Assembly (NCBI GenBank): GCA_963788395.1
Contig: CAWBGV010000028.1
Coordinates: 18,102 to 82,101 of the forward strand
Source of the DNA: Candidatus Doudnabacteria bacterium
Lineage (GTDB): Bacteria > Patescibacteriota > Doudnabacteria > UBA920
Length of the DNA: 64,000 nt
Direction: 5' to 3'
Part shown: piece by piece, positions 1 through 64,000 of the stretch
How positions within the stretch are numbered: position 1 is the first letter of the stretch
Layout of the letters: the number at the start of each line of letters is the position of its first letter
The notes under the pieces: generated by a model
What the model saw: only the letters and a program-made list of their open reading frames with translations
The model's database searches: none
What the model was told of the DNA's origin: nothing
Translations under genes and position numbers: made by a program

Positions 1-2
1 GT

Positions 3-412
3 ATGGAAAAAATGATTGACGATAATATGAGTGCTCAGGCTGAAACAGTAGTCGGACCTTCGGTCAAGATTCAAGGGGATTTAAATTCTGAAGGAAATAT
101 TAGAATCGAAGGCCAGGTTACGGGCAAAGTCGAATACGTCCCAAGGGGTTTATGTTAACCAAGGAGCAAAAATTGCCGCCGATATTATTGCTGGAAACGC
201 GGTTGTGGGGAGAGGTGCTGGGTAATTTTAAAATCAACGGCCATTTGGTCTTACAGAGTACGGCCAAAATTACGGGCGATATTGCCTGCGCGATTTTGCG
301 GGTGGAAGACGGCGCTCAGTTTAGCGGCAAATGCGTCATGAACGGTAAAACTCCCACCGTGACTTCGGCGAACAAAAAGCCGGTCAATGAAGAAATAATC
401 GAAGAAGAGTAG
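3..412 (+). CDS. bactofilin-family cytoskeletal protein, reading frame interrupted twice
   Basis: Three frames join into a typical bactofilin beta-helix: VGPSVKIQGDLNSEGNIRIEGQVTG / QGVYVNQGAKIAADIIAGNAVVG / EVLGNFKINGHLVLQSTAKITGDIACAILRVEDGAQFSGKCVM. The shifts lie near 125-140 and at the G-run 207-210. Confidence 0.6.
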
Positions 413-501
413 TTTTAAACTCATAACGAGTAATTGATAACTGATAACTTACAGTTGTCAGTTATAGTTATGAGTTATTAATTATCAGTTGTAGCACCCT
501 C

Positions 502-1344
502 GTGTATTACTACATTTTAGACCAAGGATCACTGCCTATAGATAAATTTGAAAAACTGCAGACCGAACTTCAAGGTTTGTTGGCGGAATTTAAGATTGCA
601 GGAGAAACTTCCCGGGTAACCCCACTGCGGTCGGTAACCGACCTGGTTGATACCGCCAGCCAGCGGGGAGTGCGGACATTGGTGGCCTGCGGCAGCGACG
701 ATACATTTAATTTAATGCTGGCCGCTTTAAAAGGGCGAGACTTTACTTTAGGATTTATTCCCCTGGATCCTGAATCTTTTTTGGCCAAGATTCTGGGGGT
801 GGACAGTATTTACGCGGGCGTTAAAACCTTAGCCGCCCGCAGGATTGAGCGGATAGATTTAGCCCGGATTTCCGGAAATTATTTTATCAGTTATCTGGAA
901 TTTGGCGTAATGAGCTACAATATTAAGGCTACTGGTTGGTTTTCGGGATTAAAACTCCTGTCCAACGAACCCCGGCCTTTGGATATTCGCATAGATGACT
1001 CCTACAATATTAAGATAGACGCCTTAGGCGGTTTGGTGGCCAATACGCGGTCGAATTCCGGCCAATCAGAAGTTATTGCCAATCCTACTGACGGCTATTT
1101 GGATTTGTTGATTATAGAAAAGTTGAGCAAGACCAGCATTTTAAAATACAAGGCTGATATTGCTTCGGGGTGTTTGGAAAAAGTTCCCGGCACCACGGTA
1201 ATTAAGTGTAAAAAAATTCAATTTTTACAACCTCAGGGGTATAACCTGACGATGCTTGGCCGCATAGTCGCTAAGTTTCCCGCAGTGGTGGAAATTATTC
1301 CTCAACGGTTGCGCTTGATTGTAGGCAGAAACAGGACTTTTTAA
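502..1344 (+). CDS. diacylglycerol-kinase-family (YegS/DagK-like) lipid kinase
   Basis: 280-aa ORF with a GTG start. It has a DAGK catalytic-domain pattern (RTLVACGSDDTFNLMLAAL in place of GGDGT) and a C-terminal beta-sandwich-like part. Confidence 0.55.
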   Translation: MYYYILDQGSLPIDKFEKLQTELQGLLAEFKIAGETSRVTPLRSVTDLVDTASQRGVRTLVACGSDDTFNLMLAALKGRDFTLGFIPLDPESFLAKILGVDSIYAGVKTLAARRIERIDLARISGNYFISYLEFGVMSYNIKATGWFSGLKLLSNEPRPLDIRIDDSYNIKIDALGGLVANTRSNSGQSEVIANPTDGYLDLLIIEKLSKTSILKYKADIASGCLEKVPGTTVIKCKKIQFLQPQGYNLTMLGRIVAKFPAVVEIIPQRLRLIVGRNRTF

Positions 1345-1351
1345 AACTTTT

Positions 1352-1382
1352 ACCGCTCTAAAATTTCCAAGAGCGGTTTTTT
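1352..1382 (+). terminator. rho-independent terminator
   Basis: Stem accgctc / gagcggt followed by TTTTT, directly after the lipid kinase stop. Confidence 0.7.
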
Positions 1383-1414
1383 AATTCCCAACAAAACTGA
1401 TTGACCGGGTCTTT

Positions 1415-1524
1415 GTAACAGTTCACAACTCCAGTTGGTCACAAAGCCAATTTTTTTGCTGCGGAACTCGCCGCAAAAATTGCCTTGTCTTTGTGACTAA
1501 CAAACTGGAGTTGTGAACTGTTGC
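1415..1524. repeat. 110-bp palindromic (hairpin) element, copy 1
   Basis: Arms gtaacagttcacaactccagttggtcacaaagcc... and ...ctttgtgactaacaaactggagttgtgaactgttgc pair along about 50 bp around the loop tgcggaactcgccgca. A homologous inverted copy lies at 35578-35736. Confidence 0.8.
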
Positions 1525-1572
1525 TGGGTTTGGCTTGATTTTTATTGGGATTTTAAGTATAATTAGTGAGTT

Positions 1573-3500
1573 ATGAATCTTTCTAGCCTGTCTTCTGAAC
1601 TCAATATGTCAGTCCAAGAGCTTCGCGCCAAGTCTCGCGAGAAGGGTTTTTTCATTTCGCCTCGGGCCAATAAGATTGATAATTTTTTAGCCAACCAGAT
1701 AAAAGATGCCTTTACTCCAAAAAAAGCAGTAGTGGCAACAGCGGTTGCCGCCGAGCCGAAAAAGATCAAACTGCCTTCTTTCATAAAGGTTCGGGATTTT
1801 GCCGCTTTGTTACAGTTACCGGTAGTCAATGTGATCAAGGAGTTTATTAAAAATGGCATTATGGCCACCATCAATGAAGAGGTGGATTTTGAAACGGCCA
1901 GCATTGTGGCCACTGACTTGGGTTTTGAGGTTGAAAACGAAGCTGACACAAGCCAAACCGAGTATGGTTTAGGTTTTTTGCAGGAAGTTTTAAAAGCCGA
2001 AAAAGAAGAAAATTTAAAACCCCGCGCGCCGATTGTGGCTATTATGGGTCATGTTGACCACGGAAAAACCACCTTACTCGATACCATTCGGAAGACAAAA
2101 GTGGTTGAAGGCGAATCGGGGGTATTACTCAACACATTGGTGCTTACCAAGCCAAAAAGAACGGTAAAACAATTACTTTTTTAGATACGCCCGGTCATGA
2201 AGCTTTTTCCGAAATGCGCGCCCGCGGCGCCAACGTTACCGACATAATCGTTTTGGTAGTTGCCGCCGATGATGGCGTGCGCCCGCAAACCGTAGAAGTG
2301 ATTAATCGGGCCAAATTTACTAATACACCGTTGATCGTGGCTATTAATAAAGTCGATAAACCGGACGCTAATATTATGCGGGTTAAGCAGGAACTGGCCG
2401 GCCAGGGTGTGTTAACGGAAGAATGGGGTGGTAAAGTTATAGCGGTGGAAATTTCGGCTAAACAAAATAAAGGCATAGATAGCCTGTTGGAAATGATATT
2501 GCTGACGGCAGAACTGGAAAATTTTCGCGCGAACCCTAACGGCAAAACAATAGGAACGATTATCGAATCAAAAATCAGCCAGGGCAAAGGCTCTACGGCT
2601 ACAGTGATTGTCCAAAACGGCCACTTAAAAGTTGGTGATATTATAGTTGCCGGTGCGGCTTTTGGCCGGGTACGCAGCCTGGAAGACGAAACTGGCCGTA
2701 AACTGAAAGAAGCCGGGCCATCGATGCCGGCGCAAATTTCTGGATTGTCGGAAGTTGCCCAGGCCGGAGACATCTTGCAGACTGTAGCGACCCTGGATGA
2801 AGCTAAACAAATTGCCTCGACCATTAAACGCAAGAACCGGAGCCATCATCTTTCCAGCAAGCAATCCTTGCAGGGCGATGTAGAGAACAAAACGCTTAAT
2901 TTAATTTTAAAAACGGACGTAGCCGGATCTTTGGAAGCTATCAAGCAATCTATTGCGAAATTAAAAAACGACGAAGTGCGGATTAATATTTTAAGTGAAG
3001 GCGTTGGCGAAGTTAACGAATCGGATGTGTTACTGGCAGCTAACTCCAAAGCCAGTATTCTCAATTTTCACAGCAAAGTGAATCCCAAAGCCGTGAACCT
3101 GGCCAAGCAAAAGCAAGTAATGATAGATTCTTATGACGTAATCTATGAGCTGATTGAAGACGTAACCAGCGCGGTGATTAAAATGTTTACGCCGGAACTG
3201 GAAAAGCATTCTTTTGGTAAAGCTAAAGTTTTGGCAATTTTCCGAACCGAAAAACTGCAAATGATTATTGGCGGACGCACCGAAGAAGGCGAAATCCGCA
3301 AGAATGGCCAAATTGCCATTTGGCGCGAAGACGCCGAACTTGGCCGCGGTGAAATTACCGAACTCCAACAGAACAAATCCACGGCCAAAGCAGTCGCGGC
3401 CGGCAATGAATTCGGCATGAAAATTAAGACGCAGGTTAAAATCAAAGAAGGCGACGTGCTGGAGAGTTTTGAAGAAAAGATTAAACAAAAGACATTGTAG
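1573..3500 (+). CDS. infB: translation initiation factor IF-2, one apparent frameshift
   Basis: [12 protein letters not shown] (G1), then after the shift [11 protein letters not shown].../[20 protein letters not shown], and IF-2 C-terminal domains. ORFs 1573-2184 and 2214-3500 join if one G is added to the G5 run at 2118-2122. Confidence 0.9.
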
Positions 3501-3536
3501 CCTAAGGGCGGACACGCGAATTATGCAGATAAAATC

Positions 3537-3569
3537 AAGCTCTAGAGAATATACCCTCTAGAGCTTTTT
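3537..3569 (+). terminator. rho-independent terminator after infB
   Basis: aagctctagag / ctctagagctt stem followed by a T-run. Confidence 0.7.
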
Positions 3570-3690
3570 AATTAGGTAGTTCGCCCACCTGCCTCGCTGG
3601 CAAGTCACGTTTAGGGGCAGAGTTATGACACTATTGATGAAAATGGGTATTTAGATTATACTATTGAGTTGTATCCGTTATAATAACTAT

Positions 3691-4047
3691 ATGAAACCCG
3701 TAAAAAAAGATACTAATCGTATTTCTAAGGTTAATTCTTTAATCGAGCATGGACTGGGGCCGGTTTTGCATGAGGAACTGGAGGGGCAAAACGGGCTGGT
3801 CACCATTACTAAGGTAGAAACCAGCCGCGACATGAAGTGGGCCAAGGTTTGGATCTCTATTTTGGGCGGCGATGATGACAAAATTTTAAAATTTATCAAT
3901 GCCCATATTTATGAAATCCAAGGCGGTTTAAACAAAAATTTTAAAACTAAGATAATACCGCGCCTACAGTTCTTTTTAGACACCGGCCCACGATATGCCC
4001 AGCATATCGAGGAATTGGTGAAGAAAGTGCATGAGGAAGAATCGTAA
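3691..4047 (+). CDS. rbfA: ribosome-binding factor A
   Basis: RbfA pattern: KVNSLIEHGLGPVL...ITKVETSRDMKWAKVWISILG...IPRLQFFLDTG. The ATG at 3691 is preferred over the TTG at 3664. Confidence 0.85.
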   Translation: MKPVKKDTNRISKVNSLIEHGLGPVLHEELEGQNGLVTITKVETSRDMKWAKVWISILGGDDDKILKFINAHIYEIQGGLNKNFKTKIIPRLQFFLDTGPRYAQHIEELVKKVHEEES

Positions 4048-4156
4048 TTCGTTTATTGGCGGCGCGGCGCGTAACGGTAAATGTGTAACGGCCGAAAGAC
4101 GTAAAACGAACAACAATACGCGCAGCGCTGCCAAATACCTCAAAACGCGATATATT

Positions 4157-5122
4157 ATGGATAATTTAATTCAAGAATTTAACACAGCTAATTCGTTCAT
4201 TACTAAAGCTCAGCGCATTCTCCTGACCATGCACGAACGCATGGATGGGGACGACGGTGGAAGTCTTTTGGCGGTGGGGCGGCAGTTGGAGACAATGGGG
4301 AAGCAAGTGACTCGAGCCATTAAACGCGGCGTGCCTCCCAGTCTGGCCTTTTTGCCGGATAGTAAAAAGATTCAGGACGATATTACTTCATTAAATTTTG
4401 ATCTTTTAATTATGTTTGGTTGTTCCGTGAAAGAACGCTGCGGCAGCGAGAGTATTGTCCATTTGGCCATTCCGACGATCAACATTGACCATCACCCCGA
4501 CAATACCCATTATGGGCAGGTGAACGTAGTAGATCCTTCTAAATCCTCGGTGGCGGAATTGATATACGATTTTTTTGTTTGGAACAATTGGCGCATTACC
4601 AAAGATATTGCCACTTGTTTGCTGACAGGAATCATTACTGACACAGGATCATTTAAACACAGCAATACCCAAACTTCCACGCTCAAGGCCGCGGCAGAGC
4701 TGATGTATAAAGGCGCGCTGGTAGATAAAATTATCCGGAATACTTATAAGAATAAAAATATTAACAGTTTAAAAGCCTGGGGCAGGGCGTTTGAAAATTC
4801 TTATTACGACGAGAAGCGTAAAATTGTTTATTCGGTAATTACCGACCGCGACCTGCGCGAAATCGGGGAGCTTCCGCAAGCCGCTTTCGACGGAGTGGCG
4901 GAAATATTAAATACCGTTCCGGAAGCCAAGTTTGCCATGTTTTTACGTCAAGATGGCAACGTAATTAAAGGCAGCCTGCGCAGCGGCAATGAAGGTATAA
5001 AAAATGTGGATGTTTCCAAAATCGCCCACCTGTTCGGCGGCGGCGGCCATAAGCAAGCTGCCGGGTTTTCGGTAGTGGGGAAATTAAGTAAAGATGAACG
5101 CGGGAAATGGAAAGTGACATAA
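4157..5122 (+). CDS. DHH-family phosphoesterase (NrnA-like oligoribonuclease/pAp phosphatase)
   Basis: Motifs DGDDGGS, NIDHHPDN, and the DHHA1 motif GGGGHKQAAGF. The ATG at 4157 (MDNLIQEF) avoids the implausible basic N-terminal extension that overlaps rbfA. Confidence 0.8.
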   Translation: MDNLIQEFNTANSFITKAQRILLTMHERMDGDDGGSLLAVGRQLETMGKQVTRAIKRGVPPSLAFLPDSKKIQDDITSLNFDLLIMFGCSVKERCGSESIVHLAIPTINIDHHPDNTHYGQVNVVDPSKSSVAELIYDFFVWNNWRITKDIATCLLTGIITDTGSFKHSNTQTSTLKAAAELMYKGALVDKIIRNTYKNKNINSLKAWGRAFENSYYDEKRKIVYSVITDRDLREIGELPQAAFDGVAEILNTVPEAKFAMFLRQDGNVIKGSLRSGNEGIKNVDVSKIAHLFGGGGHKQAAGFSVVGKLSKDERGKWKVT

Positions 5123-5139
5123 CTGATCACGGATATAAA

Positions 5140-5166
5140 AACACCGGCTATGCTCGGTGTTTTTTT
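5140..5166. terminator. bidirectional rho-independent terminator
   Basis: aacaccg / cggtgtt stem flanked by an A-run and a T-run, between convergent genes. Confidence 0.7.
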
Positions 5167-5196
5167 GGATCATCTGTGCTATTTGCGTATCCGCGA

Positions 5197-5754
5197 TCAT
5201 TTCTTCATTGCTTCCGCGGCCCCAATTAAATTTTTAATTAACCCGTCTATTGCTTTTACGTAAGTTAGGTTAATTAATTCTGATTGTTGATTAAAGGCTT
5301 CGGCGACCGGACCGAATAAAACTGTTTCGCGAATGTCGTACATGGCAAAATTGGCCATGAGAGGGCGAAGCTGTTCAACTACGCGGGCCGCGCCAATGCG
5401 TCCGTTGGAAACCCCGACCAAACCTACCGGTTTGTTGTTGAATTCCGGATAGAGCCAGTCGAAGGCATTTTTCAAAACACCCGGCACGCCATGATTGTAT
5501 TCCGGGGTCACAATTATAAAACCGTCGGCTTTCTGGGCTATATTGCTCCAGGCTTGGACGTTGGGATAAGGATATTGTTTATTAAGTTTGGAAGGTTCCA
5601 CCGCCGAATCCATAAACGGCAGTGGTAATTCTTTAAAATCAACGAGCTGGCTTTCATACCCCGCCTCTTGCAACTTTTTGACCATAAACCGCGCCGGATA
5701 AACGCTCCAGCGTTCATTACGCACACTGCCGAGGATAACGGGAATGGTAAGCAT
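5197..5754 (-). CDS. NAD(P)H-dependent FMN reductase
   Basis: IPVILGSVRNERWS, VTPEYNHGVPGVLKNAFDWL. The start was moved to the internal ATG (MLTIPV) at 5754, because the upstream part of the ORF runs into the repeat array. Confidence 0.8.
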   Translation of the reverse strand: MLTIPVILGSVRNERWSVYPARFMVKKLQEAGYESQLVDFKELPLPFMDSAVEPSKLNKQYPYPNVQAWSNIAQKADGFIIVTPEYNHGVPGVLKNAFDWLYPEFNNKPVGLVGVSNGRIGAARVVEQLRPLMANFAMYDIRETVLFGPVAEAFNQQSELINLTYVKAIDGLIKNLIGAAEAMKK

Positions 5755-5838
5755 AGAAATTAAAATAGTAACCCAACAAATTTTCCCTAAAGGAAAATTG
5801 GCAAACCAACTGCTAGTAATAACTAAGCTGTTCCTTGC

Positions 5839-6199
5839 GGGGCCCCCGATCCGCCCGAGACGGATTGGGGAAAGGGGCAACAATCCGAACGTAATGGAGT
5901 CGCGTCCGACGCGGACGGAATGGAGTGAGGATTGATTATTTCCTTTTCAGGGCCCCCAATTTTCCATCCCTAGAAAAAAATCATAGGGAAAATTGGGGAA
6001 AGGGGCAACAATCCGAACGTAATGGAGTCGCGTCCGACGCGGACGGAATGGAGTGAGGATTGATTATTTCCTTTTCAGGGCCCCCAATTTTCCATCCCTA
6101 GAAAAAAATCATAGGGAAAATTGGGAAAAGGGGCAACAATCCGAACGTAATGGAGTCGCGTCCGACGCGGACGGAATGGAGTGAGGATTGATTGACCCG
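5839..6199 (-). repeat. tRNA-trailer repeat family, 3 tandem units (128-bp period)
   Basis: The unit ...ggggcaacaatccgaacgtaatggagtcgcgtccgacgcggacggaatggagtgaggattgatt... occurs three times. The junction word cagggccccc recurs at 5948 and 6076. The array abuts the CCA end of tRNA-Leu. Confidence 0.9.
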
Positions 6200-6287
6200 T
6201 GGTGCCCGGGAGAGGATTCGAACCTCCAAGCCCTTGCGGGCGCTGCCACCTCAAGGCAGTGTGTCTCGCCAGTTGCACCACCCGGGC
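6200..6287 (-). tRNA. tRNA-Leu(GAG)
   Basis: Manual cloverleaf: acceptor GCCCGGG/CCCGGGC, anticodon loop TTGAGGT, long variable arm, T-loop TTCGAAT, encoded CCA. Confidence 0.9.
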
Positions 6288-6410
6288 AAATTATTTTTGC
6301 TTCACAATTATAACTGAAACGCTGGTACAAAACAAGAGGTGCTAATAATTGTATAATCTGCTACTATACTCAATAAGGCTTACCAACTTCAAGTTGATTC
6401 TCCCGTTTTT

Positions 6411-6710
6411 ATGAAGCAGTTTCAGCGCACAATTGAAAATTTTACTTGTGAGCGCTGCGGCGCCAGGGTTATTGGCAACGGTTACACCAATCATTGCCCG
6501 CGCTGTTTATGGAGTAAGCACGTGGATATTAATCCCGGCGACCGGTCTTCTCCTTGCGGCGGCCTGATGGAGCCAATTGGTATAGAAATAAAAGGCAGTG
6601 AATATATTATCTTCCACAAATGTCAAACCTGCGGCCGCACTAAACCCAACAAAACTTCACCGCAAGACGATTTTGACGATATTATAAAATTACCGCCGCT
6701 AAATTTGTAA
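6411..6710 (+). CDS. RNHCP domain-containing protein
   Basis: FTCERCGARVIGNGYTNHCPRCLWSKHVD...CQTCG matches the RNHCP zinc-ribbon pattern. Confidence 0.7.
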   Translation: MKQFQRTIENFTCERCGARVIGNGYTNHCPRCLWSKHVDINPGDRSSPCGGLMEPIGIEIKGSEYIIFHKCQTCGRTKPNKTSPQDDFDDIIKLPPLNL

Positions 6711-6794
6711 AGGCTTTTGATGTTGCGGCTCAATTAGCCGGCTTGCAAATTAGTAACTAGACATTTTTATTTCAGCGCCGCTGGAAAGCGGTGA

Positions 6795-7517
6795 TTAATC
6801 CCGGCGACCGCCTTCTTGCTCATCTAAATTGGGGGAGCGCCGCGGAATATTGGAATCTATGTGCCCAAACGAAAATTCGTCTTCCGTCGGCGAATAATCT
6901 GGCGAGGTATTTGCTTCCTCTCTTTCCAGGTCCGCCAATTTTGCTTCGTCAGTTGCCGCAGGGCGTCTGGCTGTGAACTGCCAATTGAAGCGGTTTTCTA
7001 AAACCTTAACCTCATTACCTTTTTGCAAATACCAGCTTATAAATTTAGTCCATTGAGGTTTGTCTTTTGGCAATTCCAGCAGATTAAAATCTTTAATATT
7101 ATTATCGCGCAGATATTGTCCAAGCGGTTTTAATTCTTCTTCGTTCAGTATGTAGTAAAGCTGTTTTTGAAATTCTATAACAATTTTTCTTAAGATAGCA
7201 ATATGGGCAGAGTCTTCATAACCGGCAGATTTAAAATAACCTTCCATAAATTTGTCACCCCAAGCGCCAAGATCGGAAGGGCGTCTGAGTAAATGCTGTT
7301 TAAAATAAGATCTCGCAAAATTGGCCGCAAGACCAACTGTAGTCGGCGCAACTTGTCCATATTTATTTTGGACTTCGTTCATAACCTCGGAAACCATAGC
7401 TGGCAAAAGGTCGACTATACGCGCTTCAACCTGCTGCTGCTTTGTGTCCTCCGAATCCCGTTCATATTGATTTTCACGTTCCATAGCTTTATGCGTCTTT
7501 AATTGTTCATGTACCAA
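6795..7517 (-). CDS. hypothetical protein
   Basis: 240-aa ORF with no motif I recognise. Confidence 0.5.
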   Translation of the reverse strand: MVHEQLKTHKAMERENQYERDSEDTKQQQVEARIVDLLPAMVSEVMNEVQNKYGQVAPTTVGLAANFARSYFKQHLLRRPSDLGAWGDKFMEGYFKSAGYEDSAHIAILRKIVIEFQKQLYYILNEEELKPLGQYLRDNNIKDFNLLELPKDKPQWTKFISWYLQKGNEVKVLENRFNWQFTARRPAATDEAKLADLEREEANTSPDYSPTEDEFSFGHIDSNIPRRSPNLDEQEGGRRD

Positions 7518-7678
7518 CTAAGTACTTACCTAACCAAAGTATAACAAAAACACACTTGCTAGTTAATAGAAGTGTTGTTATCAGCTATGGAACCAGGATT
7601 GGGCGGAGGTGGTCGGGAGTTATGGATATGAGGTAAAGCTGCTGGATAGGTTCTTGATGAAAGTATGAAGCTAATACA

Positions 7679-7981
7679 TTACTGAGCGGAGGAAATAAGG
7701 TTTTGAACATTTAGTACATCACTGATGAAGATCTCGTTTTTAGTAGTATTGCTTGAAATATCAATGACTCTGATTTTGCCTTGGTAGTATTTAATATATC
7801 CCGTTATGGTCCCAAGCGGCCCGTCGCCATCTGAAGGCAATAAGATATAAGCCGGTTCAGGCTGGCTAGGAATCCAATTCTCAATTACATTGAGATTTTG
7901 GTCCAAATTAATTACTGTCTGATAGTCTTCTAAAGAATGGTCTTGAGGAGGAGACACTAAAAATGGCCAAGTTAGAACCAT
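7679..7981 (-). CDS. hypothetical protein
   Basis: 100-aa ORF with no recognisable motif. Confidence 0.4.
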   Translation of the reverse strand: MVLTWPFLVSPPQDHSLEDYQTVINLDQNLNVIENWIPSQPEPAYILLPSDGDGPLGTITGYIKYYQGKIRVIDISSNTTKNEIFISDVLNVQNLISSAQ

Positions 7982-8132
7982 CGCTTCTTGCTTCAGATAA
8001 AACGCAAAACCCCCTTTCGGGGGGTGTAAATTTGCGTTGGAGCGGGATAATGGCTGGGGTTAGAACTTATTGGCAGGATAAATCAAATTGGTTTTATATT
8101 CCGGAGCTGTCATTGGAAACTGTAAAAATCAA

Positions 8133-8470
8133 TTAATCCTTTAAATACCTAGCATATTTATACCCTCCCTGAACGCCTTTTTTGGAAAGCACAACTTGCC
8201 ATAATTGAGTTTCCCTCGCTCTAAAGAGCCCAGCACAGCAAAGTAAATAATATTTCCACATTCTGAAAAACTCTTCATCATAATCTTTTTTTAGTTCTGG
8301 CCAGTTGGTCTTAAAATTATGATACCACGCCATTAAAGTTTTATCGTAATCAGCACCAAAATTATGCCAATCCTCCATAACAAATAAATTTTCTATGGAG
8401 CCGCCAATTTGCCTGATCGAAGGCAGCGCACCGTTTGGAAAAATGTATTTGTTAAGCCAAGGGTCTGAAT
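8133..8470 (-). pseudogene. C-terminal remnant of cyclopropane-fatty-acyl-phospholipid synthase-like methyltransferase
   Basis: ...DNSDPWLNKYIFPNGALPSIRQIGGSIENLFVMEDWHNFGADYDKTLMAWYHNF...RMWKYYLLCCAGLFRARETQLWQVVLSK is the C-terminal third of CFA synthases. No SAM-binding N-terminal part lies upstream. Confidence 0.65.
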
Positions 8471-8873
8471 TATCCTGGCTGAAATTCTACTATCGGACAT
8501 TAAAGTCAAAGACCAGAAAGTTCAACAGATACAGTTCAAACCTGCATTTCAGCGGATGTATTTATCACCTAAAAATCTTGATTTTGTTGCTTGGAGCGGT
8601 CTTAGGGACGATTATAGAACTATGGATTGGGGGCAGGTAATTGGAAATTACGGTTACACCGCAAAGCAGCTGGATAAATTTTTGGTAAAAGCTTAATTTG
8701 AAATTTATAGCCCTGTTTTTCTAATCGTAAGGCTAACTATTTCCTATGAAAGTAAAACACTGAGGGTTTAGATACATGTACACATAATATACACGTAGTA
8801 AAAATATGTATAAAATATTGACTTTTTTATACACGTATGCTATCCTTACTTTGATATTATTAAGTGTTACTTT

Positions 8874-9962
8874 ATGGCTAAATTTGATAAAAATACGCCC
8901 TATAACCAGTTGCCTCATTTACCTCCAAAAAGGGAACTTGAAACTAAGCAAGTTCTTAAAAAGACCATATCCGCCAATAAAGAGTTGGCTAATATGGCTG
9001 GTTTTTGTAAACAGCTACCTAATGAAGCAATTTTTTACCACTCCGCTTTTTTAATTAAAGAGGCAAAGGATAGCTCGGAAATAGAAAACATCGTAACTAC
9101 AAATGATGAACTATATCAAGCACTTGCTTCTGGTAAAATCACAACAGACCCAAATATAAGAGAAGTTCTGCATTACATAGATGCACTTTGGGAAGGCTTA
9201 AAAGAAATGAAAAATACAAAAGTATTAACTGTCAGGACTTTCGTAAAAATTGTCAATACAATAAAAGAAAATAATCAAGGTATCAGGATTCATCCAGGGA
9301 CTAAAATACAAAATGACAAAACTAAAGAAATTATTTATACACCCCCGGAGGGTAAAGACGTTATTGAGAACAAACTTAGAAACTTAGAAGAGTATATAAA
9401 TAAAGACGATGATGTTGACCCGCTTATAAAGTTAGCAGTTCTTCATTACCAATTTGAAGCCATACACCCATTCTCGGATGGTAATGGGAGAACTGGCAGA
9501 ATAATAAATATACTCTATTTAGTTTTTAGGAATCTCCTAGAGCATCCCATGCTATTTTTGAGCAAATACATCATTAATAATAAAAATGATTATTATACAA
9601 AATTAAGAAATGTAACAGAACATGATAGATGGGAGGATTGGATTTTATATATACTACAAGGAGTTGAAGAAACATCAATATACACAAAGAAAAAAGTGTC
9701 TGAGATTCTTGACCTAATGAGAGCAACCAAAGAAAGAATAAGAAAAGAAGCTCCTGGAATTTATTCTAAAGATTTATTAGAGGTATTGTTTCGGCAACCG
9801 TATATCAAAGTTCGTTTCTTAGAAGAAGCTGGTATTGTAAAGAGATTAACGGCAGGAAAATATCTAAATAAATTAACAACTATGGGGATATTAAAAAAGG
9901 TAAAAGTTGGAAAAGAAAATCTATATGTTAACCTTGAGTTCTACAAAATATTGAAAAAATAA
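8874..9962 (+). CDS. Fic family protein
   Basis: Fic motif HPFSDGNGRTGR, plus a C-terminal winged-helix-like tail. Confidence 0.9.
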   Translation: MAKFDKNTPYNQLPHLPPKRELETKQVLKKTISANKELANMAGFCKQLPNEAIFYHSAFLIKEAKDSSEIENIVTTNDELYQALASGKITTDPNIREVLHYIDALWEGLKEMKNTKVLTVRTFVKIVNTIKENNQGIRIHPGTKIQNDKTKEIIYTPPEGKDVIENKLRNLEEYINKDDDVDPLIKLAVLHYQFEAIHPFSDGNGRTGRIINILYLVFRNLLEHPMLFLSKYIINNKNDYYTKLRNVTEHDRWEDWILYILQGVEETSIYTKKKVSEILDLMRATKERIRKEAPGIYSKDLLEVLFRQPYIKVRFLEEAGIVKRLTAGKYLNKLTTMGILKKVKVGKENLYVNLEFYKILKK

Positions 9963-10059
9963 AACCGCTACTTGCACCAAAGTCAAAATTAGCAAAGCCC
10001 AAGTTAAAGATACCAACTTTTTAGAATATTTATCGCTACTAACATTAAATTTGTTTATT

Positions 10060-10227
10060 TCATTTACTAGCTGCTCTGAGGCTGTGGCGTTTTTTTTCTA
10101 TAGCTCTACGAGTTAGTTCTGCCATAACAAAATTGCTAACTGAACTGTTTATATCCGCATTCTCTAATTTAGCCTCCAGTTCTTCTTGGCTGTATTCTTT
10201 TATTGGTTTTCCGAGACCAAAAGGCAT
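10060..10227 (-). CDS. small hypothetical protein (55 aa)
   Basis: ATG at 10227, MPFGLGKPIKEYSQEELEAKLENADINSS... It is below the ORF-track cutoff and lies downstream of Fic on the opposite strand. Confidence 0.3.
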   Translation of the reverse strand: MPFGLGKPIKEYSQEELEAKLENADINSSVSNFVMAELTRRAIEKKRHSLRAASK

Positions 10228-10438
10228 AAGTTTTTGATTATAATGCTAAATAATTATAAGATTATATAATTTTGACTTAAGGCCTTATTGAGCGTATAGT
10301 ACATATAGATAGTGATTATGCGGAAATAAAAAGTGTGCGGCAACATGCCCTATATTCCGCCGGGAGGTCAACCATGCTAAATACCACAGGCAATTCTTAT
10401 AGTTAGAATTGTCTTTTTTATATGCGCGGTTTAATAAT

Positions 10439-11353
10439 ATGAAAGAAAAACGCCTTAACCAATCAGTAGATGTAGCTAAAAGCTACCGCAGCCTAGTCGA
10501 AAACATCAGCGACTATGCTATTTTTATGTTGGATACTCAAGGTCAAGTTTTAAGTTGGGACCAGGGAGCCAAGCTCCAATTAGGATATGGTAGAGAAGAA
10601 ATTGTTGGTAAGTCTTTCTCTCTGTTTTATACTCACAAAGATGTTAAGGCGGGGGTTCCGGCCTTCGATTTGTCAGAAGCCAAGTTGTTTGGACGTCACA
10701 TAGATGAAAGGCACTATGTGAAAAAGGATGGCAGTGAATATTGGGGAACGGCTGTTTTGACCTCCAGTGTAGATAAAAAAGGGTCTCACTATGGCTATTC
10801 TATGATTATGCGAGACGTGACAGAAGAAAAGAATCTCCAGCAGATTATTATGCACCGTTCCACTCACGATTATTTGACCGGTTTGCCCAACCGCAGAATT
10901 TTTGAACAAAATTTACTGGAAGCCATAGACCAGAACAAGAAAGGCAGCTTGGTAGCCATCCTCTTTTTAGACTTTAATAATTTTAAGCACGTGAACGATC
11001 AACAGGGTCATGGTTTTGGGGACTTGGTGTTGGTGCAAATTGCGACCAGGCTTTTAAAGGGTATTCGTATTACCGATATGGTTGCCCGTTTAGGTGGTGA
11101 TGAATTTGTAATTCTAACATCCGGTTTTACCGACGTACAGGATATTAAAAGTTTTGCTAGTAAGATTTTAAGACTTTTTCAGGTTCCTGTTAAAATTGGT
11201 AAAAAGTCGGTAAAAACAACGGTCAGTATTGGCGTGGCTATCTATCCTACTGACGGCAAAAAAGCTTCGCAGTTGTTGCACTATTCCGACATGGCGCTTT
11301 ACGAGGCAAAGAAAAATGGCGGTAATCAGTTTTGGCTTTATTCTCAGGATTAA
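10439..11353 (+). CDS. PAS domain-containing diguanylate cyclase (GGDEF)
   Basis: PAS region (NISDYAIFMLDTQGQVLSWDQGA...), then DYLTGLPNRR and RLGGDEFVIL. Confidence 0.9.
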   Translation: MKEKRLNQSVDVAKSYRSLVENISDYAIFMLDTQGQVLSWDQGAKLQLGYGREEIVGKSFSLFYTHKDVKAGVPAFDLSEAKLFGRHIDERHYVKKDGSEYWGTAVLTSSVDKKGSHYGYSMIMRDVTEEKNLQQIIMHRSTHDYLTGLPNRRIFEQNLLEAIDQNKKGSLVAILFLDFNNFKHVNDQQGHGFGDLVLVQIATRLLKGIRITDMVARLGGDEFVILTSGFTDVQDIKSFASKILRLFQVPVKIGKKSVKTTVSIGVAIYPTDGKKASQLLHYSDMALYEAKKNGGNQFWLYSQD

Positions 11354-11379
11354 GTTAACGAACGTGGAAAGGAAGAATT

Positions 11380-11670
11380 ATGCAGTACGATTTTGATGAT
11401 TTTTTAAATACTATAAAGTATCTTGATCAGGAAGATATTCTAAAGACTACTCATCAGCAGCAGCTGTCTTTGAACAGGTTTTACCCCAGGTATACAAAGG
11501 AAGAAAGGCTGGATTTGCAAAACAGTCTCCAAGGTTTTTTATTTTGGATAGAAACTAAGCAGCATCCGCCCGGCATGAGCCACGCCAATTTTGAAAAACT
11601 CAAACCCATCTGCAAAAATCTCATAAAAAAACACCAACTGGAACCAGCAGCCCTGGAACTGTTTACCTAA
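11380..11670 (+). CDS. hypothetical protein
   Basis: 96-aa ORF, 27 nt after the GGDEF gene, preceded by aaggaag. Confidence 0.45.
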   Translation: MQYDFDDFLNTIKYLDQEDILKTTHQQQLSLNRFYPRYTKEERLDLQNSLQGFLFWIETKQHPPGMSHANFEKLKPICKNLIKKHQLEPAALELFT

Positions 11671-11873
11671 CAAAAACACCCAAATATTAGGGGGCGTTCG
11701 TTCCGTGTGGAGCTCTTAGGTAGTAGCAACCAGAAATGAAATTGCGCGGATTGGAGAGAGTTTTTACGTTCCAGAGTTTGCCCTTTAGGAAAATAGAAAT
11801 TTGGTTAGAAATGGACGGCTTATTTTGGGTAGTTTTATTTTACCCCACAAGCCTTCACACTATAAATTAGAAA

Positions 11874-12422
11874 TTAATCAGCTTCATCTCTAGCGATTTG
11901 AAATCCTCGTCTGCCCTCCGGGTCAAGTTTAAATCTTCCGACCCACCGATAAGCCTTATAAGCCGGCACTTCATTTGTGTATCTTTCGCCCAAGTCCATT
12001 ATCCGTCGTTTAAGGTCTGTTAACTGTCCCGGAAAAGCAAAATTTCCTGTTTTTCTCGCTTGTTGAGCATAGGACTTAAACGCTTGGTCAAAATCGGACA
12101 GCAGTTTTTTCATTTCCTCAATTATATCTTTGCCCGTTTTTTCGTTCTGCTTGGATAGGTCTATGCTGTTATACCGTGTCAATAAAAAATTTAAACTCCT
12201 TTCCGCATCATCCAAGTCTTTTTCGTCACTGATAAACATTTCAGTAGGCATACTGTTAACCAAAGGCACATCATTTTCAGCCATTATGGGAAAACAATCT
12301 TCATAAAGGCTCGGGTCAATGCCCTGCTTTCGTAAAATATCTTCGCCATAGGCGATTTGCTGTTGTCTTTCTAATTCTGGGTCGTCGTGTGATTGCATAA
12401 AAAAATGATTGCGATTTATCAA
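11874..12422 (-). CDS. hypothetical protein
   Basis: 182-aa ORF, no motif. Confidence 0.5.
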   Translation of the reverse strand: MINRNHFFMQSHDDPELERQQQIAYGEDILRKQGIDPSLYEDCFPIMAENDVPLVNSMPTEMFISDEKDLDDAERSLNFLLTRYNSIDLSKQNEKTGKDIIEEMKKLLSDFDQAFKSYAQQARKTGNFAFPGQLTDLKRRIMDLGERYTNEVPAYKAYRWVGRFKLDPEGRRGFQIARDEAD

Positions 12423-12658
12423 GGTTATTATATACTTTTTTGACTTTTGTTTCTATTCTCCTTTCGGGTAAGACAAAATCCATCCAAATCAAACAAAAAA
12501 CGCCAGCATAAACTGGTGTTCTTTGTGGAGCGGCTTAGTCAAGGACGTCAGAACTGCAATAGTGGAAATAAACGGGAATTTGAAGTTTCCGAACTTCGTG
12601 TTACAAGGGCGAATTTAGGGTTTTATCGGTTTATAGGGGCTTGGTAAAATAGTGTTTA

Positions 12659-13399
12659 CTAAGGATTTTCCCGACCTTCTTTCTTTTCCTTTTCTAAAAG
12701 TGTAATTTCCTCTTGGATCTGTTCATCGCTGAATTTTAGATCCTTTTTATACCAGAGCATGTTGGCTTGTCCGAAACTAAAAAACCTATTTATTTTTAGT
12801 GAGCTAATTTTATTAACTTCCTTAAGCAGCAGCCGGACTTTAATTCTTAGTTTGACCAAGTCATCAACGATTTTTGGGTATTGTTCTTTGATGCCAGTAA
12901 GAGCTTCGACAAAAAAGTCATTTCCATTTTGAGGGTGTATTGCGTCTTTGCTTCCTTTCATCCGTTTATAAGCTGCGTATTCAGCAGATATTATTCTTAA
13001 ATGGTGATCTAAGCCTTTGAGCTTTCTAACTTGGACATAAAATTCATTCAAAAGTTCGTTGTTATAAGTTTTAAAAAAATTTATCGCTGGAAAATCATAA
13101 AATTGAAAATCTTTAACAAATATTGCTTGTGGATTATTATTTACCGACAAAAATTCTTCAATCAACTTTGTATTGTATGACGAAACGTTCAGCCATTCTA
13201 AGAAAAATATTTCGGCTTGTCCTAAAAAATCCCTATACTCTTTGTTAAGCGAAAAAGCCTTTTCATATCTTATAAGCAAGTAAGGCATTAATACCGAAAT
13301 AACCAAGGCAACGCTGCTTATTAATACAGGCAGAATATCTTTCAAAAAATCTAAAGGCCTGCTTTGTATTAAATGTGGGGCTTGCTCAATAAATACCAT
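12659..13399 (-). CDS. hypothetical membrane-anchored protein
   Basis: 246-aa ORF with an N-terminal hydrophobic segment (ILPVLISSVALVISVLMPYLLI). Confidence 0.5.
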   Translation of the reverse strand: MVFIEQAPHLIQSRPLDFLKDILPVLISSVALVISVLMPYLLIRYEKAFSLNKEYRDFLGQAEIFFLEWLNVSSYNTKLIEEFLSVNNNPQAIFVKDFQFYDFPAINFFKTYNNELLNEFYVQVRKLKGLDHHLRIISAEYAAYKRMKGSKDAIHPQNGNDFFVEALTGIKEQYPKIVDDLVKLRIKVRLLLKEVNKISSLKINRFFSFGQANMLWYKKDLKFSDEQIQEEITLLEKEKKEGRENP

Positions 13400-13573
13400 T
13401 GTTTGGTTTTACTTTCGGGTGTCTAAGGTTAATGCTCGCAACGGCAGATTCGCTTTATCGATTACCCATACACACCCAGTTCCCATATATTCGCCGGCTG
13501 AAAATATATAGAGTTGAGTAGTAGAGTCGGTTTATAAGTCCTTACAGAAACACCGCTTTGTAATAGCGGTGTT

Positions 13574-13939
13574 TTATATTTCTATAACCGTAATTTCTTT
13601 GATTTTATTGAACTGCTTATCTTGAGTTACTAGCGGCAACTCCAGCATGATGGCAGTTGCGGCTATGGCGGCATCCGGCAGGCCGAGGCCATAAATTCTG
13701 CGGCATTGGGCGGCCACGTCAGCGATAGCATCGTCAAATGGGACGGAGACAAAAGTTTCTAAAAAGGTTTTTACTTTTTCTACAGCTTCAGGGCTTAAGG
13801 TTTTAAGCGACAAAACTTCTGCTGTAGTTATTGAGGATATAATAAAAGCCCGGCCCTCTTGGCGCCAGGTGGTTAGTTGATCCAGAATTGCCGGTTCGCC
13901 ATTGAGATACCGGATTAAGACGTTGCTGTCAAAAAGCAT
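13574..13939 (-). CDS. vapC: PIN-domain toxin (VapC-like)
   Basis: MLFDSNVLIRYL..., acidic PIN residues, and ...LVTQDKQF. It abuts the upstream antitoxin ORF. Confidence 0.8.
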   Translation of the reverse strand: MLFDSNVLIRYLNGEPAILDQLTTWRQEGRAFIISSITTAEVLSLKTLSPEAVEKVKTFLETFVSVPFDDAIADVAAQCRRIYGLGLPDAAIAATAIMLELPLVTQDKQFNKIKEITVIEI

Positions 13940-14140
13940 TTATTTGGCTAAGCGTTCTAATTTAGCAAGCCTGGTTTCCCAAGTCTTGCGGATTTGTTTC
14001 TGATAGGCTAAAGCGCTTACCTTTTTTTTGCCTTTTAAAATGCCGGCAACGTTAAGCCAGCTCTGCGGCACAGGGTAACGCATAGTTTCTAATTCTTGAG
14101 GGGTTATAATTCTAGCTTGTTTTAAGGTTGTTGTAGACAT
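13940..14140 (-). CDS. type II antitoxin (VapB-like)
   Basis: 66-aa ORF whose stop is adjacent to the vapC start. Confidence 0.6.
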   Translation of the reverse strand: MSTTTLKQARIITPQELETMRYPVPQSWLNVAGILKGKKKVSALAYQKQIRKTWETRLAKLERLAK

Positions 14141-14203
14141 ATAATTGTAATTTCCTTTCTTTTATAGTAGACGATTGTTGGGGGGAAGTCAAACAAAGTT
14201 TAT

Positions 14204-14241
14204 AAAAAAAGCCCGTATAAGACACAGTGTCTTATACGGGC
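14204..14241 (-). terminator. rho-independent terminator (left edge of GC-rich island)
   Basis: Perfect 15-bp palindrome gcccgtataagacac/gtgtcttatacgggc, with an A7 run that reads as a U-run on the minus strand. Confidence 0.75.
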
Positions 14242-14268
14242 TGAGAATTCAAATACTGGATCTGTTGA

Positions 14269-15585
14269 TCAAGCCGTAGCGTTTTCTTGTCCAGGGGGAA
14301 CCTTTTCCGCCACAAGGTTCAACTGACGCCGTTGCTCAATTGCTCTGGTCAGTAAATCTCGCGCCGACTCAAAGTCAGTCATTGCCAATTCACCTGCTAA
14401 CAAGCAAATGCGTTCTGACTCGCCAGCGTGCTCCGCTGGTGTTATCCGTTGAAGTTGAGAACAGAAAGTGGCGATCTTTTGCTGTCGTCGCCTTTCTTTC
14501 TGCTCGGGAGTTTCGAATTGGACTGAGGGTGCCGGCGGCAAGGATTCCCGTTCCAAGCGTTTGAGCTCTTGAATTTCGGCCTCGCGCTGCTTCCGTTCCT
14601 TTTTAGCCATAGTCTTCCATTGCGCTTCGACAAGCTTCTGCAATTCCATCACATCCGCAGCGGCCAAAAAATAACGGAGCTTGGCCACGGGACGGCGTTG
14701 TGCCCGCATGTCCTTTTGGTATTCCAGGAACATGAAATACGGGGCTTTGTAGGAGATGGAAATGCCGCCGATTGCCAAACTGAGCAAAAGGTAAAGACAG
14801 CCGATGACCAACTCTTGCGGCCTTTTGAAATTCTTCCTGACTTCTTGCAGGTAGTCACGATAAAGCTGCTCCGCATTGGTATAGAATTTGGCGGCGGCCA
14901 TCTGTTGACTTACGGCATATGACCTCGGCGCGGTGAAAAAGAAATTGCGAAGGTCGGGTTCTGTCCCTTGCTTGTCTATCCGTTCCAAATGCGCGCCGCT
15001 CAAATCATATTTAACAGTGGACATCCTGAGTCCTGCCTCTACGTGATCAGGGTCTGGGATGCTGCCGAAGATTGCCAAATACTTCGGCTGGTTGACCACA
15101 TGCTCTGTATGCCGAAGTTCCGCTAATGTCACGCAGACCACGTCACGGTGGCTGGACACTATAAATTCTGTTAGCGTCATTTGCGGCGTGATATGGTCGG
15201 TGATATGGAATGGGACAGGGAGACGGAACGGCATATCAGCAGCAGGGTTGGAGACAGGAAAAGCTTTCTCGCATCCCGTTGCCAAAGTGTCGTCCATCCT
15301 CACTGCTGTAGCGTAGATACCTCGCGATTGGCTCTGTTTTGCGAAAATCTGAACGGCACTCAGCAGAGGTCGGGTCGAAAAGATTTTCCCAGCTGCCCAG
15401 TAAACAAAGGGGTGGATGTGAGCCAACGCGAAGCAGATGATGGTAGCAAGCACGGAAACCGCTCCGCACTTGAGAAGCTTGGGCTTCAGCCGGTTGATGC
15501 GGTCGTAGTCCAGTTCAGGTTTGTTGCGATCCATGAATTTCCTCTTTTCTATTGTCAAAGCGCGGTTCTTTTTTGGCAGCCGCAA
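14269..15585 (-). CDS. hypothetical membrane protein (GC-rich island)
   Basis: 438-aa ORF with two hydrophobic segments and a charged coiled-coil-like C-terminus. No known motif. Confidence 0.6.
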   Translation of the reverse strand: MRLPKKNRALTIEKRKFMDRNKPELDYDRINRLKPKLLKCGAVSVLATIICFALAHIHPFVYWAAGKIFSTRPLLSAVQIFAKQSQSRGIYATAVRMDDTLATGCEKAFPVSNPAADMPFRLPVPFHITDHITPQMTLTEFIVSSHRDVVCVTLAELRHTEHVVNQPKYLAIFGSIPDPDHVEAGLRMSTVKYDLSGAHLERIDKQGTEPDLRNFFFTAPRSYAVSQQMAAAKFYTNAEQLYRDYLQEVRKNFKRPQELVIGCLYLLLSLAIGGISISYKAPYFMFLEYQKDMRAQRRPVAKLRYFLAAADVMELQKLVEAQWKTMAKKERKQREAEIQELKRLERESLPPAPSVQFETPEQKERRRQQKIATFCSQLQRITPAEHAGESERICLLAGELAMTDFESARDLLTRAIEQRRQLNLVAEKVPPGQENATA

Positions 15586-15734
15586 TCCAAATAATCCTTT
15601 AAGGGATCAAGGAAATATAGCATAAACAGGCCTTTCCGTCAACCTTAGCCGATATAGCGTGGACACTTTTATAGACACAAAAAAGCTGTTATAATAACAG
15701 CAAGGGAATCCAGCATTAAAAATAGTCTTATTTT

Positions 15735-16380
15735 ATGGAAACTAAACATAATGTCGGCGAACACTATAAAAATTTAGAATCCCATTGGGAAAGCACCGAC
15801 TCATTAAAAAAATCACAAGCCAATTATGATTTGGCCACTGGTTTGCGAACTGAAGCTACAGCAGAAGAAGAAAAGGCCGCAGAAGAAATGATGACCGAAG
15901 CCAAGCAGGAATTGGATAAAGTCCAAGGAGAGTATGACACAGTCATCGCGCAAGGCAAGGAAATCGGCGACCAAGAAAAAAATATGGAACTTTGGCTCGA
16001 AGCTTACCAAGAACACTATGAATTTTTAATGGGTCAAGCGAGGGAATTAAAACAAAAAATCGATCTTTTCAAATCTACTTTGCAATCCGACAAGCTTTTA
16101 AGCCAAGCAAAGGAGCAACCGTTGCCAACTTATGTTTCGGAAGAAATTACAGATGAAGTTGGGCGCAACCGAGTCCGATATCTTTTTATGGAAATGTTCC
16201 AAGGCGCATATGCCAATGCCAAAGCAGAAGGATCCTCACCACACGCGGTTTTAGGCACCAGATCAAATTGAATCTTTCTGGCAACGCGCGGTAAAACGCT
16301 TCCAAGCCGAGCCTAAAAAGGCAACACCTGTGAAGGCGCCGGCAGGCTGGACACCTTGGCATAAAGAAAAAACGGAATAA
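15735..16380 (+). CDS. hypothetical coiled-coil protein, probable frameshift near 16255
   Basis: The ORF 15735-16271 continues in another frame as PDQIESFWQRAVKRFQAEPKKATPVKAPAGWTPWHKEKTE*, ending just before a terminator hairpin. Confidence 0.5.
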
Positions 16381-16446
16381 CTTTTTTCAGACAATAAGAA
16401 AGGGCGTGTCGGCAAAAATACCGGCGCGCCCTTTTTTTGGTTACGG

Positions 16447-16707
16447 TCACATCACGCGACTGGTCGGCAGCGCTTCAGAGACCAATTCTTCCATTTCCGG
16501 AGTTTCTCCGCGAGCCGGAAGTTTGCGTGAAGCGAGAATAAGGTCTTTCAATCGTTCCCTCTCCTTCAGAGGCAGGAATTGTTCAAGGCCGTCGACGGCC
16601 TTTAGTCCAGCCATCTGATTGTTAAATACCCTTACGCCGAAGGTTCCTTGTAGCACGCCAAAAGTCGTCGGCGGATTTTCAAACTGTTCAACCGTAAATT
16701 TCACCAT
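16447..16707 (-). CDS. hypothetical protein
   Basis: 86-aa ORF with a gaggtg SD-like sequence upstream. Confidence 0.45.
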   Translation of the reverse strand: MVKFTVEQFENPPTTFGVLQGTFGVRVFNNQMAGLKAVDGLEQFLPLKERERLKDLILASRKLPARGETPEMEELVSEALPTSRVM

Positions 16708-16804
16708 TGCAGCACCTCCAATTTTATTTGTTTGCGTCTAAAGAATAAGACTTCTTATAATATATCTTTTTATATGTTTTGTCCATAGCCTTAAAGTTCG
16801 GTGC

Positions 16805-16833
16805 TTGACAAATAGCCTTATTTATAGTAAATT
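16805..16833 (+). promoter_or_regulatory. sigma70-type promoter
   Basis: TTGACA, 17 nt, TAAATT, about 45 nt upstream of the SD aaaggagg of the 16878 gene. Confidence 0.5.
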
Positions 16834-16877
16834 ATTAAGTTCCAGTAGTTAGAAAATCACAATTAAAAGGAGGGGCT

Positions 16878-17747
16878 ATGAGAGAAGGAATTCTTGACCA
16901 GCTTCCAAAGACGCTTACCAAAGAAACGGTCGTGCTCGTCGTCGGGCCTGACCAATACCCCGGACTCAACCATGTCAAAGCCCTCATTCAGGATTTGAAC
17001 CGCGAAGAGAAGTGGATCAGAGATGAATTTCGCACTGACGTGTCCGATTCGCAGGTTTCCAATAAGGTGGGTATCATACTCACTTTGGTTGGCACCAAAC
17101 ACGGCTCACTTAGTAATGTCCGACGAGCGGCAAAAAACCTCAATGCCTGCTGTCCAAATCAGGCACTGACTATCGCCGAAACGAAGGATATCCTAACGCG
17201 GCTCGCTGACCTCCGTAAAGGAGTCGCTCCGCCGCAGACCCTACCCGGGGCGCATAACGGGAACGGCAGCCACCCTGTGCCCGGCGCGGGCGAAGGGCAA
17301 CGGCTTGACCGCCTACGGACTTCTGCTCAAGAGTCGAGCAAGGAGTTTATCGCCGTTGTAACCCAACCCCTACCACAACCCGATTCGCCGACCACTGCCG
17401 CACAGATGACCGCGTCAGCAGAGACGGGAGAGCCGGAGGAGTTGGATGCTGCATTGACAGCCCTCGACACATTCGGCTCCGCTTTTGCTGAAGCCCAGGA
17501 TGCAGTCCTTATGGTCGGTGACCGGCTCAAAGCCGTAATGGCCGAACGGGACCAATTCCAAAGGCAACTGGCAACAAAGGATGGTGAAATCGCCGACCTG
17601 CGTAGCCAACTCGGCAAGACGGCAGACCTCACCAAAGAGAATGGAATTCTCATCGCCAAGAACAAGGAACTTCAAACAGAAGTCCAACGCCTTCAGCAGG
17701 CTTTCGACAACCTCGAGAGCCTGATCAAAGGGGCGCGGAAAAAGTAG
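16878..17747 (+). CDS. hypothetical protein with C-terminal coiled coil
   Basis: 289-aa ORF with a strong SD and a Pro/Ala-rich linker, followed by a heptad-like C-terminus. Confidence 0.6.
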   Translation: MREGILDQLPKTLTKETVVLVVGPDQYPGLNHVKALIQDLNREEKWIRDEFRTDVSDSQVSNKVGIILTLVGTKHGSLSNVRRAAKNLNACCPNQALTIAETKDILTRLADLRKGVAPPQTLPGAHNGNGSHPVPGAGEGQRLDRLRTSAQESSKEFIAVVTQPLPQPDSPTTAAQMTASAETGEPEELDAALTALDTFGSAFAEAQDAVLMVGDRLKAVMAERDQFQRQLATKDGEIADLRSQLGKTADLTKENGILIAKNKELQTEVQRLQQAFDNLESLIKGARKK

Positions 17748-17766
17748 GGTGAAACCTACAACTTGC

Positions 17767-17800
17767 AGCCACGGATCGCAGTTTGATCCGTGGCTTTTTT
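17767..17800 (+). terminator. rho-independent terminator
   Basis: agccacggatc / gatccgtggct stem followed by TTTTTT. Confidence 0.75.
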
Positions 17801-17811
17801 AATTCCATTAG

Positions 17812-19195
17812 TATTTTCCAGTCAAGAGAATATACTGAAAGTAAACGCCGCACCGTGAGTTGTTAAGGATTAATGGTGTTTAATGGTTTTCCAGATTTCT
17901 CTCTTAGCCTCGTTCATCTGTTTGGCAAATTCGTTGTCTGAAAGCGCGAGGGAAATATCGTCCAGCTCTTTTTGCGTCCGTCCTGGGGCAAGATATTGTG
18001 TCCAGTTTTCCAATGTTTTTAATTTTTCATAAGGCGTGAGGTAAATTTCGTATTTTTTCTTCTGCTTGCCTTGGTTATCGGTGTATGTGGTAGGGTAGGC
18101 GCACTGTCGATGGAAATTCAGGTAGGTATTAAAGTGGCTTGTATACCATTGGTTAATAGCCGGAGCAAACTTTTTAGGAATGTAGCTGTAACCATTCCAC
18201 TTGCGGATAATCTTGTTCTTGGTTTCGGCCAGCCCGTTGTCGTTGCTATGTCTGCTTCTGGATTTGGTTTGTTTGACTATTAAGCGTTCCAGCAAGTCCG
18301 CTACCTGATAGTTAATGTATTCGCTGCCATTGTCGGAATGGAAGTTTAAAATTTTAAAGGGAAATTCGGTTAAGGCTTTCTCCAGGGCCGGTATTAAAAA
18401 GTATTCGCTGATACCCTCCACGCAAACTACGATTTCCCATTGGGTGACTTCATCAACCAGGTTAATATGGTATACGCCTTTCTGCTTGTCCAAATCCCCC
18501 TGATGCACGGAATCTACCCGTAAATAGCCTGGTTTGCCGTAGGGCTGGGGTTTCCTGCGTTCCCCGATGGGAACCGTAACGGGATTGGTTTTAGTGTAAG
18601 TCAAAGCTTTACCGATATACCTGTCAGTACCACGCAGATTGTAAATGTGGCCTAAAGAAATATTTTGCAGGCGGACAAACTTTTCATCCTTAAACAGATT
18701 AAACATCCGCTTAAAAATGTTTTGTAAAGCCTGCCCAGTCGGCCGTCTGTGGAGATTGTCGGTTTCAGCCAAAGTTTCAATGTCGGCTTCGGTGTAAACT
18801 TTGGTAAAAATATTCCTTTTGCCCCAATCGGAAGACACGGTTAATTTTAATTGTCCCTTATCACGCTTCCTGCCCAACAGTTTTTTAATCTGAATCTTGG
18901 AATAGCCGGTAATCTTCGCCAGGTAGTTAATGGTAATTCCTTTTTCCTTTTTTCCCAGCTTAAAGTATGTAATCTGGTTAGTTTGTTTGGCTATCCAGTC
19001 ATAGACCTCCTGTTTACCCTGGGCCTGGAGCTGTAAGTGGCTGCTGCCCTTTAAAAAATCCTCCATTTGATTTATGCTAACTGCACATGAGTCGTTCATG
19101 GTGATGGTCATAACTCACAGTGTAGCGACTCGTGTTTTTAATGCCCAGCCTGTTCTATGTCCGAATTTCAGTATCTTTCCCATTGGAAACAGGGA
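17812..19195 (-). mobile_element. insertion sequence with rve (DDE) transposase
   Basis: Imperfect terminal inverted repeats (...gagaatatactgaaa at the left, tttcagtatctttccc... at the right) around a single transposase ORF. The element is AT-richer than the GC-rich DNA on both sides. Confidence 0.6.
17870..19111 (-). CDS. DDE transposase, integrase core (rve) domain
   Basis: N-terminal HTH, then the triad context VDSVHQGD ... FHSDNGSEY ... NGLAETKN. Confidence 0.8.
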   Translation of the reverse strand: MTITMNDSCAVSINQMEDFLKGSSHLQLQAQGKQEVYDWIAKQTNQITYFKLGKKEKGITINYLAKITGYSKIQIKKLLGRKRDKGQLKLTVSSDWGKRNIFTKVYTEADIETLAETDNLHRRPTGQALQNIFKRMFNLFKDEKFVRLQNISLGHIYNLRGTDRYIGKALTYTKTNPVTVPIGERRKPQPYGKPGYLRVDSVHQGDLDKQKGVYHINLVDEVTQWEIVVCVEGISEYFLIPALEKALTEFPFKILNFHSDNGSEYINYQVADLLERLIVKQTKSRSRHSNDNGLAETKNKIIRKWNGYSYIPKKFAPAINQWYTSHFNTYLNFHRQCAYPTTYTDNQGKQKKKYEIYLTPYEKLKTLENWTQYLAPGRTQKELDDISLALSDNEFAKQMNEAKREIWKTIKHH

Positions 19196-19234
19196 GAGCC
19201 CTCAGTATCCTTTTGTATTGTAAAATACTGGGCT

Positions 19235-19263
19235 TTGACATTTCCCTTTATATCCTGTATAAT
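19235..19263 (+). promoter_or_regulatory. consensus sigma70 promoter
   Basis: TTGACA (19235-19240), 17 nt, TATAAT (19258-19263), upstream of the 19345-21565 gene pair. Confidence 0.65.
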
Positions 19264-19344
19264 TTTAAGTTCCTCAGGCCTACCCAGACGTATCCTGAAG
19301 ACAAAACTTGAGATTGCAAATTTCCAATTTAATAGGAGGCTTAA

Positions 19345-20034
19345 ATGGCTTCAGAGCTCACACAAAGCCAAACGGAAGTTTTTGAACAAGCCAAACAATC
19401 TATAATTGGTGAGCTCGATGAGGAAACCCTTAATTGGGATTTCTCAAAGATGCTCGATCAGTTAAAGACAACAATCGCCAACAAAAGTCCTACGGAAAGC
19501 GGGGCAACTCGCAATGCTGTTCGTTTCTTTTGCCGCCACTACCTGAACATGAAAGGCGAAGCATTCAACGAAACTCGGCGCTGGCTGACTGGCGAAAAGT
19601 CCATGTCATCTGCAGAGATTCAGCTCGTGCTACGCACATTGAAAGCTCTCAACGACGGGACTTTTGTAGAACCAGATTCCAAGCCATCGGCGTCCGAAAC
19701 CGAATACGACTCGTGCAGGGAGTTGGCGGCCGCAGTTATACCAACTGTCGGACAGCCAATCACCCAGCCAAAACCAGGCGTAGTTCGCAAGCTCATCGAC
19801 CATACGATTTCGCTGTTCAACTCGCTTGTCGGTTTAATTGTCGAATCTGGTGTTCAGCCTTCCGACGTGTTTGACGGAGACCGGATGCAGATTCGCGGTG
19901 CGTTGCAGAAAATTTGTGACGCATTTGGTATCAACGTGGTTTTTCCCGAGCCCGATGCGGCTCGTAACCAGCCAGTGACGAGAGACGACCTCTCTAGTTT
20001 AGGGCTAACTCTTACAGGAAAGAAAAGGAGATAG
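19345..20034 (+). CDS. hypothetical protein, upstream partner of the GHKL ATPase
   Basis: 229-aa ORF with SD taggagg. Its stop lies 4 nt before the next start. Confidence 0.6.
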   Translation: MASELTQSQTEVFEQAKQSIIGELDEETLNWDFSKMLDQLKTTIANKSPTESGATRNAVRFFCRHYLNMKGEAFNETRRWLTGEKSMSSAEIQLVLRTLKALNDGTFVEPDSKPSASETEYDSCRELAAAVIPTVGQPITQPKPGVVRKLIDHTISLFNSLVGLIVESGVQPSDVFDGDRMQIRGALQKICDAFGINVVFPEPDAARNQPVTRDDLSSLGLTLTGKKRR

Positions 20035-20038
20035 AGTT

Positions 20039-21565
20039 ATGAGATTCCAGATGAAAGTTACCGCCTTCCACATGGTCGACAACCTCGCCACCGGTCTCTA
20101 CGAGAGTGTGGGTCAGCGCCTGATGGAGCTGATTCGCAATTCTCTGGTTGCCAGCATGGCCGATCCGAACGTTTGGGAACCCAAGCGGGCGAAGATCGAG
20201 ATGTCGATTATTTCCAACCACCCGCTTTCACCCAGCAAGAATCCAGCACTCATCATACTGGACCATGGCTGCGGCTTGACTGATCCGGCGCTCGAACGCT
20301 ACTTTAACTGGCTCGGCACTCCCTTGAGTCAGCTTCGCCAGCACAGTAACGGTTCCTATGGCGGTGCTTCACAAAAGGGCATCGGCCGTCTGGCAGCACT
20401 CGCTCTAAACGAGAACTGCCTCCATGACGACGTGATGACCCGCATCAAGCACGGATACTACCTGCTTACGCGGACGTCCAAGACCGGTAATGTTCGTTTC
20501 GTGCCGGTCATTCCCGAAAAGGCGGAGACGGAACAGGGTTTCGATACCGAACGTTTCATTTCCTCAACCTCGACGGAACTCGGCCCGCTTAAGAATCTGC
20601 AAGGTTCGTTTACGGCAGTGGTCATTCCGACTCCGGTTTTCAAGAGCCACGCCGAGATTTACGAGGCGATCAAATGGCTCCTCCCGCGCGAACAGGATAA
20701 GATGTTCGATCTTCAGATCGGCGGCAAGGCATTCGGGCCACCCCCGCTGGAAAAGGAGATTAATCTTTCCTTACAAGACGGCCGTTACCGTGCCCGCCTC
20801 GGTGTCGGCAATACCGACAGCGACGGCGTTTGGCTCTGCGATGATGAGACAGGCTTTCGGGTCGCGAGCTGCCAGAAGCTTGGCAGACTCCTCCCTGATC
20901 CGCTTTGGTATCCCGACCTCGTCGGAGATATCTTTGCGCCAAACCTTCTCCGCCATCAAAACACCGCCCGTAGCACTCTTGCCAAGGAGTTTACTCGCAA
21001 GGGCAATAAAGAGTGGCAGCGTCTGCTGATGTTCCTCATTCGGGACGTCTCACCGCAGGCCAAGCAACTCATTGAACGGGATTCCATCCGCGGCAACGCC
21101 GCCGAAACCCTCGATGAACTGGCAGAACTGTTCAACGATCGTTTTGGCCCACCTGACGAATCGGATCACGGCGATGGCCCGCACAAAAAGCGGGAACCCA
21201 AAACCCCTGAACCCGGCGGCAATGGAGAGGGTGGTAATGGTGACGGAGACGGCGGTGAAAAGGAGACCGATCCTGAACGTCGCTATCGGCGTCACATCGC
21301 TATCAAGGTGCGAGACGAGGTCTTCTACCTCTATCGCGGCCAGACCCTGCATCCGTATGTCTTTGCCCAAGTCAGTCCCAACAATCCGAAGATGATCTTC
21401 GTGAACGTGCGGGGCGGATATAAGGCGCTACCGGATCAAAAGGCGGCCCGTCGTGAGCACTGTTTCGTCCAAGTGCTTATGGCAATCGGCACGAGCAAAT
21501 TTCCCTCTGATCGTTACCAGGCAATGCTGTTTGCCAACGAGGTCAGGGGCGAGTTTCTCAAGTAG
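20039..21565 (+). CDS. GHKL-type (HATPase_c_3-like) ATPase domain protein
   Basis: Bergerat-fold motifs in the correct order: ELIRNSLVAS (N-box), ILDHGCGLT (DxGxG), ASQKGIGRLAALAL (G2). A Gly/Asp/Glu-rich linker and an unknown C-terminal domain follow. Confidence 0.6.
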   Translation: MRFQMKVTAFHMVDNLATGLYESVGQRLMELIRNSLVASMADPNVWEPKRAKIEMSIISNHPLSPSKNPALIILDHGCGLTDPALERYFNWLGTPLSQLRQHSNGSYGGASQKGIGRLAALALNENCLHDDVMTRIKHGYYLLTRTSKTGNVRFVPVIPEKAETEQGFDTERFISSTSTELGPLKNLQGSFTAVVIPTPVFKSHAEIYEAIKWLLPREQDKMFDLQIGGKAFGPPPLEKEINLSLQDGRYRARLGVGNTDSDGVWLCDDETGFRVASCQKLGRLLPDPLWYPDLVGDIFAPNLLRHQNTARSTLAKEFTRKGNKEWQRLLMFLIRDVSPQAKQLIERDSIRGNAAETLDELAELFNDRFGPPDESDHGDGPHKKREPKTPEPGGNGEGGNGDGDGGEKETDPERRYRRHIAIKVRDEVFYLYRGQTLHPYVFAQVSPNNPKMIFVNVRGGYKALPDQKAARREHCFVQVLMAIGTSKFPSDRYQAMLFANEVRGEFLK

Positions 21566-21589
21566 TAACGCTCTGAAGCACAAACAAAG

Positions 21590-21626
21590 AACCCCACGAT
21601 CATTTACTGGTCGTGGGGTTATTTTT
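21590..21626. terminator. bidirectional terminator
   Basis: aaccccacga / tcgtggggtt stem followed by a T-run, between convergent genes. Confidence 0.65.
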
Positions 21627-22379
21627 ATCGCCGAAGTTATTGAAGTAGCGGAAAGGCTTGCCGATGAGGTCGGACGGTGGATCGGCACTGACCAGCTCAA
21701 CGGCCTGCCGATAAGCAAGCAGTGTGCCAATCTCCCGATCGTTTTCAGCTAGCAAGTCAATAATACTGTTGATGATGCCGCCTTCGCTCGCCAGCTCGGT
21801 TTCCAAACGAGCCTTTTCCATCTTTGCCGTCTGCTCATCCTCGCAAGCTCCGAGGCTTAAGAGTTGGCTGGTCATGGAAAGCTGTTCGGTTTTCTTGTCC
21901 CGTTCATTCTCCAAGTGCTCTTGGATATTTCTGACCGCATCGCTCCATTGCTCACGTCGCCGGAGTTCTGCGCAGATTTGATCGAGCGTTGTATTCAGCC
22001 GGACTTGCGGATTAGGTTGTCCGTGTTCAAGTTGCTCTGCCAACTCAGCTACTTGCGCTTCTGCGCCTGCAACTAAATCAGCAGCTGCACTATCGAGTTG
22101 CTCAACTGTGTTGAGCAGTTCGTCGACAGCCTTTGACAACTCCTTGTTGTCTTGACCGAGACCAATAGCCCTAATGAGACTCACTATGGTTTCGGCAAGC
22201 AACCGTTTAGATTCGGTATCAGCGGTTCCGAGCTGTAGGTGTGTTGCAAGCTCGTCTTCGGTATATTGAACCGCGCGGGAGATCTCCCGCGGATTGCGCA
22301 GTTCAACAACCTTTTGGGTGGTTTCAACTGGTGTTGGCGGTTGGCCCTTTTGCGGTTCCATCACTATCCTCCTATTCAA
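21600..22379 (-). CDS. hypothetical coiled-coil protein
   Basis: 259-aa ORF, highly helical, Glu/Leu/Ala-rich. Confidence 0.55.
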   Translation of the reverse strand: MNRRIVMEPQKGQPPTPVETTQKVVELRNPREISRAVQYTEDELATHLQLGTADTESKRLLAETIVSLIRAIGLGQDNKELSKAVDELLNTVEQLDSAAADLVAGAEAQVAELAEQLEHGQPNPQVRLNTTLDQICAELRRREQWSDAVRNIQEHLENERDKKTEQLSMTSQLLSLGACEDEQTAKMEKARLETELASEGGIINSIIDLLAENDREIGTLLAYRQAVELVSADPPSDLIGKPFRYFNNFGDKNNPTTSK

Positions 22380-22443
22380 GTTTTCATATTATTATATGGG
22401 TTTTTCGCATTGTTGTCAACCTTTCGGTATTTGCCATTTTGGC

Positions 22444-22472
22444 TTGACAAAAGCGGTTTTTGACCTTATAAT
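22444..22472 (+). promoter_or_regulatory. consensus sigma70 promoter
   Basis: TTGACA (22444-22449), 17 nt, TATAAT (22467-22472). Confidence 0.65.
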
Positions 22473-22536
22473 TTATAGTTCTGTCAGGAGATTTTTTCTT
22501 GCGGAAATGTTTTTTGAAATAAACCAAGGAGGCCTT

Positions 22537-23905
22537 ATGGAGGCTACTAAAGAGCAGGTCATTCGACTATTCCTGACGTTCCTGTCGCGGTATGTCCCCA
22601 TCGGGCAGGCGCAACTGGCAACTTTTAGGTGGACGAGGATTGGAGGCTAAAATTTGGTCGGAACTGCAAGTTCCTTCCGAGCATGGCTGGCTGATCGAAC
22701 GCAACAGGGAACGAGCGAGTAATCTCATCATCAATCATCGCTACGGCACCCACAACCAACTCCGAACTTTCGATCGTATCCTAGCCGGATACGGCGAAGA
22801 TCGAGAATTCATCGACGCGTTCCATTTGGATTTATGCGGAACGCTCTGCAACACCGCCATTGAAAACTTTTCGCCTGTATTACCGCTCCGTGCTCAAAAG
22901 CACAGGCCGGTGTTTGGCGATTACAGTCTGACCAGCGTCGCAATTTAACGTTGGAACAGTGGCCAAGTTTTCGTGCGCGCGCAAAACGCTTGTTCGGTTC
23001 ACAGGCAAATGACCTTCACGATCAAATCGTGGCACAACAGCGATGCGTGCCTGTCAGGCAGACTCGCCGGCATTTTTCAAGCCGTTTGATTCAGCCAAGG
23101 CCGCCAAGCGGGAATTCGGCTTGCTCATTGAGTTGACCGAATTATTACGCATGCAGCAGCTACCATGGATACCAGTGGCTGTTGAACGTTATATCTACGT
23201 CAGCCGCTACAAACGCCGACCCTTCCGGATGCGGACGTATTTTTTCCGTTTCGGACAGCAAAATGCAAGCTCCTCGGAATTCGCCTTTGCGCAAGCCTGG
23301 GTGAACAGTAAAACGTTCTTTGCTAATGATGAAGCATTCACTGAAGTCAAAATGCCAGTCGTTAGTATCACAGTTCCACCAACTACGAAAGGAATCGTTA
23401 CGCATATGGAACAGACAACGCCGAAACTCATCGATTTGTCAGGATACGTGGCCGTGCCAAAACCGGAATACGACCAACTCCTGGCCGACAGCCAACAGCT
23501 CCGCGCCATCCGCTCCGCACTCGAAGGTGCGATGGTATCCAATACCCACCCCGCCCAGCCCTCTTCGACTTCCCCGCCTTCGGTTGAGCCGCAAGGGAAT
23601 AAGGCTGGCCGAGTGCGAAAGTCCTGGGACAGCTTCACCGCCTGCGAGCAGATCGACTTCACCATCAAGGCTCTGGAGTTGCGGCTGGCCTTAGGCGGTA
23701 AGTTCACCGGCACAGAAGGCACCGCCGCGTGGGAGAAGCTGCTCAAAGGCACGTTTGGATACTACAATCCGAAGCTCGGTCGCAGCACACGTGCGACCTT
23801 GGCTCGCACCAGCGGCGAGAAGTTCCGCCCCGAGTTCGAGGAGCGGATCCGCAAAGCCTGCGGAGACAAGGCCAGCCTTACCTCGACCGCCTCGCCAAGC
23901 TGTAA
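22537..23905 (+). CDS. hypothetical protein, several apparent frameshifts
   Basis: SD aaggagg plus ATG at 22537. The pieces 22537-22650, 22592-22948, 22951-23136 and 23043-23984 read as one protein (…IDAFHLDLCGTL…GRCLAITVADQRRN…). The 3' end is uncertain because one frame reads through the terminator. Confidence 0.45.
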
Positions 23906-23931
23906 CGCCAGCAGTAGCAAATCATTCGTAG

Positions 23932-23961
23932 CAGGAGTTCCCAGTGGACTCCTGTTTTTTT
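23932..23961 (+). terminator. rho-independent terminator (right edge of GC-rich island)
   Basis: caggagt / actcctg stem followed by T7. Confidence 0.75.
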
Positions 23962-24187
23962 ATTTACCCATATTTAGACCGTAATTCTGTATATTTTTGG
24001 GAGTTAAATTATCCACATTTGTTCAGCTAGACTTTAAGTGAACGATAGTATACCATAAGAATATGCCCGATTATTACAATTTGTATGAGTATCAAAGTGG
24101 CAACATACATATCATACCGAAGGGTATGTATTAGTTCATCCCGACGGCAGCACCGACCGCATTCCATTAGATCCGGTAATTTTTGAC

Positions 24188-24640
24188 ATGATCCTTAAGG
24201 CTATCCATAAATCTGCATTAGAACAAGCGACACCAAATAGCAAAGCTGCAATCACCATTAGCCTTTACACAGAATCTCTGAACGAATATATCGATTTAGA
24301 AGTCTTTAAAACCGAAGGCCGACAGCGCAGCAAAGCTGTGTTTGATGTGTTATGCAGTAAGCAGGCAGTCGAGCGGTATAAACTGGAACTGGATGATAAG
24401 AAAACATTTTTTAAGGACAATTGGCAGTCCAAGATGGCGATAGAAGCGGACATTCCGGCCTACAGCGTTACCTGCTCTGTAGTGCCGGCAAAACTGACTG
24501 CTTTTGTGGAAGAGCGGTTTAAATTCAATAAAGCCTTTTACGAGCAAGTCAGCTGGACATATGGGCAAATCATTAAAGTTATTGAAACTCATTTTAAGGA
24601 GCCGGTAGAATTTAATCCGGAGCTTAACAATATTACGTGA
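24188..24640 (+). CDS. hypothetical protein
   Basis: 150-aa ORF in an AT-rich block. Confidence 0.5.
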   Translation: MILKAIHKSALEQATPNSKAAITISLYTESLNEYIDLEVFKTEGRQRSKAVFDVLCSKQAVERYKLELDDKKTFFKDNWQSKMAIEADIPAYSVTCSVVPAKLTAFVEERFKFNKAFYEQVSWTYGQIIKVIETHFKEPVEFNPELNNIT

Positions 24641-24927
24641 CGTTGTTGGCCAAACTACAGGAGTATTTTCAAAGCGATATTCGCGCCACCTTATTTGAGG
24701 AATTAACGTTGCCTTTTAAAACATTATTTTTCCATCAGCACGAGATTACTGCAATCAAACAGGATGTTAAGAAAATCACCGATCCCATGCATGACAACTT
24801 GGCTGGCTTGCAGCGGATTATTGACCTGTATAGTTTGGACCAGCCAAAAGATACTAACTTTGAGCAGTTGGAAGATTTTTTTGGCAAATTTACAGAAGAG
24901 CAGTGGCCGGGGGCGTTGCCAAAATAG
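24637..24927 (+). CDS. hypothetical protein
   Basis: 96-aa ORF with a 4-nt overlap (GTGA) to the preceding ORF. Confidence 0.45.
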   Translation: MTLLAKLQEYFQSDIRATLFEELTLPFKTLFFHQHEITAIKQDVKKITDPMHDNLAGLQRIIDLYSLDQPKDTNFEQLEDFFGKFTEEQWPGALPK

Positions 24928-25949
24928 CTTAGCCAAGCCATCACCAATTAACCCTTATAAGACGCTAATTTTCCGATTCCTCAATCAAAATTGCAGTTAA
25001 CAAGGATATAAAAATGCTTTAAGGTCAGTGTGAATAAGCCACCTTGGAAGTTACTGCTGCATGTGGCCGAAGACGGAAAAGCCACTTGTTCAATATATCT
25101 TCTTAGCCCCTTAAAGGCATATGGATTATTTGAATACCCATGGCGATTGTAGGCTATATACCCAATCAGGCAAACATTTGACTACAATTTATTGAAGAAG
25201 AAAACGGCCAGTCGTCGCGGCCTGCCATGCCAATGGAAGTCATCTCGCCACAGGCTTACCAGCAACGCTTAAACAAACTTAATATCTACTTAAAAAAACT
25301 AGAAAAAGAGGAAAATGAAAAAACCGCCAATAAAACGGCGGTTTTTTGTTGTGTTTTTTTAATTTCCACTTTGTTTAAGAAAATTTTGTCTGCGAACCTA
25401 TAGATACATTAAACATTAATCTACAATCGTATGACAAAATCATTACGAAAAAATGTGCAGCTGGATAATCCGGCTGAAGAAAGTAGTAGCTATTTTTCCA
25501 CGCATGACCTTGCATGCGCCGGAAGCTTATCGATTTGCAGGCTTTGAGCTTCTATCTGGCTCAGCAGGAGACGATCCACGAAGATAAAATTTACCTTTCC
25601 ACTCGCCGAGGACAAAATTCACAGAACACGCGTAAAAAAGTTTTTGGGGATGGTGATTTTGGAGAAGGTTAAACATTCCCAAGGTTATTTCAAATGGGAT
25701 CAGGCGTTGAAAAATCAAATTATTCTCGGAGTAGAGCCATGGAATTGACCGACCAACAAATCGAGAAATTCAGAGCTATATAAGCAGCAATTTGGAATTG
25801 AGATAGCTATGAAGATCGCAAAAGACCGCGGCCCAAGCTTATTCAGGCTCCTGGTCTAAAATGTCTATAAGCCCATAAGAGGAGGAGTATAAAAAGCGAA
25901 CCTCGGCTTTCAGGCGAGAGTAAAATCTAATACCATTAAATTGATTATT

Positions 25950-27268
25950 ATGGAAAACAATTACTTTAATTTTACCGCTTCACGTCATGATGACGAGCTC
26001 AGCCATGTCCAGGCCTACCATTAAAAAGGACGATGAAAAGAAAAATCATAACCTCCTCTGCGAGTTGTCGGCTTATACCGATGACTCGCAGTTCAACATT
26101 AGTTATAACGCGCCGCATCGACCGGCAAGTCATATATCCCTACGGAAATTGCCACGCTGTTTCCACAGGAAGATGTTATGGAAATCGGCCACAGTAGCCC
26201 TATGTCTTTTTACCATGACGCCAAGTTTGATGAAGAAAAGAAGGAACATATTATTGACCTGTCTAGAAAAATAATAATCTTCCTGGACCAGCCGCACAAT
26301 GACCTATTAACCCGGTTGCGCCCGTTATTGTCCCATGACAAAAAAGCCATCAAGATTAAAATTGCCGATAGATCCAAAAATGCCAGCTTGCGCACCAAGA
26401 ATATTACCATGATCGGTTTTCCGAGCGTGGTGTTCTGCACAGCTAGCTCCAACGTTGATGAGCAGGAATCCACTCGTTTTTTCTTGCTGAGTCCGGAAAT
26501 AAACCAAGAGAAAATCAGACAGGCTATTTCTCAAAAGATTGATAAGGAATCTAACCGCGCTAAGTTTATGGCTTGGCTGGACGAACTGCCAGAACGCAAG
26601 CTTCTCCAGCAGCGTATCGCGGCTATCAAGCAAGAAGCTATAACGGATATTAAAATTATAGATCCTAAAAAATCAAGGAGCGATTCTTTTAGTGAAACAA
26701 AATGCTGAAATCAAGGCACTCAAGAGATATTGGCCGGCTGCTGGCTTTAGTTAAATCGTTAGCGTTGCTGAACTTATGGTGGCGCCAAAAGGAAGGCTCA
26801 AGCATTACGGCTAACGAAGATGACGTCAATCAGGGCTTTGCCATTTGGAATAAGATTGCGGTTACTGAAGATCTAAATTTGCCTCCATATATTTATAACC
26901 TATTCCAAGAAGTCATCTTGCCGATCTGGAGCACTAAAGAAATTTCTTACATGAGCCTAGAGGGACAAAAGGAAGGCATCAGTAGACAGGAAGTGCAAAA
27001 AAAGCACCTTGAAGTCTACGGCCGGATGCTGGATCCAACCAAACTAGTTAAAGGAATTATTCCCATGCTGGAAACGGCCGAACTTATCACCCAAGAACCG
27101 CATCCTATGGACGGCCGTAAGATGCTGATTTTCCCTACAGTGGAGTCCCATAGTTCTAAACCGAAAATGAGCGAAGCTAAAAAAAAAGAGGCGGCTATAA
27201 AATTCATGACAGAGAATTTTCCCGATGGCCCGGATCCGGAAACTATCATTCGGGAGGCAGGACTTTAA
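25950..27268 (+). CDS. hypothetical protein (phage/plasmid-like), multiple apparent frameshifts
   Basis: Overlapping ORFs in different frames (25950-, 25987-26274, 26178-26708, 26702-27268) read as one ~440-aa protein. No motif recognised. Confidence 0.4.
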
Positions 27269-27548
27269 ACCAAGCACAACGGGTGAAACGCTTGATTGAT
27301 TAATCGATTAAGCAAACCTGACGCTGTGCCCGCTATGGCCACGACTAAAAATCCTCATCGCACAGTCACTTTGGTAGGTTTTGTCAGTTTTCTTGTTTGC
27401 CTCTTGCTTATAACCTAAATCAGCAAAAACCTACTACTGTTAAACCTACCATCCTTAATTATTTCGGCAAACAGCTATATGGGAATCGACTGTGTATCAG
27501 GCTAATCAATAAAGTTAGTTAACCGCTGTGCTCTTAAGTGAAACAATT

Positions 27549-28219
27549 ATGCCAAAACCAATAGCAGACAATTTATTTCGTCTTGAGACTCGCGAGCTTC
27601 AGAGGTTTGGATATTTCCGTGGCTTTAAGTGCGGCCAGATTATACTGCGTCACGGCAATTATAATTTGCCTCTAACCGTAGAAGCTGATTTTGAGGAAGA
27701 ATTTGCCGAACCAAAAATTTTCCTGTCTTACTGGACTAACCGTTATAAGCCTAATGCCAAATATCATAATTGTGAGATTCCGGTGGTTACGACTCCCTGT
27801 AATTTAGGCGGTAAGCGATATTGGTTTCTCTGCCCGTTGTGCGGCGAAAAAAAGCCCGAGTGCTATATCTTCATGACGGTTATCTTGGCTGCGTCCGCTG
27901 CCACCAGCTGACTTACGAGAGTCAAAAATTAAGCGGCATCTGGAAAATTGGCGGCAAAGGCATTGGCTTCTCTGAGCTTGATCGTATGAAAGAAAACATC
28001 GGCAGACAAATTTATGCCGGCAAACCGACTAAGCAGTTTATAAAGTATAAGATGGCCGAAGTTAAATCGTTCGGTGGATTCATGGGCACGGCTTGTGCCA
28101 TTGATGCAAAATCGGGCCGAAACGCAGCGTTTTGGGCTAAAGATGGGCAAACCTTGGGACAAGTTTGGCAAAAAGGGCAAACAGGGGGCAAAGTTGCCAA
28201 AAGAGCCAAACCACGGTAA
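27549..28219 (+). CDS. hypothetical zinc-ribbon protein, one apparent frameshift
   Basis: CPLCGEKK / ARVLYLHDGYLGCVRCHQLTYESQ join across the A7 run near 27846. Confidence 0.45.
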
Positions 28220-28260
28220 TATAGGCACGATTTAAACTATCACCATTAAATTTCTATTAT

Positions 28261-29825
28261 ATGCAAAATAAATCTAACGCCAGTAAGTATATTGAATACT
28301 GCCGCAAGTCCTCTGACTCGGAAGACCGGCAGGTGCAATCAATTCCGGACCAACTGAAAGAATTGATGCCTTTAAGAATTGCGCGGCAGGCTAATGTTAT
28401 AAAATCTTATGGTGAATCGCAGTCAGCTAAAAAGCCCGGCCGCCCTTACTTTAACGAAATGATTAAAATGGTTGAGGACGGTAAAGCTGATGGCATCATC
28501 TGCTGGAAAATAAACCGCCTTGCCCGTAACCCGATTGACGGCGGGAAAATCCAGTGGCTGCTGCAAACCGGCAAACTCAAATCCATCCTTACGCCCGGCA
28601 AAGAATACTTACCGACTGACAATGTTTTAATGATGGCTGTTGAGCTTGGTATGGCTAACCAGTTTATATTAGACCTAAGCAAAGACGTTACTCGCGGCAT
28701 GAACACTAAGGTGCAAAAAGGCTGGCGGCCGGTTAAAGCGCCGCTTGGTTATTTAAACGATCCGGTTGGGTTGCGCGGCGAGAAAAGAATTTTTAAAGAT
28801 CCGGAACGGTTTGAGTTGGTGCAGAAAATGTGGAAGCTAATGCTTAGCGGTAATTATACTATCCGCAGGCTTCGAGACGTTATTACCAACGAGTGGGGTT
28901 TAAGAAGCAGGCAGAATAACAACACGTTAAGCTTAGGCGGCCTATACCGAATTTTTACTAACTCCTTTTACTACGGGGAGTTTACTTATCACGGCGAAGT
29001 CTTTCAAGGCAAACACGAGCCTATGAATTAGTAAAATGGAATTTGACCGAGTGCAACAGATTTTAGGCAGAGCTGGTAAGCCCAGGCCAAAATATAAGCG
29101 GCTACCATTTAACGGGCTTATTCAGTGCGGCGAATGCGGCGCCATGATTACCAGTGACGAGAAACTTAAAACCATGAAAGCCACAGGCGAAATCAAATCT
29201 TATATTTACCATCACTGCACTAAAAAGAAAAAGATACTGCCTGTTACCAAAGACCAATTAAGCACGAGGAGCTGGTTAAGCAGGTTAATGCTTATTTAAA
29301 TCTCATAACCATCCCCGAAGAATTTTTGCACTGGACCCCGTGAGGTGCTTAAATCAAACAACGAGCAGGAAGAACACGACCGCACCCTTATGTTGGAAAA
29401 CCATCGCAAGAATTACGACTCATGCCTTAAGCGCATCGATAATTTAATTAACCTGTATATTTCGGGCGATAATGCGGATAAGGAGCTTTTAACCGAGGAT
29501 GAGTTTAAAAGTCAGAAAAACGGGTTAGTGGCTGAGAAAGCGCAAATAGAGTCACAGATGCGGCAGGTTGGCGAGAGGTTAACGACTGGATGGACTTAAC
29601 TGAGAAAACGTTTGAATTTGCGACTTATGCTAAATCTTTTTTTGAAAAAGCGGATTTATGAGCAGAAGACTGACATTCTGCGCGCCTTTGGTCAGAACTT
29701 TGTGTTACAAGGCGGAAAACTTGATATTACCTTGGCTAAACCGTTCTTGGTTTTGAAAAATGGGCTAACGGAGGCATCCATTCAAATGGCTATGTCAGAA
29801 CCGGCAAAACTCTTGAGACCTCATC
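28261..29825 (+). CDS. large serine recombinase, fragmented by at least 3 frameshifts
   Basis: Resolvase N-domain (YCRKSSDSEDRQVQSIPDQ, ICWKINRLARN), recombinase domain (GWRPVKAPLGY), zinc ribbon (CGECGAMITSDE…HHCTKKK), coiled coil, and C-terminal tail. Pieces: 28261-29031, 29036-29299, 29345-29599, 29612-. The 3' end is uncertain. Confidence 0.8.
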
Positions 29826-29828
29826 GGA

Positions 29829-29854
29829 AAAAACCGCCCTTTAGAGACGGTTTT
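29829..29854. terminator. bidirectional terminator (ends the minus-strand tRNA operon)
   Basis: aaaaccg / cggtttt stem with an A-run before and a T-run after. It lies 8 nt downstream of the tRNA-Gly 3' end. Confidence 0.7.
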
Positions 29855-29861
29855 TTCACGT

Positions 29862-29935
29862 TGGAGCGGCTAACGGGAATCGAACCCGTGTCCCTTCCTT
29901 GGCAAGGAAGAGTTCTACCATTGAACCATAGCCGC
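29862..29935 (-). tRNA. tRNA-Gly(GCC)
   Basis: Manual cloverleaf: GCGGCTA…TAGCCGC, anticodon loop TTGCCAA, T-loop TTCGATT, encoded CCA. Confidence 0.9.
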
Positions 29936-30002
29936 GTTAGGTTTTATATATTATATAGGTAACAAACAAAAGATTCAATCCAAATTGTGTAACTTAACTG
30001 TT

Positions 30003-30611
30003 CCCATCCGGGCCCTAAATTTTCTCGCCGTTTCCAAATGGAAAATTTGGGGTAAGGGGCAACACCCCGAACGTAACGGAGTGGCCGCCGAGTAGGCGGA
30101 CACGGAGTGGAGTGAGGGTTGATTGACTGTATCTTTTGGGGCCCCCAATTTTTCTAGCAAGGAAAATTGGGGAAAGGGGCAACAACCCGAACGAACGGAG
30201 TGGCCGCCGAGTAGGCGGACACGGAGTGGAGTGAGGGTTGATTGACTGTATCTTTTGGGGTCCCCCAATTTTTCTAGCAAGGAAAATTGGGGAAAGGGGC
30301 AACAACCCGAACGTAACGGAGTGGCCGCCGAGTAGGCGGACACGGAGTGGAGTGAGGGTTGATTGACTGTATCTTTTGGGGTCCCCAATTTTTCTAGCAA
30401 GGAAAATTGGGGAAAGGGGCAACAACCCGAACGTAACGGAGTGGCCGCCGAGTAGGCGGACACGGAGTGGAGTGAGGGTTGATTGACTGTATCTTTTGGT
30501 GCTCCCCAATTTTTCTAGCAAGGGAAATTGGGGAAAGGGGCAACAACCCGAACGAAACGGAGTGGCCGCCGAGTAGGCGGACACGGAGTGGAGTGAGGGT
30601 TGATTGACCCG
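30003..30611 (-). repeat. tRNA-trailer repeat family, 5 tandem units (119-121-bp period)
   Basis: The junction word tgtatcttttgg occurs at 30128, 30247, 30368 and 30488. The units are near-identical, and the last abuts the CCA of tRNA-Phe. Confidence 0.95.
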
Positions 30612-30686
30612 TGGTGCCGGGCCCCAGAGTCGAACTGGGCACGCCTGCCTCTTCAGGGCAGCGCTCTACCGATGAGCTAGCCCGGC
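30612..30686 (-). tRNA. tRNA-Phe(GAA)
   Basis: GCCGGGC…GCCCGGC, anticodon loop CTGAAGA, T-loop TTCGACT, encoded CCA. Confidence 0.9.
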
Positions 30687-30742
30687 ACGTCGTCGCACTT
30701 TATTCCGGCCTACGAGAATGAATTAAAACCAGCCTCCATAAA

Positions 30743-30941
30743 GTGTTCCTCTTCCCCAAATTCCTTTTCTCTATGTTTTTTCTTCGCTTCGCTTCGAAAA
30801 AACTAAATGTGAAAAGCAATTCGGGGTCCTGCCAATTTTCCATCCCAAATTCAATTGGGAAAATTGGGGCAAGGGGCAACACCCTGAACGTAACGGAGTC
30901 GCGTCCGACGCGACGGAATGGAGTGAAGGGTGATTGACCCG
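30743..30941 (-). repeat. tRNA-trailer repeat family, composite copy (standard unit + inverted long-loop hairpin module)
   Basis: 30823-30941 is a standard unit abutting the tRNA-Val CCA. 30743-30826 is the reverse complement of 47871-47965 in the 16S insertion. Confidence 0.85.
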
Positions 30942-31018
30942 TGGTGGGCGATAAAGGATTCGAACCTTTGGCCTCCTCGGTGTAAACGAGGCGCTCTAAC
31001 CAACTGAGCTAATCGCCC
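30942..31018 (-). tRNA. tRNA-Val(UAC)
   Basis: GGGCGAT…ATCGCCC, anticodon loop TTTACAC, T-loop TTCGAAT, CCA. Confidence 0.9.
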
Positions 31019-31194
31019 CTACTTACCCAGGAGGCTCCGTCTCTTTTAGAATTCCAGGTGCAAAATCGAATTGCTTAGAAACTATAGCAAAAAACCGGTT
31101 TTTTGACAACCATCAAAGCTCTTCCTTAAACAGCCTTGGATGAAGCTAAAAAAAGCTTTCCCTCATATTTATGAGGTAAAATGGCAAAAAGGGC

Positions 31195-31223
31195 TTGAAA
31201 AAACCACTTAAATAGAGTATAAT
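31195..31223 (+). promoter_or_regulatory. sigma70-type promoter
   Basis: TTGAAA, 17 nt, TATAAT, upstream of the 31373 gene. Confidence 0.5.
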
Positions 31224-31372
31224 TATATTCAGAAAGTGCTATAGCGGCACTCTTTTTTATTGCCCGTAAGCTCTAGCAACTTTTCTGGTCACTTAGTATG
31301 TACTTTAAAAGTTAAAGTCTTATTTCCCTTTAAATTAAGGGAAATAGGGGAGAAAGGAGTTTGATTCAAAGA

Positions 31373-32080
31373 ATGAAAGCTCTTTTTACCCTTAAGTCTG
31401 CCATAAATCAGAACATGGTCTTTGCGACTATCATTCTGATCTCGTCAATCTCCTTGGTTTATCCGGAATTGGCCTTAGGCGCAAGCCTTCAGACGAACGG
31501 GCAAAACACAGCCAATCTAGTATTTGAAATCAAAGATCCAAATCAAATTCAAGATATAGTAAGTCCAGATGAAAATCAAAATTCATTAGCCTATAGTACT
31601 ATTGTAAAAGCCGATCCGTTAGTGGTTGATTTACAGAGTTATTTAGAAAAGAACAATTCACCCTTAGCGCCTTACGCGGCCCAGATAGTCCAAATGCCGC
31701 GTTGGGACGACGCCTTAGCCATTAGTTTTGTGGAAAGCAATATGTGCGTCCACCAGATTAATTACAATTGTAGCGGTATGGGCGGCGCTCCCGGCGATCC
31801 AACCTGGCATAAGTATTCAAACTATATGGATTGGTTTAAAGATATGACCAACCTGTTGAATGAACCGCTGTATGCTCAAAAGTATACTACTTTTGCTCAG
31901 ATGCGCGGCGTGTATGTCCAGCCCGGTAGTATCCAATGGGTGCATGGGGCCGAAAAAGTTAAAAGTGATTTAGTCGCCCTGCAGCAGCAAGCTCAGGCCG
32001 AACGCGCTCAAATGATAGCCAGCTATCAGACCGAGCTCGCCACTAACTCCAGTGTTACCCTTTTAGCTGATACGCAATAA
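31373..32080 (+). CDS. secreted hypothetical protein
   Basis: Signal-peptide-like N-terminus (MKALFTLKSAINQNMVFATIILISSISLVYPELALG). No catalytic motif recognised. The TTG at 31361 is too close to the SD. Confidence 0.55.
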   Translation: MKALFTLKSAINQNMVFATIILISSISLVYPELALGASLQTNGQNTANLVFEIKDPNQIQDIVSPDENQNSLAYSTIVKADPLVVDLQSYLEKNNSPLAPYAAQIVQMPRWDDALAISFVESNMCVHQINYNCSGMGGAPGDPTWHKYSNYMDWFKDMTNLLNEPLYAQKYTTFAQMRGVYVQPGSIQWVHGAEKVKSDLVALQQQAQAERAQMIASYQTELATNSSVTLLADTQ

Positions 32081-32159
32081 TTTGGTTCCCCCGCCGCAAG
32101 CGGGGGACTTTTGTTGATTAATTCTTTAATTTCGATTAAAATATAAAAGCTTTTTATCT

Positions 32160-32234
32160 GGTGCAGTGGCGAAGTGGTAACGCGGCGGTCTGCAAAACCG
32201 CAATGCATGGGTTCGATTCCCATCTGCACCTCCA
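32160..32234 (+). tRNA. tRNA-Cys(GCA)
   Basis: GGTGCAG…CTGCACC, anticodon loop CTGCAAA, T-loop TTCGATT, CCA. Confidence 0.9.
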
Positions 32235-32345
32235 CGGGTCAATCAACCCTCACTCTGCTTCGTCCGCCTCGGGCGGACTCCGCTGCGTTCAGGTTGTTGC
32301 CCCTTACCCCAAATTTTCCCTGCTGGAAAAATTTGTGGGCCCCGA
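32235..32345 (+). repeat. tRNA-trailer repeat family, single unit (plus orientation)
   Basis: cgggtcaatcaaccctcactctgcttcg-[tccgcctcgggcgga]-ctccgctgcgttcaggttgttgcccc-ttaccccaaattttcc/ctgct/ggaaaaatttgtggg-ccccgatggg, directly after the CCA. Confidence 0.9.
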
Positions 32346-32378
32346 TGGGAACAGCAAAAGCGGGGCAAAAAGCAATAG

Positions 32379-32464
32379 GCCCGAGTGGCGGAATGGCATA
32401 CGCTATCGACTTAAAATCGATCGCCCTTACGGGATTGAGGGTTCGACTCCCTCCTCGGGCACCA
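32379..32464 (+). tRNA. tRNA-Leu(UAA)
   Basis: GCCCGAG…CTCGGGC, anticodon loop CTTAAAA, long variable arm, CCA. Confidence 0.9.
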
Positions 32465-32595
32465 AAAATTGACAAATATTTTCCTAGATGTTACAGTTGT
32501 TTTGTTATTAATTTTTTGAGGAGTTGAACCAACCCCGTCGCAGCAGCAATTTATTTCAAAACCGCAGCAAGTCAAATCAATGGCTTAATTAAGTG

Positions 32596-32627
32596 TAACG
32601 AATTCATATTTGAGTTCGTTATTTTTT
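32596..32627 (+). terminator. rho-independent terminator of the tRNA-Cys/Leu unit
   Basis: taacgaa / ttcgtta stem followed by TTTTTT. Confidence 0.6.
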
Positions 32628-32709
32628 ATTTTTAGCGAATGGGCATTAGCGAATAGCGAACAGTGCTGTAATACAATTGCCTATTCACCATTCGCTACTC
32701 ACTCTTTAT

Positions 32710-34095
32710 ATGACTACTAAAACCGCATCAAAAAAGAAGAATGGTTTCCGCAAATTCTGGCGTTTGGGTATTGAAGAATACAACACCCAAATGTTCGACA
32801 TCTCGCCCGACGGCGAACTGATAGTGCGCGAAGGTAATTACCAGTACAATGTTTTTGATATTGTCAAAAAATACGGCACCAGCACCGAAATTATGTTCCC
32901 GACTATTATAGAAAACCGGGTGCGGGACTTAATTGAAACCTTTAACGCCTATATTAAAGTTTTGGGCTATCGCGGCAAGTTTTATTACCATTACGCCATG
33001 AAGGCCAACCAGACCAAGGAATTTGTCTTGCCGGCCGTGGCCGAAGGCGCGAACTTAGACGTGGCCAGCGCCAACGAGCTTTTCCTGGTTAAGCGAATGA
33101 TAGAGCAGGATAAATTTAACGCCAAAATTCGCGTTATCTGCAACGGCCCGAAAACCGAAAAATATATTAGCCTTATAGAAGAGCTGCGCGGCAAAGGTTT
33201 AATTGTGGTGCCGATTATCGAAGACTACAACGAGCTGGAACGCTTGGCAAAATTTAAAGGCGAAGTCGGGATTCGGGTAAATTTGGATATTAAAATCCAG
33301 GCTCATTGGGACAAGCGCTTTAACCGCTACGGTTTTACCGAAGAAGAACTCTTAAAAATTGGCAAGGTTAGAAATTTATCTACACTGCATTATCATATTT
33401 CCAAACAGATTGAAAGCGTCCAGGGCTTTATTAAGCCGCTAAAGCGCGCTTTAGCTCTGTATTCTCAAATGAAGGAAAAAAATCCCGGGCTCGATACGCT
33501 GGATATTGGCGGGGGCGCCGGCGTGCCGTTTGAAAAGAAGAAGCATTTTTACAGCGGAAAAAGTTTAATCCAGCAAATTGTCAAAACCGCCAAGAAAGAG
33601 TGCGATAAGCTAAATCTTCGCCACCCGAACTTAATTGTTGAATGGGGCAGCTATGTAGCCGCGCCGGCTCAGATTACGATCTATAAAATTTTGGCCGAAA
33701 AAAATGTAGGCAATAAAGGGAATGTTAAGTGGTACATTATCGACGGCAGCTTTATGAATGATTTAATAGATACCTGGGCTATCCACCAAAAGTGGCACGT
33801 TATCCCGGTCAACCACATGAACACCAAGAAGATGGAAAAAGTCTGGCTGGCGGGCTCCAGCTGCGACAGCGACGATAAATATACGGCCGGCGGGGAATAT
33901 GTGTTATTGCCGCGATTGAGCGAAACGGATGAATTGTATATTGCATTGCTGGATACCGGCGCCTATCAAGATGCCTTGGCTTCGCATCACTGCTTGCTAT
34001 CATCACCAGCCAAACTCATTGCCCAAAACGGCGAAATCAAAGTTGCCCGCAGGCGCGAAATTCCAGAAGAAATAGGGAAGATGTTCGGCTGGTAA
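32710..34095 (+). CDS. PLP-dependent Orn/DAP/Arg decarboxylase family protein (arginine decarboxylase-like)
   Basis: YHYAMKANQ (PLP lysine), DIGGGAGVPF, GSSCDSDDKY. The ATG at 32710 (MTTKTASKKK) is preferred. Confidence 0.75.
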   Translation: MTTKTASKKKNGFRKFWRLGIEEYNTQMFDISPDGELIVREGNYQYNVFDIVKKYGTSTEIMFPTIIENRVRDLIETFNAYIKVLGYRGKFYYHYAMKANQTKEFVLPAVAEGANLDVASANELFLVKRMIEQDKFNAKIRVICNGPKTEKYISLIEELRGKGLIVVPIIEDYNELERLAKFKGEVGIRVNLDIKIQAHWDKRFNRYGFTEEELLKIGKVRNLSTLHYHISKQIESVQGFIKPLKRALALYSQMKEKNPGLDTLDIGGGAGVPFEKKKHFYSGKSLIQQIVKTAKKECDKLNLRHPNLIVEWGSYVAAPAQITIYKILAEKNVGNKGNVKWYIIDGSFMNDLIDTWAIHQKWHVIPVNHMNTKKMEKVWLAGSSCDSDDKYTAGGEYVLLPRLSETDELYIALLDTGAYQDALASHHCLLSSPAKLIAQNGEIKVARRREIPEEIGKMFGW

Positions 34096-34125
34096 GATCG
34101 CGGATGTTGGATTCCAGACAAAATT

Positions 34126-34153
34126 AAAGAGACTCCTTTGCCGGAGTCTCTTT
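34126..34153. terminator. bidirectional terminator
   Basis: aaagagactcc / ggagtctcttt stem between convergent genes. Confidence 0.7.
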
Positions 34154-34161
34154 AAAAATGT

Positions 34162-35364
34162 TTATTTTACTTCTTCCACTTTCTCTTCTACAACTTCTTC
34201 TTTTACTTCCGTCGCAGCTTCTGTGGTTGACTTTTTGGGCGGCTCAGTCATGGCTTTCAGTGAGAGGCCCAGCCGGTGTTCGGCCGGTTCAATAGAGATA
34301 ATCTTGAATTCTTTTTCTTCGCCGGGTTTCAGGACCTCCTCGGCGTTTTTAATAGCTTCGTGGGAAAGTTCCATAACGTGGGCCAAACCCTGGATATCTT
34401 TATCTAATTCCACAAACACGCCAAACGGCATAATCTTGGTGACGGTACCTTTGACTACTTGGCCGATTTGGTACTTTTTGACGGCGTCCAGCCATGGATC
34501 ATTTTGGAGCTGCTTCATAGAAAGCGAAACACGGCCTTTATCTATAGAGATAATCTTGGCGCGGACGCGCTGGCCGACTTTGACAATATCGCGCGGATTT
34601 TCAATGCGTTGCCAGGCCAATTCGGAAATGTGGACCAAGCCTTCCAGCTCGCCAAATTTTAAGAATGCGCCAAAGTCTACGACGCCGGTAATGGTGCCTT
34701 CTACTATTTCGCCAATTTTGAGTTGGCCCAGGCGGTTTTCCATTTCCTTTTCGAACACGGCTTTTTCGCTGACGATCAGTTTTTCCTCGGCCGAGTCGGC
34801 GGTAATAATCTGGACATCAAACGGTTGGCCAACGTAGCTTTGCAAAACGGAAAGAATTTTATTCTTGTCGCCGTCTTCCACGCGGGGATAGTGTTCCAGC
34901 GAAAGTTGGGAAACGGGCAAGAAACCCATAACGTTGTTAATCGAGACCATGAGTCCGCCCTTGTTGGCTTCCAAGATTTTGCTGCGGACGATTTCTTTAC
35001 TTTCCATCTTTTCTTTTAAGGTCTGCCAGACGCGTTCCTGGCCGGCTTGGCGCAGGGACAGTTCAACAATACCTTCTTTGTTTTCCGGCTCCACGACCGA
35101 AACGAAAATTTTGTCGCCGGGCTTGAGCGAGTTAAGGGTTGCTTCGTCATCGTAGAGTTCGCGGCCGCGGACTACGCCGATGCCGTAGCCTTCTAAATCT
35201 ACATAGACTTCGTTTTTGCCGACGGAGATTAAAGTCCCTTCGACCATGTCGCCGGTCTTAAGCACTTTAATATCCACGCCGTTCTCTATGAGTTCCGCCA
35301 TGGTCTGCGCCTTTTGCGCGGCGGGAGAAACGGTTTGGACGGTTGTTATTACTTCTTCGGGCAT
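34162..35364 (-). CDS. rpsA: 30S ribosomal protein S1
   Basis: Four consecutive S1 domains (GDMVEGTLISV…, GKIVKGTV-type repeats, VGQRVRAKIISID…). Start taken at MPEEV. Confidence 0.9.
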   Translation of the reverse strand: MPEEVITTVQTVSPAAQKAQTMAELIENGVDIKVLKTGDMVEGTLISVGKNEVYVDLEGYGIGVVRGRELYDDEATLNSLKPGDKIFVSVVEPENKEGIVELSLRQAGQERVWQTLKEKMESKEIVRSKILEANKGGLMVSINNVMGFLPVSQLSLEHYPRVEDGDKNKILSVLQSYVGQPFDVQIITADSAEEKLIVSEKAVFEKEMENRLGQLKIGEIVEGTITGVVDFGAFLKFGELEGLVHISELAWQRIENPRDIVKVGQRVRAKIISIDKGRVSLSMKQLQNDPWLDAVKKYQIGQVVKGTVTKIMPFGVFVELDKDIQGLAHVMELSHEAIKNAEEVLKPGEEKEFKIISIEPAEHRLGLSLKAMTEPPKKSTTEAATEVKEEVVEEKVEEVK

Positions 35365-35577
35365 CTTAATTCCTTTGCTAACCAATGATGATTTAAAATA
35401 AAACCAACGTTTTAATCGTTGGGGTAATTAAAAACAGTATTGCATTGGTTAATTGTTAAAACAGTGCTTGCTACGGCTCATTTGGGGGTTAATATTTTTA
35501 TAGTTGTTTAAGCACTGCGTACCAAATAAGCATTAAGATTATAGCCTACTTTTAGTCTTAATGCAAGTTCAAAAGGC

Positions 35578-35736
35578 GTAACTGTTCACAGCTCCAATTT
35601 GAGGGTCGCAAAGACAAGGCGATTTTTGCAGCGAGGACTGTTTGAGCCAACTTTATATAAAAATTAATATAGCGGCGAGTTCCGCAGCTAAAAAATCGGC
35701 TTGGCTTTGTGACCATCTGGAGCTATGAACTGTTAC
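35578..35736. repeat. palindromic element, copy 2 (inverted, with central insertion)
   Basis: Its arms are homologous to 1415-1524 in the opposite orientation (…ggctttgtgaccatctggagctatgaactgttac). About 40 extra AT-rich nt sit in the centre. Confidence 0.8.
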
Positions 35737-35781
35737 CGAAAGGCCTTTTCTTTTTGACCAAATAATAGTATAATTCCTTAT

Positions 35782-36411
35782 ATGCAAATACAATATTTTG
35801 GCCTTTCTTCTTTTAAAATCACTACTAAATTAGCTACTATTATCACCGATCCGTTCCATAAAGATTCCGGCCTAACCCCGCCCCGGGGCGCGGCGGATAT
35901 TGTAGTGTTAGCCGAAAAAAATAAAGCATTATATTCCGCCGTTTCCGGCATCTCCGGCGAGTATTTCGAAGTCTTTGATCCTGGTGAATACGACATTAAA
36001 GGCGTAACCATAACCGGCATCCCCTTAAAGCAGGAAGATAAGTACATTACGGTATTTCTGATCGAATCCGAAGATATGCGCATACTCAACCTGACCCACA
36101 TTAAAGACTGGAACATGAAAGAAGATGAAATAGAAGAACTGGGGGAAATAGATATTTTAATTCTGCCGGTTGGCGGCAATACTGTGCTTTCGGCCTCGGC
36201 CGCCTCCAAAGTTGTGAACGAGATCGAACCGAAGATTGTTATTCCGTCCCATTATAAAATGACAGACTTAATCATAGACGTAGATCCTTTGGAGAAATTC
36301 CTTAAAGAAATGGGCGGCAAGAGCGAAAACATGGAAAAACTGACGGTCAAGAAAAAAGATTTGCAGGACGAGGAAGGCGCAAAAGTAATAGTTTTAGAGC
36401 CGCTCCGATGA
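35782..36411 (+). CDS. MBL-fold metal-dependent hydrolase (UPF0173-like)
   Basis: N-terminus MQIQYFGLSSFKITTK…IITDPF and overall length are typical for this family. Confidence 0.65.
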   Translation: MQIQYFGLSSFKITTKLATIITDPFHKDSGLTPPRGAADIVVLAEKNKALYSAVSGISGEYFEVFDPGEYDIKGVTITGIPLKQEDKYITVFLIESEDMRILNLTHIKDWNMKEDEIEELGEIDILILPVGGNTVLSASAASKVVNEIEPKIVIPSHYKMTDLIIDVDPLEKFLKEMGGKSENMEKLTVKKKDLQDEEGAKVIVLEPLR

Positions 36412-36474
36412 TAGATCTTGGAATAAACTTTACTTAATTATCTCGATTATGTTCAATTTTATTTAATTGTTATT

Positions 36475-36690
36475 ATGTCCTTGATTGAGTCCCTGCAAAA
36501 AAAGTCGCCCGAGCAAAAAATGCGAATTATTTGGGCCACGGTGATTGTGGCATTTATATTGCTGATGGTACTGTGGATTCTGACCACCAGGATTGGCAAG
36601 AAAATGCCGACCGATACGACCATGTTCAAAGCCATCGGTCAGGGCGTAGAAGATGTAAAAAATAATTATCAGAATAATGCGGGAAAGTAA
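36475..36690 (+). CDS. small single-pass membrane protein
   Basis: 71 aa with one TM segment (IIWATVIVAFILLMVLWILTT). Confidence 0.5.
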   Translation: MSLIESLQKKSPEQKMRIIWATVIVAFILLMVLWILTTRIGKKMPTDTTMFKAIGQGVEDVKNNYQNNAGK

Positions 36691-36729
36691 AAAAGAGAGT
36701 TACTATAAATTTAACGAGTTTTAATCCAC

Positions 36730-39195
36730 ATGCCGAAAGATTCATCCAAACCACTTTCCGATAATATTGGCGTAGTCCATCAGCGTACCATTGAGAGTGA
36801 AATGCAGGAGTCGTATTTGGATTATGCCATGAGCGTAATTGTGGCCCGGGCCTTACCGGACGTGCGCGACGGACTTAAGCCGGTGCACCGCCGGATTTTG
36901 TACGTCATGCATGAAAACGGTTTGCGCCATAACGTCAAATTTAAAAAGTCCGCCGATACCGTCGGTTCGGTGCTGGGACGCTATCATCCGCACGGCGACT
37001 CTTCCGTCTACGACGCCATGGTTCACATGGCCCAGGATTTTTCCATGCGGTATCCGCTCATAGACGGTCAGGGAAACTTTGGTTCGTTAGACGGCGACCC
37101 GGCCGCGGCCTATCGGTACACGGAATCGCGCATGTCAGCCTTAGCCGAAATTTTGCTGGAAGACTTAGAAAAAGATACCGTGGATTTTCGCGACAACTTT
37201 GACGCTAGCCGCAAGGAGCCTTCGGTCTTGCCGGGCAAGCTTCCCAACCTGTTATTGAACGGGACTTTGGGAATTGCCGTCGGCATGGCCACCGATATTC
37301 CTCCGCACAACCTGACCGAAATTTGCAATGCCATTATCAAACTGATCGACGACCCCGAGGCCACTTCCGAAGACCTCTTGGAGTTTGTCACCGGTCCTGA
37401 TTTTCCGACCGGCGGAATTATTTACGATATTAACGCCATTCGAAACGCGTATGCTACCGGCAAAGGCAGTATTGTAATGCGCGCTAAAACGGAAATTATT
37501 GAGACCAAGAGCGGCGCCTTCCAGATTATTGTCAACGAAATTCCGTATCGGGTGAACAAAGCTACCTTGCTGGAGAAAATCGCCGAACTGGTGCGCGATA
37601 AAAAAGTAGAAGGTATCCGTGATGTCCGCGATGAATCCGATAAAGACGGCGTGCGCGTGGTTATAGATATCAAAAAAGAAGGCTTGCCGAACAAAATTTT
37701 AAACCAATTATTTTCGTTTACCCAGCTACAAGAGACCTTCCACATGAACATGCTGGCGCTGGTAGACGGTATTGAACCGCACGTCTTGAACTTAAAGACC
37801 GTGCTGGAAAAATATTTGGAGCACCGGCAGACCGTGATTCGCCGCCGCACCGCTTTTGAGTTAAAAAAAGCCAAAGACCGCGCGCATATTTTGGAAGGCT
37901 TAACCAAAGCCCTGGACCATATTGATGAGGTTATTAATACTATTCGCAAGAGTCCGACTAAAGAAGAAGCAAAAGTTAACTTAATCAAAAAATTCAAACT
38001 GACCGAAATTCAGGCTGATGCCATTTTGGAAATGCGCCTGCAGACTCTGGCCGGACTGGAACGCAAGAAAATAGAAGATGAATTAAAAGAAAAGAAAGCG
38101 CTGATTGAAGAACTGGAAGGTATTTTGCAGTCCAATAAAAAGATTTTAGGCATCATCAAAAAAGAGGTGGTGGAAATGCGGGACAAGTACGGCGATGAAC
38201 GCCGCACGCAGGTGGTAAAGAGCGCGGTGGGGACATTTAGCGCCGAAGATCTGATTCCGGAAGAAAACGTCATTATTACCATTACCAAATCCGGCTATGT
38301 AAAACGTCTCGCGCCGGACACCTACCGCAGCCAGAGCCGCGGCGGCAAGGGCGTAATTGGGCAGACATTGAAGGAAGAGGATGTGGTAGAAAAACTGATT
38401 TCTTCCAACACCCACGACGATATTTTATTCTTTACCAACAAAGGCCGGGTTTTCCAGACTAAAGTCTATGAACTGCCGGAAGGCAGCCGCGTGTCCAAAG
38501 GGCAGGCCTTGGTTAACTTTTTGCAGCTGACGGCAGACGAATACACCACGGGCGTTTTGACGTTCTCTAAAAAGGACGAGGTTAAGTTTTTGGTTATGTC
38601 GACCAAGAACGGCCTGATTAAAAAAGTTCCGCGGGAAGAATTCGCCAAAGTCCGCCGCAGCGGCATGATTGCCATTTCCCTGAAGCCCGGCGACGAACTC
38701 AAGTGGGTAGAGTGCTCTTCCGGCGATGACCAGGTTATGCTGTCCACGGAAAACGGCCAAGCCATCCGTTTTAGTGAAAAAGATGTCCGCCCCATGGGCC
38801 GCACGGCCAGCGGCGTTGGCGGCATGAGGCTCAAAAAGGACGATAAAATTATTAGCATGGATGTTATCCGCAAGTCTGCCGATGTTAAGAACTTGTCGGT
38901 CCTGATTGTGACCGAGAACGGTTTGGGCAAGCGTACGGAACTTGCTTATTATAAAATTCAAAAGCGGGCCGGCAGCGGTATTAAAACGCTTAAGGTTACT
39001 CCCAAAACCGGCAAGATCGTTTCGATGTATATTTTGGACGGCAAAGAAGAACGCGACCTGGTTGTGATTTCCCGCGCCGGCCAAACCATCCGCACGCCAT
39101 TGAACAATGTCTCTATGCTCGGCCGAGCCACCCAAGGGGTTCGAATTATGCGCCTCGACGAAGGCGACAAAGTAGCCGGCTCAGCAATAATCTAA
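36730..39195 (+). CDS. gyrA: DNA gyrase subunit A
   Basis: [32 protein letters not shown], active-site [10 protein letters not shown], and C-terminal beta-pinwheel repeats. Confidence 0.95.
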
Positions 39196-39205
39196 ACATT
39201 TAAAA

Positions 39206-39238
39206 ATAACCTTCCTAAATTGGGAAGGTTATTTTTTT
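39206..39238 (+). terminator. rho-independent terminator after gyrA
   Basis: ataaccttcc / ggaaggttat stem followed by T7. Confidence 0.8.
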
Positions 39239-39282
39239 GCTAAAAAATAAATTTTTGAAATGGGAGGATTGGTTTTATTGTT

Positions 39283-39404
39283 CCCATCGGGGGCCCCAAA
39301 TTTTCTCGCAATATCCAAAAGGAAAATTTGGGGAAAGGGGCATTGACCGAACGAAGCGGAGTCCGCCCGAGGCGGACGAAGCGGAGTGAGTAATAATTGA
39401 CCCG
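39283..39404 (-). repeat. tRNA-trailer repeat family, single unit
   Basis: Same architecture as 32235-32345. It abuts the CCA of tRNA-Ile. Confidence 0.9.
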
Positions 39405-39480
39405 TGGTGGGCGTGCTAGGACTCGAACCTAGGACCAATCGTGTATAAGACGACCGCTCTACCAACTGAGCTACACGCCC
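39405..39480 (-). tRNA. tRNA-Ile(UAU)
   Basis: GGGCGTG TA GCTC AGTTGGTA GAGC G GTCGT CTTATAC ACGAT TGGTC CTAGG TTCGAGT CCTAG CACGCCC A CCA. Positions 34-36 are TAT. Confidence 0.8.
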
Positions 39481-39600
39481 TTAGACCATATTATAACCGA
39501 GATCAAGCATACCTATCAAGTAGATTTATTGAGCATTTATTCCTTGAGAGATATATGATACTATAGATATACGGAAATAAAAGTAAAAGAAACAAAAATT

Positions 39601-41232
39601 GTGGAGGTTTTTCCGGTAAAAAATAACACGCGGATAAAAATACTCTGGGCGGTGCTTGGAGTTTTGATATTGCTTGTGTTGTGGTTATGGCCCGGCAAAA
39701 ATACGGCGCTTGAGCCCGTAGGCGTGAGCTCTCAAAATTTAGCCCGGTTAATTGAACCGGCCATTGTGCGCGTGGGAGTGCATGTTACCGGCCAAGCCAT
39801 AGCCGCTCCGGTCCAGTTTAGTTTAACCAATTTGTCATTTTCGGTGGGTAACGGCAGCCCGCAAACTATACCCATCGATGAATACCTCACGGGCAGCGGC
39901 TTTGTGGTTAATCCCGAAGGGTATATTATTACCAATTCCCACGTGGTTTCGCTGCAGACTATTAAAGACGAGTTCATTCAAAACGAAGCTCAGCAGATTT
40001 TTTCTAACGAAACAGCCGGACTTTCAAAAGCTCAGCTTCAGCAATTGTTTCCTGACGACCAAACCGACAGCAATTTTACGGCTTTGCTCATGCAGTACAT
40101 TACCCAGCACACCACGTTTCAGCTGCAAAGCCAGGTGGTGACGTTTGATCCCTCAACTGACCAGGAATCCATAGAAGGGCTTATGTCGACCGGCTTTCCG
40201 GTTACCGTGATTAGCGTGAATGATAATTACGATCAGGACGGCCGGGACGTGGCCTTGCTCAAAATCGCCCAAACCGGTTTGCCGGCCATTCCTTTGGGCG
40301 ACGATAGTACAGTGACTATTGGAGACAAAATTTACGTTTTTGGTTTTCCTTCCACCGCGGAAATAAATAACAGTAATCCGCTGGATGCCAGTTTAACAGA
40401 AGGAATTATTAGCGCCATTAAAGATGCGGATACGCGCGACTTTAATATTTTTCAAACGGACGCTAAAATCTCGGAAGGCTCCAGCGGCGGTCCGCTGCTG
40501 AATACCCAGGGCCAAGTTACCGGAATTATTACGTTCGAAACCGGCCCGGCGACCCAGGCTAACGGCGACAATTTTGCGTTTGCGGTGCCCATTAGCTTGG
40601 CTCAGCAGGTGCTGGATGAAAATAACATCGCCAATATTACCGGCGTTTATTACACGGCGTTTGAGCAGGGTTTGCAGTTGTACCAAGCCAACCGATGCCA
40701 GGCTGCGCTGCAATTATTTAACCAGGCCGAAGCGGCTACCAGCGGGGCGTTTGGGGTTGATAAATTTGTAAATCCGTACATTGAAGCCTGTACCACTCTT
40801 ATTCAAGAAGGACGGTCGTTAGATACTCCCCTGGAGCAGTTGGGGTATACGCTAAAAAGCGTCACTCGCGGAACTTGGTTTGTCTGGTTAGTGAGCGCGC
40901 TGGGGTTACTGGCGGCCGTGTGGCTGTTCTTTGTTTTATTTCAAAAACTTAATCGCGAGCAGGCAGAAGTATTTGCGCTGGAAACAGAGTTGGTCAGCGA
41001 GCAGGAAACAGAGCGGCGGCTGGCCGACTGGGTGGGTTTTTCCACGCTACCCACGCCCCAGCCTCAGGAAGAAACTCACGCCCATGCCCGCCAAGCGCTG
41101 AATATTCCCCATCCGCATTTAGCTGAGTTTGTCCGCCAGGCCCGGGAATACGGTATTACTGACGCGCGGATTGAGGAAGAACTGAAAACCGCCGGCTGGC
41201 CGGAAAATGAAATTAGTAATGCGTTACAGTGA
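39601..41232 (+). CDS. trypsin-like (S1C/HtrA-like) serine protease, membrane anchored
   Basis: Triad contexts ITNSHVV, DVALLKI, GSSGGPLLN. TM segments at the N-terminus and near the C-terminus. GTG start. Confidence 0.8.
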   Translation: MEVFPVKNNTRIKILWAVLGVLILLVLWLWPGKNTALEPVGVSSQNLARLIEPAIVRVGVHVTGQAIAAPVQFSLTNLSFSVGNGSPQTIPIDEYLTGSGFVVNPEGYIITNSHVVSLQTIKDEFIQNEAQQIFSNETAGLSKAQLQQLFPDDQTDSNFTALLMQYITQHTTFQLQSQVVTFDPSTDQESIEGLMSTGFPVTVISVNDNYDQDGRDVALLKIAQTGLPAIPLGDDSTVTIGDKIYVFGFPSTAEINNSNPLDASLTEGIISAIKDADTRDFNIFQTDAKISEGSSGGPLLNTQGQVTGIITFETGPATQANGDNFAFAVPISLAQQVLDENNIANITGVYYTAFEQGLQLYQANRCQAALQLFNQAEAATSGAFGVDKFVNPYIEACTTLIQEGRSLDTPLEQLGYTLKSVTRGTWFVWLVSALGLLAAVWLFFVLFQKLNREQAEVFALETELVSEQETERRLADWVGFSTLPTPQPQEETHAHARQALNIPHPHLAEFVRQAREYGITDARIEEELKTAGWPENEISNALQ

Positions 41233-41698
41233 GGCTATATGAAGATCGAGCCCGTGTATATTGCCGTAGCCGCCGTAAGTTTAGACGAAAAAATTAAGGC
41301 GCGGATGAAATTAATTACGGTAAAAAAGTTGAATGACCGGGTAACGTTGTTGCTGCACTACCAAATCCAAGCTTATCACCCCTCCCAGAGGTGGTGAGCC
41401 CTGCTTACTATAGACAACAATCAAAAAATCTGCTATACTACCTATAGAAAAGTCAATTCTTCACAGAAGAAACAAAAATAAAAATAATTGAATATGTAAG
41501 TCACACTGCGCGCAAGCGCATATATTGTCCTTACTTTTAGGATAATGGGCTAAGAGAGTCCTCTTAGCTTATAAAGCTTCTTGTGACTTTTCCTGAAAAC
41601 CTCTTTTTCCCGCCGCGACGGCGGGTTAAGGGGTTTTTATTTTTGTGAATATTAGGTAAAATACTAGAAGACCGCTACTACCGATTAATTATACATAT

Positions 41699-41977
41699 AT
41701 GGACCAAGACGATATAAAAGAACTATTCGAAGAGAAATACCAAAAAGCGCTGGGTATGAGCTACCAGGACTGGCTGGAGCAGGGGCCGCAAACCGAAGAA
41801 CAAGCCTACGCCCGCTGTATAGAAATCGATCGCGAACTTAACCGCACCTACGATGAATGGTTCGATGCCACCGGTGACAGAAAAGACGAACTGGGCGATT
41901 ACCGCGAAAAGTTAAAGAATGAGTATGATTTTATAGAAGAGGTTTTTCATTTGGAAGCGAACGATAGAAACTGGTAA
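41699..41977 (+). CDS. hypothetical protein
   Basis: 92-aa acidic ORF. Confidence 0.45.
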   Translation: MDQDDIKELFEEKYQKALGMSYQDWLEQGPQTEEQAYARCIEIDRELNRTYDEWFDATGDRKDELGDYREKLKNEYDFIEEVFHLEANDRNW

Positions 41978-42044
41978 AAAAGTCTTGACAAGATTGAGCG
42001 TAATGCTATTATATTAATAAGTATTATTAATATTTAATAAATAT

Positions 42045-42293
42045 ATGGCTGGCAATACTATTATTATTCCAATTTCGCTCCCTAAGGAGCTTGCCCAGGA
42101 ATTGGATAAAGCCGCTAAAAATCGGGCCATGACCCGTTCGGAATACGTGCGAAGTCTTTTGCGTAGACAGCTGGAATTTGCCGGATTGGAAACGGTAAGG
42201 GAGGAGTTCGCCCAGTATGCGAAAAAGGCAGGTATTAAAACTTTTAAAGATTCAGTCAAAGCCGTGCGTGAGGCTCGCAGAAAGAAAAAATAG
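42045..42293 (+). CDS. ribbon-helix-helix (CopG-like) antitoxin
   Basis: IPISLPKELAQELDKAAKNRAMTRSEYVRSLLRRQL. Confidence 0.75.
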   Translation: MAGNTIIIPISLPKELAQELDKAAKNRAMTRSEYVRSLLRRQLEFAGLETVREEFAQYAKKAGIKTFKDSVKAVREARRKKK

Positions 42294-42296
42294 GCT

Positions 42297-42698
42297 ATGC
42301 GAGTCGTACTGGATACTAACGTATTAATCTCCGCCCTGATTTCGCGTGACGGCATGCCTGGCCAAGTTTTAAATGCATGGATTGATGGCAGGTTTATTCT
42401 GATACTGTCTTCATTTATTTTAGAAGAATTTTTTAGAATTTCCGTCTATAAAATAAAATTTAACGAAGGAAAAATTCTCCGGCTTATAAATTTTTTAAAA
42501 CAGAGCTCGGAATTAGTTGAACCGGTGCAGCTTGAGGCGGGACAGGCCGATGCAAACGATTGGACGATTCTGGGAACCGCCATCGCCGGCAGCGCAGACT
42601 ATTTGGTGACTGGAGACGTAAAATTGCTAAACATCAAATATTTCCACCGTATCCAGATTATTGGCCCGGCTGAATTTTTAAGAATACTAATTAGGTAA
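42297..42698 (+). CDS. PIN-family toxin
   Basis: MRVVLDTNVLISALIS…, …YLVTGD. It lies 3 nt after the antitoxin. Confidence 0.8.
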   Translation: MRVVLDTNVLISALISRDGMPGQVLNAWIDGRFILILSSFILEEFFRISVYKIKFNEGKILRLINFLKQSSELVEPVQLEAGQADANDWTILGTAIAGSADYLVTGDVKLLNIKYFHRIQIIGPAEFLRILIR

Positions 42699-42701
42699 TT
42701 A

Positions 42702-43367
42702 ATGTTATATATTGTTGCGACTCCCATCGGGAACTTACAAGATATCAGTCTTCGTGCTATTGAGAACCTCAAAAGTTGTGCTTTTGTAATTGCTGAGAAT
42801 CCAGGATATTCAAAACGACTATTGGAGCATGTTGGAGCGTGGCCCAAAGAAATTGTTCAGTTTGCGGAATTTAATGAGCAGCAAGTAGTTAAAGAACTGG
42901 CCCGACGTTTAGTAAAAAATGACGGATGCCTAATTACTGATGCCGGTACTCCCGGGATTTCTGATCCCGGATTTCGCTTGGTGCGGGAATGTGTGAAGGA
43001 AAACGTTCAAGTTGTGCCTATTCCTGGGGCTTCGGCAGTAATAACCGCGCTCTCGGCTTCCGGCTTGCCGACGGACAGATTTTTATTTCTGGGATTTTTG
43101 CAAAAGACCGCAGCGAAGACTTTGGAAGCGCTCAAGGTTGCTGAGCAGGCCGGTGCCACCGCCGTTTTTTACGAATCGCCGGAACGGATAATTAAAACGT
43201 TAAGTTATGTTGCCAACGCCTATCCGACCAGCCAAGTCGTTGCCGCGCGTGAGCTAACTAAAATGCATGAAGAATTCATTCGCGGCACGCCAATGCAAGT
43301 TATGGATTTATTAAAAGAGAAGACGTCAATAAAAGGAGAGTTTACAGTTCTAATATCCTTTAAGTAG
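42702..43367 (+). CDS. rsmI: 16S rRNA (cytidine1402-2'-O)-methyltransferase
   Basis: LYIVATPIGNLQDISLRAIENLK, DAGTPGISDPG, FYESPERI. Confidence 0.85.
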   Translation: MLYIVATPIGNLQDISLRAIENLKSCAFVIAENPGYSKRLLEHVGAWPKEIVQFAEFNEQQVVKELARRLVKNDGCLITDAGTPGISDPGFRLVRECVKENVQVVPIPGASAVITALSASGLPTDRFLFLGFLQKTAAKTLEALKVAEQAGATAVFYESPERIIKTLSYVANAYPTSQVVAARELTKMHEEFIRGTPMQVMDLLKEKTSIKGEFTVLISFK

Positions 43368-43438
43368 TCTGCCTATTTATGGGCTAACGAAGTTGTTGCC
43401 CATAAATGGGCAAACTACAATAATCATAATATATAGTC

Positions 43439-44152
43439 ATGTCCGGTCATTCCAAGTGGTCACAAATCAAACGTACTAAAGGTGTTCTCGATCAAAAGCG
43501 GGGATTGCTGTTTTCCAAGTTATCTAAAAAAATTTCTATCGCCGTTAAAGAAGGTGGTAGTAACGATCCAGTTGCTAATTTTCGGCTAAAAAGCGCGATT
43601 GAATACGCTAAGGCGCAAGGCATGCCGAATGACAACATCGACCGCGCTATAAAAAACACCGCCAATGCCGGAGAAATTAAAGAGGTGGTTTACGAAGGCT
43701 ACGGCCCGTTCGGTACGGCCTTCTTAATAGAAGCTGCGACGGACAACGCCAATCGTACGACTAATAACATAAAGCACATTTTTTCCAAGCACAGCGGCAA
43801 CATGGGCGCGCAGGGGAGCGTGGCTTGGCAGTTCCAGACAAAAGGACAAATATTAGTTGAACGTGATAGGCAAGATTTAACTGATTTGGAATTTGCGGCT
43901 ATAGACGCCGGCGCAGAAGATGTCCGCGAATCTACCGAAGGCTTAGAAGTTTATACCTTACCTCAAGATTTACACAAAATAAAGGATGCTTTAACTAAAG
44001 CCGGTGCAAAAATTGCGCAAGCCGATATTATAAAGGAATCGTCGCAGGGAACAGATCTTTTGGAAGACCAGAAACCAAAAGTTGACGCGCTGTTCGCGGA
44101 ATTGGAGAACGACGAAGATGTGATCGCCGTCCATACGTCGGCAAATTTATAA
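43439..44152 (+). CDS. YebC/PmpR family DNA-binding transcriptional regulator
   Basis: MSGHSKWSQIKRTKG…, YEGYGP. Confidence 0.9.
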   Translation: MSGHSKWSQIKRTKGVLDQKRGLLFSKLSKKISIAVKEGGSNDPVANFRLKSAIEYAKAQGMPNDNIDRAIKNTANAGEIKEVVYEGYGPFGTAFLIEAATDNANRTTNNIKHIFSKHSGNMGAQGSVAWQFQTKGQILVERDRQDLTDLEFAAIDAGAEDVRESTEGLEVYTLPQDLHKIKDALTKAGAKIAQADIIKESSQGTDLLEDQKPKVDALFAELENDEDVIAVHTSANL

Positions 44153-44159
44153 AATTTTT

Positions 44160-44663
44160 ATGTTTATATTAGGCATCGATCCTGGTACCGCGACTACCGG
44201 TTATGGAATCATCAGTCCGACTAATAAATCAGGTGAGTACGAGCTCATTGATTTTGGCGCGATTTTGACGAAGAAAAATTTGAGCGATGCCGAGCGGCTG
44301 GAAATTCTGGCCGAAGATTTGTCTAAACTGATAATAAAGTATAAGCCCGCCGCCATTGGGGTGGAAAAATTATTTTTTACTACTAATCAAAAAACAGTAA
44401 TGGCCGTATCTCAGGCCAGGGGCGCGGTGTTGCTGACTGCTCAGCAGCACAGTATTCCGATTTTAGAATTCACTCCGCTCCAGGTCAAAAACTTTATTTG
44501 CGGTTACGGTAAGGCCGAAAAGAAACAAGTTCAGTACATTGTGCAGCAAACGTTTCATTTAAAGTCTCCGCCTAAGCCGGACGATGCCGCAGACGCCCTG
44601 GCAATCGCCCTCTGTACGGTCCATCATTTTTTAAGAAATGAAAAATACTTCAAGAATAAATAA
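44160..44663 (+). CDS. ruvC: crossover junction endodeoxyribonuclease RuvC
   Basis: ILGIDPGTATTGYGI, …DDAADALAIALC. Confidence 0.9.
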   Translation: MFILGIDPGTATTGYGIISPTNKSGEYELIDFGAILTKKNLSDAERLEILAEDLSKLIIKYKPAAIGVEKLFFTTNQKTVMAVSQARGAVLLTAQQHSIPILEFTPLQVKNFICGYGKAEKKQVQYIVQQTFHLKSPPKPDDAADALAIALCTVHHFLRNEKYFKNK

Positions 44664-44859
44664 AATGTGTATAACTGTGAGGAAAATTACTGGACAATAA
44701 GTAGCCAATCAGTATAATTACCATATGTCAGTTGAAGTAGTCTCAAAACTTGCTTTGGAGCCGAAATTCTGCGATTACGGCCCGAATGAAGTTTTGAGAC
44801 TACTTCGGGTTTAAGCATTAAAATTATCTTTACTTCGGTAAAGAAGCAAAGGAATTATT

Positions 44860-44976
44860 ATGGACGACACACAACCTATGGCCAACGCGCCGCAAGACGA
44901 CGTTACCACAGAAGGCCAAGAACCGATGGAAACTCCTGCCGAAGGCACTGAGCCCAAAGAAGACGAAGCTATGTAG
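44860..44976 (+). CDS. small acidic hypothetical protein (38 aa)
   Basis: SD aaggaa, then MDDTQPMANAPQDDVTTEGQEPMETPAEGTEPKEDEAM*, followed at once by a strong terminator. Confidence 0.35.
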   Translation: MDDTQPMANAPQDDVTTEGQEPMETPAEGTEPKEDEAM

Positions 44977-44980
44977 CAAA

Positions 44981-45012
44981 AAGACTCCTTAGATTCTAAG
45001 GAGTCTTTTTTT
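44981..45012 (+). terminator. rho-independent terminator
   Basis: aagactcctta / taaggagtctt stem followed by a T-run. Confidence 0.8.
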
Positions 45013-45156
45013 ATTGTAGGAGATAATATACGACACGTGTCGTTGTGACTCTGTCATTGCGAGCGGAGCGAAGCAATCTCAGCTACGAATCACGGACAGA
45101 GATTGCTTCGGCCCAAGTTAATCTAAGGATGGCCTCGCAATGAAATGACAGGATGC

Positions 45157-46329
45157 TTAGCTTTTTATCTTCACAAATTTTCTTTTCCCAACCTGTAAAA
45201 CTATCTCCGCCCCGGCTTCTAGTTGTATATTCTGTTCCGACACCGTCTGCTGATTCATTTTAATGCCTTTTTGATCAAACAATCGACGAGCGTCGGATTT
45301 GCTCGAAGCAAGCCCGGTATCTGTCACTAGTTGAATCACCGAGTACGTCCCCGGCTTCATTTTTTTTACTGCAATTTCTTCGGGTAATTCGCCTTTGCTG
45401 AACTGGGCAATAAAGGCCTGCTTGGCCTCGGCCGCTTTGTTAGCACTATGATATAAGGCGGTTATTTTTTCGGCTAAAATAAGTTTTTGGTCGCGGGGGT
45501 TGTTATTTTGGGAAATAATAGTCTGGATTTCTTCCAGCGGAACGCGTGTGGCCAAGAATAAAAAATTTTTTTATTAAGCCGTCATTAATAGACATTACTT
45601 TACCGAACATGTCGTTAGGCTCATCGGTAATATTAATCACGTTTCCCCAGCTGGATGACATTTTTCGGCCATCAGTCCCTTCCATCAGCACTGTCATAAG
45701 TATGTCTTGCGGAGCCTGTTGGTAGGCCGGCTGGATGGTTCTGCCGGCCAATAAATTAAAGCGCTGGTCGGTACCGCCTAATTCTACGTCGGCTTTAACC
45801 GCAACGGAATCGTAGCCTTGCATAATCGGATAGAGCAGTTCCCGAAGCGAAACCCGCTTACCGGCTTTTAACCGGAGGGCGATGTTTTCGCGGGCTTCAA
45901 ATTCGGGTGCAGCCCAAATAAATTAGCCATCCGGCCGATCTCGATAAAGCCTAATTTTTTAAGCCATTCTGAATTATAGTGGGTCTCGGTCTTTTTTTTA
46001 TCAAGTATTCTAAAAGCCTGCTCAAAGTACGTTTTGAGATTTTTTTTAATTTCCGCTTCACTGAGCATGGGACGTTCGGCGTCTTTATCGGAAGTGTCGC
46101 CAATCAGCCCGGTAAAATCTCCTACTATAAAGATAACCTTATGACCGAGTTCCTGGAACTGCCGCAGTTTCCACAAAACTACTGCCCGACCAATATGGAT
46201 ATTGGGGCTGGTGGGGTCTATACCCAGCTTTACTCTTAATTTTTTCTTGCCATTAAGCAATTGCCGCAAGTGGTCTTTTTCTATGACTTCATCCACGCCG
46301 CGGGTAAGGAGTTCGTCTATGGGGTTCAT
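45157..46329 (-). CDS. tyrS: tyrosine--tRNA ligase, two apparent frameshifts
   Basis: HIGR (HIGH motif), GGTDQRFN, KMSSS (KMSKS), C-terminal S4-like domain. Pieces: 45868-46329, 45503-45823 and 45157-45555. The shifts lie near 45913-45918 and 45548-45572. Confidence 0.9.
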
Positions 46330-46876
46330 ATGATTATATAATATCAGTTTTTTATGAACCCTTCCAACCGATCCACTTGACAACTCTTCCTAAACCCTTT
46401 AATATAACTAAGGATTTAGAAATTAAATCTTGGAGATTAAAAAAGGCATAACACCGCTAGTCCAATTTTACTCTTATGTAAGCCAAATCTGCTAACGCAG
46501 AAGGTTGATTATAAGGGGTCCGCCAATAGGTGGAAAACTAGGACACTTCAAGTAAGAAACTTGGGTGTTTTTTTAGCCCCTAATTTCCAACACTGCTCTT
46601 TAACAGCTGAATAGTGATTAGAATTTTGTACAAAACCATCGCGTCTCAATTATTTAAACCAATTGAGATGTGAAAACCCGAAAATTTCCGTCCCGGAAAT
46701 CTCGGGGTAAAGTTACGTCAATTTACTAGAGTTCAATGATAATTTATAAGCTTTAATAATTGAGCTTTTCCCAAATCAATTATGCCAGATTTGTATCATT
46801 TTGGTACGGATCGAACCGGATACTATAGATTCCGTTTGGTTAATTCCAAACACCAAGAATTTATTTATCTTTTATA

Positions 46877-46920
<44 letters not shown>

Positions 46921-47623
46921 GACATGCAAGTCGAGTGGGTTTAGACCCACGGCGAACGGGTGAGTAATACCTAGGAATGTCCTTTAAGTTGAGCATATCC
47001 CATCGAAAGATGGTGCAATACTCAATGTGAACAGTGCAAGCACTGTAGATCCCGTTACTGGAATTTACAACGCTTGCGTTTTTAAAGTCGCAAGACGCTT
47101 AAAGCGCAGCCTGGGCACCATCAGCTAGTTGGTAAGGTAATGGCTTACCAAGGCTATGACGGTTAGGGGCCCCGAGAGGGGAAACCCCCACACTGGAACT
47201 GCGACACGGTCCAGACTCCTACGGGAGGCAGCAGTTTGGAATTTTGGACAATGGGCGAAAGCCTGATCCAGCGACGCCGCGTGGACGATGAAGGCCTTCG
47301 GGTCGTAAAGTCCTTTTGCTCGGGAACAATTTTTGAGCGTACCGAGAGAATAAGAGGTTGCTAACTCTGTAAGCCCACACAGGTGGGTTGGTGCAGAGAG
47401 GGTGTAGTAATACATCCTAAGAAAATTTCGCTATATGCTGGAACACCTTGTAAGTTCTGTAGTACTTCCAAAAGAAGTGACAATCTACAGGAAACCCAAA
47501 AAAACGCACCGCTGCGTATAAGGGTTGCAAGACAATCAGCAGGCAATCCTGACGTAAATTTTTGGAAAAAAGAAAACGGAGACAGCCAGTAGCTATCCCC
47601 GTCATGTATTTGGTTTTTGGTTA

Positions 47624-47695
47624 TCATCGGTCAGCGGTTCTATACAAGATGCCGACTACCCCTACGATTACAGTAATTACGATAATCAACCACAT
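47624..47695 (-). CDS. 23-aa hydrophobic peptide encoded antisense within the 16S insertion
   Basis: aaggagg, 7 nt, ATG, MWLIIVITVIVGVVGILYRTADR*. Its stop overlaps (ATGA) the start of the 88-aa ORF 47361-47627. Confidence 0.4.
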   Translation of the reverse strand: MWLIIVITVIVGVVGILYRTADR

Positions 47696-47718
47696 ATTTC
47701 ATCCTCCTTGAACCGTTT

Positions 47719-47747
47719 AAGATAACACAAGTGGATGATCAAGTCAA
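47719..47747 (-). promoter_or_regulatory. sigma70-type promoter for the antisense peptide cassette
   Basis: On the minus strand: TTGACT, 17 nt, TATCTT, about 20 nt upstream of the SD. Confidence 0.45.
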
Positions 47748-48391
47748 TACAGTTGGCTTCCAAAAATTTGCGTCAGGCGAGCCTCAGAGACTACACGCGA
47801 AACTCCCACGTTAAGGTGGGATGATGATATAGTCCACGCTTCATGGCGACATGAAGACCTGGTCCCGAAAGGGGCCCCCAAATTGCTTTTTACATTTTAG
47901 TTTTTTCGACCGAGAGGGAGAAAAAAACATAGAGAAAAGGAATTTGGGGAAGAGGAGCGCTTCACGGAGACGGCACAAAATAAATTTACAATTTATTTTG
48001 TGGAGTCGGAGTGAAGGGCGACGAGCCAGCAGCAGCGGTAATACAGAGACCTCAAGCGTTATCCGGAATCATTGGGCGTAAAGCGTACCGATAGGTGGTT
48101 TACAAAGTCAGAAGTGAAATCCAAAGCTTAACTTTGGGACTGTCTTTTGAAACTTGTAAACTAGAGGGGCAAAGAGGAAGCTGGAACGAACGGTGTAGTA
48201 GTGAAATGCGTTGATATCGTTCGGAACACCAATAGCGTAGGCAGGCTTCTGGGTGCCACCTGACACTGCTAGGACGAAAGCGTGGGGAGCGAATGGGATT
48301 AGATACCCCAGTAGTCCACGCTGTAAACGATGATGATTAGGTGCTAGAGAGTATCGACCCTCTTTAGTACCATAGCTAACGCGTTAAATCA

Positions 48392-48442
<51 letters not shown>

Positions 48443-48446
48443 ACCT

Positions 48447-48480
<34 letters not shown>

Positions 48481-49260
48481 GTAAGCGAGGAACCTTACCA
48501 AGTCTTGACATGTACCTGCATACTCTGGAAACAGAGTAGCCTTCGAGGGTGGTACACAGGTGATGCACGGTTGTCGTCAGCTCGTGCCGTGAGGTGTTCA
48601 CTTAAGTGTGAAAACGAGCGCAACTCCTATCATAAGTTACAAGTGTCTTATGAAACCGCCGGCGTTTAAGCCGGAGGAAGGCGGGAATGACGTCAAATCA
48701 GCGTGTCTCTTACGACTTGGGCGACACACGTGCTACAATGGGGAGAACAAAGGGACGCCAAGGAGCAATCCGGAGCAAATCCTATCAATACTCCCCCCAG
48801 TTCGGATTGAGGGCTGCAACTCGCCCTCATGAAGCCGGAATCGCTAGTAACCGTGGATCAGCCTCGCTACGGTGAATACGTTCTCAGGTTTTGTACACAC
48901 CGCCCGTCAAGCCATGGAAGCGGGAAGCGGCTAAAGTACCTTTATGGTCCTAGGCCGAAGCTCGTAACTGGGGCTAAGTCGTAACAAGGCATCGGTAGCG
49001 GAAGCTGTCGATGGATCACCTCCTTTCTAAGGAACTTTATGCATCCTTTTCCCTTTTCGAAGGGGAATGTTGGTGCACATTCCATTGGTCGTCGTTAATT
49101 TTTTCGAAAATTAGCGCACTTCTTGAAACTTCAAAGAACGACGTAAACTGGTGGTTTTGTAAGGTAATTCTACCGTATTTAGCAATAAATACGGCCTGAG
49201 CGCCAAAATGCTCGGGGTCACTATTTAGCCGTTAAAGGCTTAACACGAAATTGCAAAGAA

Positions 49261-49290
49261 AGTCTCGGCCGTTATGGTACGAGGCTTTTT
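49261..49290 (+). terminator. rho-independent terminator ~230 nt after the 16S 3' end
   Basis: agtctcg / cgaggct stem followed by TTTTT. Confidence 0.55.
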
Positions 49291-49365
49291 ATGTTCTATG
49301 CAAAAACGTCACTTGAATCAACCGCTAAAGTAGGAACTTTAGCGCCAATCTCCAATGATTTGACA

Positions 49366-50262
49366 ATGAGCCAGCTCATTCCGCAGTTCCTGAAGTACGG
49401 CCAGTTTGAATTAATGTTCTCACAAAACACGCTTTTAAAATACGACGAGTGCTTAAAGTGGGTAGTCAGGGACATCGGCGACGTGAAGGTCACCGAATTA
49501 AACCTATTCCATTTCACTGAATTAAAGCAAATAATAACGAACCGTGGTTGCGGCACCAGCCGTGTTGCTTCCATGGTGTTTTCCATGAAAAGTTTCCTAA
49601 AGTATTGCAAGGACTATCTGGAGTTGCCGGTGATGGATTACAAAAAAATCCGTAGCCCAAGGTTTAAGCGCCGGGAAGTGATTTACTTAACTAATGAAGA
49701 AATTGAGCGATTTGTCAGCGCCATTAAAATAAAGAATGGCCCTCGCGCTACTAAGCCGGTGCGTATGGACGGCCTAAGATTTAGGGTCTTGGTAGAAGTC
49801 CTTCTTGGTACCGGCATGCGCATCTCTGAAGCTTTGTCACTAAACCGCGATATGGTCGATTTTGAAAAGGCTGAGGCCAAGATTATCGGCAAAGGCAGCA
49901 AGGAACGCACCGTGTTTTTTAGCAAGCGGTCGCTGGATTGGGTTAAACGTTATCTGTCCCTACGCACAGACAATGAACCCGCATTGTTTCTCACCCAGCA
50001 GAATACGCGCCTGTCCAAGATAGATGTCCCCGGCTTCTTTAAGCGCTACAGCAAGAAGGCCGGTATAACCAAGAAACTGACGCCGCACGTGCTCAGGCAT
50101 ACCTGCGCCACAAACCTGTTGTTTAACGGCTGTCCCATAAATAACGTTCAAGTAATTTTAGGCCATGACCGCTTGGAAACCACTTGCCGTTATTATCTCG
50201 GCGTTGACAAAACTAAGGCCAAGGAAGCGCACGGCAATTATTTAAATTATCAATTGTCGTAA
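49366..50262 (+). CDS. tyrosine recombinase (XerC/D-like integrase)
   Basis: SAM-like N-domain, then ARMDGLRFRVLVEVLLGTGMRISE, HVLRHTCAT, LGHDRLETTCRYY. The ORF opens at 49291, directly after the terminator, so the internal ATG (MSQLIPQF) is preferred. Confidence 0.8.
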   Translation: MSQLIPQFLKYGQFELMFSQNTLLKYDECLKWVVRDIGDVKVTELNLFHFTELKQIITNRGCGTSRVASMVFSMKSFLKYCKDYLELPVMDYKKIRSPRFKRREVIYLTNEEIERFVSAIKIKNGPRATKPVRMDGLRFRVLVEVLLGTGMRISEALSLNRDMVDFEKAEAKIIGKGSKERTVFFSKRSLDWVKRYLSLRTDNEPALFLTQQNTRLSKIDVPGFFKRYSKKAGITKKLTPHVLRHTCATNLLFNGCPINNVQVILGHDRLETTCRYYLGVDKTKAKEAHGNYLNYQLS

Positions 50263-51038
50263 TTCATGAACTTTGTGTGTGCCGCTTTCAGCGCCCGTTT
50301 ATCGGTTCCCAGATAATACTGGGCCGTGGTGCGAATGTCCGAGTGCCCCAAAAGTTCCTGAATATACCGGATGTCGCAGCCATTTTCCAACATGATCGTC
50401 GCGGCAGTGTGCCGCAGCGTATGCGGCGTGACTTTTTTCTTGATCCCGGCCTTGGCGGCGTATCTTCGAAATTCCTTGCCCAAATCGTAACGAGCAAGCC
50501 GCTTGGCTTTGCCGAACGTCACGAACAAGGCCGGGTTGTCATCGGTTCGGCTTTGCAGGTACTTGTTTATCCATTCCAAAGCGCGGTCGTTGAAGAAGAC
50601 CACTAATTCCTTATTGCCCTTAACGATGATCGTCGCCTCTTTTGTCTGCAAATTTATACTGTCGCGGTTAAGGTTTAAAGTTTCCGAAATGCGGCCGCCG
50701 GTGTCTAAGAGCACTTCCATTAAGGTTCTTGCTCTTAAGCCGTATTTAGTATTAACGTCAATGCTGCCTAACAGCTGCCGGACCTCGTCTTTGGTGAGGA
50801 AGACAACTTGGCGTTTTGGGATTTTCATGGGCTTGATCTCCTTTGGATCTAAAGTCGGGAGTTTATGAACATCCCGACAATAAGTTAAAAATTTTCTTAA
50901 TGAATAGACGAATGAATTGACTCGGGAAGGGCCGCAGCCGCGCCCCGTTGCGCGGGAGATCCGCGCCAGGGTTTGTTTTTTTATTTTAGTGACGTGCTCA
51001 AGCCTTAAATCAGACGGGTTTTGAACTTCGGGAAGCAT
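50250..51038 (-). CDS. tyrosine recombinase (XerC/D-like integrase)
   Basis: GLRARTLMEVLLDTGGRISE, HTLRHTAAT, LGHSDIRTTAQYY. It converges on the previous gene, and their 3' ends overlap by 13 nt. Confidence 0.85.
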   Translation of the reverse strand: MLPEVQNPSDLRLEHVTKIKKQTLARISRATGRGCGPSRVNSFVYSLRKFLTYCRDVHKLPTLDPKEIKPMKIPKRQVVFLTKDEVRQLLGSIDVNTKYGLRARTLMEVLLDTGGRISETLNLNRDSINLQTKEATIIVKGNKELVVFFNDRALEWINKYLQSRTDDNPALFVTFGKAKRLARYDLGKEFRRYAAKAGIKKKVTPHTLRHTAATIMLENGCDIRYIQELLGHSDIRTTAQYYLGTDKRALKAAHTKFMNYDN

Positions 51039-51220
51039 TTTAGCGATCCAGTATAGCGCCTCCTTATATTTATAAATGGTCTGTTTTGCGAGGCTAAGAT
51101 TCGTAAGTGGCGTGGTCGATGAATAATGGGATCAGGTATTCAAAATTTAGAGCTGGTTGCTGGCTGATATAGTTTTCTGTCGTTAATTCCAAAACCGCAA
51201 CAGGCTGCTGTTGAAAAGGG

Positions 51221-51436
51221 CTAAGTCCGAGATTTTGGATGACTGGATCCATAATTAAATTTTATTAGATTTTGAATTGCCTGATTTTTATAGAAATTCT
51301 TTTTATATTTGTTGATTATGATATCTCCAAATCCGGCCATCGTCTTGCACGGTTTATTTGTATCTATAAAATCGTGATTCTCTTTCGAGATCCGGAGGCG
51401 TTCTTTGAATCTGCTGTTTTTATAATCTTTTTTCAT
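51221..51436 (-). CDS. hypothetical protein
   Basis: 71-aa basic ORF. Confidence 0.35.
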   Translation of the reverse strand: MKKDYKNSRFKERLRISKENHDFIDTNKPCKTMAGFGDIIINKYKKNFYKNQAIQNLIKFNYGSSHPKSRT

Positions 51437-51806
51437 AATTATATAAGTGCCCTTATACCCCCACCACCCAAGCCGTTTCCTTCCTTAGCAGGTGTCTTGA
51501 GTTCTTGGTTCAAGGGTTTACCACTAGGTATGCTATGTTGAGTTGTCTTGGAAGCAGGGAGAAGAAAAGGTAAAATATAACCGGCGATTTTTTCTTTTCC
51601 CTTGGCGAAGTTTACCGCTCCGCTCGACTGCTGTCTCCAGCTGGAGACTTCATAAATTCTGCTGAAGTTGAGGTATCCGTATTGGGTTACATGCCACCTG
51701 CCATTTTACGTCCGCAGGCTATCTCGTAGAGATTGTGGCGACGCGAGTTAAATTTCTTACTCGCCTTCAGCACGCAAGTCGTAGCGTACCGAAAGCGAAG
51801 GAAAAA

Positions 51807-52115
51807 TCAAAATAAGACCGGCACTTTTTGGATTTGCGGCACAGGTATAGGCTGGAAAACAAATCGTTTCTCTGCCGGGCTATTTACCTCAGTTTCCTGT
51901 CCGCCACGATGGCCGTTCAGCTTTTCCATGTACGCAAGAACCTGTCTTTTTGTTGAGCCGTCATAGTCATCCCTGTCAACAAGCCTGTTAAAGGCACGGT
52001 GGAGACGCTGGCGGCAGAAACCTTGCTCACTGATAGCCGCTGCGAAAATTGTCAGGGTGCTACCATTTGGGATTCGCTTTGAGGTTATTTCAAAGCGTCG
52101 TTCTATCGATCTCAT
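51807..52115 (-). CDS. hypothetical protein
   Basis: 102-aa ORF. Confidence 0.4.
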   Translation of the reverse strand: MRSIERRFEITSKRIPNGSTLTIFAAAISEQGFCRQRLHRAFNRLVDRDDYDGSTKRQVLAYMEKLNGHRGGQETEVNSPAEKRFVFQPIPVPQIQKVPVLF

Positions 52116-52518
52116 GAAAAATTGATTAATTATAAAAACCCGTAAAAGTTATGCGGTTCCAGGTCAATGGCTCCGACCAACTTTTACGGGCTTATATATG
52201 ACCTGGAAATTAAAGCCAAATTTTTGTTTTGGTTTAAATTAGAAAAATAAAAAACTCACATTGCGCAATGTGAGTTCGGTCATAATTAAAAAAGCATCCA
52301 TGAAAATCACGCAAAGTGTTAATTTGCTCAGCCAATGTTCGATTGGGCCTATTAGAACAAGCTATTAGCCTGCCAATTGGTTATCGTTATAACCAATGCC
52401 CACTTCCATGATGCATTTATTGAAAATTTAAAGAGCGAGTAAAATAATAGTAATCCTAAAATGATTTTATGTCAAGCGAATGTTAAAAACGATTTATAAA
52501 TCCATGAAATAAAACCCG

Positions 52519-52770
52519 CTAATGAATCTTTTTGGATAAGTTCTTATAAGCTTCCCAATAGGTTTTTGCGTCTGCCCGGAGTTCTTCGTTGTTGTTATAT
52601 TTTTTTACCAGGTCATCAATTTTGGGGTCATAATCAAAACAAAATTCTGTTCTTTTGTTTTTATTTTTGCCCACTAATTTTAGATGATAACCTAAAGCAC
52701 ATAGTGCCGCTGCAATGCCTAGATGAGTGGTGTTATATATTTTTCTATTAGACTGCTTTGCTATCTCCAT
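52519..52770 (-). CDS. DUF5659-like small protein
   Basis: THLGIAAALCALGYHLKLV…EFCFDYDP…, a pattern I associate with DUF5659 (from memory). Confidence 0.5.
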   Translation of the reverse strand: MEIAKQSNRKIYNTTHLGIAAALCALGYHLKLVGKNKNKRTEFCFDYDPKIDDLVKKYNNNEELRADAKTYWEAYKNLSKKIH

Positions 52771-53299
52771 ATTGTTAATTCACCACGAGTTAAGATAATG
52801 GTGGGTCATACGCAAATTATGGTTCTAACCGTATAGCTTCGCTACCCGGAAAAAGAAAAACTTAACATCGGTAACACCTCGGACTAAAGCTCTAAAGCCT
52901 TTAAGTAATATACACATTATCCGCATCGCTGTTGCTTTCAATTAAGTTAAACCAGTCAAATAATCCTTGAGGGAAAATTATCTCAAAAACTTTTTTGTCA
53001 ATTTGCATATAACGGGATTGTTAATGATGGCAATCCTATTATACCGATTTAAGATTTAAGCGTCACCCACTATTGCGTATGAGCCATAATGGTCTTTATC
53101 GCCTATATCCTCTATGCGGCTCCAACCTTTTACTAACCAGCAAAAATTAACTGTGTCCTGCTTGGTAATTGTTTGACAGTACCGGCTACTTAGGAAGATT
53201 GCCATTTTCGATTTTAAGTCTTGTTTTCAACGGGCATATTTAGAAATTAAGGAGTCATATACATATCAGTTTGCTCCCATACAGAATACATATTTATAA

Positions 53300-54530
53300 G
53301 TATTTTAGGAAATTTTTAGAAGTGAAGCAAAACGGTTTTTGTTACTGGATAGTTTCCATAGATATGCCAGTATAGTTATTTTTTGCTCCATCGTCCATAG
53401 GGGTATTGTAACATAGGGCTGTTTGAATTTTGTTTGTCTGGCTGTGCGAACGCCAATACACAGGGGTAAAATGGCTTTTGGTGTGTTTGGTGTTTGACAA
53501 ACAGCGGTCATTATCTAAAGTTTCATCGCACTGTTTCACTGGCTAAAATTGACCACATAATTTCTATGATAACCTTCTTTATGCCGGCAACTTCTTTTAA
53601 CCATTTTTACCCTGAGTAATTTTTGTGTAAATGTGTCCCGTTAACGCACCAAATCAGGGGTATATTTGATGTTAAACGGCGGCTGTGTAATCTTTTGCGT
53701 ATTTTGGGAAAAAGGTTTTGGCTGAAAATACGTGCATAATTTTTGCATAGGCCGATTAAAATATCCCTAATAAATTGCCTATTATATTGCTTTAAGGGGT
53801 CGGTACATATTCTTTGCATATTTTGGTAAGGTAAATTGCTACAGAAAATTTGTTAGTCTATACTGTACTCAATCTTTTTAAAGGGTGTTCAATTTTTGTT
53901 CAATTCCCCGCATAACACCCTTATTAAAAGGCTATTTTGATGCCCTACACAGCTGCTGTGCATTTTTCTGTGCAATTTTATAGGATGCGCATTTTTTGCG
54001 CACCCCCTTAAAATAAGCGAATAAATGGCTGATTTTAATACTTTACTTAGGCCCTCCGCACTTTTTTGCGCATTTTGAAGGTTGGGCACGTTTTGGGCAC
54101 TCGCCCTAAAATAGCCTTCTTAATAGGCTAATAATCTTCATTTTTTATAAGATTAGCATTTTTTGGTCATTCCGAGCCGAAAGTAACCTTATGGGTAAAT
54201 TTTGGGTAATTGTGTCACGTTCACCCGCCAAATCAGGGGCATATGTGATCATTAAACACCGTTGGGTAATCTTTTGGGTAAACTGGTAATGGTTTCACTG
54301 GCTTTAATTGCCCGAATAATTTTTATGGTATATCAGTATAGTTCTTCTTTGTTGTCGTTGATATGCTGATTTTAGACCCTTGGGGCATTTTTGGGGCATT
54401 GTGTCCGGAACGCCCGTCAAAACAGGGGTATATTGGGGTCTAAAAACCGTTTGGGGAATCTTTTGGGGAATTTGTTAATATTTCACTTGCTTTAATTACC
54501 CGAATAATTTTTATGGCAAACCTATCGGGT
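53300..54530. repeat. degenerate ~190-bp tandem array with helically phased word-T4-word dyads (iteron-like)
   Basis: The scaffold word cac(t/g)gcttt/aaaattg… occurs at 53537, 54296 and 54484. Dyads: gggtaaattttgggtaa (54193), gggtaatcttttgggtaa (54264), ggggcatttttggggca (54382), ggggaatcttttggggaa (54453), gggcacgttttgggcac (54084). Confidence 0.75.
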
Positions 54531-54594
54531 TTTGGCACCGATTAAGTCAGTCGGAATAACAGTATATCCGGCAACCGTGGCTGGCTCAATTTAC

Positions 54595-55371
54595 CTATAT
54601 CCTCTTCATCTGCTGGATAATCGTGTTAGCCAGCTCACGCTTGTCAATCAGGTATTCGTCCCACTTGTTGGACTCTTTTTTCTTGCGGCCAGCTACAAAG
54701 CCCAGCAGGTTGCCCTCGCTTAAACGATTGGCTTTTTTAAGAAAATCAGGAGCAGGGACGAACCATAGGTAGTCCCACAGGTCGCCACGCTCGGTATCAA
54801 AAAAACAAAAGATTATGCCCATGGAAAAACTGTCCACGACGTTGTGGGTTTTCACCGTGGCCGTGAAGGCTTCACCGGAGTCGTCCCCAAACCGGCTCTT
54901 CACTTGTAAGTACATTATTTTGGGCACGCCTTTTTCTTTGACGATAATGTCGATACCCTCGTCGTCCGAGATTGGCCGGTAGCAGGCCAGGCATCTTTCC
55001 CCGTAAAGCGTGATCAGTTCCGCGACCCGGGCTTCGGTAATATCGCCTTTTTGCCGTTCGGATATACCATCCGCGATTTTGAATATTTTTTGTTCCTTTA
55101 CCTCGGCCGCTACCGTAGCGGGGGTTTCCACAAACTGTAGGTTAAGGGCATAGGTGGAAGGACCTGTTTTAATAAACCGTGATTTGTCTTTTTTGGAATT
55201 GACGTCCACTAGGATGGTGGCGTTCATGGTCGCTTCTGGCGTCTTACCGGCGGTTTTTAGCCAACCGCGTTTAAGGGCGATGTCCGTAATCTCTTTGCTG
55301 TGCAAAGACTTGTTTGATTCACGCAGGATTTCGTATGCGATGTCTTTAAATGAGTTCATATGATGGGTCAT
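54595..55371 (-). CDS. HARE-HTH domain + PD-(D/E)xK-like restriction-endonuclease-fold protein
   Basis: N-terminus FKDIAYEILRESNKSLHSKEITDIALKRGWLKTAGKTPEATMNATI (HARE-HTH). C-terminus …DDEGIDIIVKEKG…YLQVKSR (D…(D/E)xK). Confidence 0.6.
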   Translation of the reverse strand: MTHHMNSFKDIAYEILRESNKSLHSKEITDIALKRGWLKTAGKTPEATMNATILVDVNSKKDKSRFIKTGPSTYALNLQFVETPATVAAEVKEQKIFKIADGISERQKGDITEARVAELITLYGERCLACYRPISDDEGIDIIVKEKGVPKIMYLQVKSRFGDDSGEAFTATVKTHNVVDSFSMGIIFCFFDTERGDLWDYLWFVPAPDFLKKANRLSEGNLLGFVAGRKKKESNKWDEYLIDKRELANTIIQQMKRI

Positions 55372-55476
55372 TTGGCATTAGCAGCAGAATGAGCCGAACC
55401 CGTGGCAATTTTTGCGCCACGGGCGACTTTGGCCTTGGTTTTAGCTCTAAGAGCTTAGAATAATTCAGCGGTATTG

Positions 55477-56226
55477 TTATAGTCCAACCGCGTTAGCTCC
55501 GTACTCTGCTTGTTCTTGTGTGAATTTATCATATTCCAACTGCGCAATTAAACTGCCGCGTGAAAAAGCTGAATAGCTCATGTAGTCTTTGGCCTTTGCA
55601 GCTGCCTCCGCATCCCAGTTAGCACCGGAATTATCTGCACCATAAGTCGCATCAGCCTGTGAAAATTGGTCGTACTCCAATTGAGCAACCAATCCATCAT
55701 GAGAAAATGCTGTGTAATTTAAATAATCTTTTGCTTTTGCAACAGCATTTTTTTGACTAACTGTTTCATTTGATACTGGTGAAGTATTTTGATTGTCTGT
55801 TTGTGGAGCTTGCGTTGGCTGCGGGGTTGCAACAGGCGCAGGTGTAGTAGCCGCTGGCTGTTTTGGTTGAGGGTTGGCAGGAATAATTGGTGCGGCTTTA
55901 GTTGTTTTTGGTGAGGTCGCTGGAGCTACCACTACAGCAGAAGCCGGGCTGGTTGTGTTTGTGACCGAGGGAATAACCGTGTTTTGATTTGCCACAGCGG
56001 CCTGCTGTTGAGGTTGGGTGGTAGCTTCATTGCTAACCGTGTTACTTTTCGGACCTGTAGCGCCGATCAAAAATAGAAATACAGTCATGGCAATCCCAAA
56101 AGTCACGCTCGTATTTATTCTATTTGCTTTGCCTCTAAAAACTTTATTAAACCACACAGGTTTAATTAAACCCATTATTAGTCCCACTACACAGAGAAGG
56201 AATAATAAAACAAAAAAACCGGACAT
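55477..56226 (-). CDS. Ltp-family surface lipoprotein-like protein
   Basis: N-terminal TM segments, a Pro/Thr/Ala/Gln-rich linker, and two Ltp-type repeats (AKAKDYLNYTAFSHDGLVAQLEYDQFSQADATYGA and AKAKDYMSYSAFSRGSLIAQLEYDKFTQEQAEYGA). Confidence 0.7.
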   Translation of the reverse strand: MSGFFVLLFLLCVVGLIMGLIKPVWFNKVFRGKANRINTSVTFGIAMTVFLFLIGATGPKSNTVSNEATTQPQQQAAVANQNTVIPSVTNTTSPASAVVVAPATSPKTTKAAPIIPANPQPKQPAATTPAPVATPQPTQAPQTDNQNTSPVSNETVSQKNAVAKAKDYLNYTAFSHDGLVAQLEYDQFSQADATYGADNSGANWDAEAAAKAKDYMSYSAFSRGSLIAQLEYDKFTQEQAEYGANAVGL

Positions 56227-56678
56227 AAGATATTACCTTTCTGCCGGCGTAGATAGCACGAAGCCCCGCGCCAGCCGATCCCTTGCGGGATCCATACCCG
56301 TTTCCGGATATGGCCATAGAAAGCTGCTGAACGCGGGGTTCAGTGCTTTCTATGGTCTTGAGCGCCATGCCACCAGCTTGCGCTGGGGGTTTAGGCATTA
56401 AGTTGTTATTTGGATTATAAATCAAAAACACCTTAAAATCAAGGTTTTTTATGCAATTATACCTTTGAGCTAAGGGGATCCTATTTTTTTGACTTACTTC
56501 TAATAATTATCACCTCTACGTTCCCATGCCAGTCAAAAATTCAGATCAGGGGTCGTCGGCCTAATATCTTTCGCTATAATATGCAACCATTATTGTATCG
56601 CCACCAATTCGATTTTTTGTTATGATAATAAAGAATTTAAGCAAAAATTAGGTATTAAATATCCTAAAATAAGACAAG

Positions 56679-57221
56679 GTGAACGAAGACCCAATACTAA
56701 AGGCAGAGGGAGGGCTTACAGTTACCGATTTATCGGGTGGCTTGTTTTCATCAATTCCCGAAAAGAATATTAAAGTAGTGGCAGCGTATCTTCAGCTAGT
56801 AGTAGATTTAAATTCAAATAGCAAAGAATTGAAAGTGTTAGACATCTTTATAAACGCAAGAACTGTTTTTACGGACGACTATATAAAAAGCACCGATGTA
56901 TATTGGAAAGAACATTTAGCTGGTACTCTCCGAGAACCTTTTGATAGAGGTTTTGAAGCAAATTTGTTTAATGCCTTAAAACATATACCAAAACGTGAAA
57001 GTTCAGAGGAGGCTGCAAATTTTTATAAAAGCATTGGTGAATTAAAAACTTTTTTAAATGATTTTGCCCATATGAGGTATGCAAAAGCACTGGTGTATGC
57101 TAAGGGTAAATACCCCGACGCAACTGAAATAACAGAAGAAATTTTTAATAACATTTGTAGGGAAATGGTAGATATTTTATTTCAATGGTTTTCGCAACAT
57201 TGCTACAAAGGAACGAATTAA
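56679..57221 (+). CDS. hypothetical protein (180 aa), upstream partner of the large unknown protein
   Basis: GTG start. Its stop lies 3 nt before the next ATG. No motif. Confidence 0.5.
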   Translation: MNEDPILKAEGGLTVTDLSGGLFSSIPEKNIKVVAAYLQLVVDLNSNSKELKVLDIFINARTVFTDDYIKSTDVYWKEHLAGTLREPFDRGFEANLFNALKHIPKRESSEEAANFYKSIGELKTFLNDFAHMRYAKALVYAKGKYPDATEITEEIFNNICREMVDILFQWFSQHCYKGTN

Positions 57222-57224
57222 CAA

Positions 57225-60175
57225 ATGAATCAACTTGAGCTCCACAAAAAAATAGAAGAATTTTTTAAAGCGGCCCCTGCGACGGCTGATGTTTCCTATG
57301 CCAATTCTTTATTGGTCAACGATGACGCTAAACGATTCTTTTTCAATCAAGCTAATGAATTTTGGCTGGATTGGCTTTGGCAAAATGGTTTTTTAAATGG
57401 CTTAAAACAAAAGGCCACGGACGCTACTAAATACACCTATCAGTTACCGGAACTGGAATATCTAACTAGAATGACCGAAAAGCAGGCTGCCAAGGTAACA
57501 GAAATTTTACTTGACAGAGATAATGCGACTTCCGAACAAAACTTTAATCCAGAAGTTGTTGATCGTTTTTTTAGAATTATAGGTTCTCTGCCGGCAGAAA
57601 ACATCAAAGCTTTAACAGTAAAAATCCGAGACGAGAAGTGGTTTTTCTTAATGAGAAATTATCGCGAATCTGGCTATGCCTTTGAAAGAATTGTTAAAAA
57701 ATTAGTCGATAGCAAAGAAAGCCAAGGGTTATTAGAGTTTGTACAAGCTTTGCTTACCGTAAAAAGTAAGGACGAAATCTCCGAGAGAGAAAACATGTTC
57801 AGCTTTGAAGAACCGTTTTACTTAACCGATACAGGGGCCTCTGATATTTTTGAAGCATTAGCACAGATTGAGGGTCCATATGCAGAAGAAGCCCTTAAAA
57901 TTAGCACAGGCATTATGAGCCAGATTGTCAGGCTTGGCAAACCGGATGAAGACAAAATTTTTGATTACAATGATTTGTTTGCTTTGTTGGACGTTGATAT
58001 GTTCACACTGGAAATAGAAGACAAGCGCAGTACCTCTTATAAGATTGATGTTAAAAACTTAACCGCGGTAATTAAAAAATTAGTTGAAAGGACAATCGGA
58101 AAAAAGTGCGGAGATACTCCTGCAGTGAGCCGGTTATTTGAATATATAAACAGCATACCCACTTGCCGTTCCATGTGGCGGTTAAGGCTTTTTGTTTTAA
58201 CTCAATGCCCCAATACCTTTAAAGAAGCATTAAAAAAAGCGTTTTTTAAAGTCTTTGAAGTTGGCGACAGATATTTTGAAATTGAAGGTGGTGCTGAATA
58301 TCATCAAACCCTTATACGCTGTTTTAATGTGCTTGACGAGCCGACACAAAGAGATTATGTAAAGAAAGTTTTTGAGTACTTTGGAGCTAAGCTGGGAGAC
58401 GGAGACAAAGAAATATGGCGTAAAAGGGATGGATTAAAGATACTTATTTTAATTAAAAGTTATCTTACTCCTGATGAAGTAAATTTGGCCCAAGAAGTGT
58501 TTGGTGTTTCGCCGATGAAAGAAGACTTTACTCCGCAGCCTACGGTTGGCGCTAGCAGAAGCTGGTTCTATCCACCATATTTCGCCCATAGATCCTGCGG
58601 ACTTTACCATTGAGGAGATTATTACCAACTTAAAAACAATTTGGAGTCCTGAAAAACTTAAAGAAGAATATCAAGGCGATGACTTCTTTAAACCCCGCGG
58701 ACCAGAAGGACTCGGCGACGCTCTTAGAGAAGATGTAAAAAAACGGACTGATGATTATCTTAAACAAATTGTTAATTTCTTCGATAGAGAAGCTATTAGC
58801 CCCAACTATGTTTATTTTCTGCTTCGCGGTATTGAAGAAATGTTGCGCAACAAGCAAGCGCTAACACCGGAGCAAGTGAGTATGCTTTTTGGTTTGTTTA
58901 ATGTTATTAAGAATGACGGGCAAAGAGAACCATTCAAAAGAAAAGACGATAAATCATGGCTGGCTGATTGGATAGAAGTACACAAAATAATAACGGACAT
59001 ACTCCTTTACATTTTGGAAAATAAAGAAACCAAGGCAGTTATTCACCAAGCGCATCAAGAAGAAATTAAAAATTTAATTGCGTATCTGCTTACCATTTCG
59101 GACAGTCCATCTAAAGAAAAGGAAACACCGGAATCCAGCGAGCCATACCACGCCGCCATTAACTCTGTTCGTGGCCGCGCGTATGAGGCTTTTGTGGTGT
59201 TTACGGGAAATAACGGCAAAACACTAACAGAAGATGTAAAACGACAGTTTCTAAATGTTCTAGAGGACAAATCCTTGGCAGTTCGTTTTGTGGTTGGTAG
59301 ATATTTAGCAACTTTTTATTTCCGCGATAAGGAATTTATTACAGAAAATTTACCTGATAATTTTTCCGACTACTGATCCAAAAAAGAAAGATATATACCT
59401 TGCAACTTGGGAAGGTTATTTATCAAACACCTTATACGATAAATTATTTGTTGCGCTTAAAAGTTACTACGAACATGCCATCACTCTTGAGCCTGAAGCT
59501 TATACCCAAAGAAAATACTCAAAGGGGTTAGATGAATCTTTGGCAATCCACATCGCCCTTGCTTTCGCGCACTTAGGTTTAGAAATAACTGATGATTTAT
59601 TCCAACAATTTTGGGCTAAACCCAATGTTACTAGGCATGAAGAATTTATTTCGTTTATCGGCCGCAGCTGCATAAGTCGTGACCAAGCTGGCGACGAGTG
59701 GTTTAAAGAAAACAATGTAAGCAAAGAAAAACTTATTAAATTCTGGGATTGGGTTTTAAATAATAACGCAATAGAGCCGAAAGCCTTAGCGGGATTTGGC
59801 TTTTGGATAAATCCAAATAAAGAAATTTTAGACGATAAAGTTCTAGTGGAAAAAATTACCGAAACCATTAAAAAATCTGACGGCGCCATAGATTGGGATT
59901 ATGGTATAACAGAAAGGCTGCCGGCATTTGCTAAAAAAGACGGCGCAAAAACATTAGAGCTGATTTCAAATTTTTTGCTAGATTCTAAAAATAACCTTAA
60001 CCGTAACAGGCGTGCACCAATGTTTAGTTTAGATAACGAAATTAAACAGTCCTTAGAAATAATTTATCAAAACGGCGACACGGCTCTTAAACAAAAAGTT
60101 GTTGATTTAATCAGCTTACTAATTGAAAAAGGCAGTAGTATATTTTGGGGGCTAAAAGATGTTGTTGCGCAATAA
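57225..60175 (+). CDS. large (~980 aa) all-helical hypothetical protein, two apparent frameshifts
   Basis: Pieces 57225-58613, 58546-59376 and 59378-60175 read continuously (…LPDNFS/PKKKDIYLATWEGYLSN…). The sequence is helical-repeat-like with no catalytic motif recognised. Confidence 0.55.
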
Positions 60176-60187
60176 AAATAAATCAAT

Positions 60188-61138
60188 ATGGAAGACTCCC
60201 ATCAAAATTTCATCTCACTAATTATTGACAGGCATTTTCATGCTACGCCTAAAGCCATTACAAGGATGACCGTTGGCACAGCAAACGAAGTTTATGCGGC
60301 GGCTTTGCCGGATCAGGAAGTGATTGTCCGCATGAGTCCTTATGACAAATTTTTGTTGGGGTCGCGTAAAAATATACCGCTCTTTAAAAGCCTAGGTATT
60401 CCAGTGCCGACCATTTTGTTTGAAAATTATAATAAAGATATTGTGCCATATAATTACCAGATTCTAACCAAAATTCCAGGTGAGGATATAGGTGAAGTTA
60501 TCGCTACTTTAAAGAATGAGCAGTTAAAAAGTGTAGCTCAAAAAGTAGCTGAAATTATTACCAAAATAAGACGACTTATACCGTCGCAAGGCGGCTTCGG
60601 CTATATTTACGGCAATGCCGACAATTTAGTGAGCACGTGGACGGAGTATATGCAAAATAGCGCAAATCAAGCTATTGAACGTGGCAGGCAAACCGGCGTT
60701 TTGGAAAGCTGGATGAAGGATCTGCTAGATAGTATAGTTTGGGACAATAAACAGTATTTTGATTCTGTAGTATCGGAAACCTACTTTGATGACATTAGTT
60801 CCAAAAATGTGATGATTTACAATGGCGCCTTTAGCGGCCTTGTGGATCTGGACTGTCTGGCCCAAGGGGACTACCTTGAGGCTGTCGGCCGCATTAAGGC
60901 CAGCTGGTTCGGCACGGGTTACGGCGAAGTTTACAGTAATGCAGTTATGGATGAACTTAACCTAGACGAGGAGCAAAGAAAACAAGTTACAGTTTATGCG
61001 CTCTTTAATCGGTTATTTTGGGCTTGCGAAAATGGCATTCAGATGAACCAGAATACAAAGCCGGTAGTAAATTTGCAGCGGGATCAGGAGAATAAACAAA
61101 TTATAAGAGCAATAGCTGGATTGGATCATAATTCGTAA
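60188..61138 (+). CDS. phosphotransferase-family (APH/choline-kinase-like) protein
   Basis: Kinase-fold catalytic loop DDISSKNVMI and GLVDLD. Confidence 0.65.
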   Translation: MEDSHQNFISLIIDRHFHATPKAITRMTVGTANEVYAAALPDQEVIVRMSPYDKFLLGSRKNIPLFKSLGIPVPTILFENYNKDIVPYNYQILTKIPGEDIGEVIATLKNEQLKSVAQKVAEIITKIRRLIPSQGGFGYIYGNADNLVSTWTEYMQNSANQAIERGRQTGVLESWMKDLLDSIVWDNKQYFDSVVSETYFDDISSKNVMIYNGAFSGLVDLDCLAQGDYLEAVGRIKASWFGTGYGEVYSNAVMDELNLDEEQRKQVTVYALFNRLFWACENGIQMNQNTKPVVNLQRDQENKQIIRAIAGLDHNS

Positions 61139-61230
61139 TAGGATCGTGGTCTTTCTATGGAAATTCCTGTGGCTAACTGCCTAAGAAAGTGTTAAAATAA
61201 GGGCATATTTACTGGTAGAGAATTTTTGAA

Positions 61231-62430
61231 ATGATTATGGCAAACAGCAATCTTACTAACGCAAAAAGGGCAAAGAACGACGAGTTTTATACCCAGTACG
61301 GCGATATTCAAAAAGAGGTTGAGGCATACTTAGAATACAACCCCGATGTATTTCGCAGAAGAGTGGTGTATTGTAATTGCGATGATCCGTTCGAGAGTAA
61401 TTTCTTTCGTTATTTTGTGCTCAATTTCAAAAAGCTTGGATTAAAACAGTTAATAACCACCAGCTATAAACCCTCGCCCGTAGCCAACACCCAGTTGGCG
61501 TTATTTGGCGATGATAAAACTCTCACTAAGCCAAAAGGCCGTTCAAAGGTAACCGCCAACAAGTTTATTATCAACGAGGTGCACGATATTGACGGCGACG
61601 GCGAGTTCAACTTGAAGGATGTTGCCATGCAGTTAAAAGCAAACAAACATAATGAGTGGACGCCGTTAGAGGGCGACGGTGATTTCCGCAGCGAAGAGTC
61701 TATTAACCTGCTTAAACAATCTGATATAGTAGTAACAAATCCACCGTTTAGTTTATTCCGAGAGTACGTAAAGCAGCTTGTAGAACACAACAAGCAATTT
61801 TTAATTATTGGCAATTTAAACGCTATTACCTATAAAGAAATTTTTCCGTTACTCAAACAAAATAAAGTTTGGTTGGGTAATAATTATAAAGTTAATGGCG
61901 GCGCAATGTTTTATGAGATCCCAGAGGGGATTGCTAATTTAGATCAGGTTCGCGAAATAAAAACAAACGAAAACGGAAAGAAAGTTTATATTACGAGAGT
62001 CCAGGGTGTTCGCTGGTTCACTAACTTAGACCATGGCAGACTCCACGAAAGATTACCCTTAATGACCGAAGCAGAGGTTATTAAATTTAGCACTAAAAAG
62101 CCATTCTTTAAATATGATAACTACGATGCGATAGAAATTTCATTGGTTAAAAACATCCCGAGTAATTACAAAGGTGTAATGGGCGTACCAATTAGTATCA
62201 TGGATAAGTACAGTCCCGAACAATTTATAATTTTAGGAACGAGTGATAATGGTCTTGTTGATGATAAATTCAAGAAAACACCAGGTTTAACAAAAGAATT
62301 TGTTAGTGATTATTATAAAGCTGGCGGCACAGGGGCATATAAGGAAGGCAACCCAACAGCTGGTTACTATGAAAATAACGTCGCAAAGATGGCGTATAAA
62401 AGAATTTTTATTAGACACAAGAATAAATAA
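61231..62430 (+). CDS. adenine-specific DNA methyltransferase, EcoRI-methylase-like family
   Basis: N-terminus NAKRAKNDEFYTQYGDIQKEV and motif IV VVTNPPFS. Confidence 0.8.
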   Translation: MIMANSNLTNAKRAKNDEFYTQYGDIQKEVEAYLEYNPDVFRRRVVYCNCDDPFESNFFRYFVLNFKKLGLKQLITTSYKPSPVANTQLALFGDDKTLTKPKGRSKVTANKFIINEVHDIDGDGEFNLKDVAMQLKANKHNEWTPLEGDGDFRSEESINLLKQSDIVVTNPPFSLFREYVKQLVEHNKQFLIIGNLNAITYKEIFPLLKQNKVWLGNNYKVNGGAMFYEIPEGIANLDQVREIKTNENGKKVYITRVQGVRWFTNLDHGRLHERLPLMTEAEVIKFSTKKPFFKYDNYDAIEISLVKNIPSNYKGVMGVPISIMDKYSPEQFIILGTSDNGLVDDKFKKTPGLTKEFVSDYYKAGGTGAYKEGNPTAGYYENNVAKMAYKRIFIRHKNK

Positions 62431-62431
62431 T

Positions 62432-63697
62432 ATGAAAAAAATTAAAGTATCAATTCAAGACGAGAACACTTTAGTTTTATTAGAAGATGGTTCAAAAGGT
62501 GACATAATCGATCTAAAGTCAGTACATGAAACGGACATTGATAAAACAACTATCACGAATGTAGTTAATTCTATAAAAAGCGATGCTTTTAATATTGAAT
62601 TAAAAAAAGAAAAGGATTCTATTGAACGCGAAAATAACTTTAAGTTAGAACTTAAAGAAAAAGAGTGGGCAGATCGTGCAAAAGAAAGCTTGTCTGCAAA
62701 AGATAAGGAAATTGTTGTACTTAATTCCAAGTTAGAAAGTGTTGCGGAAAGAGTAGAAGCAAATGTGAAGCTAGAAGCTTTTCAAGAGAAACAGAGAATA
62801 GAGAAAGAATATCAAGAAAAGTTAAATAAAAAAGACACTGAAATAAACGACATCAAGCATGAGAAGGAACTGAGTGAAGAAAAACTCAAAGAACAAATCA
62901 AGTCGACAGAAACTGCTTTGGTATCGTTCAAGGAAATGCGTACAAAGATGAGTACTAAAATGATTGGCGAATCACTCGAAGTCCATTGCGAAAATGAATT
63001 TAATCGCATTCGTCATATTGCATTTCCTAATGCAAAGTTCGGTAAAGATAATATAGTCTCCGAATCAGGCTCAAAAGGGGATTATATTTATCGAGAAGTA
63101 GATGAAGATGGTAGCGAAATGCTATCCATTATGTTTGAAATGAAAAATGAAGATGATGTCACTTCTACTAAGAAAAAGAACAAAGATTTTTTTAAGGAAT
63201 TAGACAAAGATCGACAAGAGAAAAAATGCGAATATGCTGTTTTGGTAAGTCTTCTTGAAAAAGATAATGAATACTACGATGACATAGTCCCTGTTTATGA
63301 ATATGGACTTATGTACTCTATACGTCCGCAACACTTCATTACTATTATTGGATTTTTACGTCAAGCAAATATAAAATCACAACACCTTCGGCGTGAAATT
63401 CATATACTTAATAATCAAAATGTTGATGTATCAAACTTTGAAGCCAACATGAATGCATTTAAAGAAGGGTTTTCAAAAAACTACGGCTTAGCATCGAAAC
63501 AATTTTCAGAAGCTATAGAAGAGATAGATAAAACTATTGATCACTTAAATAAAGTGAAAGATAACCTATTGAAATCTGATAACAATCTACGATTAGCAAA
63601 CAACAAAGCTACAGACCTTTCAATAAAAAGACTTACTTCCAATAGTCCAAGTGTTGCCAAGGCATTTGAAAAAAATGATAAAGAAAAAATTAAATAA
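62432..63697 (+). CDS. DUF2130 domain-containing protein
   Basis: Long Lys/Glu coiled coil followed by a nuclease-fold-like C-terminus (…[12 protein letters not shown]…FEMKNE…), consistent with DUF2130 from memory. The ATG at 62432 follows the methylase stop. Confidence 0.65.
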
Positions 63698-63698
63698 T

Positions 63699-64000
63699 AT
63701 GAAAACAACTTTAAAAACCACAACCACTGTCAAAGATATTTGCGAAGGGTTTGAGTATAATGAACTTGAGGGCAAAGGGCTATTTGGTTTGTCCGGCAAG
63801 CTCACAATTCAGCCGGAGTATCAGCGTAACTATATTTATGCTTCCGATGGTGGAAAAAGAGAGGCTGCCGTTATTGAATCGATACTCAAAGGTTACCCAA
63901 TAGGTTTGATTTATTTTAATAAGATTTCTGAAAACAAGCTGGAAGTTTTGGACGGGCAACAACGCATTACAAGTGTTGGACGTTTCGTGACTGATAAATT
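63699..64000 (+). CDS. DUF262 (ParB/GmrSD-N-like) domain protein, 5' part only
   Basis: …[13 protein letters not shown]…GYPIGLIYF…LDGQQRITS. It runs off the window end. Confidence 0.8.

Follow-up and report, generated by a model that had tools for sequence, protein, structure and literature searches.

A structured repeat with covariation support that adjoins tRNA 3′ ends in some Patescibacteria: a candidate pre-tRNA trailer module

The analysed window is a 64,000-nucleotide stretch of DNA from a Candidatus Doudnabacteria bacterium (GCA_963788395.1 CAWBGV010000028.1:18102-82101). On its minus strand, an array of repeats lies between a tRNA gene and a gene for an NAD(P)H-dependent FMN reductase. 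The tRNA-Leu(GAG) gene occupies positions 6200–6287 and encodes its CCA (ARAGORN; Rfam tRNA model, 43.5 bits). The minus-strand region 6307–6392 contains two promoter-like sites for the tRNA-Leu transcript, each a consensus match only: TTGAAG-18-TATAGT (6392–6363), found by a scan, and TTGTTT (6335–6330)-17-TATAAT (6312–6307), found by eye. Tandem Repeats Finder (TRF) places the array at 5864–6193, with a period of 128, 2.6 copies and 99% matches, and the array begins one base past the end of the tRNA. Unit 1 (6072–6199; TRF, covariance model R1, 121.5 bits) consists of a rod module and a hairpin 2, and starts with C-GGGTCAAT directly after the CCA. Unit 2 (5944–6071; TRF, alignment) is an internal copy, 93% identical to unit 1, which does not have the 5′ GGG of the terminal helix. 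The distal unit 3 (5828–5943; R1, 94.3 bits) has an identical rod, and its tail, CCCCGCAAGGAACAG, is typical of terminal units. The original prediction of three 128-bp units after the CCA of tRNA-Leu(GAG) is borne out by TRF and ARAGORN, its coordinates being off in phase only. The distal hairpin 2 is replaced by another sequence that pairs save for one A.C mismatch (CCCCAATCCG/tctcggg/CGGATCGGGG), also as predicted. An isolated hairpin module had been set at 5766–5802; an A/U-rich hairpin resembling a decayed hairpin 2 is present there, 23 nt upstream of the reductase ATG, with a core of CCAATTTTCC/tttag/GGAAAATTTG that covers only 5801–5777 on the minus strand, the remainder being unpaired flank. 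The R1 scan does not detect this orphan hairpin as a unit. The array is best explained by tandem duplication, at this one locus, of an element tied to tRNA 3′ ends; it has three copies and a decayed hairpin remnant.

The reductase coding sequence (5197–5754, minus strand; Pfam PF03358/PF02525) is a downstream neighbour and not part of the element. The 185-aa product read from the ATG at 5754–5752 is an exact database sequence and has 1793 homologues with an FMN_red domain; identity to the best of these, the window's own sequence excluded, is 69%. Exact searches with three proteins of the window, meant to lengthen the contig, gave no record. Ahead of the ATG there is no GGAGG-like Shine-Dalgarno sequence, and the scan lists no minus-strand terminator-like site in 6200–5754, in agreement with the earlier claims on both points. 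A good sigma-70-like promoter was likewise not found between the tRNA and the ATG. The scan found only a weak promoter-like TTGCCC-17-TATGAT (9/12) made by the hairpin 2 loop of units 1 and 2 (6108–6136 and 5980–6008, minus strand), which points towards the reductase and does not occur in other units. Read-through from the tRNA promoter is a plausible, and the simplest, way to express the reductase of the window, so the idea that the CDS is expressed from the tRNA transcript holds up as plausible on sequence grounds. The accompanying idea of a hairpin that acts on the CDS is not supported: the fold of the 111 nt around the AUG is no better than that of shuffled sequences (z = 0.09) and gives no support to a specific translational role of the orphan hairpin. 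A further hairpin with T-runs on both sides lies at 5139–5168, between the convergent DHH and reductase genes. It resembles a bidirectional terminator and is not listed by the terminator scan.

Loci with orthologous reductases were compared. L020 and L021 have a reductase of 66% identity and share the gene order of the window (RNHCP, tRNA-Leu(GAG), reductase, DHH, RbfA, IF2). The tRNA trailer is there a short remnant hairpin, followed by an obvious intrinsic terminator, a TGTGCTAAAAT extended −10 element and an AAGGAA Shine-Dalgarno sequence. In L019, the tRNA is inverted and the same −10 element is found; the identical elements lie before the reductase orthologues at 5985–6000 in L019 and 5960–5975 in L020. 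Judging by the position of the −10 element very near the start codons, the L019 reductase mRNA may be leaderless. In L022, other genes stand between the tRNA and the reductase. The array is absent from L019, L020 and L022, which speaks against its proposed tie to the reductase, and L020/L021 have a terminator and a promoter that the window lacks, which makes co-transcription of tRNA-Leu, array and reductase in the window plausible. Since the orthologues lack the array and have their own promoters, only the lineage of the window has the array, and the orthologues express the reductase on their own.

The assignment of the Leu array to a wider family, as its second array, was correct and understated. 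The element follows five of the seven tRNA genes of the window, always as CCA-C-GGGTCAAT, with 11 unit copies in 64 kb. All five occurrences of the 12-mer CCACGGGTCAAT in the window are at tRNA 3′ ends, against 0.16 occurrences expected by chance. The repeat observation is real and far beyond chance. A five-unit array (30002–30611, minus strand; TRF period 120, 97%, with R1 matches) follows tRNA-Phe (30612–30686) within a Val-Phe-Gly tRNA operon, and a single unit (30817–30941, minus strand; R1, 118.9 bits) follows tRNA-Val (30942–31018). The unit after tRNA-Cys (32160–32234) lies at 32235–32351 on the plus strand (R1, 108.3 bits) and fills the spacer to tRNA-Leu(taa) at 32379; this position is also occupied in the syntenic locus L001. 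The unit of tRNA-Ile(tat) (tRNA at 39405–39480, unit at 39281–39404, minus strand; R1, 100.7 bits, and sequence) is followed about 55 nt further on by a hairpin with a T-run, the order being tRNA-Ile, unit, terminator. The operon-final tRNA-Gly and tRNA-Leu(taa) are without a unit. An intrinsic terminator stands directly downstream of tRNA-Gly, and after tRNA-Leu(taa) a terminator follows about 130 nt of unit-free sequence. The location of units between tRNA promoters and operon terminators places them inside tRNA transcription units.

Several long ORFs run across repeat arrays and tRNA trailers: in the window, 30015–30584 (minus strand, 189 aa) over the Phe array, 6075–6281 (minus strand) and 5744–5935 (plus strand), and in L020 a tRNA trailer (5804–5983) that has been annotated as a 59-aa 'gene'. 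These are likely annotation artefacts. Elsewhere in the window, a full-length LOOT RNA (Rfam RF03000, 88.9 bits) lies at 56277–56397 on the minus strand, beside a lipoprotein gene. The stretch 8874–29031, which ends near tRNA-Gly, may be an integrated element; it has genes for an rve-like integrase and a serine resolvase, together with Fic, GGDEF and PIN genes and numerous ORFs that match nothing in Pfam. Two tyrosine recombinase genes stand back to back just after the 16S rRNA gene (49291–51038).

The fold of the unit was derived from an alignment of 24 units (A1), with the consensus calculated by RNAalifold and the pairs counted explicitly. The unit forms a 70–85-nt rod, then a second hairpin, then a C-run. 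From its 5′ start, the rod consists of a terminal helix GGG/CCC, a conserved U.C mismatch, CAA/UUG, a bulged U and a freely covarying 6-bp stem. Its middle contains a 2x2 loop UC/UC, two invariant pairs AC/GU and a 3x3 loop UYC/UNC, and its inner part two covarying pairs (G-C in 13 units and A-U in 11; U-A in 17 and C-G in 6) and a further pyrimidine loop, before a terminal hairpin of variable length and sequence. There are thus three symmetric pyrimidine-only internal loops with 2-bp steps between them, and all unpaired rod positions are pyrimidines on the tRNA strand. A linker CUUN joins the rod to hairpin 2, CCCCAAAUUUUCC...GGAAAAUUUGGGG, after which come N and the C-run. Three runs vary together in length, as 4/4/4 or 3/3/3: the C-run on the 5′ side of hairpin 2, the G-run and the C-run of the tail. 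At all loci, the outer end of the unit has a GGGG-N-CCCC or GGG-NN-CCC palindrome, e.g., at 5841–5849 and 30130–30140, whose runs are in every case as long as the 5′ C-run of hairpin 2.

The predicted pairs are formed in 92.8% of the alignment cells, compared with 78.4% in shuffles, and none of 500 shuffles reached 92.8%; with the partner strand slid along, at most 57.6% were paired. Compensatory, two-sided changes were found in 20 of the 32 pairs, e.g., the stem versions CAATCC/GGATTG, CAACCC/GGGTTG and CACCCT/AGGGTG. Non-tandem copies within one genome are only 58–78% identical and keep the fold by compensatory changes, which indicates old copies under structural selection. The loop sequences are strongly conserved, CACU being invariant and CGUU nearly so. 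RNA selected on one strand normally has far more G.U than A.C mismatches. The stems contain 13 of each, and these counts give no indication that a single RNA strand has been selected. In 21–22 of the 24 units, the antisense strand folds slightly better, because its loops turn into the G.A type, and the z-scores of both strands are similar.

The distribution of the element was studied with a search pattern from the unit interior, in which the CCA was not required, applied to species genomes, metagenome contigs and viral contigs. Matches were obtained in two species genomes, L001 (Patescibacteria group bacterium) and L002 (Candidatus Doudnabacteria), and in 16 metagenome contigs, 12 of them true and four (L004, L010, L011 and L013) discarded as chance matches. 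Nothing resembling the unit was found in viral contigs or in phage and plasmid collections. All the true matches have CCAC directly before the unit. Where the contigs allow, the tRNA (Lys, Arg, Met, Leu(cag), Tyr or Cys) ends exactly one base before the GGG. The element trails tRNAs in 13 further Patescibacteria loci with many isoacceptors, following tRNAs for at least 10 amino acids, and is usually followed by another tRNA or a terminator. Both the junction (CCA + 1 nt) and the orientation are invariant at about 17 independent tRNAs. Two tRNA-Met genes among those with a unit one base past the end appear to be interrupted by introns. These genes (L014, about 1960–2374, minus strand; L007, 1–165) are apparently split in the anticodon loop and missed by ARAGORN, and the L014 intron carries a GIY-YIG-like ORF.

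L001 shares the Val-Phe-Gly and Cys-Leu(taa) tRNA clusters with the window, with its RNHCP protein only 57% identical. Units or unit variants follow Val, Phe and Cys there, and none follows Gly or Leu(taa), a pattern identical to that of the window. L020 and L024 also have tRNA clusters as in the window, but no canonical unit and other spacer structures; the tRNA-Phe of L020 is 100% identical to that of the window. The unit is thus dispensable for tRNA maturation as such. A search of RNHCP neighbourhoods added six loci (L024–L029), in which no canonical unit was found. A different family of trailer hairpins, TGAACC-ACUC...UUCG-GGUUCAUGG-CACGCC, was observed after tRNAs without a unit (L024, 4470–4818, minus strand, and 7336–7466; L001, 2242–2344; L022, 4450–4480). 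In L024, tRNA-Cys is directly followed by CUCCUUCG, and the resulting CCACUCCUUCG resembles the loop motif of the unit.

Copies in other arrangements were also found. The 16S rRNA gene of the window has a 660-nt insertion in the 530 loop (47361–48032; Rfam alignment of 16S), composed of a group I intron (47361–47856) and a diverged unit-like copy on the minus strand (47863–48032), antisense to the rRNA (R1, 28.7 bits, E 1e-5 over all loci). Other antisense copies occur at two intergenic sites of L001 away from any tRNA 3′ end, and one each abuts a tRNA 5′ end in L006 and L016. Displaced copies with bits of a tRNA 3′ end or a pseudo-tRNA were found in L001 (L001c), as the second unit of L009, in L002 and in L003; these features of their sequences suggest spread by segmental duplication of a tRNA end with its unit. 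Between a complete tRNA and a unit, L002 (3545–3672), L003 (792–905) and L016 (1100–1277) have copies of tRNAs that are truncated or chimeric (3′ halves, acceptor strands with mismatches).

Upstream of tRNA-Phe in the window lies a mirror-image 'leader' rod with purine-rich loops (30687–30790, minus strand), recognised by alignment with six leaders of other loci (L001, 2430–2569, 2761–2900 and 6141–6280; L006, 929–1068; L014, 1425–1564, minus strand; L017, 749–888). The order of its parts is hairpin, GGGAAGAGGA, stem, purine loops, hairpin, purine loops, stem, GACGNN and tRNA. Leader rods are related to the reverse complement of the trailer unit and precede internal tRNAs. R1 scores three leaders of other loci (L001, L006 and L017) weakly and on the opposite strand, and does not match the window leader. 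With a leader rod and a trailer rod, a tRNA is bracketed by two structured flanks. Pairing of leader and trailer around tRNA-Phe was considered and rejected, as the two sequences are not complementary and each flank folds on itself.

The unit was compared with known families of structured RNA and mobile DNA. For the unit, no Rfam family was found at gathering score over the whole window or at E ≤ 10 over the array. HDV-like and theta ribozymes form a nested double pseudoknot (P1, P1.1, P2, P3 and P4) that has a catalytic C in J4/2. The covarying helices of the unit, by contrast, are all simply nested, and no HDV-type Rfam match was found in 5700–6300 at E ≤ 10. Theta ribozymes lie at the 3′ edge of a tRNA and cleave at their own 5′ end; the unit, which starts at CCA + 1 nt, agrees with them in position. 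For hammerhead, twister, twister-sister, pistol, hatchet and hairpin ribozymes, cmscan of both strands at E ≤ 10 gave the tRNA and chance miRNA or snoRNA matches only. The rtT RNA of tyrT repeats (RF00391) had no Rfam model match, and the search for a tRNA or tRNA-like element with ARAGORN and the Rfam tRNA model returned true tRNAs only. An intrinsic terminator does not fit either: no sense-strand site was found in 5754–6200, (N)CCCC rather than U follows hairpin 2, and bona fide terminators stand elsewhere, downstream of units. The RNA antitoxins of type III toxin-antitoxin systems are tandem repeats of about 34–40 nt immediately upstream of an endoribonuclease toxin gene; here the units are 120–128 nt long, the downstream gene encodes an FMN reductase (PF03358) and the other arrays lead into tRNAs. 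Integron attC sites have R″ and R′ boxes (RYYYAAC ... GTTRRRY) flanking an imperfect palindrome, and form cassette arrays. GTTGCCC of the unit does not fit GTTRRRY, and no cassettes lie between units. Elements of the MITE, REP or Correia type have terminal inverted repeats (or GTAG and a palindrome), target-site duplications and many near-identical copies. The ends of the unit, GGGTCAAT... and ...GGGGNCCCC, are not inverted repeats, no flanking duplications were found, and the non-tandem copies are, as stated above, 58–78% identical.

Taken together, the unit is an element supported by covariation, apparently not described before, that adjoins tRNA 3′ ends in some Patescibacteria. The reading that we prefer, with a probability of roughly 0.4, is that of a module which is co-transcribed as the pre-tRNA trailer and serves tRNA processing or insulation. 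It is based on the fixed junction and constant orientation at about 17 independent tRNAs, on the position of units upstream of operon terminators, on the fold kept by compensatory changes in spite of low identity within genomes, on the occupation of the same sites in the window and the distant L001, on the mirror-image leader rods before internal tRNAs and on the precedent of theta ribozymes 3′ of tRNAs (PMC10879173). The unit would then belong to the pre-tRNA transcript, as its 3′ trailer or spacer, and would offer in cis a defined cutting place for a structure-specific endonuclease, freeing the tRNA from a downstream tRNA or, at the Leu locus, from the reductase mRNA. Until that cut, it would block 3′ exonucleases. 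Its copy number could shift through unequal recombination, which may have amplified the Leu array, and new sites could arise through segmental duplications that include a few bases of the tRNA 3′ end. The reductase would probably be expressed by read-through from tRNA-Leu, with the repeats forming a long structured 5′ region by accident of position and not as a dedicated regulator. Several findings count against a trailer RNA: the equal numbers of G.U and A.C mismatches, the slightly better folding of the antisense strand, the antisense copies (tRNA leaders, the 16S insertion, two L001 intergenic sites), the absence of a canonical unit from L020 and L024, and the five near-identical tandem copies after tRNA-Phe, which exceed the need of a processing signal. 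In a bolder version, for one lineage of Patescibacteria, trailer rod and mirror-image leader rod would jointly help to excise tRNAs from their precursors, a type of maturation signal without a counterpart seen in model bacteria; the rods would guide a nuclease or be catalytic themselves. This version appears improbable.

A serious rival, if on balance a doubtful one, is a dispersed DNA repeat comparable to REP/BIME, BOX, ERIC or Correia elements. It would be selfish or neutral, its hairpins would matter for DNA or for its own propagation, and it would gather beside tRNA genes and expand in tandem without a role for the tRNA. The occurrence of copies in both orientations, including the 16S insertion and L001 intergenic regions away from tRNA 3′ ends, is what such a repeat would produce, as are stem mismatches without a strand signal, tandem arrays of 97–99% identity, a patchy distribution among relatives and displaced copies with bits of tRNA 3′ end or pseudo-tRNA. 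Units within one genome are also more alike than units at orthologous sites (Cys and Ile of the window, 78%; Cys of the window and of L001, 47%). Against a mobile repeat stand a junction and orientation that are invariant at about 17 independent tRNAs, and old copies that keep their fold by compensatory changes, unlike typical young MITE families. Neither terminal inverted repeats nor target duplications are present, and phage, plasmid and viral collections hold no similar sequence. A Pfam scan of 40 of the 60 candidate ORFs of the window, the remainder mostly below 200 aa, found no cognate transposase or RAYT and nothing of the HUH or IS200 type, whose substrate is hairpin DNA. The window does have rve-like, resolvase and tyrosine-recombinase genes, none of which adjoins a unit.

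The same strand-neutral mismatches and antisense copies weigh against another, unlikely reading, namely an abundant stand-alone small RNA for which the tRNA would supply the promoter and 5′-processing signal, and which, once freed by the enzymes that process the tRNA, would act in trans as a protein binder or sponge, tandem copies raising its dose. Functional RNAs linked to tRNAs are known, such as the 3′ external transcribed spacer of E. coli leuZ and tRNA-linked snoRNAs and miRNAs. The terminal helix closed by the 5′ GGG and the downstream CCC is like that of many stable small RNAs, the conserved loops (CACU, CGUU) imply sequence-specific recognition, and 11 copies in 64 kb would be compatible with abundance. 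However, the internal units of an array lack the 5′ GGG and have no evident means of being separated. That lack of a terminal helix in internal units also argues against a self-cleaving ribozyme that would cut at its own 5′ edge and so make the tRNA 3′ end, a functional analogue of the HDV-like theta ribozymes. The position, identical to that of theta ribozymes (PMC10879173), the invariant junction, the conserved unpaired nucleotides of the internal loops and a tandem arrangement resembling satellite-type ribozyme arrays would all suit such an activity. It is nevertheless highly unlikely, with every supported helix nested and no double pseudoknot, no match to an Rfam ribozyme family even at E ≤ 10, a cleavage that would leave a cyclic phosphate on the CCA, and tRNAs that encode CCA, whereas 95% of theta-associated ones do not (PMC10879173). 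Hardly probable at all is the reading of the original prediction, in which the repeats and the orphan hairpin form a cis-regulatory leader for translation or processing of the reductase mRNA. The lack of a terminator, good promoter and Shine-Dalgarno sequence ahead of the CDS would be consistent with it, as would the weak promoter-like sites inside units 1 and 2. Yet the element is linked to tRNA 3′ ends and not to the reductase gene, whose orthologues in L019, L020 and L022 do without the array, so a device for the reductase finds no backing; the start region has no special fold, and the orphan hairpin is not conserved.

In Patescibacteria, genomes are very small and the repertoire of RNA-processing enzymes is reduced. 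An element that is conserved, covarying, absent from Rfam and fixed one nucleotide from the CCA gives a concrete handle on the way in which these bacteria mature CCA-encoding tRNAs, should the preferred trailer-module reading hold. As a selfish repeat, it would be a hairpin-repeat family, apparently undescribed for the phylum, that is linked to tRNA ends in an unusual way; in practice it would also cause errors in assembly and annotation, given the spurious ORFs across arrays.

A literature search found no description of the element, and it was compared with known systems that share some of its features. In the 3′ repeats of E. coli tyrT (rtT), units of more than 100 bp stand in tandem immediately after a tRNA gene, are co-transcribed with it and include a few bases of the tRNA 3′ end. 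The Leu array is similar in having tandem repeats of more than 100 bp directly past the tRNA gene. The tyrT repeats are a single-locus feature, whereas the unit has a covarying fold over many tRNA genes and genomes. Theta ribozymes are HDV-like RNAs of phages that lie 3′ of tRNAs, whose trailers they have been proposed to process (PMC10879173). Like the unit, they are structured RNAs a few nucleotides from the tRNA 3′ end and associated with many isoacceptors, and they are co-transcribed with the tRNA (PMC10879173), as is predicted for the unit. They differ in having the HDV double pseudoknot, where the unit has a nested rod and hairpin without an HDV model match, and in belonging to phages of Bacteroidota and Bacillota, with tRNAs mostly without CCA (PMC10879173). 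The unit is chromosomal in Patescibacteria, follows CCA-encoding tRNAs and can be tandem.

REP/BIME, BOX, ERIC and Correia/nemis elements (PMC2267715, PMC2649163) resemble the unit in their length of 100–150 bp, their hairpins, their location in transcribed intergenic regions in either orientation and their modular or tandem organisation. RNase III is reported to be able to bind Correia hairpins and either cleave or protect them (PMC2267715, PMC2649163). Unlike these repeats, the unit has no terminal inverted repeats, GTAG box or target duplication, is strictly attached at CCA + 1, occurs in old, covarying rather than near-identical copies and has no associated transposase that was seen. Leader-trailer stems of rRNA are cleaved by RNase III. 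Like the tRNA flanks considered here, these stems are structures on both sides of a stable RNA in its precursor; they are used for its excision (PMC10250234). In the unit system, by contrast, leader and trailer each fold on themselves, those of tRNA-Phe being non-complementary. In its behaviour, the element lies between the tRNA-attached cis RNAs (theta ribozymes, tyrT/rtT, tRNA spacer RNAs) and the structured intergenic repeats (BOX, ERIC, Correia).

Follow-up and report, generated by a model that had tools for sequence, protein, structure and literature searches.

Whether the gene pair encoding a 229-aa protein and a 508-aa GHKL-type ATPase on a Candidatus Doudnabacteria contig forms a self-contained two-gene operon, and what such a pair might do in its host, were the questions raised by this locus. 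The CPR bacteria (Patescibacteria) are described as having tiny genomes in which CRISPR-Cas is rarely encoded (PMC6509639), which leaves open how they withstand phages and foreign DNA. In the window, by which we mean the whole stretch of 64,000 nucleotides that was analysed, the pair (genes B and C) is a single transcription unit within a cassette of five genes and four transcription units, in the order A / B-C / D (reverse) / E, so that the self-contained operon proposed by the first-pass annotation had to be abandoned. The invariant core of the cassette consists of B, C and E, with A and D as usual but variable companions. The features, in window coordinates, are:

16805..16833, + strand: promoter-like site 5′ of gene A, TTGACA-17-TAAATT, 10/12 (promoter scan)
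16878..17747, + strand: gene A, 289 aa (tblastn/blastp orthology to A of loci L003, L008, L010, L018 and others)
17767..17795, + strand: terminator-like hairpin 3′ of A
17809..19229, − strand: insertion sequence (IS), outside the system, with an rve-family (DDE integrase core) transposase ORF at 17870..19111
19235..19263, + strand: native B-C promoter, TTGACA-17-TATAAT, 12/12
19345..20034, + strand: gene B, 229 aa, partner of C
20039..21565, + strand: gene C, 508 aa, predicted GHKL + transducer ATPase (58 homologs, motifs, AF2, Foldseek, profile)
21590..21620, strand (.): terminator-like hairpin between the convergent C and D, 13-bp stem then T-run
21600..22379, − strand: gene D, ~253-259 aa, helical/coiled-coil (tblastn orthology)
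22391..22472: divergent perfect-consensus promoters in the D-E spacer, for D at 22419..22391 (−) and for E at 22444..22472 (+)
22538..23905, + strand: gene E, predicted class-I SAM-methyltransferase-fold protein with C-terminal helical domains (tblastn frame path)
23930..23956, + strand: terminator-like hairpin 3′ of E, the cassette end

Most of what had been described for the pair itself was confirmed. Both ORFs were recovered at the positions listed; the TAG stop of B ends at 20034 and the ATG of C is at 20039, which gives the 4-nt gap already reported, and an AGGAGG-type Shine-Dalgarno sequence precedes both starts by 5-8 nt. The consensus promoter claimed ahead of B-C is a perfect match, one of three perfect sites in the scanned region, where the total of eight promoter-like sites is not above the shuffle expectation of 6.5 ± 2.1. 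The B-C promoter is nevertheless credible because near-consensus promoters (at least 10/12) recur at the equivalent position of the A-B spacer in 9/9 orthologous cassettes. Divergent promoters of at least 10/12 are found within the D-E spacer of most orthologous cassettes, most of which also carry a similar promoter-like site 5′ of A, and a hairpin equivalent to the one following A (GCCACGGAT...ATCCGTGGC) can be seen in the A-B spacers of L003, L010 and L018.

The IS, which is flanked by imperfect terminal inverted repeats at about 17809-17838 and 19202-19229 and encodes a transposase recognised by Pfam rve (E=2e-7), sits between the terminator of A and the native B-C promoter. Its GC content is 0.426 vs 0.528 for the cassette, and the A-B spacer minus the IS measures ~177 nt vs 174 nt in L003. 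The possibility that the B-C promoter is a property of the IS was rejected, since the promoter position is kept in IS-free orthologous spacers. The window copy of E contains five frame switches, near 22626, 22889, 22928, 23070 and 23870, and once corrected for frame it keeps all conserved motifs and the native stop. These switches may reflect decay or long-read indel error, because the essential gene for IF-2 on the same contig is also split, by a homopolymer indel; they were for the same reason rejected as proof of pseudogenisation. With the IS parting A from B-C and with E frameshifted, the cassette in the window is probably impaired. The earlier two-gene account included neither the IS between A and B-C nor the frameshifted E.

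Gene C had been assigned to the GHKL ATPases of the HATPase_c_3 type on the basis of three Bergerat motifs, and all three are present in the expected order: ELIRNSLVAS at residues 30-39, ILDHGCGLT at 73-81 and ASQKGIGRLAALAL at 110-123. In 49 homologs the key residues are invariant or at least 90% conserved, namely E30 and N34 of motif I (E-x-x-x-N; catalytic Glu and Mg-binding Asn), both invariant, and, for motif II (D-x-G-x-G) and the Gly-rich ATP-lid motif, the invariant D75 and R117 together with G77, G79, Q112, K113, G114 and G116 (at least 90%). The family profile matched the N-domains of TRAP1, HSP90 and HtpG (E=2.5e-5 for TRAP1), with E30/N34 aligned to ELISNASDA and D75 to DTGIGMT of TRAP1. 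The AF2 model of C (pLDDT 87.4, pTM 0.82) retrieved by Foldseek HtpG, TRAP1, GRP94, SMCHD1 and MORC2/3/4 with E-values from 3e-13 to 1e-9; of the 202 PDB matches at E≤1e-3, the top 50 are all GHKL ATPases sharing the Bergerat alpha/beta sandwich, and the alignments extend over ~380-450 columns, covering the middle domains of TRAP1, SMCHD1 and MORC; fold matches of ~420 columns take in the transducer domain. In the GHKL + S5 transducer subgroup (HSP90, MutL, type II topoisomerase ATPase, MORC), the transducer is a second alpha/beta domain from which a conserved basic residue reaches the active site. An invariant arginine of C, R311, lies in an N-x-[SA]-R-x-x-L loop of the predicted transducer domain and may be comparable to the HSP90 catalytic-loop arginine.

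The GHKL/Bergerat part of the original assignment thus stood and, with a predicted transducer of the HSP90/MORC/SMCHD1 type, was extended, but the HATPase_c_3 label did not pass: the single C sequence scored 17.1 bits (E=0.0058) vs a 25-bit cutoff in Pfam. This sub-threshold hit was the only match in single-sequence searches of B and C against Pfam, NCBIfam, PHROGs and PADLOC, a PDB sequence search with C returned only noise, and PF13589 matches are precomputed for some members of the C family. No HATPase_c or HATPase_c_3 match above the cutoff was obtained for C because the domain is too divergent for the curated threshold, and the assignment rests on the family profile and on the structure model, not on single-sequence Pfam. 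Together these models indicate that C is a genuine GHKL ATPase of the HSP90/MORC type, with a predicted transducer domain and with its ATP-binding residues intact. The Gly/Asp/Glu/Pro-rich linker pointed out previously is predicted to be disordered, with pLDDT <50 at residues 375-386 and 392-411. The conserved-looking C-terminus following it corresponds to a final alpha/beta domain of ~97 aa which folds confidently (pLDDT ~90+), contains a conserved N456/E473/H474/C475 site and, as suspected, appears novel, having no relatives among Pfam or PDB sequences.

Two blocks of protein B are conserved (~1-105 and ~145-220), and the protein also has a variable linker and a basic tail. No domain is recognisable in it, and it has no PDB or Pfam relatives. 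Its proposed role of co-conserved small partner agrees with its position, always directly 5′ of C; an ATGA stop/start overlap in 6/10 cassettes suggests that B is often translationally coupled to C. The C-terminal block of B is also present in the proteins that distant variants encode at the B position (hmmsearch E=3.5e-13 to L023; hhalign of the B family vs the L021 protein, E=0.004). The B-position protein of L024, a 61%-GC variant, passes HTH_31 with 30.2 bits vs a 27-bit cutoff. A helix-turn-helix in the window B was considered but is an unsupported lead, because hhalign of the B family against the L024, L021 and L022 proteins aligns only the C-terminal block of B and not an HTH.

A and D are rapidly diverging coiled-coil proteins. 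A is composed of an N-terminal domain of ~110 aa, a low-complexity linker and a C-terminal coiled coil, and its profile matches in PDB and NCBIfam are coiled coils only; D shares 75% identity with the D of L003 (tblastn), domain searches with D gave no matches, and its profile found nothing among PDB sequences. Mean pairwise identity decreases from C (57%) through E (46%), B (32%) and D (30%) to A (18%), the least conserved member of the cassette. We read this gradient as a conserved enzymatic core with fast-evolving accessory subunits, which we consider typical of conflict systems.

For E, 91 and then 248 homologs were collected (248 representatives among 1.84 billion proteins), and the family is closed. 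The AF2 model of an E ortholog, P0073 (pLDDT 87.7), matched in Foldseek Trm1, KsgA, mtTFB, RsmH and other SAM methyltransferases (E from 4e-5, probability 1.0); of the 38 PDB matches at E≤1e-3, virtually all are SAM methyltransferases with the Rossmann-like seven-strand fold. The nearest folds are RNA and small-molecule methyltransferases and not DNA methyltransferases. The motifs lie on the predicted strands at canonical positions: a Gly-rich loop of motif I (G31, G32, G34 and E36, invariant) after strand 27-30, an acidic residue (E54) after strand 2 (50-53), and a motif IV, D-x-C-G, after strand 4 (94-98), in which H96 and D98 are invariant and C100 and G101 conserved. No curated methyltransferase family was found for E in Pfam (12 members, E≤1) or in NCBIfam, the E profile found nothing among PDB sequences, and no fused domains were seen in long members of the family. 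By its modelled fold, E is a new class-I SAM-methyltransferase-fold family.

Taken together, the conflict-system reading of the B-C cassette is plausible, and we propose that the cassette is probably an undescribed methylation-linked conflict system with a putative function. That it is, more precisely, a methylation-coupled, ATP-gated clamp system akin to the MORC/paraMORC restriction-modification operons is a possibility that we hold tentatively, at somewhat less than even confidence. By analogy with the GHKL + transducer enzymes HSP90, MutL and MORC, C is probably a dimeric, ATP-gated clamp, in which the C-terminal domain would hold the dimer, the N-domains would close upon ATP binding and the flexible Gly-rich linker would join the ATPase part to the small alpha/beta domain. 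B would be an adaptor or specificity subunit of C; E would methylate nucleic acid, either marking self or modifying the target; and the B-C clamp, on a scaffold of A and D, would act against unmarked or foreign nucleic acid, a scheme that would resemble both the MORC/paraMORC operons and the methylation-dependent exclusion of BREX type. None of the five proteins has a recognisable nuclease, helicase or other effector domain, and since such a nuclease is lacking, the outcome may be non-degradative (blocking or silencing); alternatively, the N456/E473/H474/C475 site of C may be the effector. The conflict reading is weakened by the lack of an effector domain, by the absence of a PADLOC match, by mostly housekeeping flanks and by the resemblance of E to RNA and small-molecule methyltransferases.

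The last two points would fit a physiological module for RNA modification or ribonucleoprotein assembly, in which E would methylate rRNA or tRNA, C would be an HSP90-like chaperone that remodels the substrate complex, B its co-chaperone, and A and D scaffolds. The top structural neighbours of E are RNA methyltransferases (Trm1, KsgA/mtTFB, RsmH, cap methyltransferases), the best sequence and fold matches of C are the HSP90-family chaperones TRAP1, HtpG and GRP94, and some cassettes lie amid housekeeping genes (tRNA synthetases, PGI, GatCAB). The distribution argues against it: the cassette is rare and patchy, with 11 loci among 185,579 species genomes in a single-pattern scan, its genomic position and its housekeeping flanks differ in every genome, and its GC content departs from that of the flanks, being higher in 10/10 genomes. 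The very fast evolution of A, B and D, the window copy broken by the IS and possibly by frameshifts, and the absence from C of the HSP90 C-terminal dimerisation domain, with an HtpG model score in NCBIfam of 13.8 bits vs a 455-bit cutoff, likewise speak against a housekeeping role, which we regard as improbable.

From the varying flanks, the rarity and the GC offset, we read the cassette as accessory and mobile in character. Most flanks consist of ordinary housekeeping genes and are not defence islands; at some loci the neighbours include a tyrosine integrase, ParD, NERD, Mrr_cat, PD-(D/E)xK proteins and serine recombinases, and in the window they are the IS, a Fic protein and a serine recombinase. 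It is quite unlikely, in our judgement, that the cassette is instead a selfish, addiction-type or nucleoid-silencing module, whose methyltransferase and GHKL clamp would serve to maintain or silence the carrier element, in the manner of the compaction of methylated DNA by MORC/SMCHD1, without defending the host. Such a module would account for the mobile behaviour of the cassette and the strong promoters that it carries, for the integrases or recombinases adjoining it in L008, L001 and the window, and for the coiled-coil partners, and SMCHD1 and MORC2, which compact chromatin, are among the solved ATPase modules closest to C. Against this, genes for a recombinase, for replication or for transfer are missing from the conserved set, the cassette has no identified termini or repeats, and it does not occur in the plasmid, phage and IMG/VR collections. 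A viral or plasmid origin was rejected on similar grounds: no C relatives were found in IMG/VR, neither C nor E occurs in plasmid and phage records, and the BFVD fold search of C gave generic GHKL folds only.

The methylation-linked conflict reading treats E as part of the system, and the linkage data agree with this. The A-B-C-D-E or B-C plus E arrangement occurs in 15 independent loci in addition to the window, so that the check on neighbourhood conservation proposed earlier came out positive for B-C and always with E, which stands beside B-C in every locus with enough flank even as orientation and accessory genes change. The identity matrices of C and E are correlated (Mantel r=0.905, p=1e-4), although shared vertical descent could account for part of this. 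An autonomous B-C system with incidental neighbours, to which the promoter and terminator of B-C and its tight coupling would point, is very improbable given this constant adjacency and the strong C-E correlation. All taxonomically labelled genomes with the cassette are Patescibacteria, among them a member of the Zambryskibacteria with an intact copy (L010), and the cassette is so far known only from these ultra-small bacteria.

A broader proposal, rather unlikely as it stands, is that of a CPR/Patescibacteria-specific immune or epigenetic system, in which E would mark nucleic acid and C, as a clamp aided by its adaptor and by coiled-coil scaffolds, would keep out or silence invaders that lack the mark, and would do so with no canonical nuclease. 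If true, MORC/SMCHD1-type methylation-linked silencing would have a counterpart in prokaryotes, among organisms mostly without CRISPR-Cas. Being compact, laterally mobile and CPR-restricted, the cassette is a testable candidate for CPR-specific nucleic-acid surveillance. It brings together a new methyltransferase-fold family, a putative GHKL clamp and three uncharacterised protein families, and it has implications for the coupling between methylation and MORC-type ATPases and for the bacterial ancestry of MORC/SMCHD1-like silencing. Even if its role were housekeeping, five “hypothetical” families would gain a fold-level annotation and a defined operon context.

The first-pass annotation could not name a known system for the pair, and this was borne out in PADLOC, PHROGs, NCBIfam and the literature: PADLOC-DB v2.0.0 gave no significant match for A, B, C, D, E or diverse family members, and no description of the cassette was found in the literature on GHKL proteins, paraMORC and CPR defence. 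With BREX and DISARM there is an analogy only, that of a multi-gene system with a methyltransferase, an ATPase and several small proteins for which a non-degradative outcome is conceivable; the cassette has no PglZ, BrxC, BrxL or DrmA/B/C homologs and no PADLOC match, its ATPase is GHKL and not P-loop, and its methyltransferase family is unrelated in sequence. Phage T4-type rIIA, a GHKL protein, acts together with the smaller rIIB, the product of the adjacent gene. The BFVD fold matches of C include rIIA-type “membrane integrity protector” proteins, but this likeness is at the fold level only (TM ~0.4, 12-13% identity), rIIA is ~720 aa long and phage-encoded, and C has no relatives in phage collections. 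The GHKL-Shedu defence protein VcSduA of Vibrio cholerae has an N-terminal GHKL and a clamp-like middle domain proposed to gate a C-terminal nuclease (PMC12137116). C resembles it in having an N-terminal GHKL ATPase ahead of a separate C-terminal domain, but VcSduA consists of one protein, carries a DUF4263 PD-(D/E)xK nuclease and has no linked methyltransferase, and the C-terminal domain of C has no detectable relationship to nucleases.

HSP90 proteins (HtpG, TRAP1, GRP94), with which C has its best profile and fold matches and shares the lead-in LY..E...ELxxN, are longer (620-700 aa vs ~500 aa), have a three-domain N-M-C architecture and end in the dimerisation domain mentioned above, in place of which C has an unrelated C-terminal domain; C moreover has no Pfam HSP90 match and, unlike a lone chaperone gene, is embedded in an accessory cassette. 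SMCHD1 and MORC are described as combining coiled-coil elements with DNA-methylation-linked silencing. The model of C shares the GHKL + transducer fold of SMCHD1 and MORC2/3/4 (E~1e-11 to 1e-9) at an identity of 11-14%, but C has no CW, SMC-hinge or chromatin-reader domains, and the coiled coils of the cassette are on separate proteins (A and D).

The MORC/paraMORC GHKL+S5 ATPases have family-specific C-terminal extensions and are encoded alongside DNA methylases in R-M-like operons (Iyer, Abhiman & Aravind 2008, PMC2292703). Their usual partners are an SF-II helicase and/or an endonuclease (RE-fold, HNH, Vsr, TIR), a DNA methylase being frequent, and the S5-domain signature of the MORC family is GhXhhpXXRhl (PMC2292703). 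In C this signature is not found in register: the nearest segment by eye, G263-V-W-L-C-D-D-E-T271-G-F-R274, has T at the R position and an Arg three residues later. No SF-II helicase or endonuclease is linked in any of the 15 loci, where only E is; E belongs to a new family and not to the Dam/Dcm type of DNA methylase, the cassette partners are of the coiled-coil kind, and only Patescibacteria serve as hosts. In common with MORC and paraMORC1-5, C has an N-terminal GHKL domain with intact ATP motifs, a predicted S5-type transducer and a family-specific C-terminal extension, and the cassette is sporadic, laterally mobile and linked to a predicted methyltransferase gene. The association of GHKL ATPases with methyltransferases in the MORC/paraMORC operons would in this way be extended to a version without a helicase or a recognisable nuclease.

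Contig comparison by tblastn and blastp showed that the two-gene operon described by the first-pass annotation (B, C) is part of a five-gene cassette, A-E, and that the window holds all five genes. B and C were confirmed as two ORFs on the same strand with a 4-nt gap, each led by an AGGAGG-type ribosome-binding site, and the consensus promoter claimed ahead of them proved to be perfect.

Features of the cassette in the window, with the protein length of each gene across the cassette comparison
16878..17747, + strand: gene A (265-340 aa)
17870..19111, - strand: intact rve-family (DDE) transposase ORF (413 aa) of an insertion sequence
19235-19263, + strand: promoter serving B-C, TTGACA-17-TATAAT, 12/12
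19345..20034, + strand: gene B, here 229 aa (150-233 aa)
20039..21565, + strand: gene C, here 508 aa (~500 aa)
21590-21620: strong hairpin with T-run after C, common to the convergent C and D
21600..22379, - strand: gene D (135-253 aa)
22391-22419: D promoter, perfect 12/12 sigma-70 consensus, in the D-E spacer, divergent from the E promoter
22444-22472: E promoter, perfect 12/12 sigma-70 consensus, in the D-E spacer, divergent from the D promoter
about 22538..23905, + strand: gene E (437-494 aa)

Homologs of C and B fell into 58 and 14 clusters, respectively, and the neighbourhoods were taken from the contigs encoding them and from a scan of GTDB species genomes. The arrangement A, B, C, D(-), E recurs across the fetched contigs and the GTDB loci, between housekeeping genes that are unrelated from genome to genome; the B-C pair is co-conserved, always with E alongside. 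Each transcription unit carries signals of its own: three perfect 12/12 sigma-70 promoters, one each for B-C, D and E, lie within 3.3 kb, A has a promoter before and a terminator after it, and E is followed by a terminator. Nine orthologous cassettes keep this layout, with near-consensus promoters at corresponding places in the spacers, and the conservation of near-perfect promoters in other genomes suggests strong and independent expression of each unit.

In the remote variants (L007, L019, L021 from Uhrbacteria, L022, L023 and the 61%-GC L024) the accessory genes, and even the orientation, differ. A C-family GHKL gene adjoins E in every one of them (hmmsearch E 1e-108 to 1e-166) and a gene in the B position lies directly upstream of it in all but L019, for which the comparison identified no B-like gene. 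Because these neighbours persist even in the remote variants, the invariant core of the cassette is B + C + E. Over 14 loci, pairwise identity in C is tightly correlated with that in the E N-terminal domain (Mantel r=0.905, p=1e-4), and mean pairwise identity among eight canonical cassettes is 57% for C, 46% for E, 32% for B, 30% for D and 18% for A. In the Adlerbacteria cassette L001, A comes after two small genes of 138 and 82 aa (7390-8054), and an 82-aa-like gene precedes B in L017 (146-415), which has no A; such genes may be optional additions to the cassette.

The Bergerat motifs noted in C lie at residues 30-39, 73-81 and 110-123 and are conserved in a 49-homolog alignment, in which E30, N34, D75, G77, G79 and Q112-K-G-x-G-R117 are invariant or at least 90% conserved. 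The proposed HATPase_c_3 match was borne out in part: the single C sequence scored below the curated Pfam cutoff (E=0.0058) and only grazed the NCBIfam HtpG model, but the family profile matched the N-terminal ATPase domains of TRAP1, HSP90 and HtpG (E=2.5e-5), with E30/N34 falling on ELISN and D75 on DTGIGMT. With this 49-homolog alignment as input, AlphaFold2 gave a confident model (mean pLDDT 87.4, pTM 0.82). The model's best 50 Foldseek matches in the PDB, which include HtpG, TRAP1, GRP94, HSP90, the SMCHD1 ATPase module, MORC2, MORC3 and MORC4, are all GHKL+transducer ATPases (E-values 3e-13 to about 1e-9, 380-450 aligned columns), so that the model predicts C to be a two-domain GHKL ATPase of HSP90/MORC type. 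Both the motifs and the fold place C in the GHKL superfamily. Two narrower assignments were rejected, HSP90-family membership on architecture and model scores, and MORC sensu stricto on the S5 signature, which is not matched in register. The Gly/Asp/Glu/Pro-rich linker (residues 375-411) is predicted to be disordered, and beyond it the model has a confidently predicted small domain (residues 412-508) with four strands and two helices. Since the profile of this domain alone found no match in Pfam or among PDB sequences, its description as novel holds as far as sequence goes; conservation within it is highest at N456, P465, E473 and H474, together with a consensus Cys, giving 'REHC'. Judged by its conserved residues, C is predicted to be competent for ATP binding, with a GHKL+transducer module, a flexible linker and a small C-terminal domain.

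B consists of two conserved blocks and a basic tail, and domain searches with it detected none. Its C-terminal block is the element common to the B-position proteins of distant variants. In L024 (3295-4761) the B-position protein, of 488 aa, has XRE-type HTH domains in two stretches (HTH_31, 30.2 bits against a Pfam cutoff of 27 bits), a hint that proteins in this position can serve as specificity subunits that bind DNA; transfer of the HTH to the window's B was not supported by the comparison. A and D matched only generic coiled-coil proteins.

E has no relatives in Pfam, NCBIfam, PADLOC or PDB sequences. E still makes up a well-defined family, with 91 clusters collected by a word-indexed search. 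When 1.84 billion proteins were searched exhaustively with an HMM, 248 representatives came up at E<=1e-3, and the large methyltransferase families were not drawn in. The AlphaFold2 model of P0073, the intact Zambryskibacteria ortholog (pLDDT 87.7), matched class-I SAM-dependent methyltransferases in Foldseek (prob 1.0, E from 4e-5), among them Trm1, KsgA, mtTFB, RsmH-like, cap and many small-molecule methyltransferases. The invariant residues occupy methyltransferase motif positions on the predicted strands, as follows.

after strand 1: G31-G-x-G34-x-E36
after strand 2: E54
after strand 3: N73
after strand 4: H96-L-D98-L-C100-G101

The last of these we take to resemble, in register, the 'D-P-F-G' motif IV of Trm1, and the conserved Cys means that the putative chemistry may be amino-methylation or C5-methylation. 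Beyond the core, E has a long basic beta-hairpin (R218, Y221, S223, R231-M-R-T-Y235) and then C-terminal helical domains. In L022 a 628-aa paralog (9713-11599) comes after E and combines an E-family region (hmmsearch E=5e-20) with coiled-coil-like sequence.

The insertion sequence (about 17809-19229, imperfect terminal inverted repeats) entered the A-B spacer between the terminator of A and the B-C promoter, and its GC of 0.426 is like that of the host, unlike the cassette. Without it the spacer measures ~177 nt, against 174 nt in the Doudnabacteria ortholog, and because these lengths agree the B-C promoter is native to the cassette. The window's E contains five frame switches, near 22626, 22889, 22928, 23070 and 23870, each a 1-2-nt change at a short homopolymer, and after correction all conserved motifs and the native stop are intact. 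In the essential IF-2 gene (1573-3500), too, a G homopolymer near 2117-2122 has lost 1 nt, so that the gene reads as two ORFs, 1573..2184 and 2214..3500; this indicates that the contig contains long-read-type indel errors. Five indels fall within the 1.4 kb of E and none in A, B, C, D, GyrA or HtrA; those in E may be very recent decay or a local assembly error. In the closest intact-looking relative of the window's cassette (L003/L012, a 523,761-bp contig of a Doudnabacteria MAG), the deposited C protein (P0013) falls out of alignment between about residues 80 and 185 (alignment columns ~90-215), and the E C-terminus is out of frame, a frameshift-like garbling suggesting assembly indels in these long-read MAGs.

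All taxon-named records with the cassette are Patescibacteria, labelled Zambryski-, Adler-, Doudna-, Taylor- and Uhrbacteria, Paceibacterota/Parcubacteria and, in some records, Saccharibacteria. Scanning 185,579 species genomes by a single peptide pattern gave at least 11 cassette loci, a lower bound, and the cassette was absent from IMG/VR, 50,697 phage records and 72,556 plasmid records. Its GC exceeds that of the flanks in 10/10 genomes, by 2-10 points (0.528 vs 0.427 in the window). Some loci adjoin integrase, ParD, NERD, Mrr_cat, PD-(D/E)xK or serine recombinases, and the window's neighbours are a Fic protein, the insertion sequence and a fragmented serine recombinase beside tRNA-Gly. The labels spanning Patescibacteria, the few loci, the GC excess and these neighbours together indicate a rare accessory module moving between CPR lineages.

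Elsewhere in the window, the large serine recombinase (Resolvase + Recombinase domains) lies at 28261-29599 in at least three ORF fragments, beside tRNA-Gly at 29862-29935, and ORFs between ~12 and 29 kb have no Pfam hits, which together suggest a degraded integrated element. Just upstream of this unannotated island are a SoFic-like Fic/DOC adenylyltransferase (8874..9962) and a PAS-GGDEF diguanylate cyclase (10409..11353). The minus strand carries at 39405-39480 a tRNA-Ile gene with anticodon TAT (UAU), unusual in bacteria, where AUA is normally decoded by a lysidine-modified CAU tRNA.

From the established behaviour of HSP90, MutL, MORC and type II topoisomerase, C would be a dimer joined through its C-terminal domain, in which ATP would close the N-domains and clamp a client, with B as an adaptor or targeting partner. 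MORC/paraMORC GHKL ATPases occur in R-M-like operons (PMC2292703) and GHKL gating is proposed for Shedu (PMC12137116); by analogy with these and with BREX-like systems, E would put a mark on nucleic acid, with A and D serving as scaffold for a B-C clamp that would act on what is unmarked. Since no nuclease is recognisable among the cassette proteins, the output could be non-degradative, or seated in the conserved N456/E473/H474/C475 site of C. By this analogy we tentatively favour a methylation-linked conflict system. An RNA-modification/chaperone module, to which the RNA-methyltransferase-like structural neighbours of E and the likeness of C to HSP90 would point, seems unlikely, and we think it similarly doubtful that the cassette serves a mobile element as a selfish or silencing module. 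B as upstream partner of C and E as SAM-methyltransferase-fold protein are both shown to be obligately linked; an autonomous B-C system is very improbable.

The cassette has no match among PADLOC, PHROGs and NCBIfam models and no description was found in the literature searched, in agreement with the earlier statement that the B-C pair fits no named system. A more speculative possibility is a CPR-specific GHKL system, linked to methylation, that silences or excludes without any nuclease. The paraMORC R-M operons have the GHKL-plus-methylase theme in common with the cassette; they have helicases and nucleases, whereas in the cassette neither was recognised, and its methyltransferase family and partners are new.

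Follow-up and report, generated by a model that had tools for sequence, protein, structure and literature searches.

In Escherichia coli, the 178-bp tandem repeats linked to tyrT, represented in Rfam as RtT RNA (RF00391), each carry the last 19 nt of tRNA-Tyr. REP/BIME, ERIC and Correia/NEMIS elements are short, palindromic, non-coding sequences that occur in many copies in transcribed intergenic regions, where they form RNA hairpins visible to RNases; the REP/BIME type is a 20-40-nt imperfect palindrome with a conserved 5' tetranucleotide and a cognate Y1 (RAYT) gene. Group IIC introns and IS200/IS605-type elements are known to insert in a specific orientation, directly on the 3' side of a hairpin fold or of a short word, and a tRNA 3' external spacer can itself give rise to a functional RNA, as in 3'ETS-leuZ, a single-copy, short and unstructured sponge. 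Here we analyse a 64,000-nt stretch of a Candidatus Doudnabacteria genome (the window, by which we mean that whole stretch), which holds members of an undescribed, hairpin-rich repeat family set against tRNA gene ends in some candidate-phyla-radiation bacteria. Because genomes of this radiation are small and densely packed, they contain few repeats, and a repeat that endures in such a genome is informative.

Arrays and single copies in the window

The element that we call type A is a non-coding, hairpin-rich sequence of about 115-135 bp, in the order head (CGGGTCAAT), hairpin D1, linker (TGCCCCTT), hairpin P3 and C-rich tail. Five units of 124, 120, 121, 119 and 130 nt stand head to tail behind tRNA-Phe, although their exact number is not guaranteed for an array 97% identical in what is probably a short-read metagenome assembly. 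Tandem Repeats Finder returned a period of 120 across 30040-30608 (4.7 copies, 97% matches), in agreement with the five tandem units of about 120 bp reported in a preliminary description of this DNA. As that description also had it, the first unit begins with the base next after the tRNA-Phe CCA, and the junction word TGTATCTTTTGG is exact at 30128, 30247, 30368 and 30488, against a chance expectation of 0. Units u1-u4 have in common a short P3 and the tail CCCCAAAAGATACA, whereas u5 has a different P3 and a 'terminal' tail, CCCGGATGGGAACAG.

30612-30686, minus strand: tRNA-Phe(GAA), its encoded CCA followed directly by CGGGTCAAT of unit u1
29998-30611, minus strand: type A five-unit tandem array, the tRNA-Phe trailer
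30611-30488, minus strand: unit u1 of the tRNA-Phe array
30487-30368, minus strand: unit u2 of the tRNA-Phe array
30367-30247, minus strand: unit u3 of the tRNA-Phe array
30246-30128, minus strand: unit u4 of the tRNA-Phe array
30127-29998, minus strand: unit u5 of the tRNA-Phe array
29862-29935, minus strand: tRNA-Gly(GCC), last gene of the cluster, without an element
31081-31109, minus strand: promoter-like site TTGTCA-17-TG-TATAGT, upstream of tRNA-Val

Transcription of Val-Phe(-Gly), and with it of the array, likely starts from the site at 31081-31109. The earlier placement of the array inside a Val-Phe-Gly operon thus stands as far as co-transcription with the tRNAs is concerned, but tRNA-Gly has a promoter-like site of its own upstream (TTGAAT-17-TATAAT, 29978-29950). 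The intrinsic terminator proposed behind tRNA-Gly (about 29829-29857) was borne out by folding (-18.4 kcal/mol, z = -3.8).

Further copies were evident from short words (the core word GGGGCAACAACCCGAACG, with up to three mismatches, occurs 10 times in the window against 0.04 expected, and TGCCCCTTNCCCCAA 11 times against 0.58 expected) and from a covariance model, which recovered 11 window copies at 76-132 bits at five tRNA 3' ends: three behind tRNA-Leu(GAG), five behind tRNA-Phe and one each behind tRNA-Val, tRNA-Cys and tRNA-Ile(TAT). With a twelfth, weak and diverged copy (20.4 bits and an E-value of about 2e-4 under the same model), located within an insertion of the 16S rRNA gene, the model reproduces the 12 copies at 6 loci, on 5 of 7 tRNAs, of the earlier count. 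The junction CCA|CGGGTCAAT, said to be the same every time, is indeed identical at all five element-bearing tRNAs of the window.

5828-6199, minus strand: three-unit type A array with a period of 128, directly behind the CCA of tRNA-Leu(GAG) (6200-6287); units u1 6199-6064, u2 6063-5936 and u3 5935-5828
30828-30941, minus strand: single type A copy directly behind the CCA of tRNA-Val (30942-31018)
32235-32354, plus strand: single type A copy directly behind the CCA of tRNA-Cys (32160-32234)
39278-39404, minus strand: single type A copy directly behind the CCA of tRNA-Ile(TAT) (39405-39480)

The last unit of the tRNA-Leu(GAG) array again has a different P3, here with the tail CCCCGCAAGGAACAG. 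tRNA-Leu(TAA), the next gene after the tRNA-Cys element, carries no type A copy, and the tRNA-Ile(TAT) element is followed by an intrinsic terminator. That copy is degenerate in D1: its stem P1 has five non-standard cells, and the 3' strand of P1 is replaced by a direct copy of GGTCAAT. The two arrays precede tRNA-Gly or an FMN reductase gene. Elsewhere in the window, a LOOT match at 56277-56397 marks a separate RNA.

A sister subfamily, type B, shares the architecture and conserved words of type A in its own reading direction and has no constant target word.

30687-30826, plus strand: type B element, reading outward from the 5' end of tRNA-Phe, antisense to the operon
47861-48026, minus strand: diverged type B element, at the 3' end of a 660-nt insertion in the 16S rRNA gene

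The first of these, together with the tRNA-Val type A copy, occupies the whole 255-nt Val-Phe spacer. The second, which runs antisense to the rRNA, directly borders the exon downstream (GCCAGCAGCAGCGG); it belongs to the family, as had been claimed, but to this sister subfamily. Besides this insertion end, type B elements flank the 5' ends of tRNA-Phe in the window, tRNA-Lys in L023, tRNA-Phe in L030 and tRNA-Gly in L035, in each case antisense to local transcription (L numbers denote stretches from other genomes). That these antisense copies have kept their conserved words would not be expected of an RNA that acts in the tRNA sense, and supports a selfish repeat. A leader-trailer processing stem, with type B' and type A paired around tRNA-Phe, was considered and set aside, the two being, by eye, not complementary in the window.

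Fold and covariation

D1 is a long irregular hairpin composed of a stem, P1 (CAACCC/GGGTTG-like), internal loops (UCACUCC and CUCC...CGUUC) and a variable apical P2. P3 is a 12-bp hairpin (CCCCAAATTTTC/GAAAATTTGGGG) of nearly fixed sequence, followed by (A/G/C)CCC in most copies; as no U-tract comes after it, a role as an intrinsic terminator is ruled out. In an alignment that was fitted to the model, 94.3% of the cells assigned to helices are paired (25-50% with partners slid), 19 of the 28 pairs have changed on both sides (3-7 in controls) and the observed pairing score was reached by none of 500 shuffles, a signal that hairpins at the DNA level would give identically. The changes on both sides agree with the preliminary reading of a hairpin structure kept through compensatory changes. 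The unpaired words UCACUC, CGUU and UGCCCCUU are invariant among genomes whose proteins are only about 50% identical, and the fold is simple, a nested rod followed by a hairpin, without support for a pseudoknot.

Of the two features expected of a structured RNA in general, compensatory changes beyond the controls are present and strand asymmetry is absent: there are 11 G-U and 10 A-C cells, and the antisense strand folds more stably in all 15 copies. This parity and the stabler antisense fold do not favour an RNA acting in the tRNA sense. The 'direct repeats' previously described on either side of hairpin 1 are better read as short helices. Some of these flanks (AT/AT and GC/GC) are self-complementary, and in other copies GT/AC or AC/GT are paired without being repeats, which weakens the idea of a nested mobile hairpin with a target duplication.

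Units also differ in ways that cut across loci. Internal units start differently in the two arrays (ACA|GTCAAT versus TAA|TCAAT), the tRNA-Cys copy combines P1 of the tRNA-Phe copies with P2 of the tRNA-Ile copy, and unit u5 of the tRNA-Phe array has the P3 and tail of the tRNA-Ile copy. Pairing of the tail GATGGGAA with the tRNA-Cys T-arm or with CCA-CGGG is seen in the tRNA-Cys copy, is not conserved elsewhere and is taken as chance.

Distribution in relatives and tests against known families

Across the material covered (some 64 kb from the source genome and some 190 kb from relatives), eight syntenic relatives, with a neighbouring protein 44-61% identical, keep the tRNA genes Leu(GAG), Val-Phe-Gly, Cys-Leu(TAA) and Ile(TAT), and all eight are without type A at the tRNA 3' ends orthologous to those of the window (the Phe-Gly spacer is 1 nt in L030, L032 and L037). 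Type A was found at none of 45 tRNAs in seven relatives and at none of six tRNA 3' ends in L035. The element therefore cannot be a required processing signal, as the preliminary description had allowed, since the same tRNAs do without it in eight relatives, and so patchy a distribution favours a selfish repeat over a signal essential for tRNA processing.

A linkage of every copy to a tRNA 3' end, which the preliminary description put forward as a point to check, fails outside the window. One copy, in L035/L036 at 9838-9979, scores 95 bits with all helices intact and has no tRNA beside it (it lies 21 nt upstream of a protein gene and antisense to it); another, at tRNA-Arg in L023, begins 20 nt behind the CCA; and type B copies are antisense. 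Of 11 independent type A loci, 9 show CCA|CGGG, and the orientation is always that of the tRNA. Window copies are 74-91% alike, and those of L012, L023, L025 and L035 are 85-92% alike despite their non-orthologous contexts. The L012 element is preceded by two fragments resembling tRNA 3' halves and the L022 and L024 elements by ...CCACCA without a tRNA body; ahead of the copies in L022, L024 and L025, neither tmRNA nor another known RNA was matched. In the relatives, the same tRNA flanks harbour duplicated 3' fragments of tRNAs, palindromic elements of other kinds and LAGLIDADG/HNH genes.

A scan of a genome collection returned 20 stretches, of which two were inspected (L012, from a Candidatus Doudnabacteria, is a real copy and L008 was rejected by the model) and the other 18 were taken as chance; a scan of metagenomes returned six, four of them real, one partial (L021) and one due to chance (L026). 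The model also matched weakly upstream of gene 31361; a decayed orthologue of the L035 orphan was suspected there and, on inspection, rejected.

The earlier statement that the units cannot be assigned to a known RNA withstood both gathering-threshold and permissive scans of Rfam 15: no family fell on any unit in the window at the gathering threshold, and only tRNAs and noise appeared in 29800-32600 at E<=10, where RtT (RF00391), HDV-like, hatchet, pistol, twister, hammerhead and tRNA-like families were all without a match. A single unit had no match in phage and plasmid collections by distant blastn, and a pattern scan of viral contigs gave one chance match, which the model rejected. An RtT-type repeat can be discarded, in that internal units start with GTCAAT or TCAAT and hold no tRNA-Phe or tRNA-Leu sequence. 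ToxI-like type III antitoxin arrays have repeats of about 36-50 nt immediately upstream of an endoribonuclease toxin gene; here the units are 119-130 nt with no toxin gene downstream, and this candidate was also rejected. A protein-coding repeat is incompatible with unit lengths of 124/120/121/119/130 nt and a 128-nt period behind tRNA-Leu(GAG), which break the frame; the unit has no ATG, and the open reading frames listed across the array are in different frames.

Nor does the element have the terminal features of a MITE. Its inverted repeats are internal (P2 and P3) with none at the termini, where head CGGGTCAAT and tail GGGAACAG are not complementary, and no direct repeat flanks it as a target-site duplication, the upstream side being always tRNA...CCA and the downstream side varying. 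Compared with REP/BIME, palindromic modules are present (P2 and P3), but within a unit of 115-135 nt whose two-domain order is fixed. Among 30 scanned open reading frames of the window are an rve-like gene, a split serine recombinase and two tyrosine recombinases, none adjoining an element terminus. Neither a Y1_Tnp match nor a transposase or other mobilising enzyme linked to the element was found among these frames or among the genes called in about 190 kb from relatives.

Origin of the repeat and comparison with known systems

We favour, at a probability of roughly 0.55, a selfish, lineage-restricted, non-coding repeat that spreads at the DNA level, colonises the flanks of stable-RNA genes, is passively co-transcribed and forms arrays by unequal recombination. 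Such an element would spread or be homogenised at the DNA level, presumably by an enzyme acting in trans, and would settle against the ends of stable-RNA genes, with type A reading outward from tRNA 3' CCA ends and type B outward from tRNA 5' ends and an rRNA intron end. Inside tRNA operons, it would be transcribed passively as trailer or spacer RNA, which host RNases would then have to remove, possibly through RNase P at the next tRNA and, probably, RNase III-type cuts in the D1 helix followed by exonucleolytic trimming. Local unequal recombination between two adjacent elements may have produced the five-unit array, and would explain why both arrays consist of N units sharing one P3 and tail plus a last unit with a different P3 and tail.

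Several observations argue for this selfish repeat: orthologous sites are empty in eight relatives and filled at 5 of 7 tRNAs in the window, the L035/L036 copy stands without a tRNA, the homologous type B is oppositely oriented, strand asymmetry is absent, modules are shuffled between copies, the tRNA-Ile copy is decaying (its P1 is broken) and the relatives' tRNA flanks hold other mobile DNA. The likeness among copies, both in the window and in other genomes, suggests repeat bursts or homogenisation. Given the absence of inverted terminal repeats and target-site duplications, no known mode of transposition is demonstrated, and no filled/empty polymorphism of the element was found between near-identical genomes. 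Against the selfish reading, CCA-exact placement in the tRNA sense is what a co-transcribed functional RNA would show, and strong covariation with invariant unpaired words is also compatible with selection for a host function.

One such function, which we consider rather unlikely, is that of a cis-acting RNA processing or insulator module that releases correct tRNA ends and lets neighbouring tRNAs fold independently. The D1 rod, starting at the first base after CCA, would be the site of an RNase III-like endonuclease, and P3 with its 3' NCCC tail would mimic a 12-bp acceptor/T-arm minihelix cut by RNase P; P3 with (A/G/C)CCC does resemble hairpin-type RNase P substrates, for example the 4.5S RNA precursor. 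The exact CCA junction, the fixed orientation, the covarying structure and a position between a tRNA and a terminator or the next tRNA (hence transcribed) fit this module. However, it is dispensable, as relatives process the same tRNAs with plain 1-60-nt spacers, and it would leave the orphan copy, the antisense type B copies, the lack of a G-U bias towards the tRNA sense and the broken P1 of the tRNA-Ile copy to be accommodated.

The unusual feature of the family is its CCA-exact, orientation-specific placement; to our knowledge, few bacterial elements target as precisely as CCA|CGGG placement, and we know of no described bacterial repeat that is CCA-exact and points outward. Both a new type of element that targets the shape of stable-RNA genes instead of a DNA word and an RNA module that specifies cleavage exactly at CCA would account for it, and we hold this pair of ideas to be unlikely. 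Under shape targeting, the element would enter either DNA strand just 3' of a folded tRNA, always in the same orientation, placing type A after ACCA (sense) and type B at the first acceptor-stem base (antisense); an intron/exon boundary could also serve as a site.

Quite unlikely, in our view, is a trans-acting small RNA or sponge, each unit being released from tRNA trailers as a stable RNA. Its exposed CUCC/UCACUCC loops, which resemble the 16S anti-Shine-Dalgarno sequence, would titrate GGAG mRNAs or a C-rich-RNA-binding protein, with arrays raising the dose and tRNA promoters tying expression to growth. 3'ETS-leuZ and rtT RNA from E. coli tRNA operons are precedents, and the single-stranded C-rich words are invariant in copies multiplied within highly expressed operons, but the motif is only 4-7 nt and may resemble the anti-Shine-Dalgarno by chance, there is no evidence for stability or targets, and the empty sites, the orphan copy and the type B orientation count against it.

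Integrative elements aimed at tRNA 3' ends could leave an arm or attachment region beside a regenerated tRNA, and homing endonucleases a gene-conversion footprint; it is very doubtful that the 'element' is such a remnant. Each of five separate tRNAs would need to have kept only the same 120 bp, tandem arrays exist, hairpins are preserved by compensatory changes and type B occupies tRNA 5' ends, where such integrases leave no arms; what recommends this origin is the company the element keeps, that is, recombinase genes in the window, tRNA 3'-fragment duplications and LAGLIDADG/HNH genes in the same flanks of relatives, and the tRNA-half-like or CCACCA sequences before the L012, L022 and L024 copies. 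A new class of self-cleaving ribozyme, cutting at its own 5' end behind CCA and at unit junctions to free the tRNA and unit-length RNAs, would suit the exact CCA|C boundary, the spacerless head-to-tail units and the conserved unpaired nucleotides framed by covarying helices, but is highly improbable given the lack of an Rfam ribozyme match even at E<=10, the simple nested fold without a supported pseudoknot, junctions that differ between arrays, the distribution and orientation of copies, and the 2',3'-cyclic phosphate that small self-cleaving ribozymes leave, which would block aminoacylation.

On the favoured reading of a selfish repeat, selfish DNA actively lands beside the tRNA genes of Doudnabacteria-like bacteria, among it the type A element, type B, duplicated tRNA fragments and homing endonuclease genes. 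Highly structured RNA hundreds of bases long can be inserted against a mature tRNA end without loss of the tRNA, which raises the question of how CCA-encoded tRNAs mature directly before a stable helix, given reduced RNase sets. Should CCA-exact targeting prove mechanistic, it would represent a new way of choosing a target. With the covariance model, these repeats can be annotated, which would avoid false ORF calls across the arrays and flag assemblies possibly collapsed there.

Among known systems, 3'ETS-leuZ differs in that the sponge is not a repeat family and has no arrays. REP/BIME, ERIC and Correia/NEMIS elements resemble the family in being mosaic, clustered and patchy between related genomes, but type A has a much larger, two-domain architecture, termini without inverted repeats or target duplication and a strict placement, oriented against tRNA ends from the first base after CCA; unlike REP/BIME, it has no RAYT or transposase partner that we could see. 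With group IIC introns and IS200/IS605-type elements it shares an oriented position directly 3' of a folded structure or short word, the absence of inverted terminal repeats and target duplication, hairpins near both ends and re-use of a site, giving head-to-tail copies, whereas no intron ribozyme, reverse transcriptase or Y1 transposase was found for type A, and group II introns are reported absent from Patescibacteria (PMC13011429). SegB of phage T4, a free-standing homing endonuclease gene in a tRNA cluster (PMC2330249), offers a parallel as selfish DNA in tRNA spacers, and relatives carry LAGLIDADG/HNH directly behind the same tRNAs; the element, in contrast, encodes nothing and has no endonuclease gene adjacent to it in the window. 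Finally, like RtT, the units are 100-180-nt tandem repeats in the 3' trailer of a tRNA operon, co-transcribed and, in the window, probably processed out, but they have no sequence or model similarity to it (RF00391 is without a match at E<=10) and contain no tRNA segment, and the type A family is dispersed over many different tRNAs in several genomes.

A repeat family at tRNA 3′ ends

The repeat after tRNA-Phe is a real, statistically solid feature and belongs to a family of hairpin-rich units of about 115-135 bp (type A) that follow the tRNA 3′ CCA. The five tandem units claimed in the preliminary description were recovered by Tandem Repeats Finder and by reading the minus strand (unit numbers of arrays may be inexact in a metagenome assembly); the word at the unit junctions occurs exactly four times, where that description had placed it (0 expected by chance), and in the window two type A core words have 10 and 11 occurrences, where 0.04 and 0.58 would be expected. 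With 13 copies as its input, a covariance model found 11 copies at 76-132 bits, located after tRNA-Leu(GAG) (three), tRNA-Phe (five), tRNA-Val, tRNA-Cys and tRNA-Ile(TAT) (one each), together with a weak twelfth, and the earlier count of 12 was therefore right.

30611 to 29998, minus strand (the tRNA sense): tRNA-Phe array, five units of 124, 120, 121, 119 and 130 nt
30040-30608: the same array in Tandem Repeats Finder; period 120 nt, 4.7 copies, 97% matches
5864-6193: second array, after tRNA-Leu(GAG); period 128, 2.6 copies, 99% (Tandem Repeats Finder)
47861-48026, minus strand: twelfth, weak copy; 20.4 bits, E about 2e-4

Unit 1 of the tRNA-Phe array starts one base past the encoded CCA, and all five type A tRNA loci in the window share the junction CCA-CGGGTCAAT. 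The other two of the seven tRNA genes predicted by ARAGORN, tRNA-Gly and tRNA-Leu(TAA), carry no type A; both are last in their operons, with their own trailers directly after them (for tRNA-Gly, a terminator with a 13-bp hairpin and a U-run). Protein-coding units were rejected, because the unit lengths of the tRNA-Phe array and the Leu array period of 128 mean that the units cannot be coding.

Near the tRNA-Gly terminator lies a serine recombinase split in two or three ORFs, within a region that probably represents a mobile element, either integrated or in decay.

28261-29031, 29036-29299 and 29345-29599: serine recombinase ORFs (Resolvase, Zn_ribbon_recom and a third ORF)
17870-29599: the wider region, with about 9 kb of ORFs without a Pfam match and an rve-like integrase core (17870-19111)

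Fold and array architecture

Single-sequence folds of type A copies from different loci gave an identical architecture: a long irregular hairpin (D1), a linker (UGCCCCUU), a second hairpin (P3) and a C-rich tail. In D1, the head (GGG.CAA.CAACCC) and GGGUUGUUG.CCC form the outer stem P1, and the interior holds internal loops with invariant UCACUC and CGUU, three 2-bp helices and an apical P2 of variable sequence; P3 has a nearly invariant 12-bp stem (CCCCAAAUUUUC/GAAAAUUUGGGG) and a variable loop. Alignment A2, whose fitting to the model favours the structure, comprised 15 distinct copies drawn from the window and from five further contigs; in it, standard pairs filled 94.3% of cells, as against 25-50% with partners slid by 1-3 columns, both sides had changed in 19 of 28 pairs (3-7 in the slid controls), and the observed score was reached by none of 500 shuffles; an independent MAFFT/RNAalifold run gave the same helices. 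These results support the view that compensatory changes keep the helices, as had been proposed. The 'direct repeats' that had been seen to change in concert around hairpin 1 are better read as base pairing, because the variable dinucleotide beside it, which is AT/AT or GC/GC in the window (both self-complementary), is GT/AC or AC/GT in other copies, pairing without being a repeat.

Both arrays are built alike, with N identical units sharing one P3 type and an AAAAG(G)AWAYA tail, and a last unit that shares D1 and has another P3 and a 'singleton' tail (CCCCG..GGAACAG). Such a series of identical units with one deviant last unit fits unequal crossing-over between two adjacent, partly different elements, which would have produced the arrays. 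Units abut with a spacer of 0, and the repeat boundary is shifted by one base between the Phe and Leu arrays, a difference that fits recombination better than repeated precise insertion. On the antisense strand of the tRNA-Phe array, each unit junction carries a GGGGNCCCC mini-hairpin followed by TTTTT (plus strand, 30136-30148, 30255-30268 and 30376-30388), a terminator-like sequence at which antisense transcription through the array could stop; on the sense strand, the same palindrome is an alternative pairing partner for the 3′ strand of P3.

Type B, copies elsewhere and other inserts at tRNA flanks

The weak copy lies in the 16S rRNA gene and is a member of a sister subfamily, type B, which has the head (A)CGTCGC and otherwise follows the element order of type A: P1, loops with CUCC, P2, a linker (CTCCTYTT) and a hairpin (CCCCAAA...TTTGGGG), as seen in alignment A3.

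30687-30826, plus strand: type B at tRNA-Phe
46870-49026, plus strand: 16S rRNA gene, with a 660-nt insertion (about 47361-48024) in the 530-loop region, after GCUAACUCUGU
47361-47856: group I intron within the insertion (Rfam)
49291-50262, plus strand, and 50250-51038, minus strand: two tyrosine recombinase genes just downstream of 16S

Type B forms the remaining 165 nt at the 3′ end of the 16S insertion, antisense to the rRNA and abutting the downstream exon. Type B is also found at the 5′ end of four tRNAs, where it points outward and is antisense to the tRNA transcript (tRNA-Phe in the window and, on contigs of other genomes or metagenomes, tRNA-Lys in L023, tRNA-Phe in L030 and tRNA-Gly in L035); its conserved words fall on the strand opposite to the one transcribed with the tRNA. 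The 255-nt Val-Phe spacer in the window consists of a sense type A and then an antisense type B, with nothing else, and folds as four hairpins. Heads of both types stand against the end of a stable-RNA gene with the elements pointing away, and this precise, outward-pointing placement against tRNA ends is the unusual property of the family. The last intron base of the 16S insertion, before GCCAGCAG, appears to be A, where G is usual, and no 23S gene follows this 16S.

Pattern scans that required no tRNA found real type A copies in a Doudnabacteria MAG (L012) and four metagenome contigs (L022-L025), most of them again with the CCA-CGGGTCAAT junction. Upstream of type A are two tRNA 3′-half-like fragments in L012 and no detectable tRNA body in L022 and L024, and in L023 type A begins 20 nt past the CCA of tRNA-Arg. 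The upstream sequence in L025 (1-165) has a good T-arm and ...CTCCGCAACCA, with no tRNA called by ARAGORN or Rfam; it may be an intron-containing tRNA, of a kind reported for Patescibacteria (PMC13011429), clipped by the contig end. A constant linkage to tRNA 3′ ends, as first described, does not hold: a full copy (95 bits, every helix intact) in L035, identical in L036, adjoins no tRNA; it is antisense to the orthologue of the neighbouring 239-aa gene and lies 21 nt upstream of it. The 239-aa protein itself has a 100% match on an NCBI/ENA contig, and its relatives are named Candidatus Doudnabacteria or Patescibacteria, which places the window in a candidate-phyla-radiation bacterium.

Other inserts occur around tRNAs in relatives. 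Two loci with an identical protein P0021 (L032 11200-12061 and L034 1369-1595) differ in the tRNA-Cys to tRNA-Leu(TAA) spacer, which is 700 nt with a LAGLIDADG ORF in one and 65 nt without it in the other, a presence/absence polymorphism of a free-standing homing endonuclease gene; similar inserts lie in L035 (Val-Phe) and L028 (HNH between Leu-TAA and Cys). Short tRNA fragments are duplicated 10-80 nt from intact tRNA genes (L040 8400-8446, minus strand; L012 3545-3668; and L030, at the flanks of tRNA-Val, tRNA-Cys and tRNA-Leu(TAA)), for example TGTATCGCCCACCA, the ancestral Val 3′ end, which lies downstream of a tRNA-Val whose acceptor end differs; others are pieces of T-arm, acceptor and CCA, and in L030 the same words stand on both sides of a tRNA in inverted orientation. 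Their sequences suggest scars of tRNA gene replacement or integration. An inverted tRNA-Gly 3′ end (GGCTAAGGGGAATCGAAC...) opens a repeated, GC-rich structured segment of about 200 nt that ends in another tRNA-Gly 3′-like piece (L028 4110-4330 and 6850-7040; L040 and L042, just past the tRNA-Gly terminator). Other small hairpin elements also stand directly after CCA in L042 (10880-10937, minus strand), L037 (after tRNA-Cys), L028 (after tRNA-Leu(GAG)) and L040 (after the Val fragment). In one example, CCA-CTTCTTCG-TCCCGCC-GCAG-GGCGGGA-CTACGAAGTGCAAGG, the hairpin and its TTCG/CTAC flanks resemble type A P2. Hairpin modules set against the CCA thus seem to be common to the clade in general.

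Readings of the family and known systems

At a probability of about 0.55, the most economical reading takes the family as a set of selfish non-coding repeats, restricted to its lineage and propagated or homogenised at the DNA level. Types A and B would reside in the flanks of stable-RNA genes, be transcribed passively and be removed by host RNases; the family's mobility, the enzyme responsible and the processing route are what we infer. Copies in the window form a cluster (74-91% identity in conserved columns) and have swapped modules, and the L012, L023, L025 and L035 copies are 85-92% alike despite non-orthologous contexts. The Ile copy is decaying: five cells of its P1 are non-standard, and a direct copy of GGTCAAT has taken the place of the 3′ strand. 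The chief weak points of this reading are that neither a mobilising gene nor an insertion polymorphism of type A was found in the material analysed, which covered the 64-kb window and about 190 kb from relatives, and that the element termini have neither inverted repeats nor a target duplication.

A host RNA function would also be consistent with the invariant single-stranded words and with a junction that is exact at the CCA and fixed in orientation; one such function, a processing or insulator module, is unlikely. In syntenic loci from eight relatives (neighbouring protein 44-61% identical), the tRNA sets Leu-GAG, Val-Phe-Gly, Cys-Leu-TAA and Ile-TAT are kept in all eight and type A is present at the 3′ ends of these tRNAs in none; type A is therefore no conserved part of tRNA maturation in the clade, and an essential RNA signal finds no support. 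Several relatives have plain short spacers (Val-Phe 22-50 nt; Phe-Gly 1 nt in three genomes), and others have, in the same places, LAGLIDADG/HNH genes, other palindromic elements or duplicated tRNA 3′ fragments. The tRNA-sense RNA does not stand out as the molecule under selection: the modelled helices have 11 G-U cells versus 10 A-C cells, and in each of the 15 copies the reverse complement gave a more stable fold than the tRNA sense. A small RNA or sponge derived from the tRNA trailer is improbable. Remnants of integrative or homing elements are decidedly improbable. A precedent for selfish DNA in tRNA-cluster spacers is given by free-standing homing endonuclease genes such as T4 SegB (PMC2330249), and homing endonuclease genes occur at the very same tRNA flanks in relatives. 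A new self-cleaving ribozyme is barely plausible, and no unit matched Rfam 15 at gathering thresholds or E<=10 (including RtT, all small ribozymes and LOOT).

That empty Rfam scan agrees with the initial view that the units could not be assigned to a known RNA, phage and plasmid collections gave no match to a unit, and type A is an undescribed family within the known class of structured bacterial intergenic repeats. The sole viral-contig pattern match was rejected by the covariance model. The window also holds a full-length LOOT RNA (Rfam RF03000; 56277-56397, minus strand; 88.9 bits versus a gathering score of 46.4) between two protein genes, unrelated to the family.

The repeat family offers a good starting point for studying how tRNA flanks change and how tRNA 3′ ends mature in candidate-phyla-radiation bacteria. 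Among known systems, its placement, in a fixed orientation 3′ of a folded gene, recalls group IIC introns and IS200/IS605 elements, none of whose genes was found in the material analysed; Patescibacteria are reported to lack group II introns (PMC13011429). MITEs are defined by terminal inverted repeats and target duplication, neither of which was found at the element termini. The tyrT/RtT repeats of E. coli are similar in their tandem, tRNA-trailer form, whereas type A has no match to the RtT model and no tRNA segment in each unit. Closest in their way of working are the REP/BIME or Correia-type intergenic repeats.

Follow-up and report, generated by a model that had tools for sequence, protein, structure and literature searches.

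Introduction

Small structured repeats that are co-transcribed with their neighbours are well known in bacteria, the ERIC/IRU, REP/BIME and Correia elements and the Rickettsia palindromic elements among them. Also to be considered are the IStron, in which a group I intron is fused at its 3' end to an IS200/IS605 module, and the tRNA-linked small RNAs, such as those from the 3' external transcribed spacers in tRNA operons and those with a 3' end defined by RNase P. In CPR bacteria, insertions are reported for 48% of the 16S genes (PMC11270868, PMC13011429). A term search of the main text of PMC11270868 yields no mention of tRNA, and the abstracts of both papers describe neither a repeat that tRNA flanks have in common with the 3' portion of a 16S insertion nor tRNA leaders or trailers. 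TIGR arrays are defined by variable dual spacers flanked by box C/D motifs and by an adjacent Tas (Nop-domain) gene (PMC12045711).

Here, we analysed a 64-kb stretch of DNA from a member of Candidatus Doudnabacteria, in the following referred to as the window, which contains structured units behind the CCA end of tRNAs (A-type) and in front of a tRNA or 16S exon (B-type). Like ERIC, REP, Correia and Rickettsia repeats as generally known, these units are 100-170 nt long, multi-copy, non-coding, patchy and able to form stable stem-loops, and like ERIC-type repeats they occupy intergenic transcribed sites and occur in local arrays. They differ from these in having two domains, conserved asymmetric motifs and purine-rich internal loops instead of a simple imperfect palindrome, and in a strict, nucleotide-exact placement at tRNA and rRNA ends with fixed polarity. 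The 16S insertion of the window resembles an IStron in that an extra structured module lies between the group I core and the downstream exon; however, this module is only 168 nt long, has neither tnpA/tnpB nor a remnant ORF, lacks IS605-type end hairpins and a target motif, has A and not G before exon 2, and belongs to a family that also occurs outside introns at tRNA ends. With the rRNA insertions of CPR bacteria it shares the Patescibacteria host, assigned through GyrA homologs, and the group I intron-like insertion in 16S. Similar to tRNA-linked small RNAs, the units are located exactly at RNase P and 3'-processing sites, and processing would therefore release them with defined ends. In contrast to those RNAs, the two types would be released in opposite polarity and are multi-copy and patchy. 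TIGR arrays likewise consist of tandem stem-loops in CPR-type organisms and have tandem G.A motifs, but the units have no 8-12-nt dual spacers and no Tas/Nop-domain gene, are 120-170 nt long and are tied to tRNA ends (PMC12045711).

Results

The tRNA-Val/tRNA-Phe spacer

The stretch 30743-30941, which had been flagged in a sequence-only reading, makes up most of the 255-nt spacer (30687-30941) between tRNA-Val(tac) (30942-31018, minus strand; ARAGORN; Rfam 75.8 bits) and tRNA-Phe(gaa) (30612-30686, minus strand; ARAGORN; Rfam 56.6 bits). This spacer is composed of two complete family members arranged head to head, which have four bases in common (30823-30826), and of nothing else. The A-type unit on the plus strand (30823-30941) had been recognised as a standard unit abutting the tRNA-Val CCA, and it is indeed a full-length member of the family, with a covariance-model match at 30810-30941 (121.7 bits, model positions 1-138). 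Its minimum free energy fold consists of P2 and the rod, its own P2 hairpin lies at about 30832-30868, and the unit is complete by itself. The 3' end, ATTGACCCG, is immediately followed by TGG, which is the tRNA-Val CCA read on the opposite strand, and the antisense strand is predicted to be transcribed as a trailer of tRNA-Val.

The B-type unit occupies 30687-30826 on the minus strand. Its P2 stem is formed by 30816-30826 and 30754-30764 around a loop at 30765-30815, and its own GGAAUAAAGUGCGACG 3' module (GGAATAAAGTGCGACGACGT, 30687-30706, minus strand) ends at nucleotide +1 of tRNA-Phe. This copy has a decayed P4 region and no match to the covariance model R1 (see below); its link to the family runs only through a full-length alignment to the copy in the 16S insertion, and its layout is that of the units at tRNA-Lys and tRNA-Asp on two metagenome contigs (L008 and L007, respectively).

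That 30743-30826 is the reverse complement of a part of the 16S insertion, as previously proposed, is borne out by both repeat search and alignment. The repeat search paired 30734-30807 with 47896-47969 (74 nt, 84% complementary, ungapped), and a gapped global alignment of the reverse complement of 30680-30835 with 47850-48030 scored 135, compared to 31 in the same-strand orientation and 5.2 +/- 2.9 (maximum 16) in 200 shuffles. The match had been claimed for stem and loop alike, and the asymmetric 51-nt loop is in fact included: 45 of 53 columns are identical when inverted, whereas the same-strand reading gives 33 of 54, and 1000 shuffles average 26 and reach 34 at most. The similarity is therefore orientation-specific and goes beyond a palindromic stem, which by itself would have been neutral to orientation. 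It also extends 56 nt past the start given earlier, to 30687, and the added stretch is the remainder of the unit (AAGAGGAACACTTTATGGAG ... GGAATAAAGTGCGACGACGT), so that 115 of 140 positions match between the tRNA-Phe and the 16S copies. On the 16S side, the match previously delimited as 47871-47965 is real, but the copy actually runs to 48024 (...GGGCGACGA). Since the similarity spans the whole second unit including its own 3' module, the 255-nt spacer is accounted for by two units.

A sigma-70-like promoter (TTGTCA-17-TATAGT, 31081-31109, minus strand) was identified upstream of tRNA-Val by a consensus scan. From this site, tRNA-Val, the A unit in antisense, the B unit in sense, tRNA-Phe and the five-unit array behind it would be transcribed. 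By the same kind of scan, promoter-like sites were found on the tRNA strand only, and none on the plus strand upstream of the A units.

Further copies in the window

On its 5' side, tRNA-Phe borders the B unit; on its 3' side, its CCA is abutted by five tandem A-type units (29996-30611, plus strand, period 119-121 nt), which were found by repeat search, nhmmer and covariance model. The members of this array are 92-100% identical, and the terminal CCCG is kept only by the tRNA-proximal copy. Two spurious ORFs of 162 and 189 aa read through the array, and a protein search with the latter returned no matches; such ORFs, arising from unit arrays, affect CPR annotation. Three tandem A-type units (5826-6199, plus strand, period 128 nt; nhmmer, covariance model) abut the CCA of tRNA-Leu(gag), the interior copies being 100% identical in the repeat search. 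Single A-type units abut the CCA of tRNA-Cys (32235-32356, minus strand, 111.6 bits), inside the spacer between the co-oriented tRNA-Cys and tRNA-Leu(taa), and that of tRNA-Ile(tat) (39276-39404, plus strand, 111.9 bits), where the unit lies between the tRNA and the gyrA/tRNA terminator, which is separate from it. Altogether, the window holds at least 13 copies, and five of its seven tRNAs have units while two have none. Copies from distant loci are 79-91% identical; P4 variants are common to the Leu and Val copies and, likewise, to the Cys and Ile copies.

Fold, family and placement

All 15 units that were folded adopt the same architecture, consisting of the P2 hairpin, a conserved UUGGGG-NAA-GG junction and a long rod. 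The latter proceeds from P3 through tandem GA/GA, 2 bp, a 3x3 purine loop, 2 covarying bp and another 3x3 purine loop to P4, a variable apical hairpin, the internal loops being symmetric and purine-rich. Compensatory changes occur in 25 of 33 pairs, and 94.3% of cells are paired, compared to 74.5% in shuffles; the observed values were reached in none of 500 shuffles, slid controls were 31-55% paired, and RNAalifold agrees with the fold. P2 carries an insertion of 51-52 nt in the two B copies of the window and is absent from the copy in L044/L045. The units begin with CTGTTCCCATCGGGG... and end with ...ATTGACCCG, and these ends are not inverted repeats.

A covariance model (R1) built from A units only also found three B units, with E-values of 3e-7 to 9e-7 over model positions 1-138: 47858-48023 in the window (35.4 bits, E 2.7e-7, full length), 3866-4009 in L007 (35.3 bits) and 1069-1213 in L008 (33.5 bits). 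A-type and B-type units thus belong to a single family, whose structured elements are 120-170 nt long.

Whether the adjacent stable-RNA gene encodes tRNA or rRNA, the folded strand invariably has its 3' end on the side of that gene. At 10 of 11 A loci the unit starts 0 nt after the CCA, eight of these being recognisable tRNAs and two CCA-ended sequences of no recognised identity; the exception is the A unit of the L008 tRNA-Arg, which sits 20 nt from the CCA. All three tRNA-linked B units end at +1. The choice of the folded strand has modest support from 18 G.U versus 8 A.C pairs, from the purine-rich loops and from a lower folding energy of the sense strand in all 15 units, although these are not independent samples. 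In the clade, helices that begin +1 to +3 behind the CCA are frequent (22 of 36 tRNAs, plain terminators included), and the flush placement could therefore reflect a requirement of processing and not a mechanism of insertion.

When searched on both strands, the unit matched no family of Rfam 15, and E-value scans of 29940-30945 and 47300-48060 (E up to 10) gave only noise over the units; at gathering thresholds, the whole window contained tRNAs, 16S, the group I intron and LOOT only. The support for the family as a structured element is good, and Rfam has no entry for it.

The 16S insertion

In the 16S gene, a group I intron core (47371-47856, plus strand) is located at site 516/517. The RF00028 match (47361-47856, model positions 1-253) scored 55.6 bits against a gathering score of 50 and covers the catalytic core (P3-P9), and the 5' splice site is marked by a P1 of CUCUGU(A)/(U)GCAGAG with a U.G pair at U47370. 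P10 can be formed between GCCAGC (48025-48030) and GUUGGU just 5' of the guide (6 bp, two of them wobbles). The last 168 nt of the insertion are a B-type unit (47857-48024, plus strand), a paralogue of the one at tRNA-Phe, which fills the distance from the end of the intron core to G517 (48025) of the 16S rRNA. Its folding energy is -69.7 kcal/mol, compared to -37.2 +/- 4.0 for shuffles. The base before G517 is A48024; G47856, which aligns to the last RF00028 position, precedes it by 168 nt, where the B unit begins. No ORF of 120 aa or more is present in 47371-48024.

Distribution in relatives and metagenomes

Pattern scans of genome contigs yielded one real match, in Candidatus Doudnabacteria (L005), and four chance matches; scans of metagenomes yielded four real loci (L007, L008, L010 and L011) and seven chance matches. 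IMG/VR scans with A-type and B-type motifs gave chance matches only, which argues that the family is not viral. B-type leaders precede tRNA-Lys in L008 and tRNA-Asp in L007. The L008 tRNA-Lys has a B unit at its 5' end and an A unit at its 3' end, and, as read by eye, the B unit seems to fill the leader from the promoter-like sequence to +1. The neighbours of the units in L010 and L005 have no identity by ARAGORN or Rfam.

Even the nearest relatives are no more than about 86% identical in GyrA. No units occur at the tRNA loci examined on five related Doudnabacteria contigs, where orthologous sites without a unit were found at tRNA-Cys and tRNA-Ile (L017, L018 and L020), at tRNA-Cys (L021) and at tRNA-Val (L018). 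They are likewise absent from the loci around GyrA relatives and from 6 of the 11 L007-relative loci that were retrieved. A search with filters off detected only weak, partial matches in the tRNA-Cys trailers of relatives (E 0.065 and 0.89), which resemble the apical rod. At the orthologous tRNA-Met site, the A units of L007 and L011 lie within conserved flanks but have unrelated helices, the copy of L044 is without P2, and L040 and L048 have a different element. Intron-bearing tRNA genes are also present in related loci.

Comparison with known elements

A number of known elements were considered and rejected as the identity of the unit. An IStron or IS200/IS605 element does not fit, as Pfam detected neither a Y1 transposase nor OrfB among the approximately 50 ORFs of the window, P2 and P4 are unrelated in sequence and so are not paired subterminal hairpins, and the distal flanks (ending in TTTTG, TTATTG, CTTAA, CTAAG and AAGAC) share no motif. 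For a MITE, inverted repeats at the ends are missing and a duplicated flank was seen at none of five window loci; for a TIGR array, variable segments and a Nop-domain match are missing. Within the units, no site on the tRNA strand resembles an intrinsic terminator, and the terminator-like matches on the plus strand are a GGGGnCCCC palindrome (3 versus 2.8 expected from shuffles). A self-cleaving ribozyme (HDV, hatchet, twister) was dismissed on the lack of an Rfam signal and of a P1 complement to the sequence after the CCA, a k-turn or box C/D motif on the lack of a 3-nt bulge before the tandem G.A, and an integron attC site because the R'/R'' consensus is not matched. Pairing of leader and trailer around tRNA-Phe or tRNA-Lys is not possible either, as the two sides are not complementary.

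Discussion

What we infer, beyond the observed anatomy and fold, is a selfish mechanism: the units may be non-autonomous interspersed repeats that are tolerated just outside the ends of mature RNAs, a reading to which we give about an even chance. They would be copied between loci by insertion or gene conversion, expand locally by tandem duplication, and persist solely directly outside mature tRNA and rRNA ends, where they would be co-transcribed from host promoters. Ordinary maturation would then discard them, RNase P cutting at the junction of B unit and tRNA, 3'-end processing at the junction of CCA and A unit, and the 16S copy being removed by splicing or processing. Fold and motifs would be conserved because they are bound, as RNA or single-stranded DNA, by the propagation machinery and not for the sake of a host function. 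Consistent with such a repeat are the copy number and the high identities within arrays and between distant loci, the absence of units at tRNA-Cys, -Ile and -Val of the five related contigs and the turnover at the tRNA-Met site, the decayed P4 of the tRNA-Phe B copy next to P4 variants common to distant loci, and the fixed polarity and position at RNA ends together with a conserved fold and promoters on the tRNA strand only. On the other hand, target-site duplications, which had been proposed as a mark to look for at module edges, and terminal inverted repeats are not visible at the edges of units or modules; helices flush with the CCA are general in the clade; the strand assignment has modest support; and the retention of a unit at the orthologous site of L007, L011 and L044 as well as the relics in tRNA-Cys trailers would equally fit a conserved function. 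Among the window ORFs, Pfam found no gene for a transposase, a reverse transcriptase, TnpB, IS110 or a Nop-domain protein, and no gene recurs beside the units in the other loci.

The sequence-only reading had explained the same spacer by separable modules, the long-loop hairpin having been flipped, through recombination or transposition, with respect to the GGAGTGA(A/G)GG module of its own unit. It is correct that the hairpin within 30743-30826 runs opposite to the adjacent GGAGTGAAGG (30915-30924), with which it had been paired, and that the P2 domain can be absent (L044) or enlarged in B copies. However, this GGAGTGAAGG is part of the tRNA-Val unit, which already has its own P2 and a full-length score, whereas the hairpin at 30754-30826 is joined on its other side to its own junction, P3 strands and cognate GGAATAAAGTGCGACGACGT (30687-30706) in canonical order and orientation, colinear with the 16S copy over 140 nt. 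No module inverted relative to its own GGAGTGA-type module exists here, and whole B units in the same place at the 5' ends of tRNA-Lys (L008) and tRNA-Asp (L007) also speak against a flipped module. The inverted-module model is already contradicted by the anatomy of the units, and we regard it as very improbable. Modularity holds insofar as P2 may be enlarged or absent and P4 varies freely, and the proposed shuffling at the DNA level holds insofar as the element occurs in both chromosomal orientations and is no simple duplication of a spacer; the inversion of modules is the part that has to be given up. Likewise very improbable is a guide-RNA scaffold (omega-RNA/IStron-like, IS110 bridge-RNA-like or TIGR-like) with the adjacent tRNA or rRNA as guide or target. 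The IStron-like order of intron core, extra structured module and exon 2 in 16S, the variable host sequence after the 3' end of the unit, and tandem GA and GUGA/CUGA-like motifs loosely recalling box C/D would suit it, yet genes for TnpB, IscB, IS110 or a Nop-domain protein were found neither in the window nor next to any unit, and there is no variable spacer inside units whose array copies are near identical, no conserved target-adjacent motif in the distal flanks, no promoter-like site for sense transcription of A-type units and no Rfam match.

A functional cis element, that is, a structured leader or trailer which recruits a protein or defines, protects or times cleavage, or a source of small RNAs that tRNA processing sets free with exact ends, is possible but rather doubtful. 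The cleavages concerned would be those at the tRNA 5' end, the CCA end and 16S 516/517, in hosts with a reduced RNase repertoire. Junctions exact at mature ends, strong covariation and loop motifs conserved across taxa, the helices flush with the CCA in 22 of 36 clade tRNAs, the unit retained at the orthologous tRNA-Met site (L007, L011, L044), the position of units inside tRNA operons with putative promoters from the consensus scan, and the L008 B unit that, by eye, apparently makes up the entire leader all point in this direction. Against it, A-type and B-type units would be transcribed in opposite polarity, so that a single RNA function cannot fit both, and the transcribed strand of the A type has pyrimidine loops and A.C mismatches; most tRNAs of relatives and two of seven in the window do without a unit, and near-identical arrays of 3-5 with truncated interior copies, or a decayed copy, would not be expected of a processing signal. 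If it were functional, the family would constitute a set of structured leaders and trailers, specific to the lineage, that serves the maturation of tRNA and rRNA in CPR bacteria with reduced genomes. Improbable, in our estimate, is a retro-copy, in which a small structured RNA, the folded sense strand, would be reverse-transcribed from its exact 3' end and the cDNA would recombine into the gene. Priming by the CCA-3'OH of a tRNA would yield tRNA-CCA followed by an antisense unit (A-type), and synthesis that reaches the 5' end of a tRNA or 16S exon 2 and there switches templates to the 3' end of the unit would yield the sense unit followed by the RNA (B-type); this would explain why the folded strand is antisense in A-type and sense in B-type units and why the unit's 3' end lies at both junctions. 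Every junction is a natural RNA terminus (tRNA 3' CCA, tRNA +1, G517 next to an intron, and G47856 as the last G of the intron core), many different tRNAs are used, and head-to-tail arrays exist. But a reverse transcriptase was found neither in the window nor in the other loci, the 3'-terminal CCCG that copying of a full-length template should leave is missing from the interior junctions of arrays, the A unit of the L008 tRNA-Arg is 20 nt off the CCA, hairpins flush with the CCA are general in these genomes, and a sense-expressed A-type master copy was not seen. If true, CPR bacteria would have a SINE-like retroelement by which the termini of RNAs are marked in the genome.

Whichever of these applies, the copy in 16S poses a testable question, namely the removal of a 168-nt element at 516/517 from the rRNA. 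If the units are selfish, they would represent a bacterial repeat with nucleotide-exact and polar targeting of the ends of stable-RNA genes, including a 16S intron/exon boundary, and their spread could rest on an insertion activity that is based on RNA ends or is specific for structure.

The tRNA-Val/tRNA-Phe spacer

The spacer at 30687-30941 (255 nt) consists of a B-type unit of tRNA-Phe and an A-type unit of tRNA-Val and nothing else, the units being members of a repeat family of structured elements of 120-170 nt that adjoin tRNA and rRNA gene ends. As recognised in the sequence-only reading, 30823-30941 is a standard unit, which ends ...ATTGACCCG and is followed by TGG, the complement of the tRNA-Val CCA. 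That reading had also proposed that the neighbouring long-loop hairpin (30743-30826) is inverted relative to the adjacent GGAGTGA(A/G)GG module when compared with the copy in the 16S gene (47857-48024). The inverted match is real: a repeat search paired 30734-30807 with 47896-47969 (74 nt, 84% complementary), and when the reverse complement of 30680-30835 was aligned with gaps to 47850-48030 the score was 135, compared with 31 for the same strand and 5.2 +/- 2.9 for shuffles. Nor is the similarity confined to the stem, since the long loop matches specifically in the inverted orientation, with 45 of 53 columns identical; the same-strand figure is 33 of 54, and shuffles gave at most 34 identical columns. 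What does not hold is the flip. The similarity to the 16S copy extends past 30743 to 30687 and is colinear throughout, including the 3' module; thus, the hairpin keeps its orientation relative to its own 3' module, and it is the whole second unit that lies on the opposite strand. Common to the tRNA-Phe and 16S copies are P2, the first hairpin of the unit, with a 51-52-nt loop, the junction AAGAGGA, a strand of the rod base P3 (CACTTTAT and CGCTTCAC, respectively), GGAG followed by a hairpin region, and the 3' module (GGAATAAAGTGCGACG and GGAGTGAAGGGCGACG). The tRNA-Phe copy finishes with ...GACGACGT at 30687, and the adjoining base is nucleotide +1 of tRNA-Phe; positions 30823-30826 are common to both spacer units, reading GGGG in one unit and CCCC in its neighbour. 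Module inversion is therefore poorly supported, as the second unit is complete with its own 3' module in order, and the spacer very probably represents a pair of whole units that belong to two subtypes of a single structured family, each adjoining a tRNA end.

A conserved fold

An RNAalifold consensus of 13 A units comprises the P2 hairpin (CCCCAAAUUUU...AAAAUUUGGGG), a conserved junction NAA-GGGGCA, and a rod in which P3 is followed by tandem GA/GA, an invariant AC/GU, a 3x3 loop (GNA/GGA), two pairs covarying between AU and GC, a second 3x3 loop (GGA/GGA) and the variable apical hairpin P4. The same architecture appeared in single-sequence folds of all 15 units folded. A covariance model built from the same 13 A units recovered the listed A copies at 87-122 bits, three interior array copies not being among the matches listed; as this A-only model also matched three B copies over its own full length (33-35 bits, E about 1e-7 to 1e-6), A and B belong to one family. 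In the 17-sequence model alignment, 94.3% of cells were paired, compared with 74.5% in shuffles, compensatory changes occurred in 25 of 33 pairs, none of 500 shuffles reached any observed pairing measure, and sliding of the partners lowered pairing to 31-55%.

Placement and polarity of the units

A-type copies adjoin the CCA end in antisense orientation. They follow tRNA-Leu(gag) as three tandem copies (5826-6199, +), tRNA-Phe as five tandem copies (29996-30611, +), and tRNA-Val (30823-30941, +), tRNA-Cys (32235-32356, -) and tRNA-Ile (39276-39404, +) as single copies. Across the tRNA-Phe array, spurious ORFs of 162 and 189 aa read through (29975-30584, -), and the longer, used as query, had no homologues among 5.8 billion proteins; such ORFs are an annotation hazard. 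Pattern scans of public collections added five loci, one from Ca. Doudnabacteria (L005) and four on metagenome contigs (L007, L008, L010 and L011, with two A copies in L008), and later retrieval added a further A-type locus, L044/L045. At 10 of 11 A loci the unit starts 0 nt after the CCA, the A unit of the L008 tRNA-Arg having a 20-nt spacer. The units of L010 and L005 adjoin ...CCACCA and ...CTACCA, respectively, sequences in which neither ARAGORN nor Rfam recognised a tRNA or other RNA. The 4165-4660 region of L005 also carries a tRNA 3'-half-like fragment directly after tRNA-Glu, and a small ORF with a GIY-YIG-like N-terminus by eye, on the opposite strand and starting about 4 nt from the 5' end of the unit. 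The tRNA-Met next to the A unit in L011 (about 60-164) and L044 (about 9950-10154), missed by ARAGORN, carries a long anticodon-region insertion, consistent with a group I intron of the type reported from Patescibacteria tRNA genes in PMC13011429. The L044/L045 unit (10155-10269, -; GGGGTAAGGGGCATTGTCC...GGACAATTGACCCG, then TGG) lacks P2 entirely and still scores 42.6 bits, so that this domain is dispensable for family membership.

B-type copies, which are in sense orientation and end at the 5' boundary, were found at four sites: the 16S gene, the window tRNA-Phe, the L008 tRNA-Lys and the L007 tRNA-Asp. The L008 tRNA-Lys has a B unit on its 5' side and an A unit on its 3' side, the arrangement of the window tRNA-Phe.

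The strand taken as sense was the more stable in 15 of 15 units, with 18 G.U pairs compared with 8 A.C mismatches, and the conserved internal loops are purine-rich on that strand only. This suggests that the purine-rich strand is the one that folds, though relatedness among the copies keeps the evidence short of decisive. Promoter-like sites occur on the tRNA strand only (31109-31081 for the tRNA-Val/tRNA-Phe operon, 29978-29950 for tRNA-Gly), and 22 nt separate the tRNA-Cys unit from the tRNA that comes next, which argues that A units are transcribed antisense to the folded strand and B units in sense. One rule covers both types: the stable-RNA gene lies on the 3' side of the folded strand.

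The 16S copy

Within the 16S gene (46870-49026), 47361-47856 matches a group I intron. Judged from P1, the 5' splice site falls after U516 (47370), and the Rfam core ends at G47856, exactly at the start of the B unit. The unit ends ...GACGA at A48024, the next base being G517 of the 16S rRNA, and GCCAGC (48025-48030) could form a 6-bp P10 with sequence adjoining the internal guide. Splicing at G47856 is possible, with 168 nt left in the 530-loop region and removed otherwise; alternatively, the 3' splice site may lie at the unit end, without a canonical terminal G. Insertions in CPR rRNA are the subject of PMC11270868, whose main text, by term search, does not mention tRNA, and neither its abstract nor that of PMC13011429 describes a repeat common to a 16S insertion and tRNA flanks.

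Genomic context

The DNA of the window is chromosomal and comes from a Candidatus Doudnabacteria-like organism within the CPR/Patescibacteria. One database protein matches the window GyrA at 100% identity, and many others, labelled Doudnabacteria or Patescibacteria, do so at 76-86%. It holds seven tRNA genes, and a Pfam scan of about 50 ORFs returned mostly housekeeping families, together with a resolvase, an rve integrase and two tyrosine recombinases. The genes of the latter (49291-51038) are convergent with overlapping 3' ends, directly downstream of the 16S gene, which no 23S gene follows within the window. The next 3.5 kb (51038-54595) lack any ORF of at least 120 aa and include direct repeats of roughly 100-190 nt in two to three copies (53533-54518; families D7, D10, D11). 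A LOOT RNA match (RF03000; 56277-56397, -; 88.9 bits, gathering score 46.4) lies just upstream of a lipoprotein-like ORF (55477-56226). An element of 110-160 nt is common to the upstream regions of infB (1415-1522, +) and rpsA (35580-35736, read on -), oriented alike with respect to the two genes (inverted repeats I4, I12, I14), and could be a leader that both genes share or a further repeat family; a related 29-nt motif (D17) occurs at 34963-34991 and within the group I intron (47752-47780). Both infB (1573-2184 and 2214-3500, the intervening part of the GTPase domain being absent) and tyrS (45868-46383 and 45157-45555; a relative has an intact 388-aa TyrRS) read as two ORFs, which could be due to frameshifts, intervening sequences or assembly errors.

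Turnover and origin

Units were absent from five related Doudnabacteria loci (GyrA 84-86% identical) despite the presence of tRNA-Cys, -Leu, -Ile, -Val and -Gly; two of these have weak, flush apical-rod-like matches at the tRNA-Cys CCA (E 0.065 and 0.89). Among relatives of L007, the occupant of the orthologous tRNA-Met site varies: an A unit in L007 and L011, with entirely different P3 and P4 helices between conserved flanks, an A unit without P2 in L044 and L045, and an unrelated long hairpin in L040, L041, L048 and L049. The last, seen at L040 10420-10784 and L048 9546-9751 as a trailer flush with the CCA (CCA, then TAAACCAGTCGC...GCGACTGGTTTATG, together with another hairpin), represents a distinct type of element at the same site. 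The tRNA-Asp B unit of L007 is absent from syntenic L011. Window copies are 79-91% identical across loci and 92-100% within arrays. In 22 of 36 tRNAs (window, L005, L007, L008, L011, L017, L018, L020, L021, L040, L044, L048) the encoded CCA is followed at +1 to +3 by the start of a predicted helix, in many cases a terminator, and a leader-side helix lies within 2 nt in 8 of the 36. Such post-CCA helices are common in these genomes even without units, and a structured trailer directly adjoining the CCA seems to be usual across the clade.

It might be hypothesized that the units are functional leaders or trailers, or tRNA-punctuated small RNAs. Against this main rival, which is rather unlikely in our view, stand the opposite polarities in which A and B are transcribed, the tandem arrays, decay such as that of the tRNA-Phe B copy, whose P4 is no longer recognisable, and the lack of units in most relatives. 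Copying as cDNA, primed from or template-switched at RNA ends, would account neatly for the polarity rule, and all junctions are RNA termini; it is nonetheless improbable, as no reverse transcriptase was found by Pfam among the approximately 50 window ORFs. The same scan found no protein of the IS200/IS605, IS110 or Nop-domain type. Guide-RNA models have little support, and TIGR arrays (PMC12045711) differ from the units in every defining feature. We favour, with about even confidence, a selfish, non-autonomous repeat. Its units would be copied between loci, expand locally by tandem duplication and be tolerated only immediately beyond the ends of mature RNAs, a position from which ordinary processing would discard them, and the conserved fold may reflect the needs of a putative propagation machinery.
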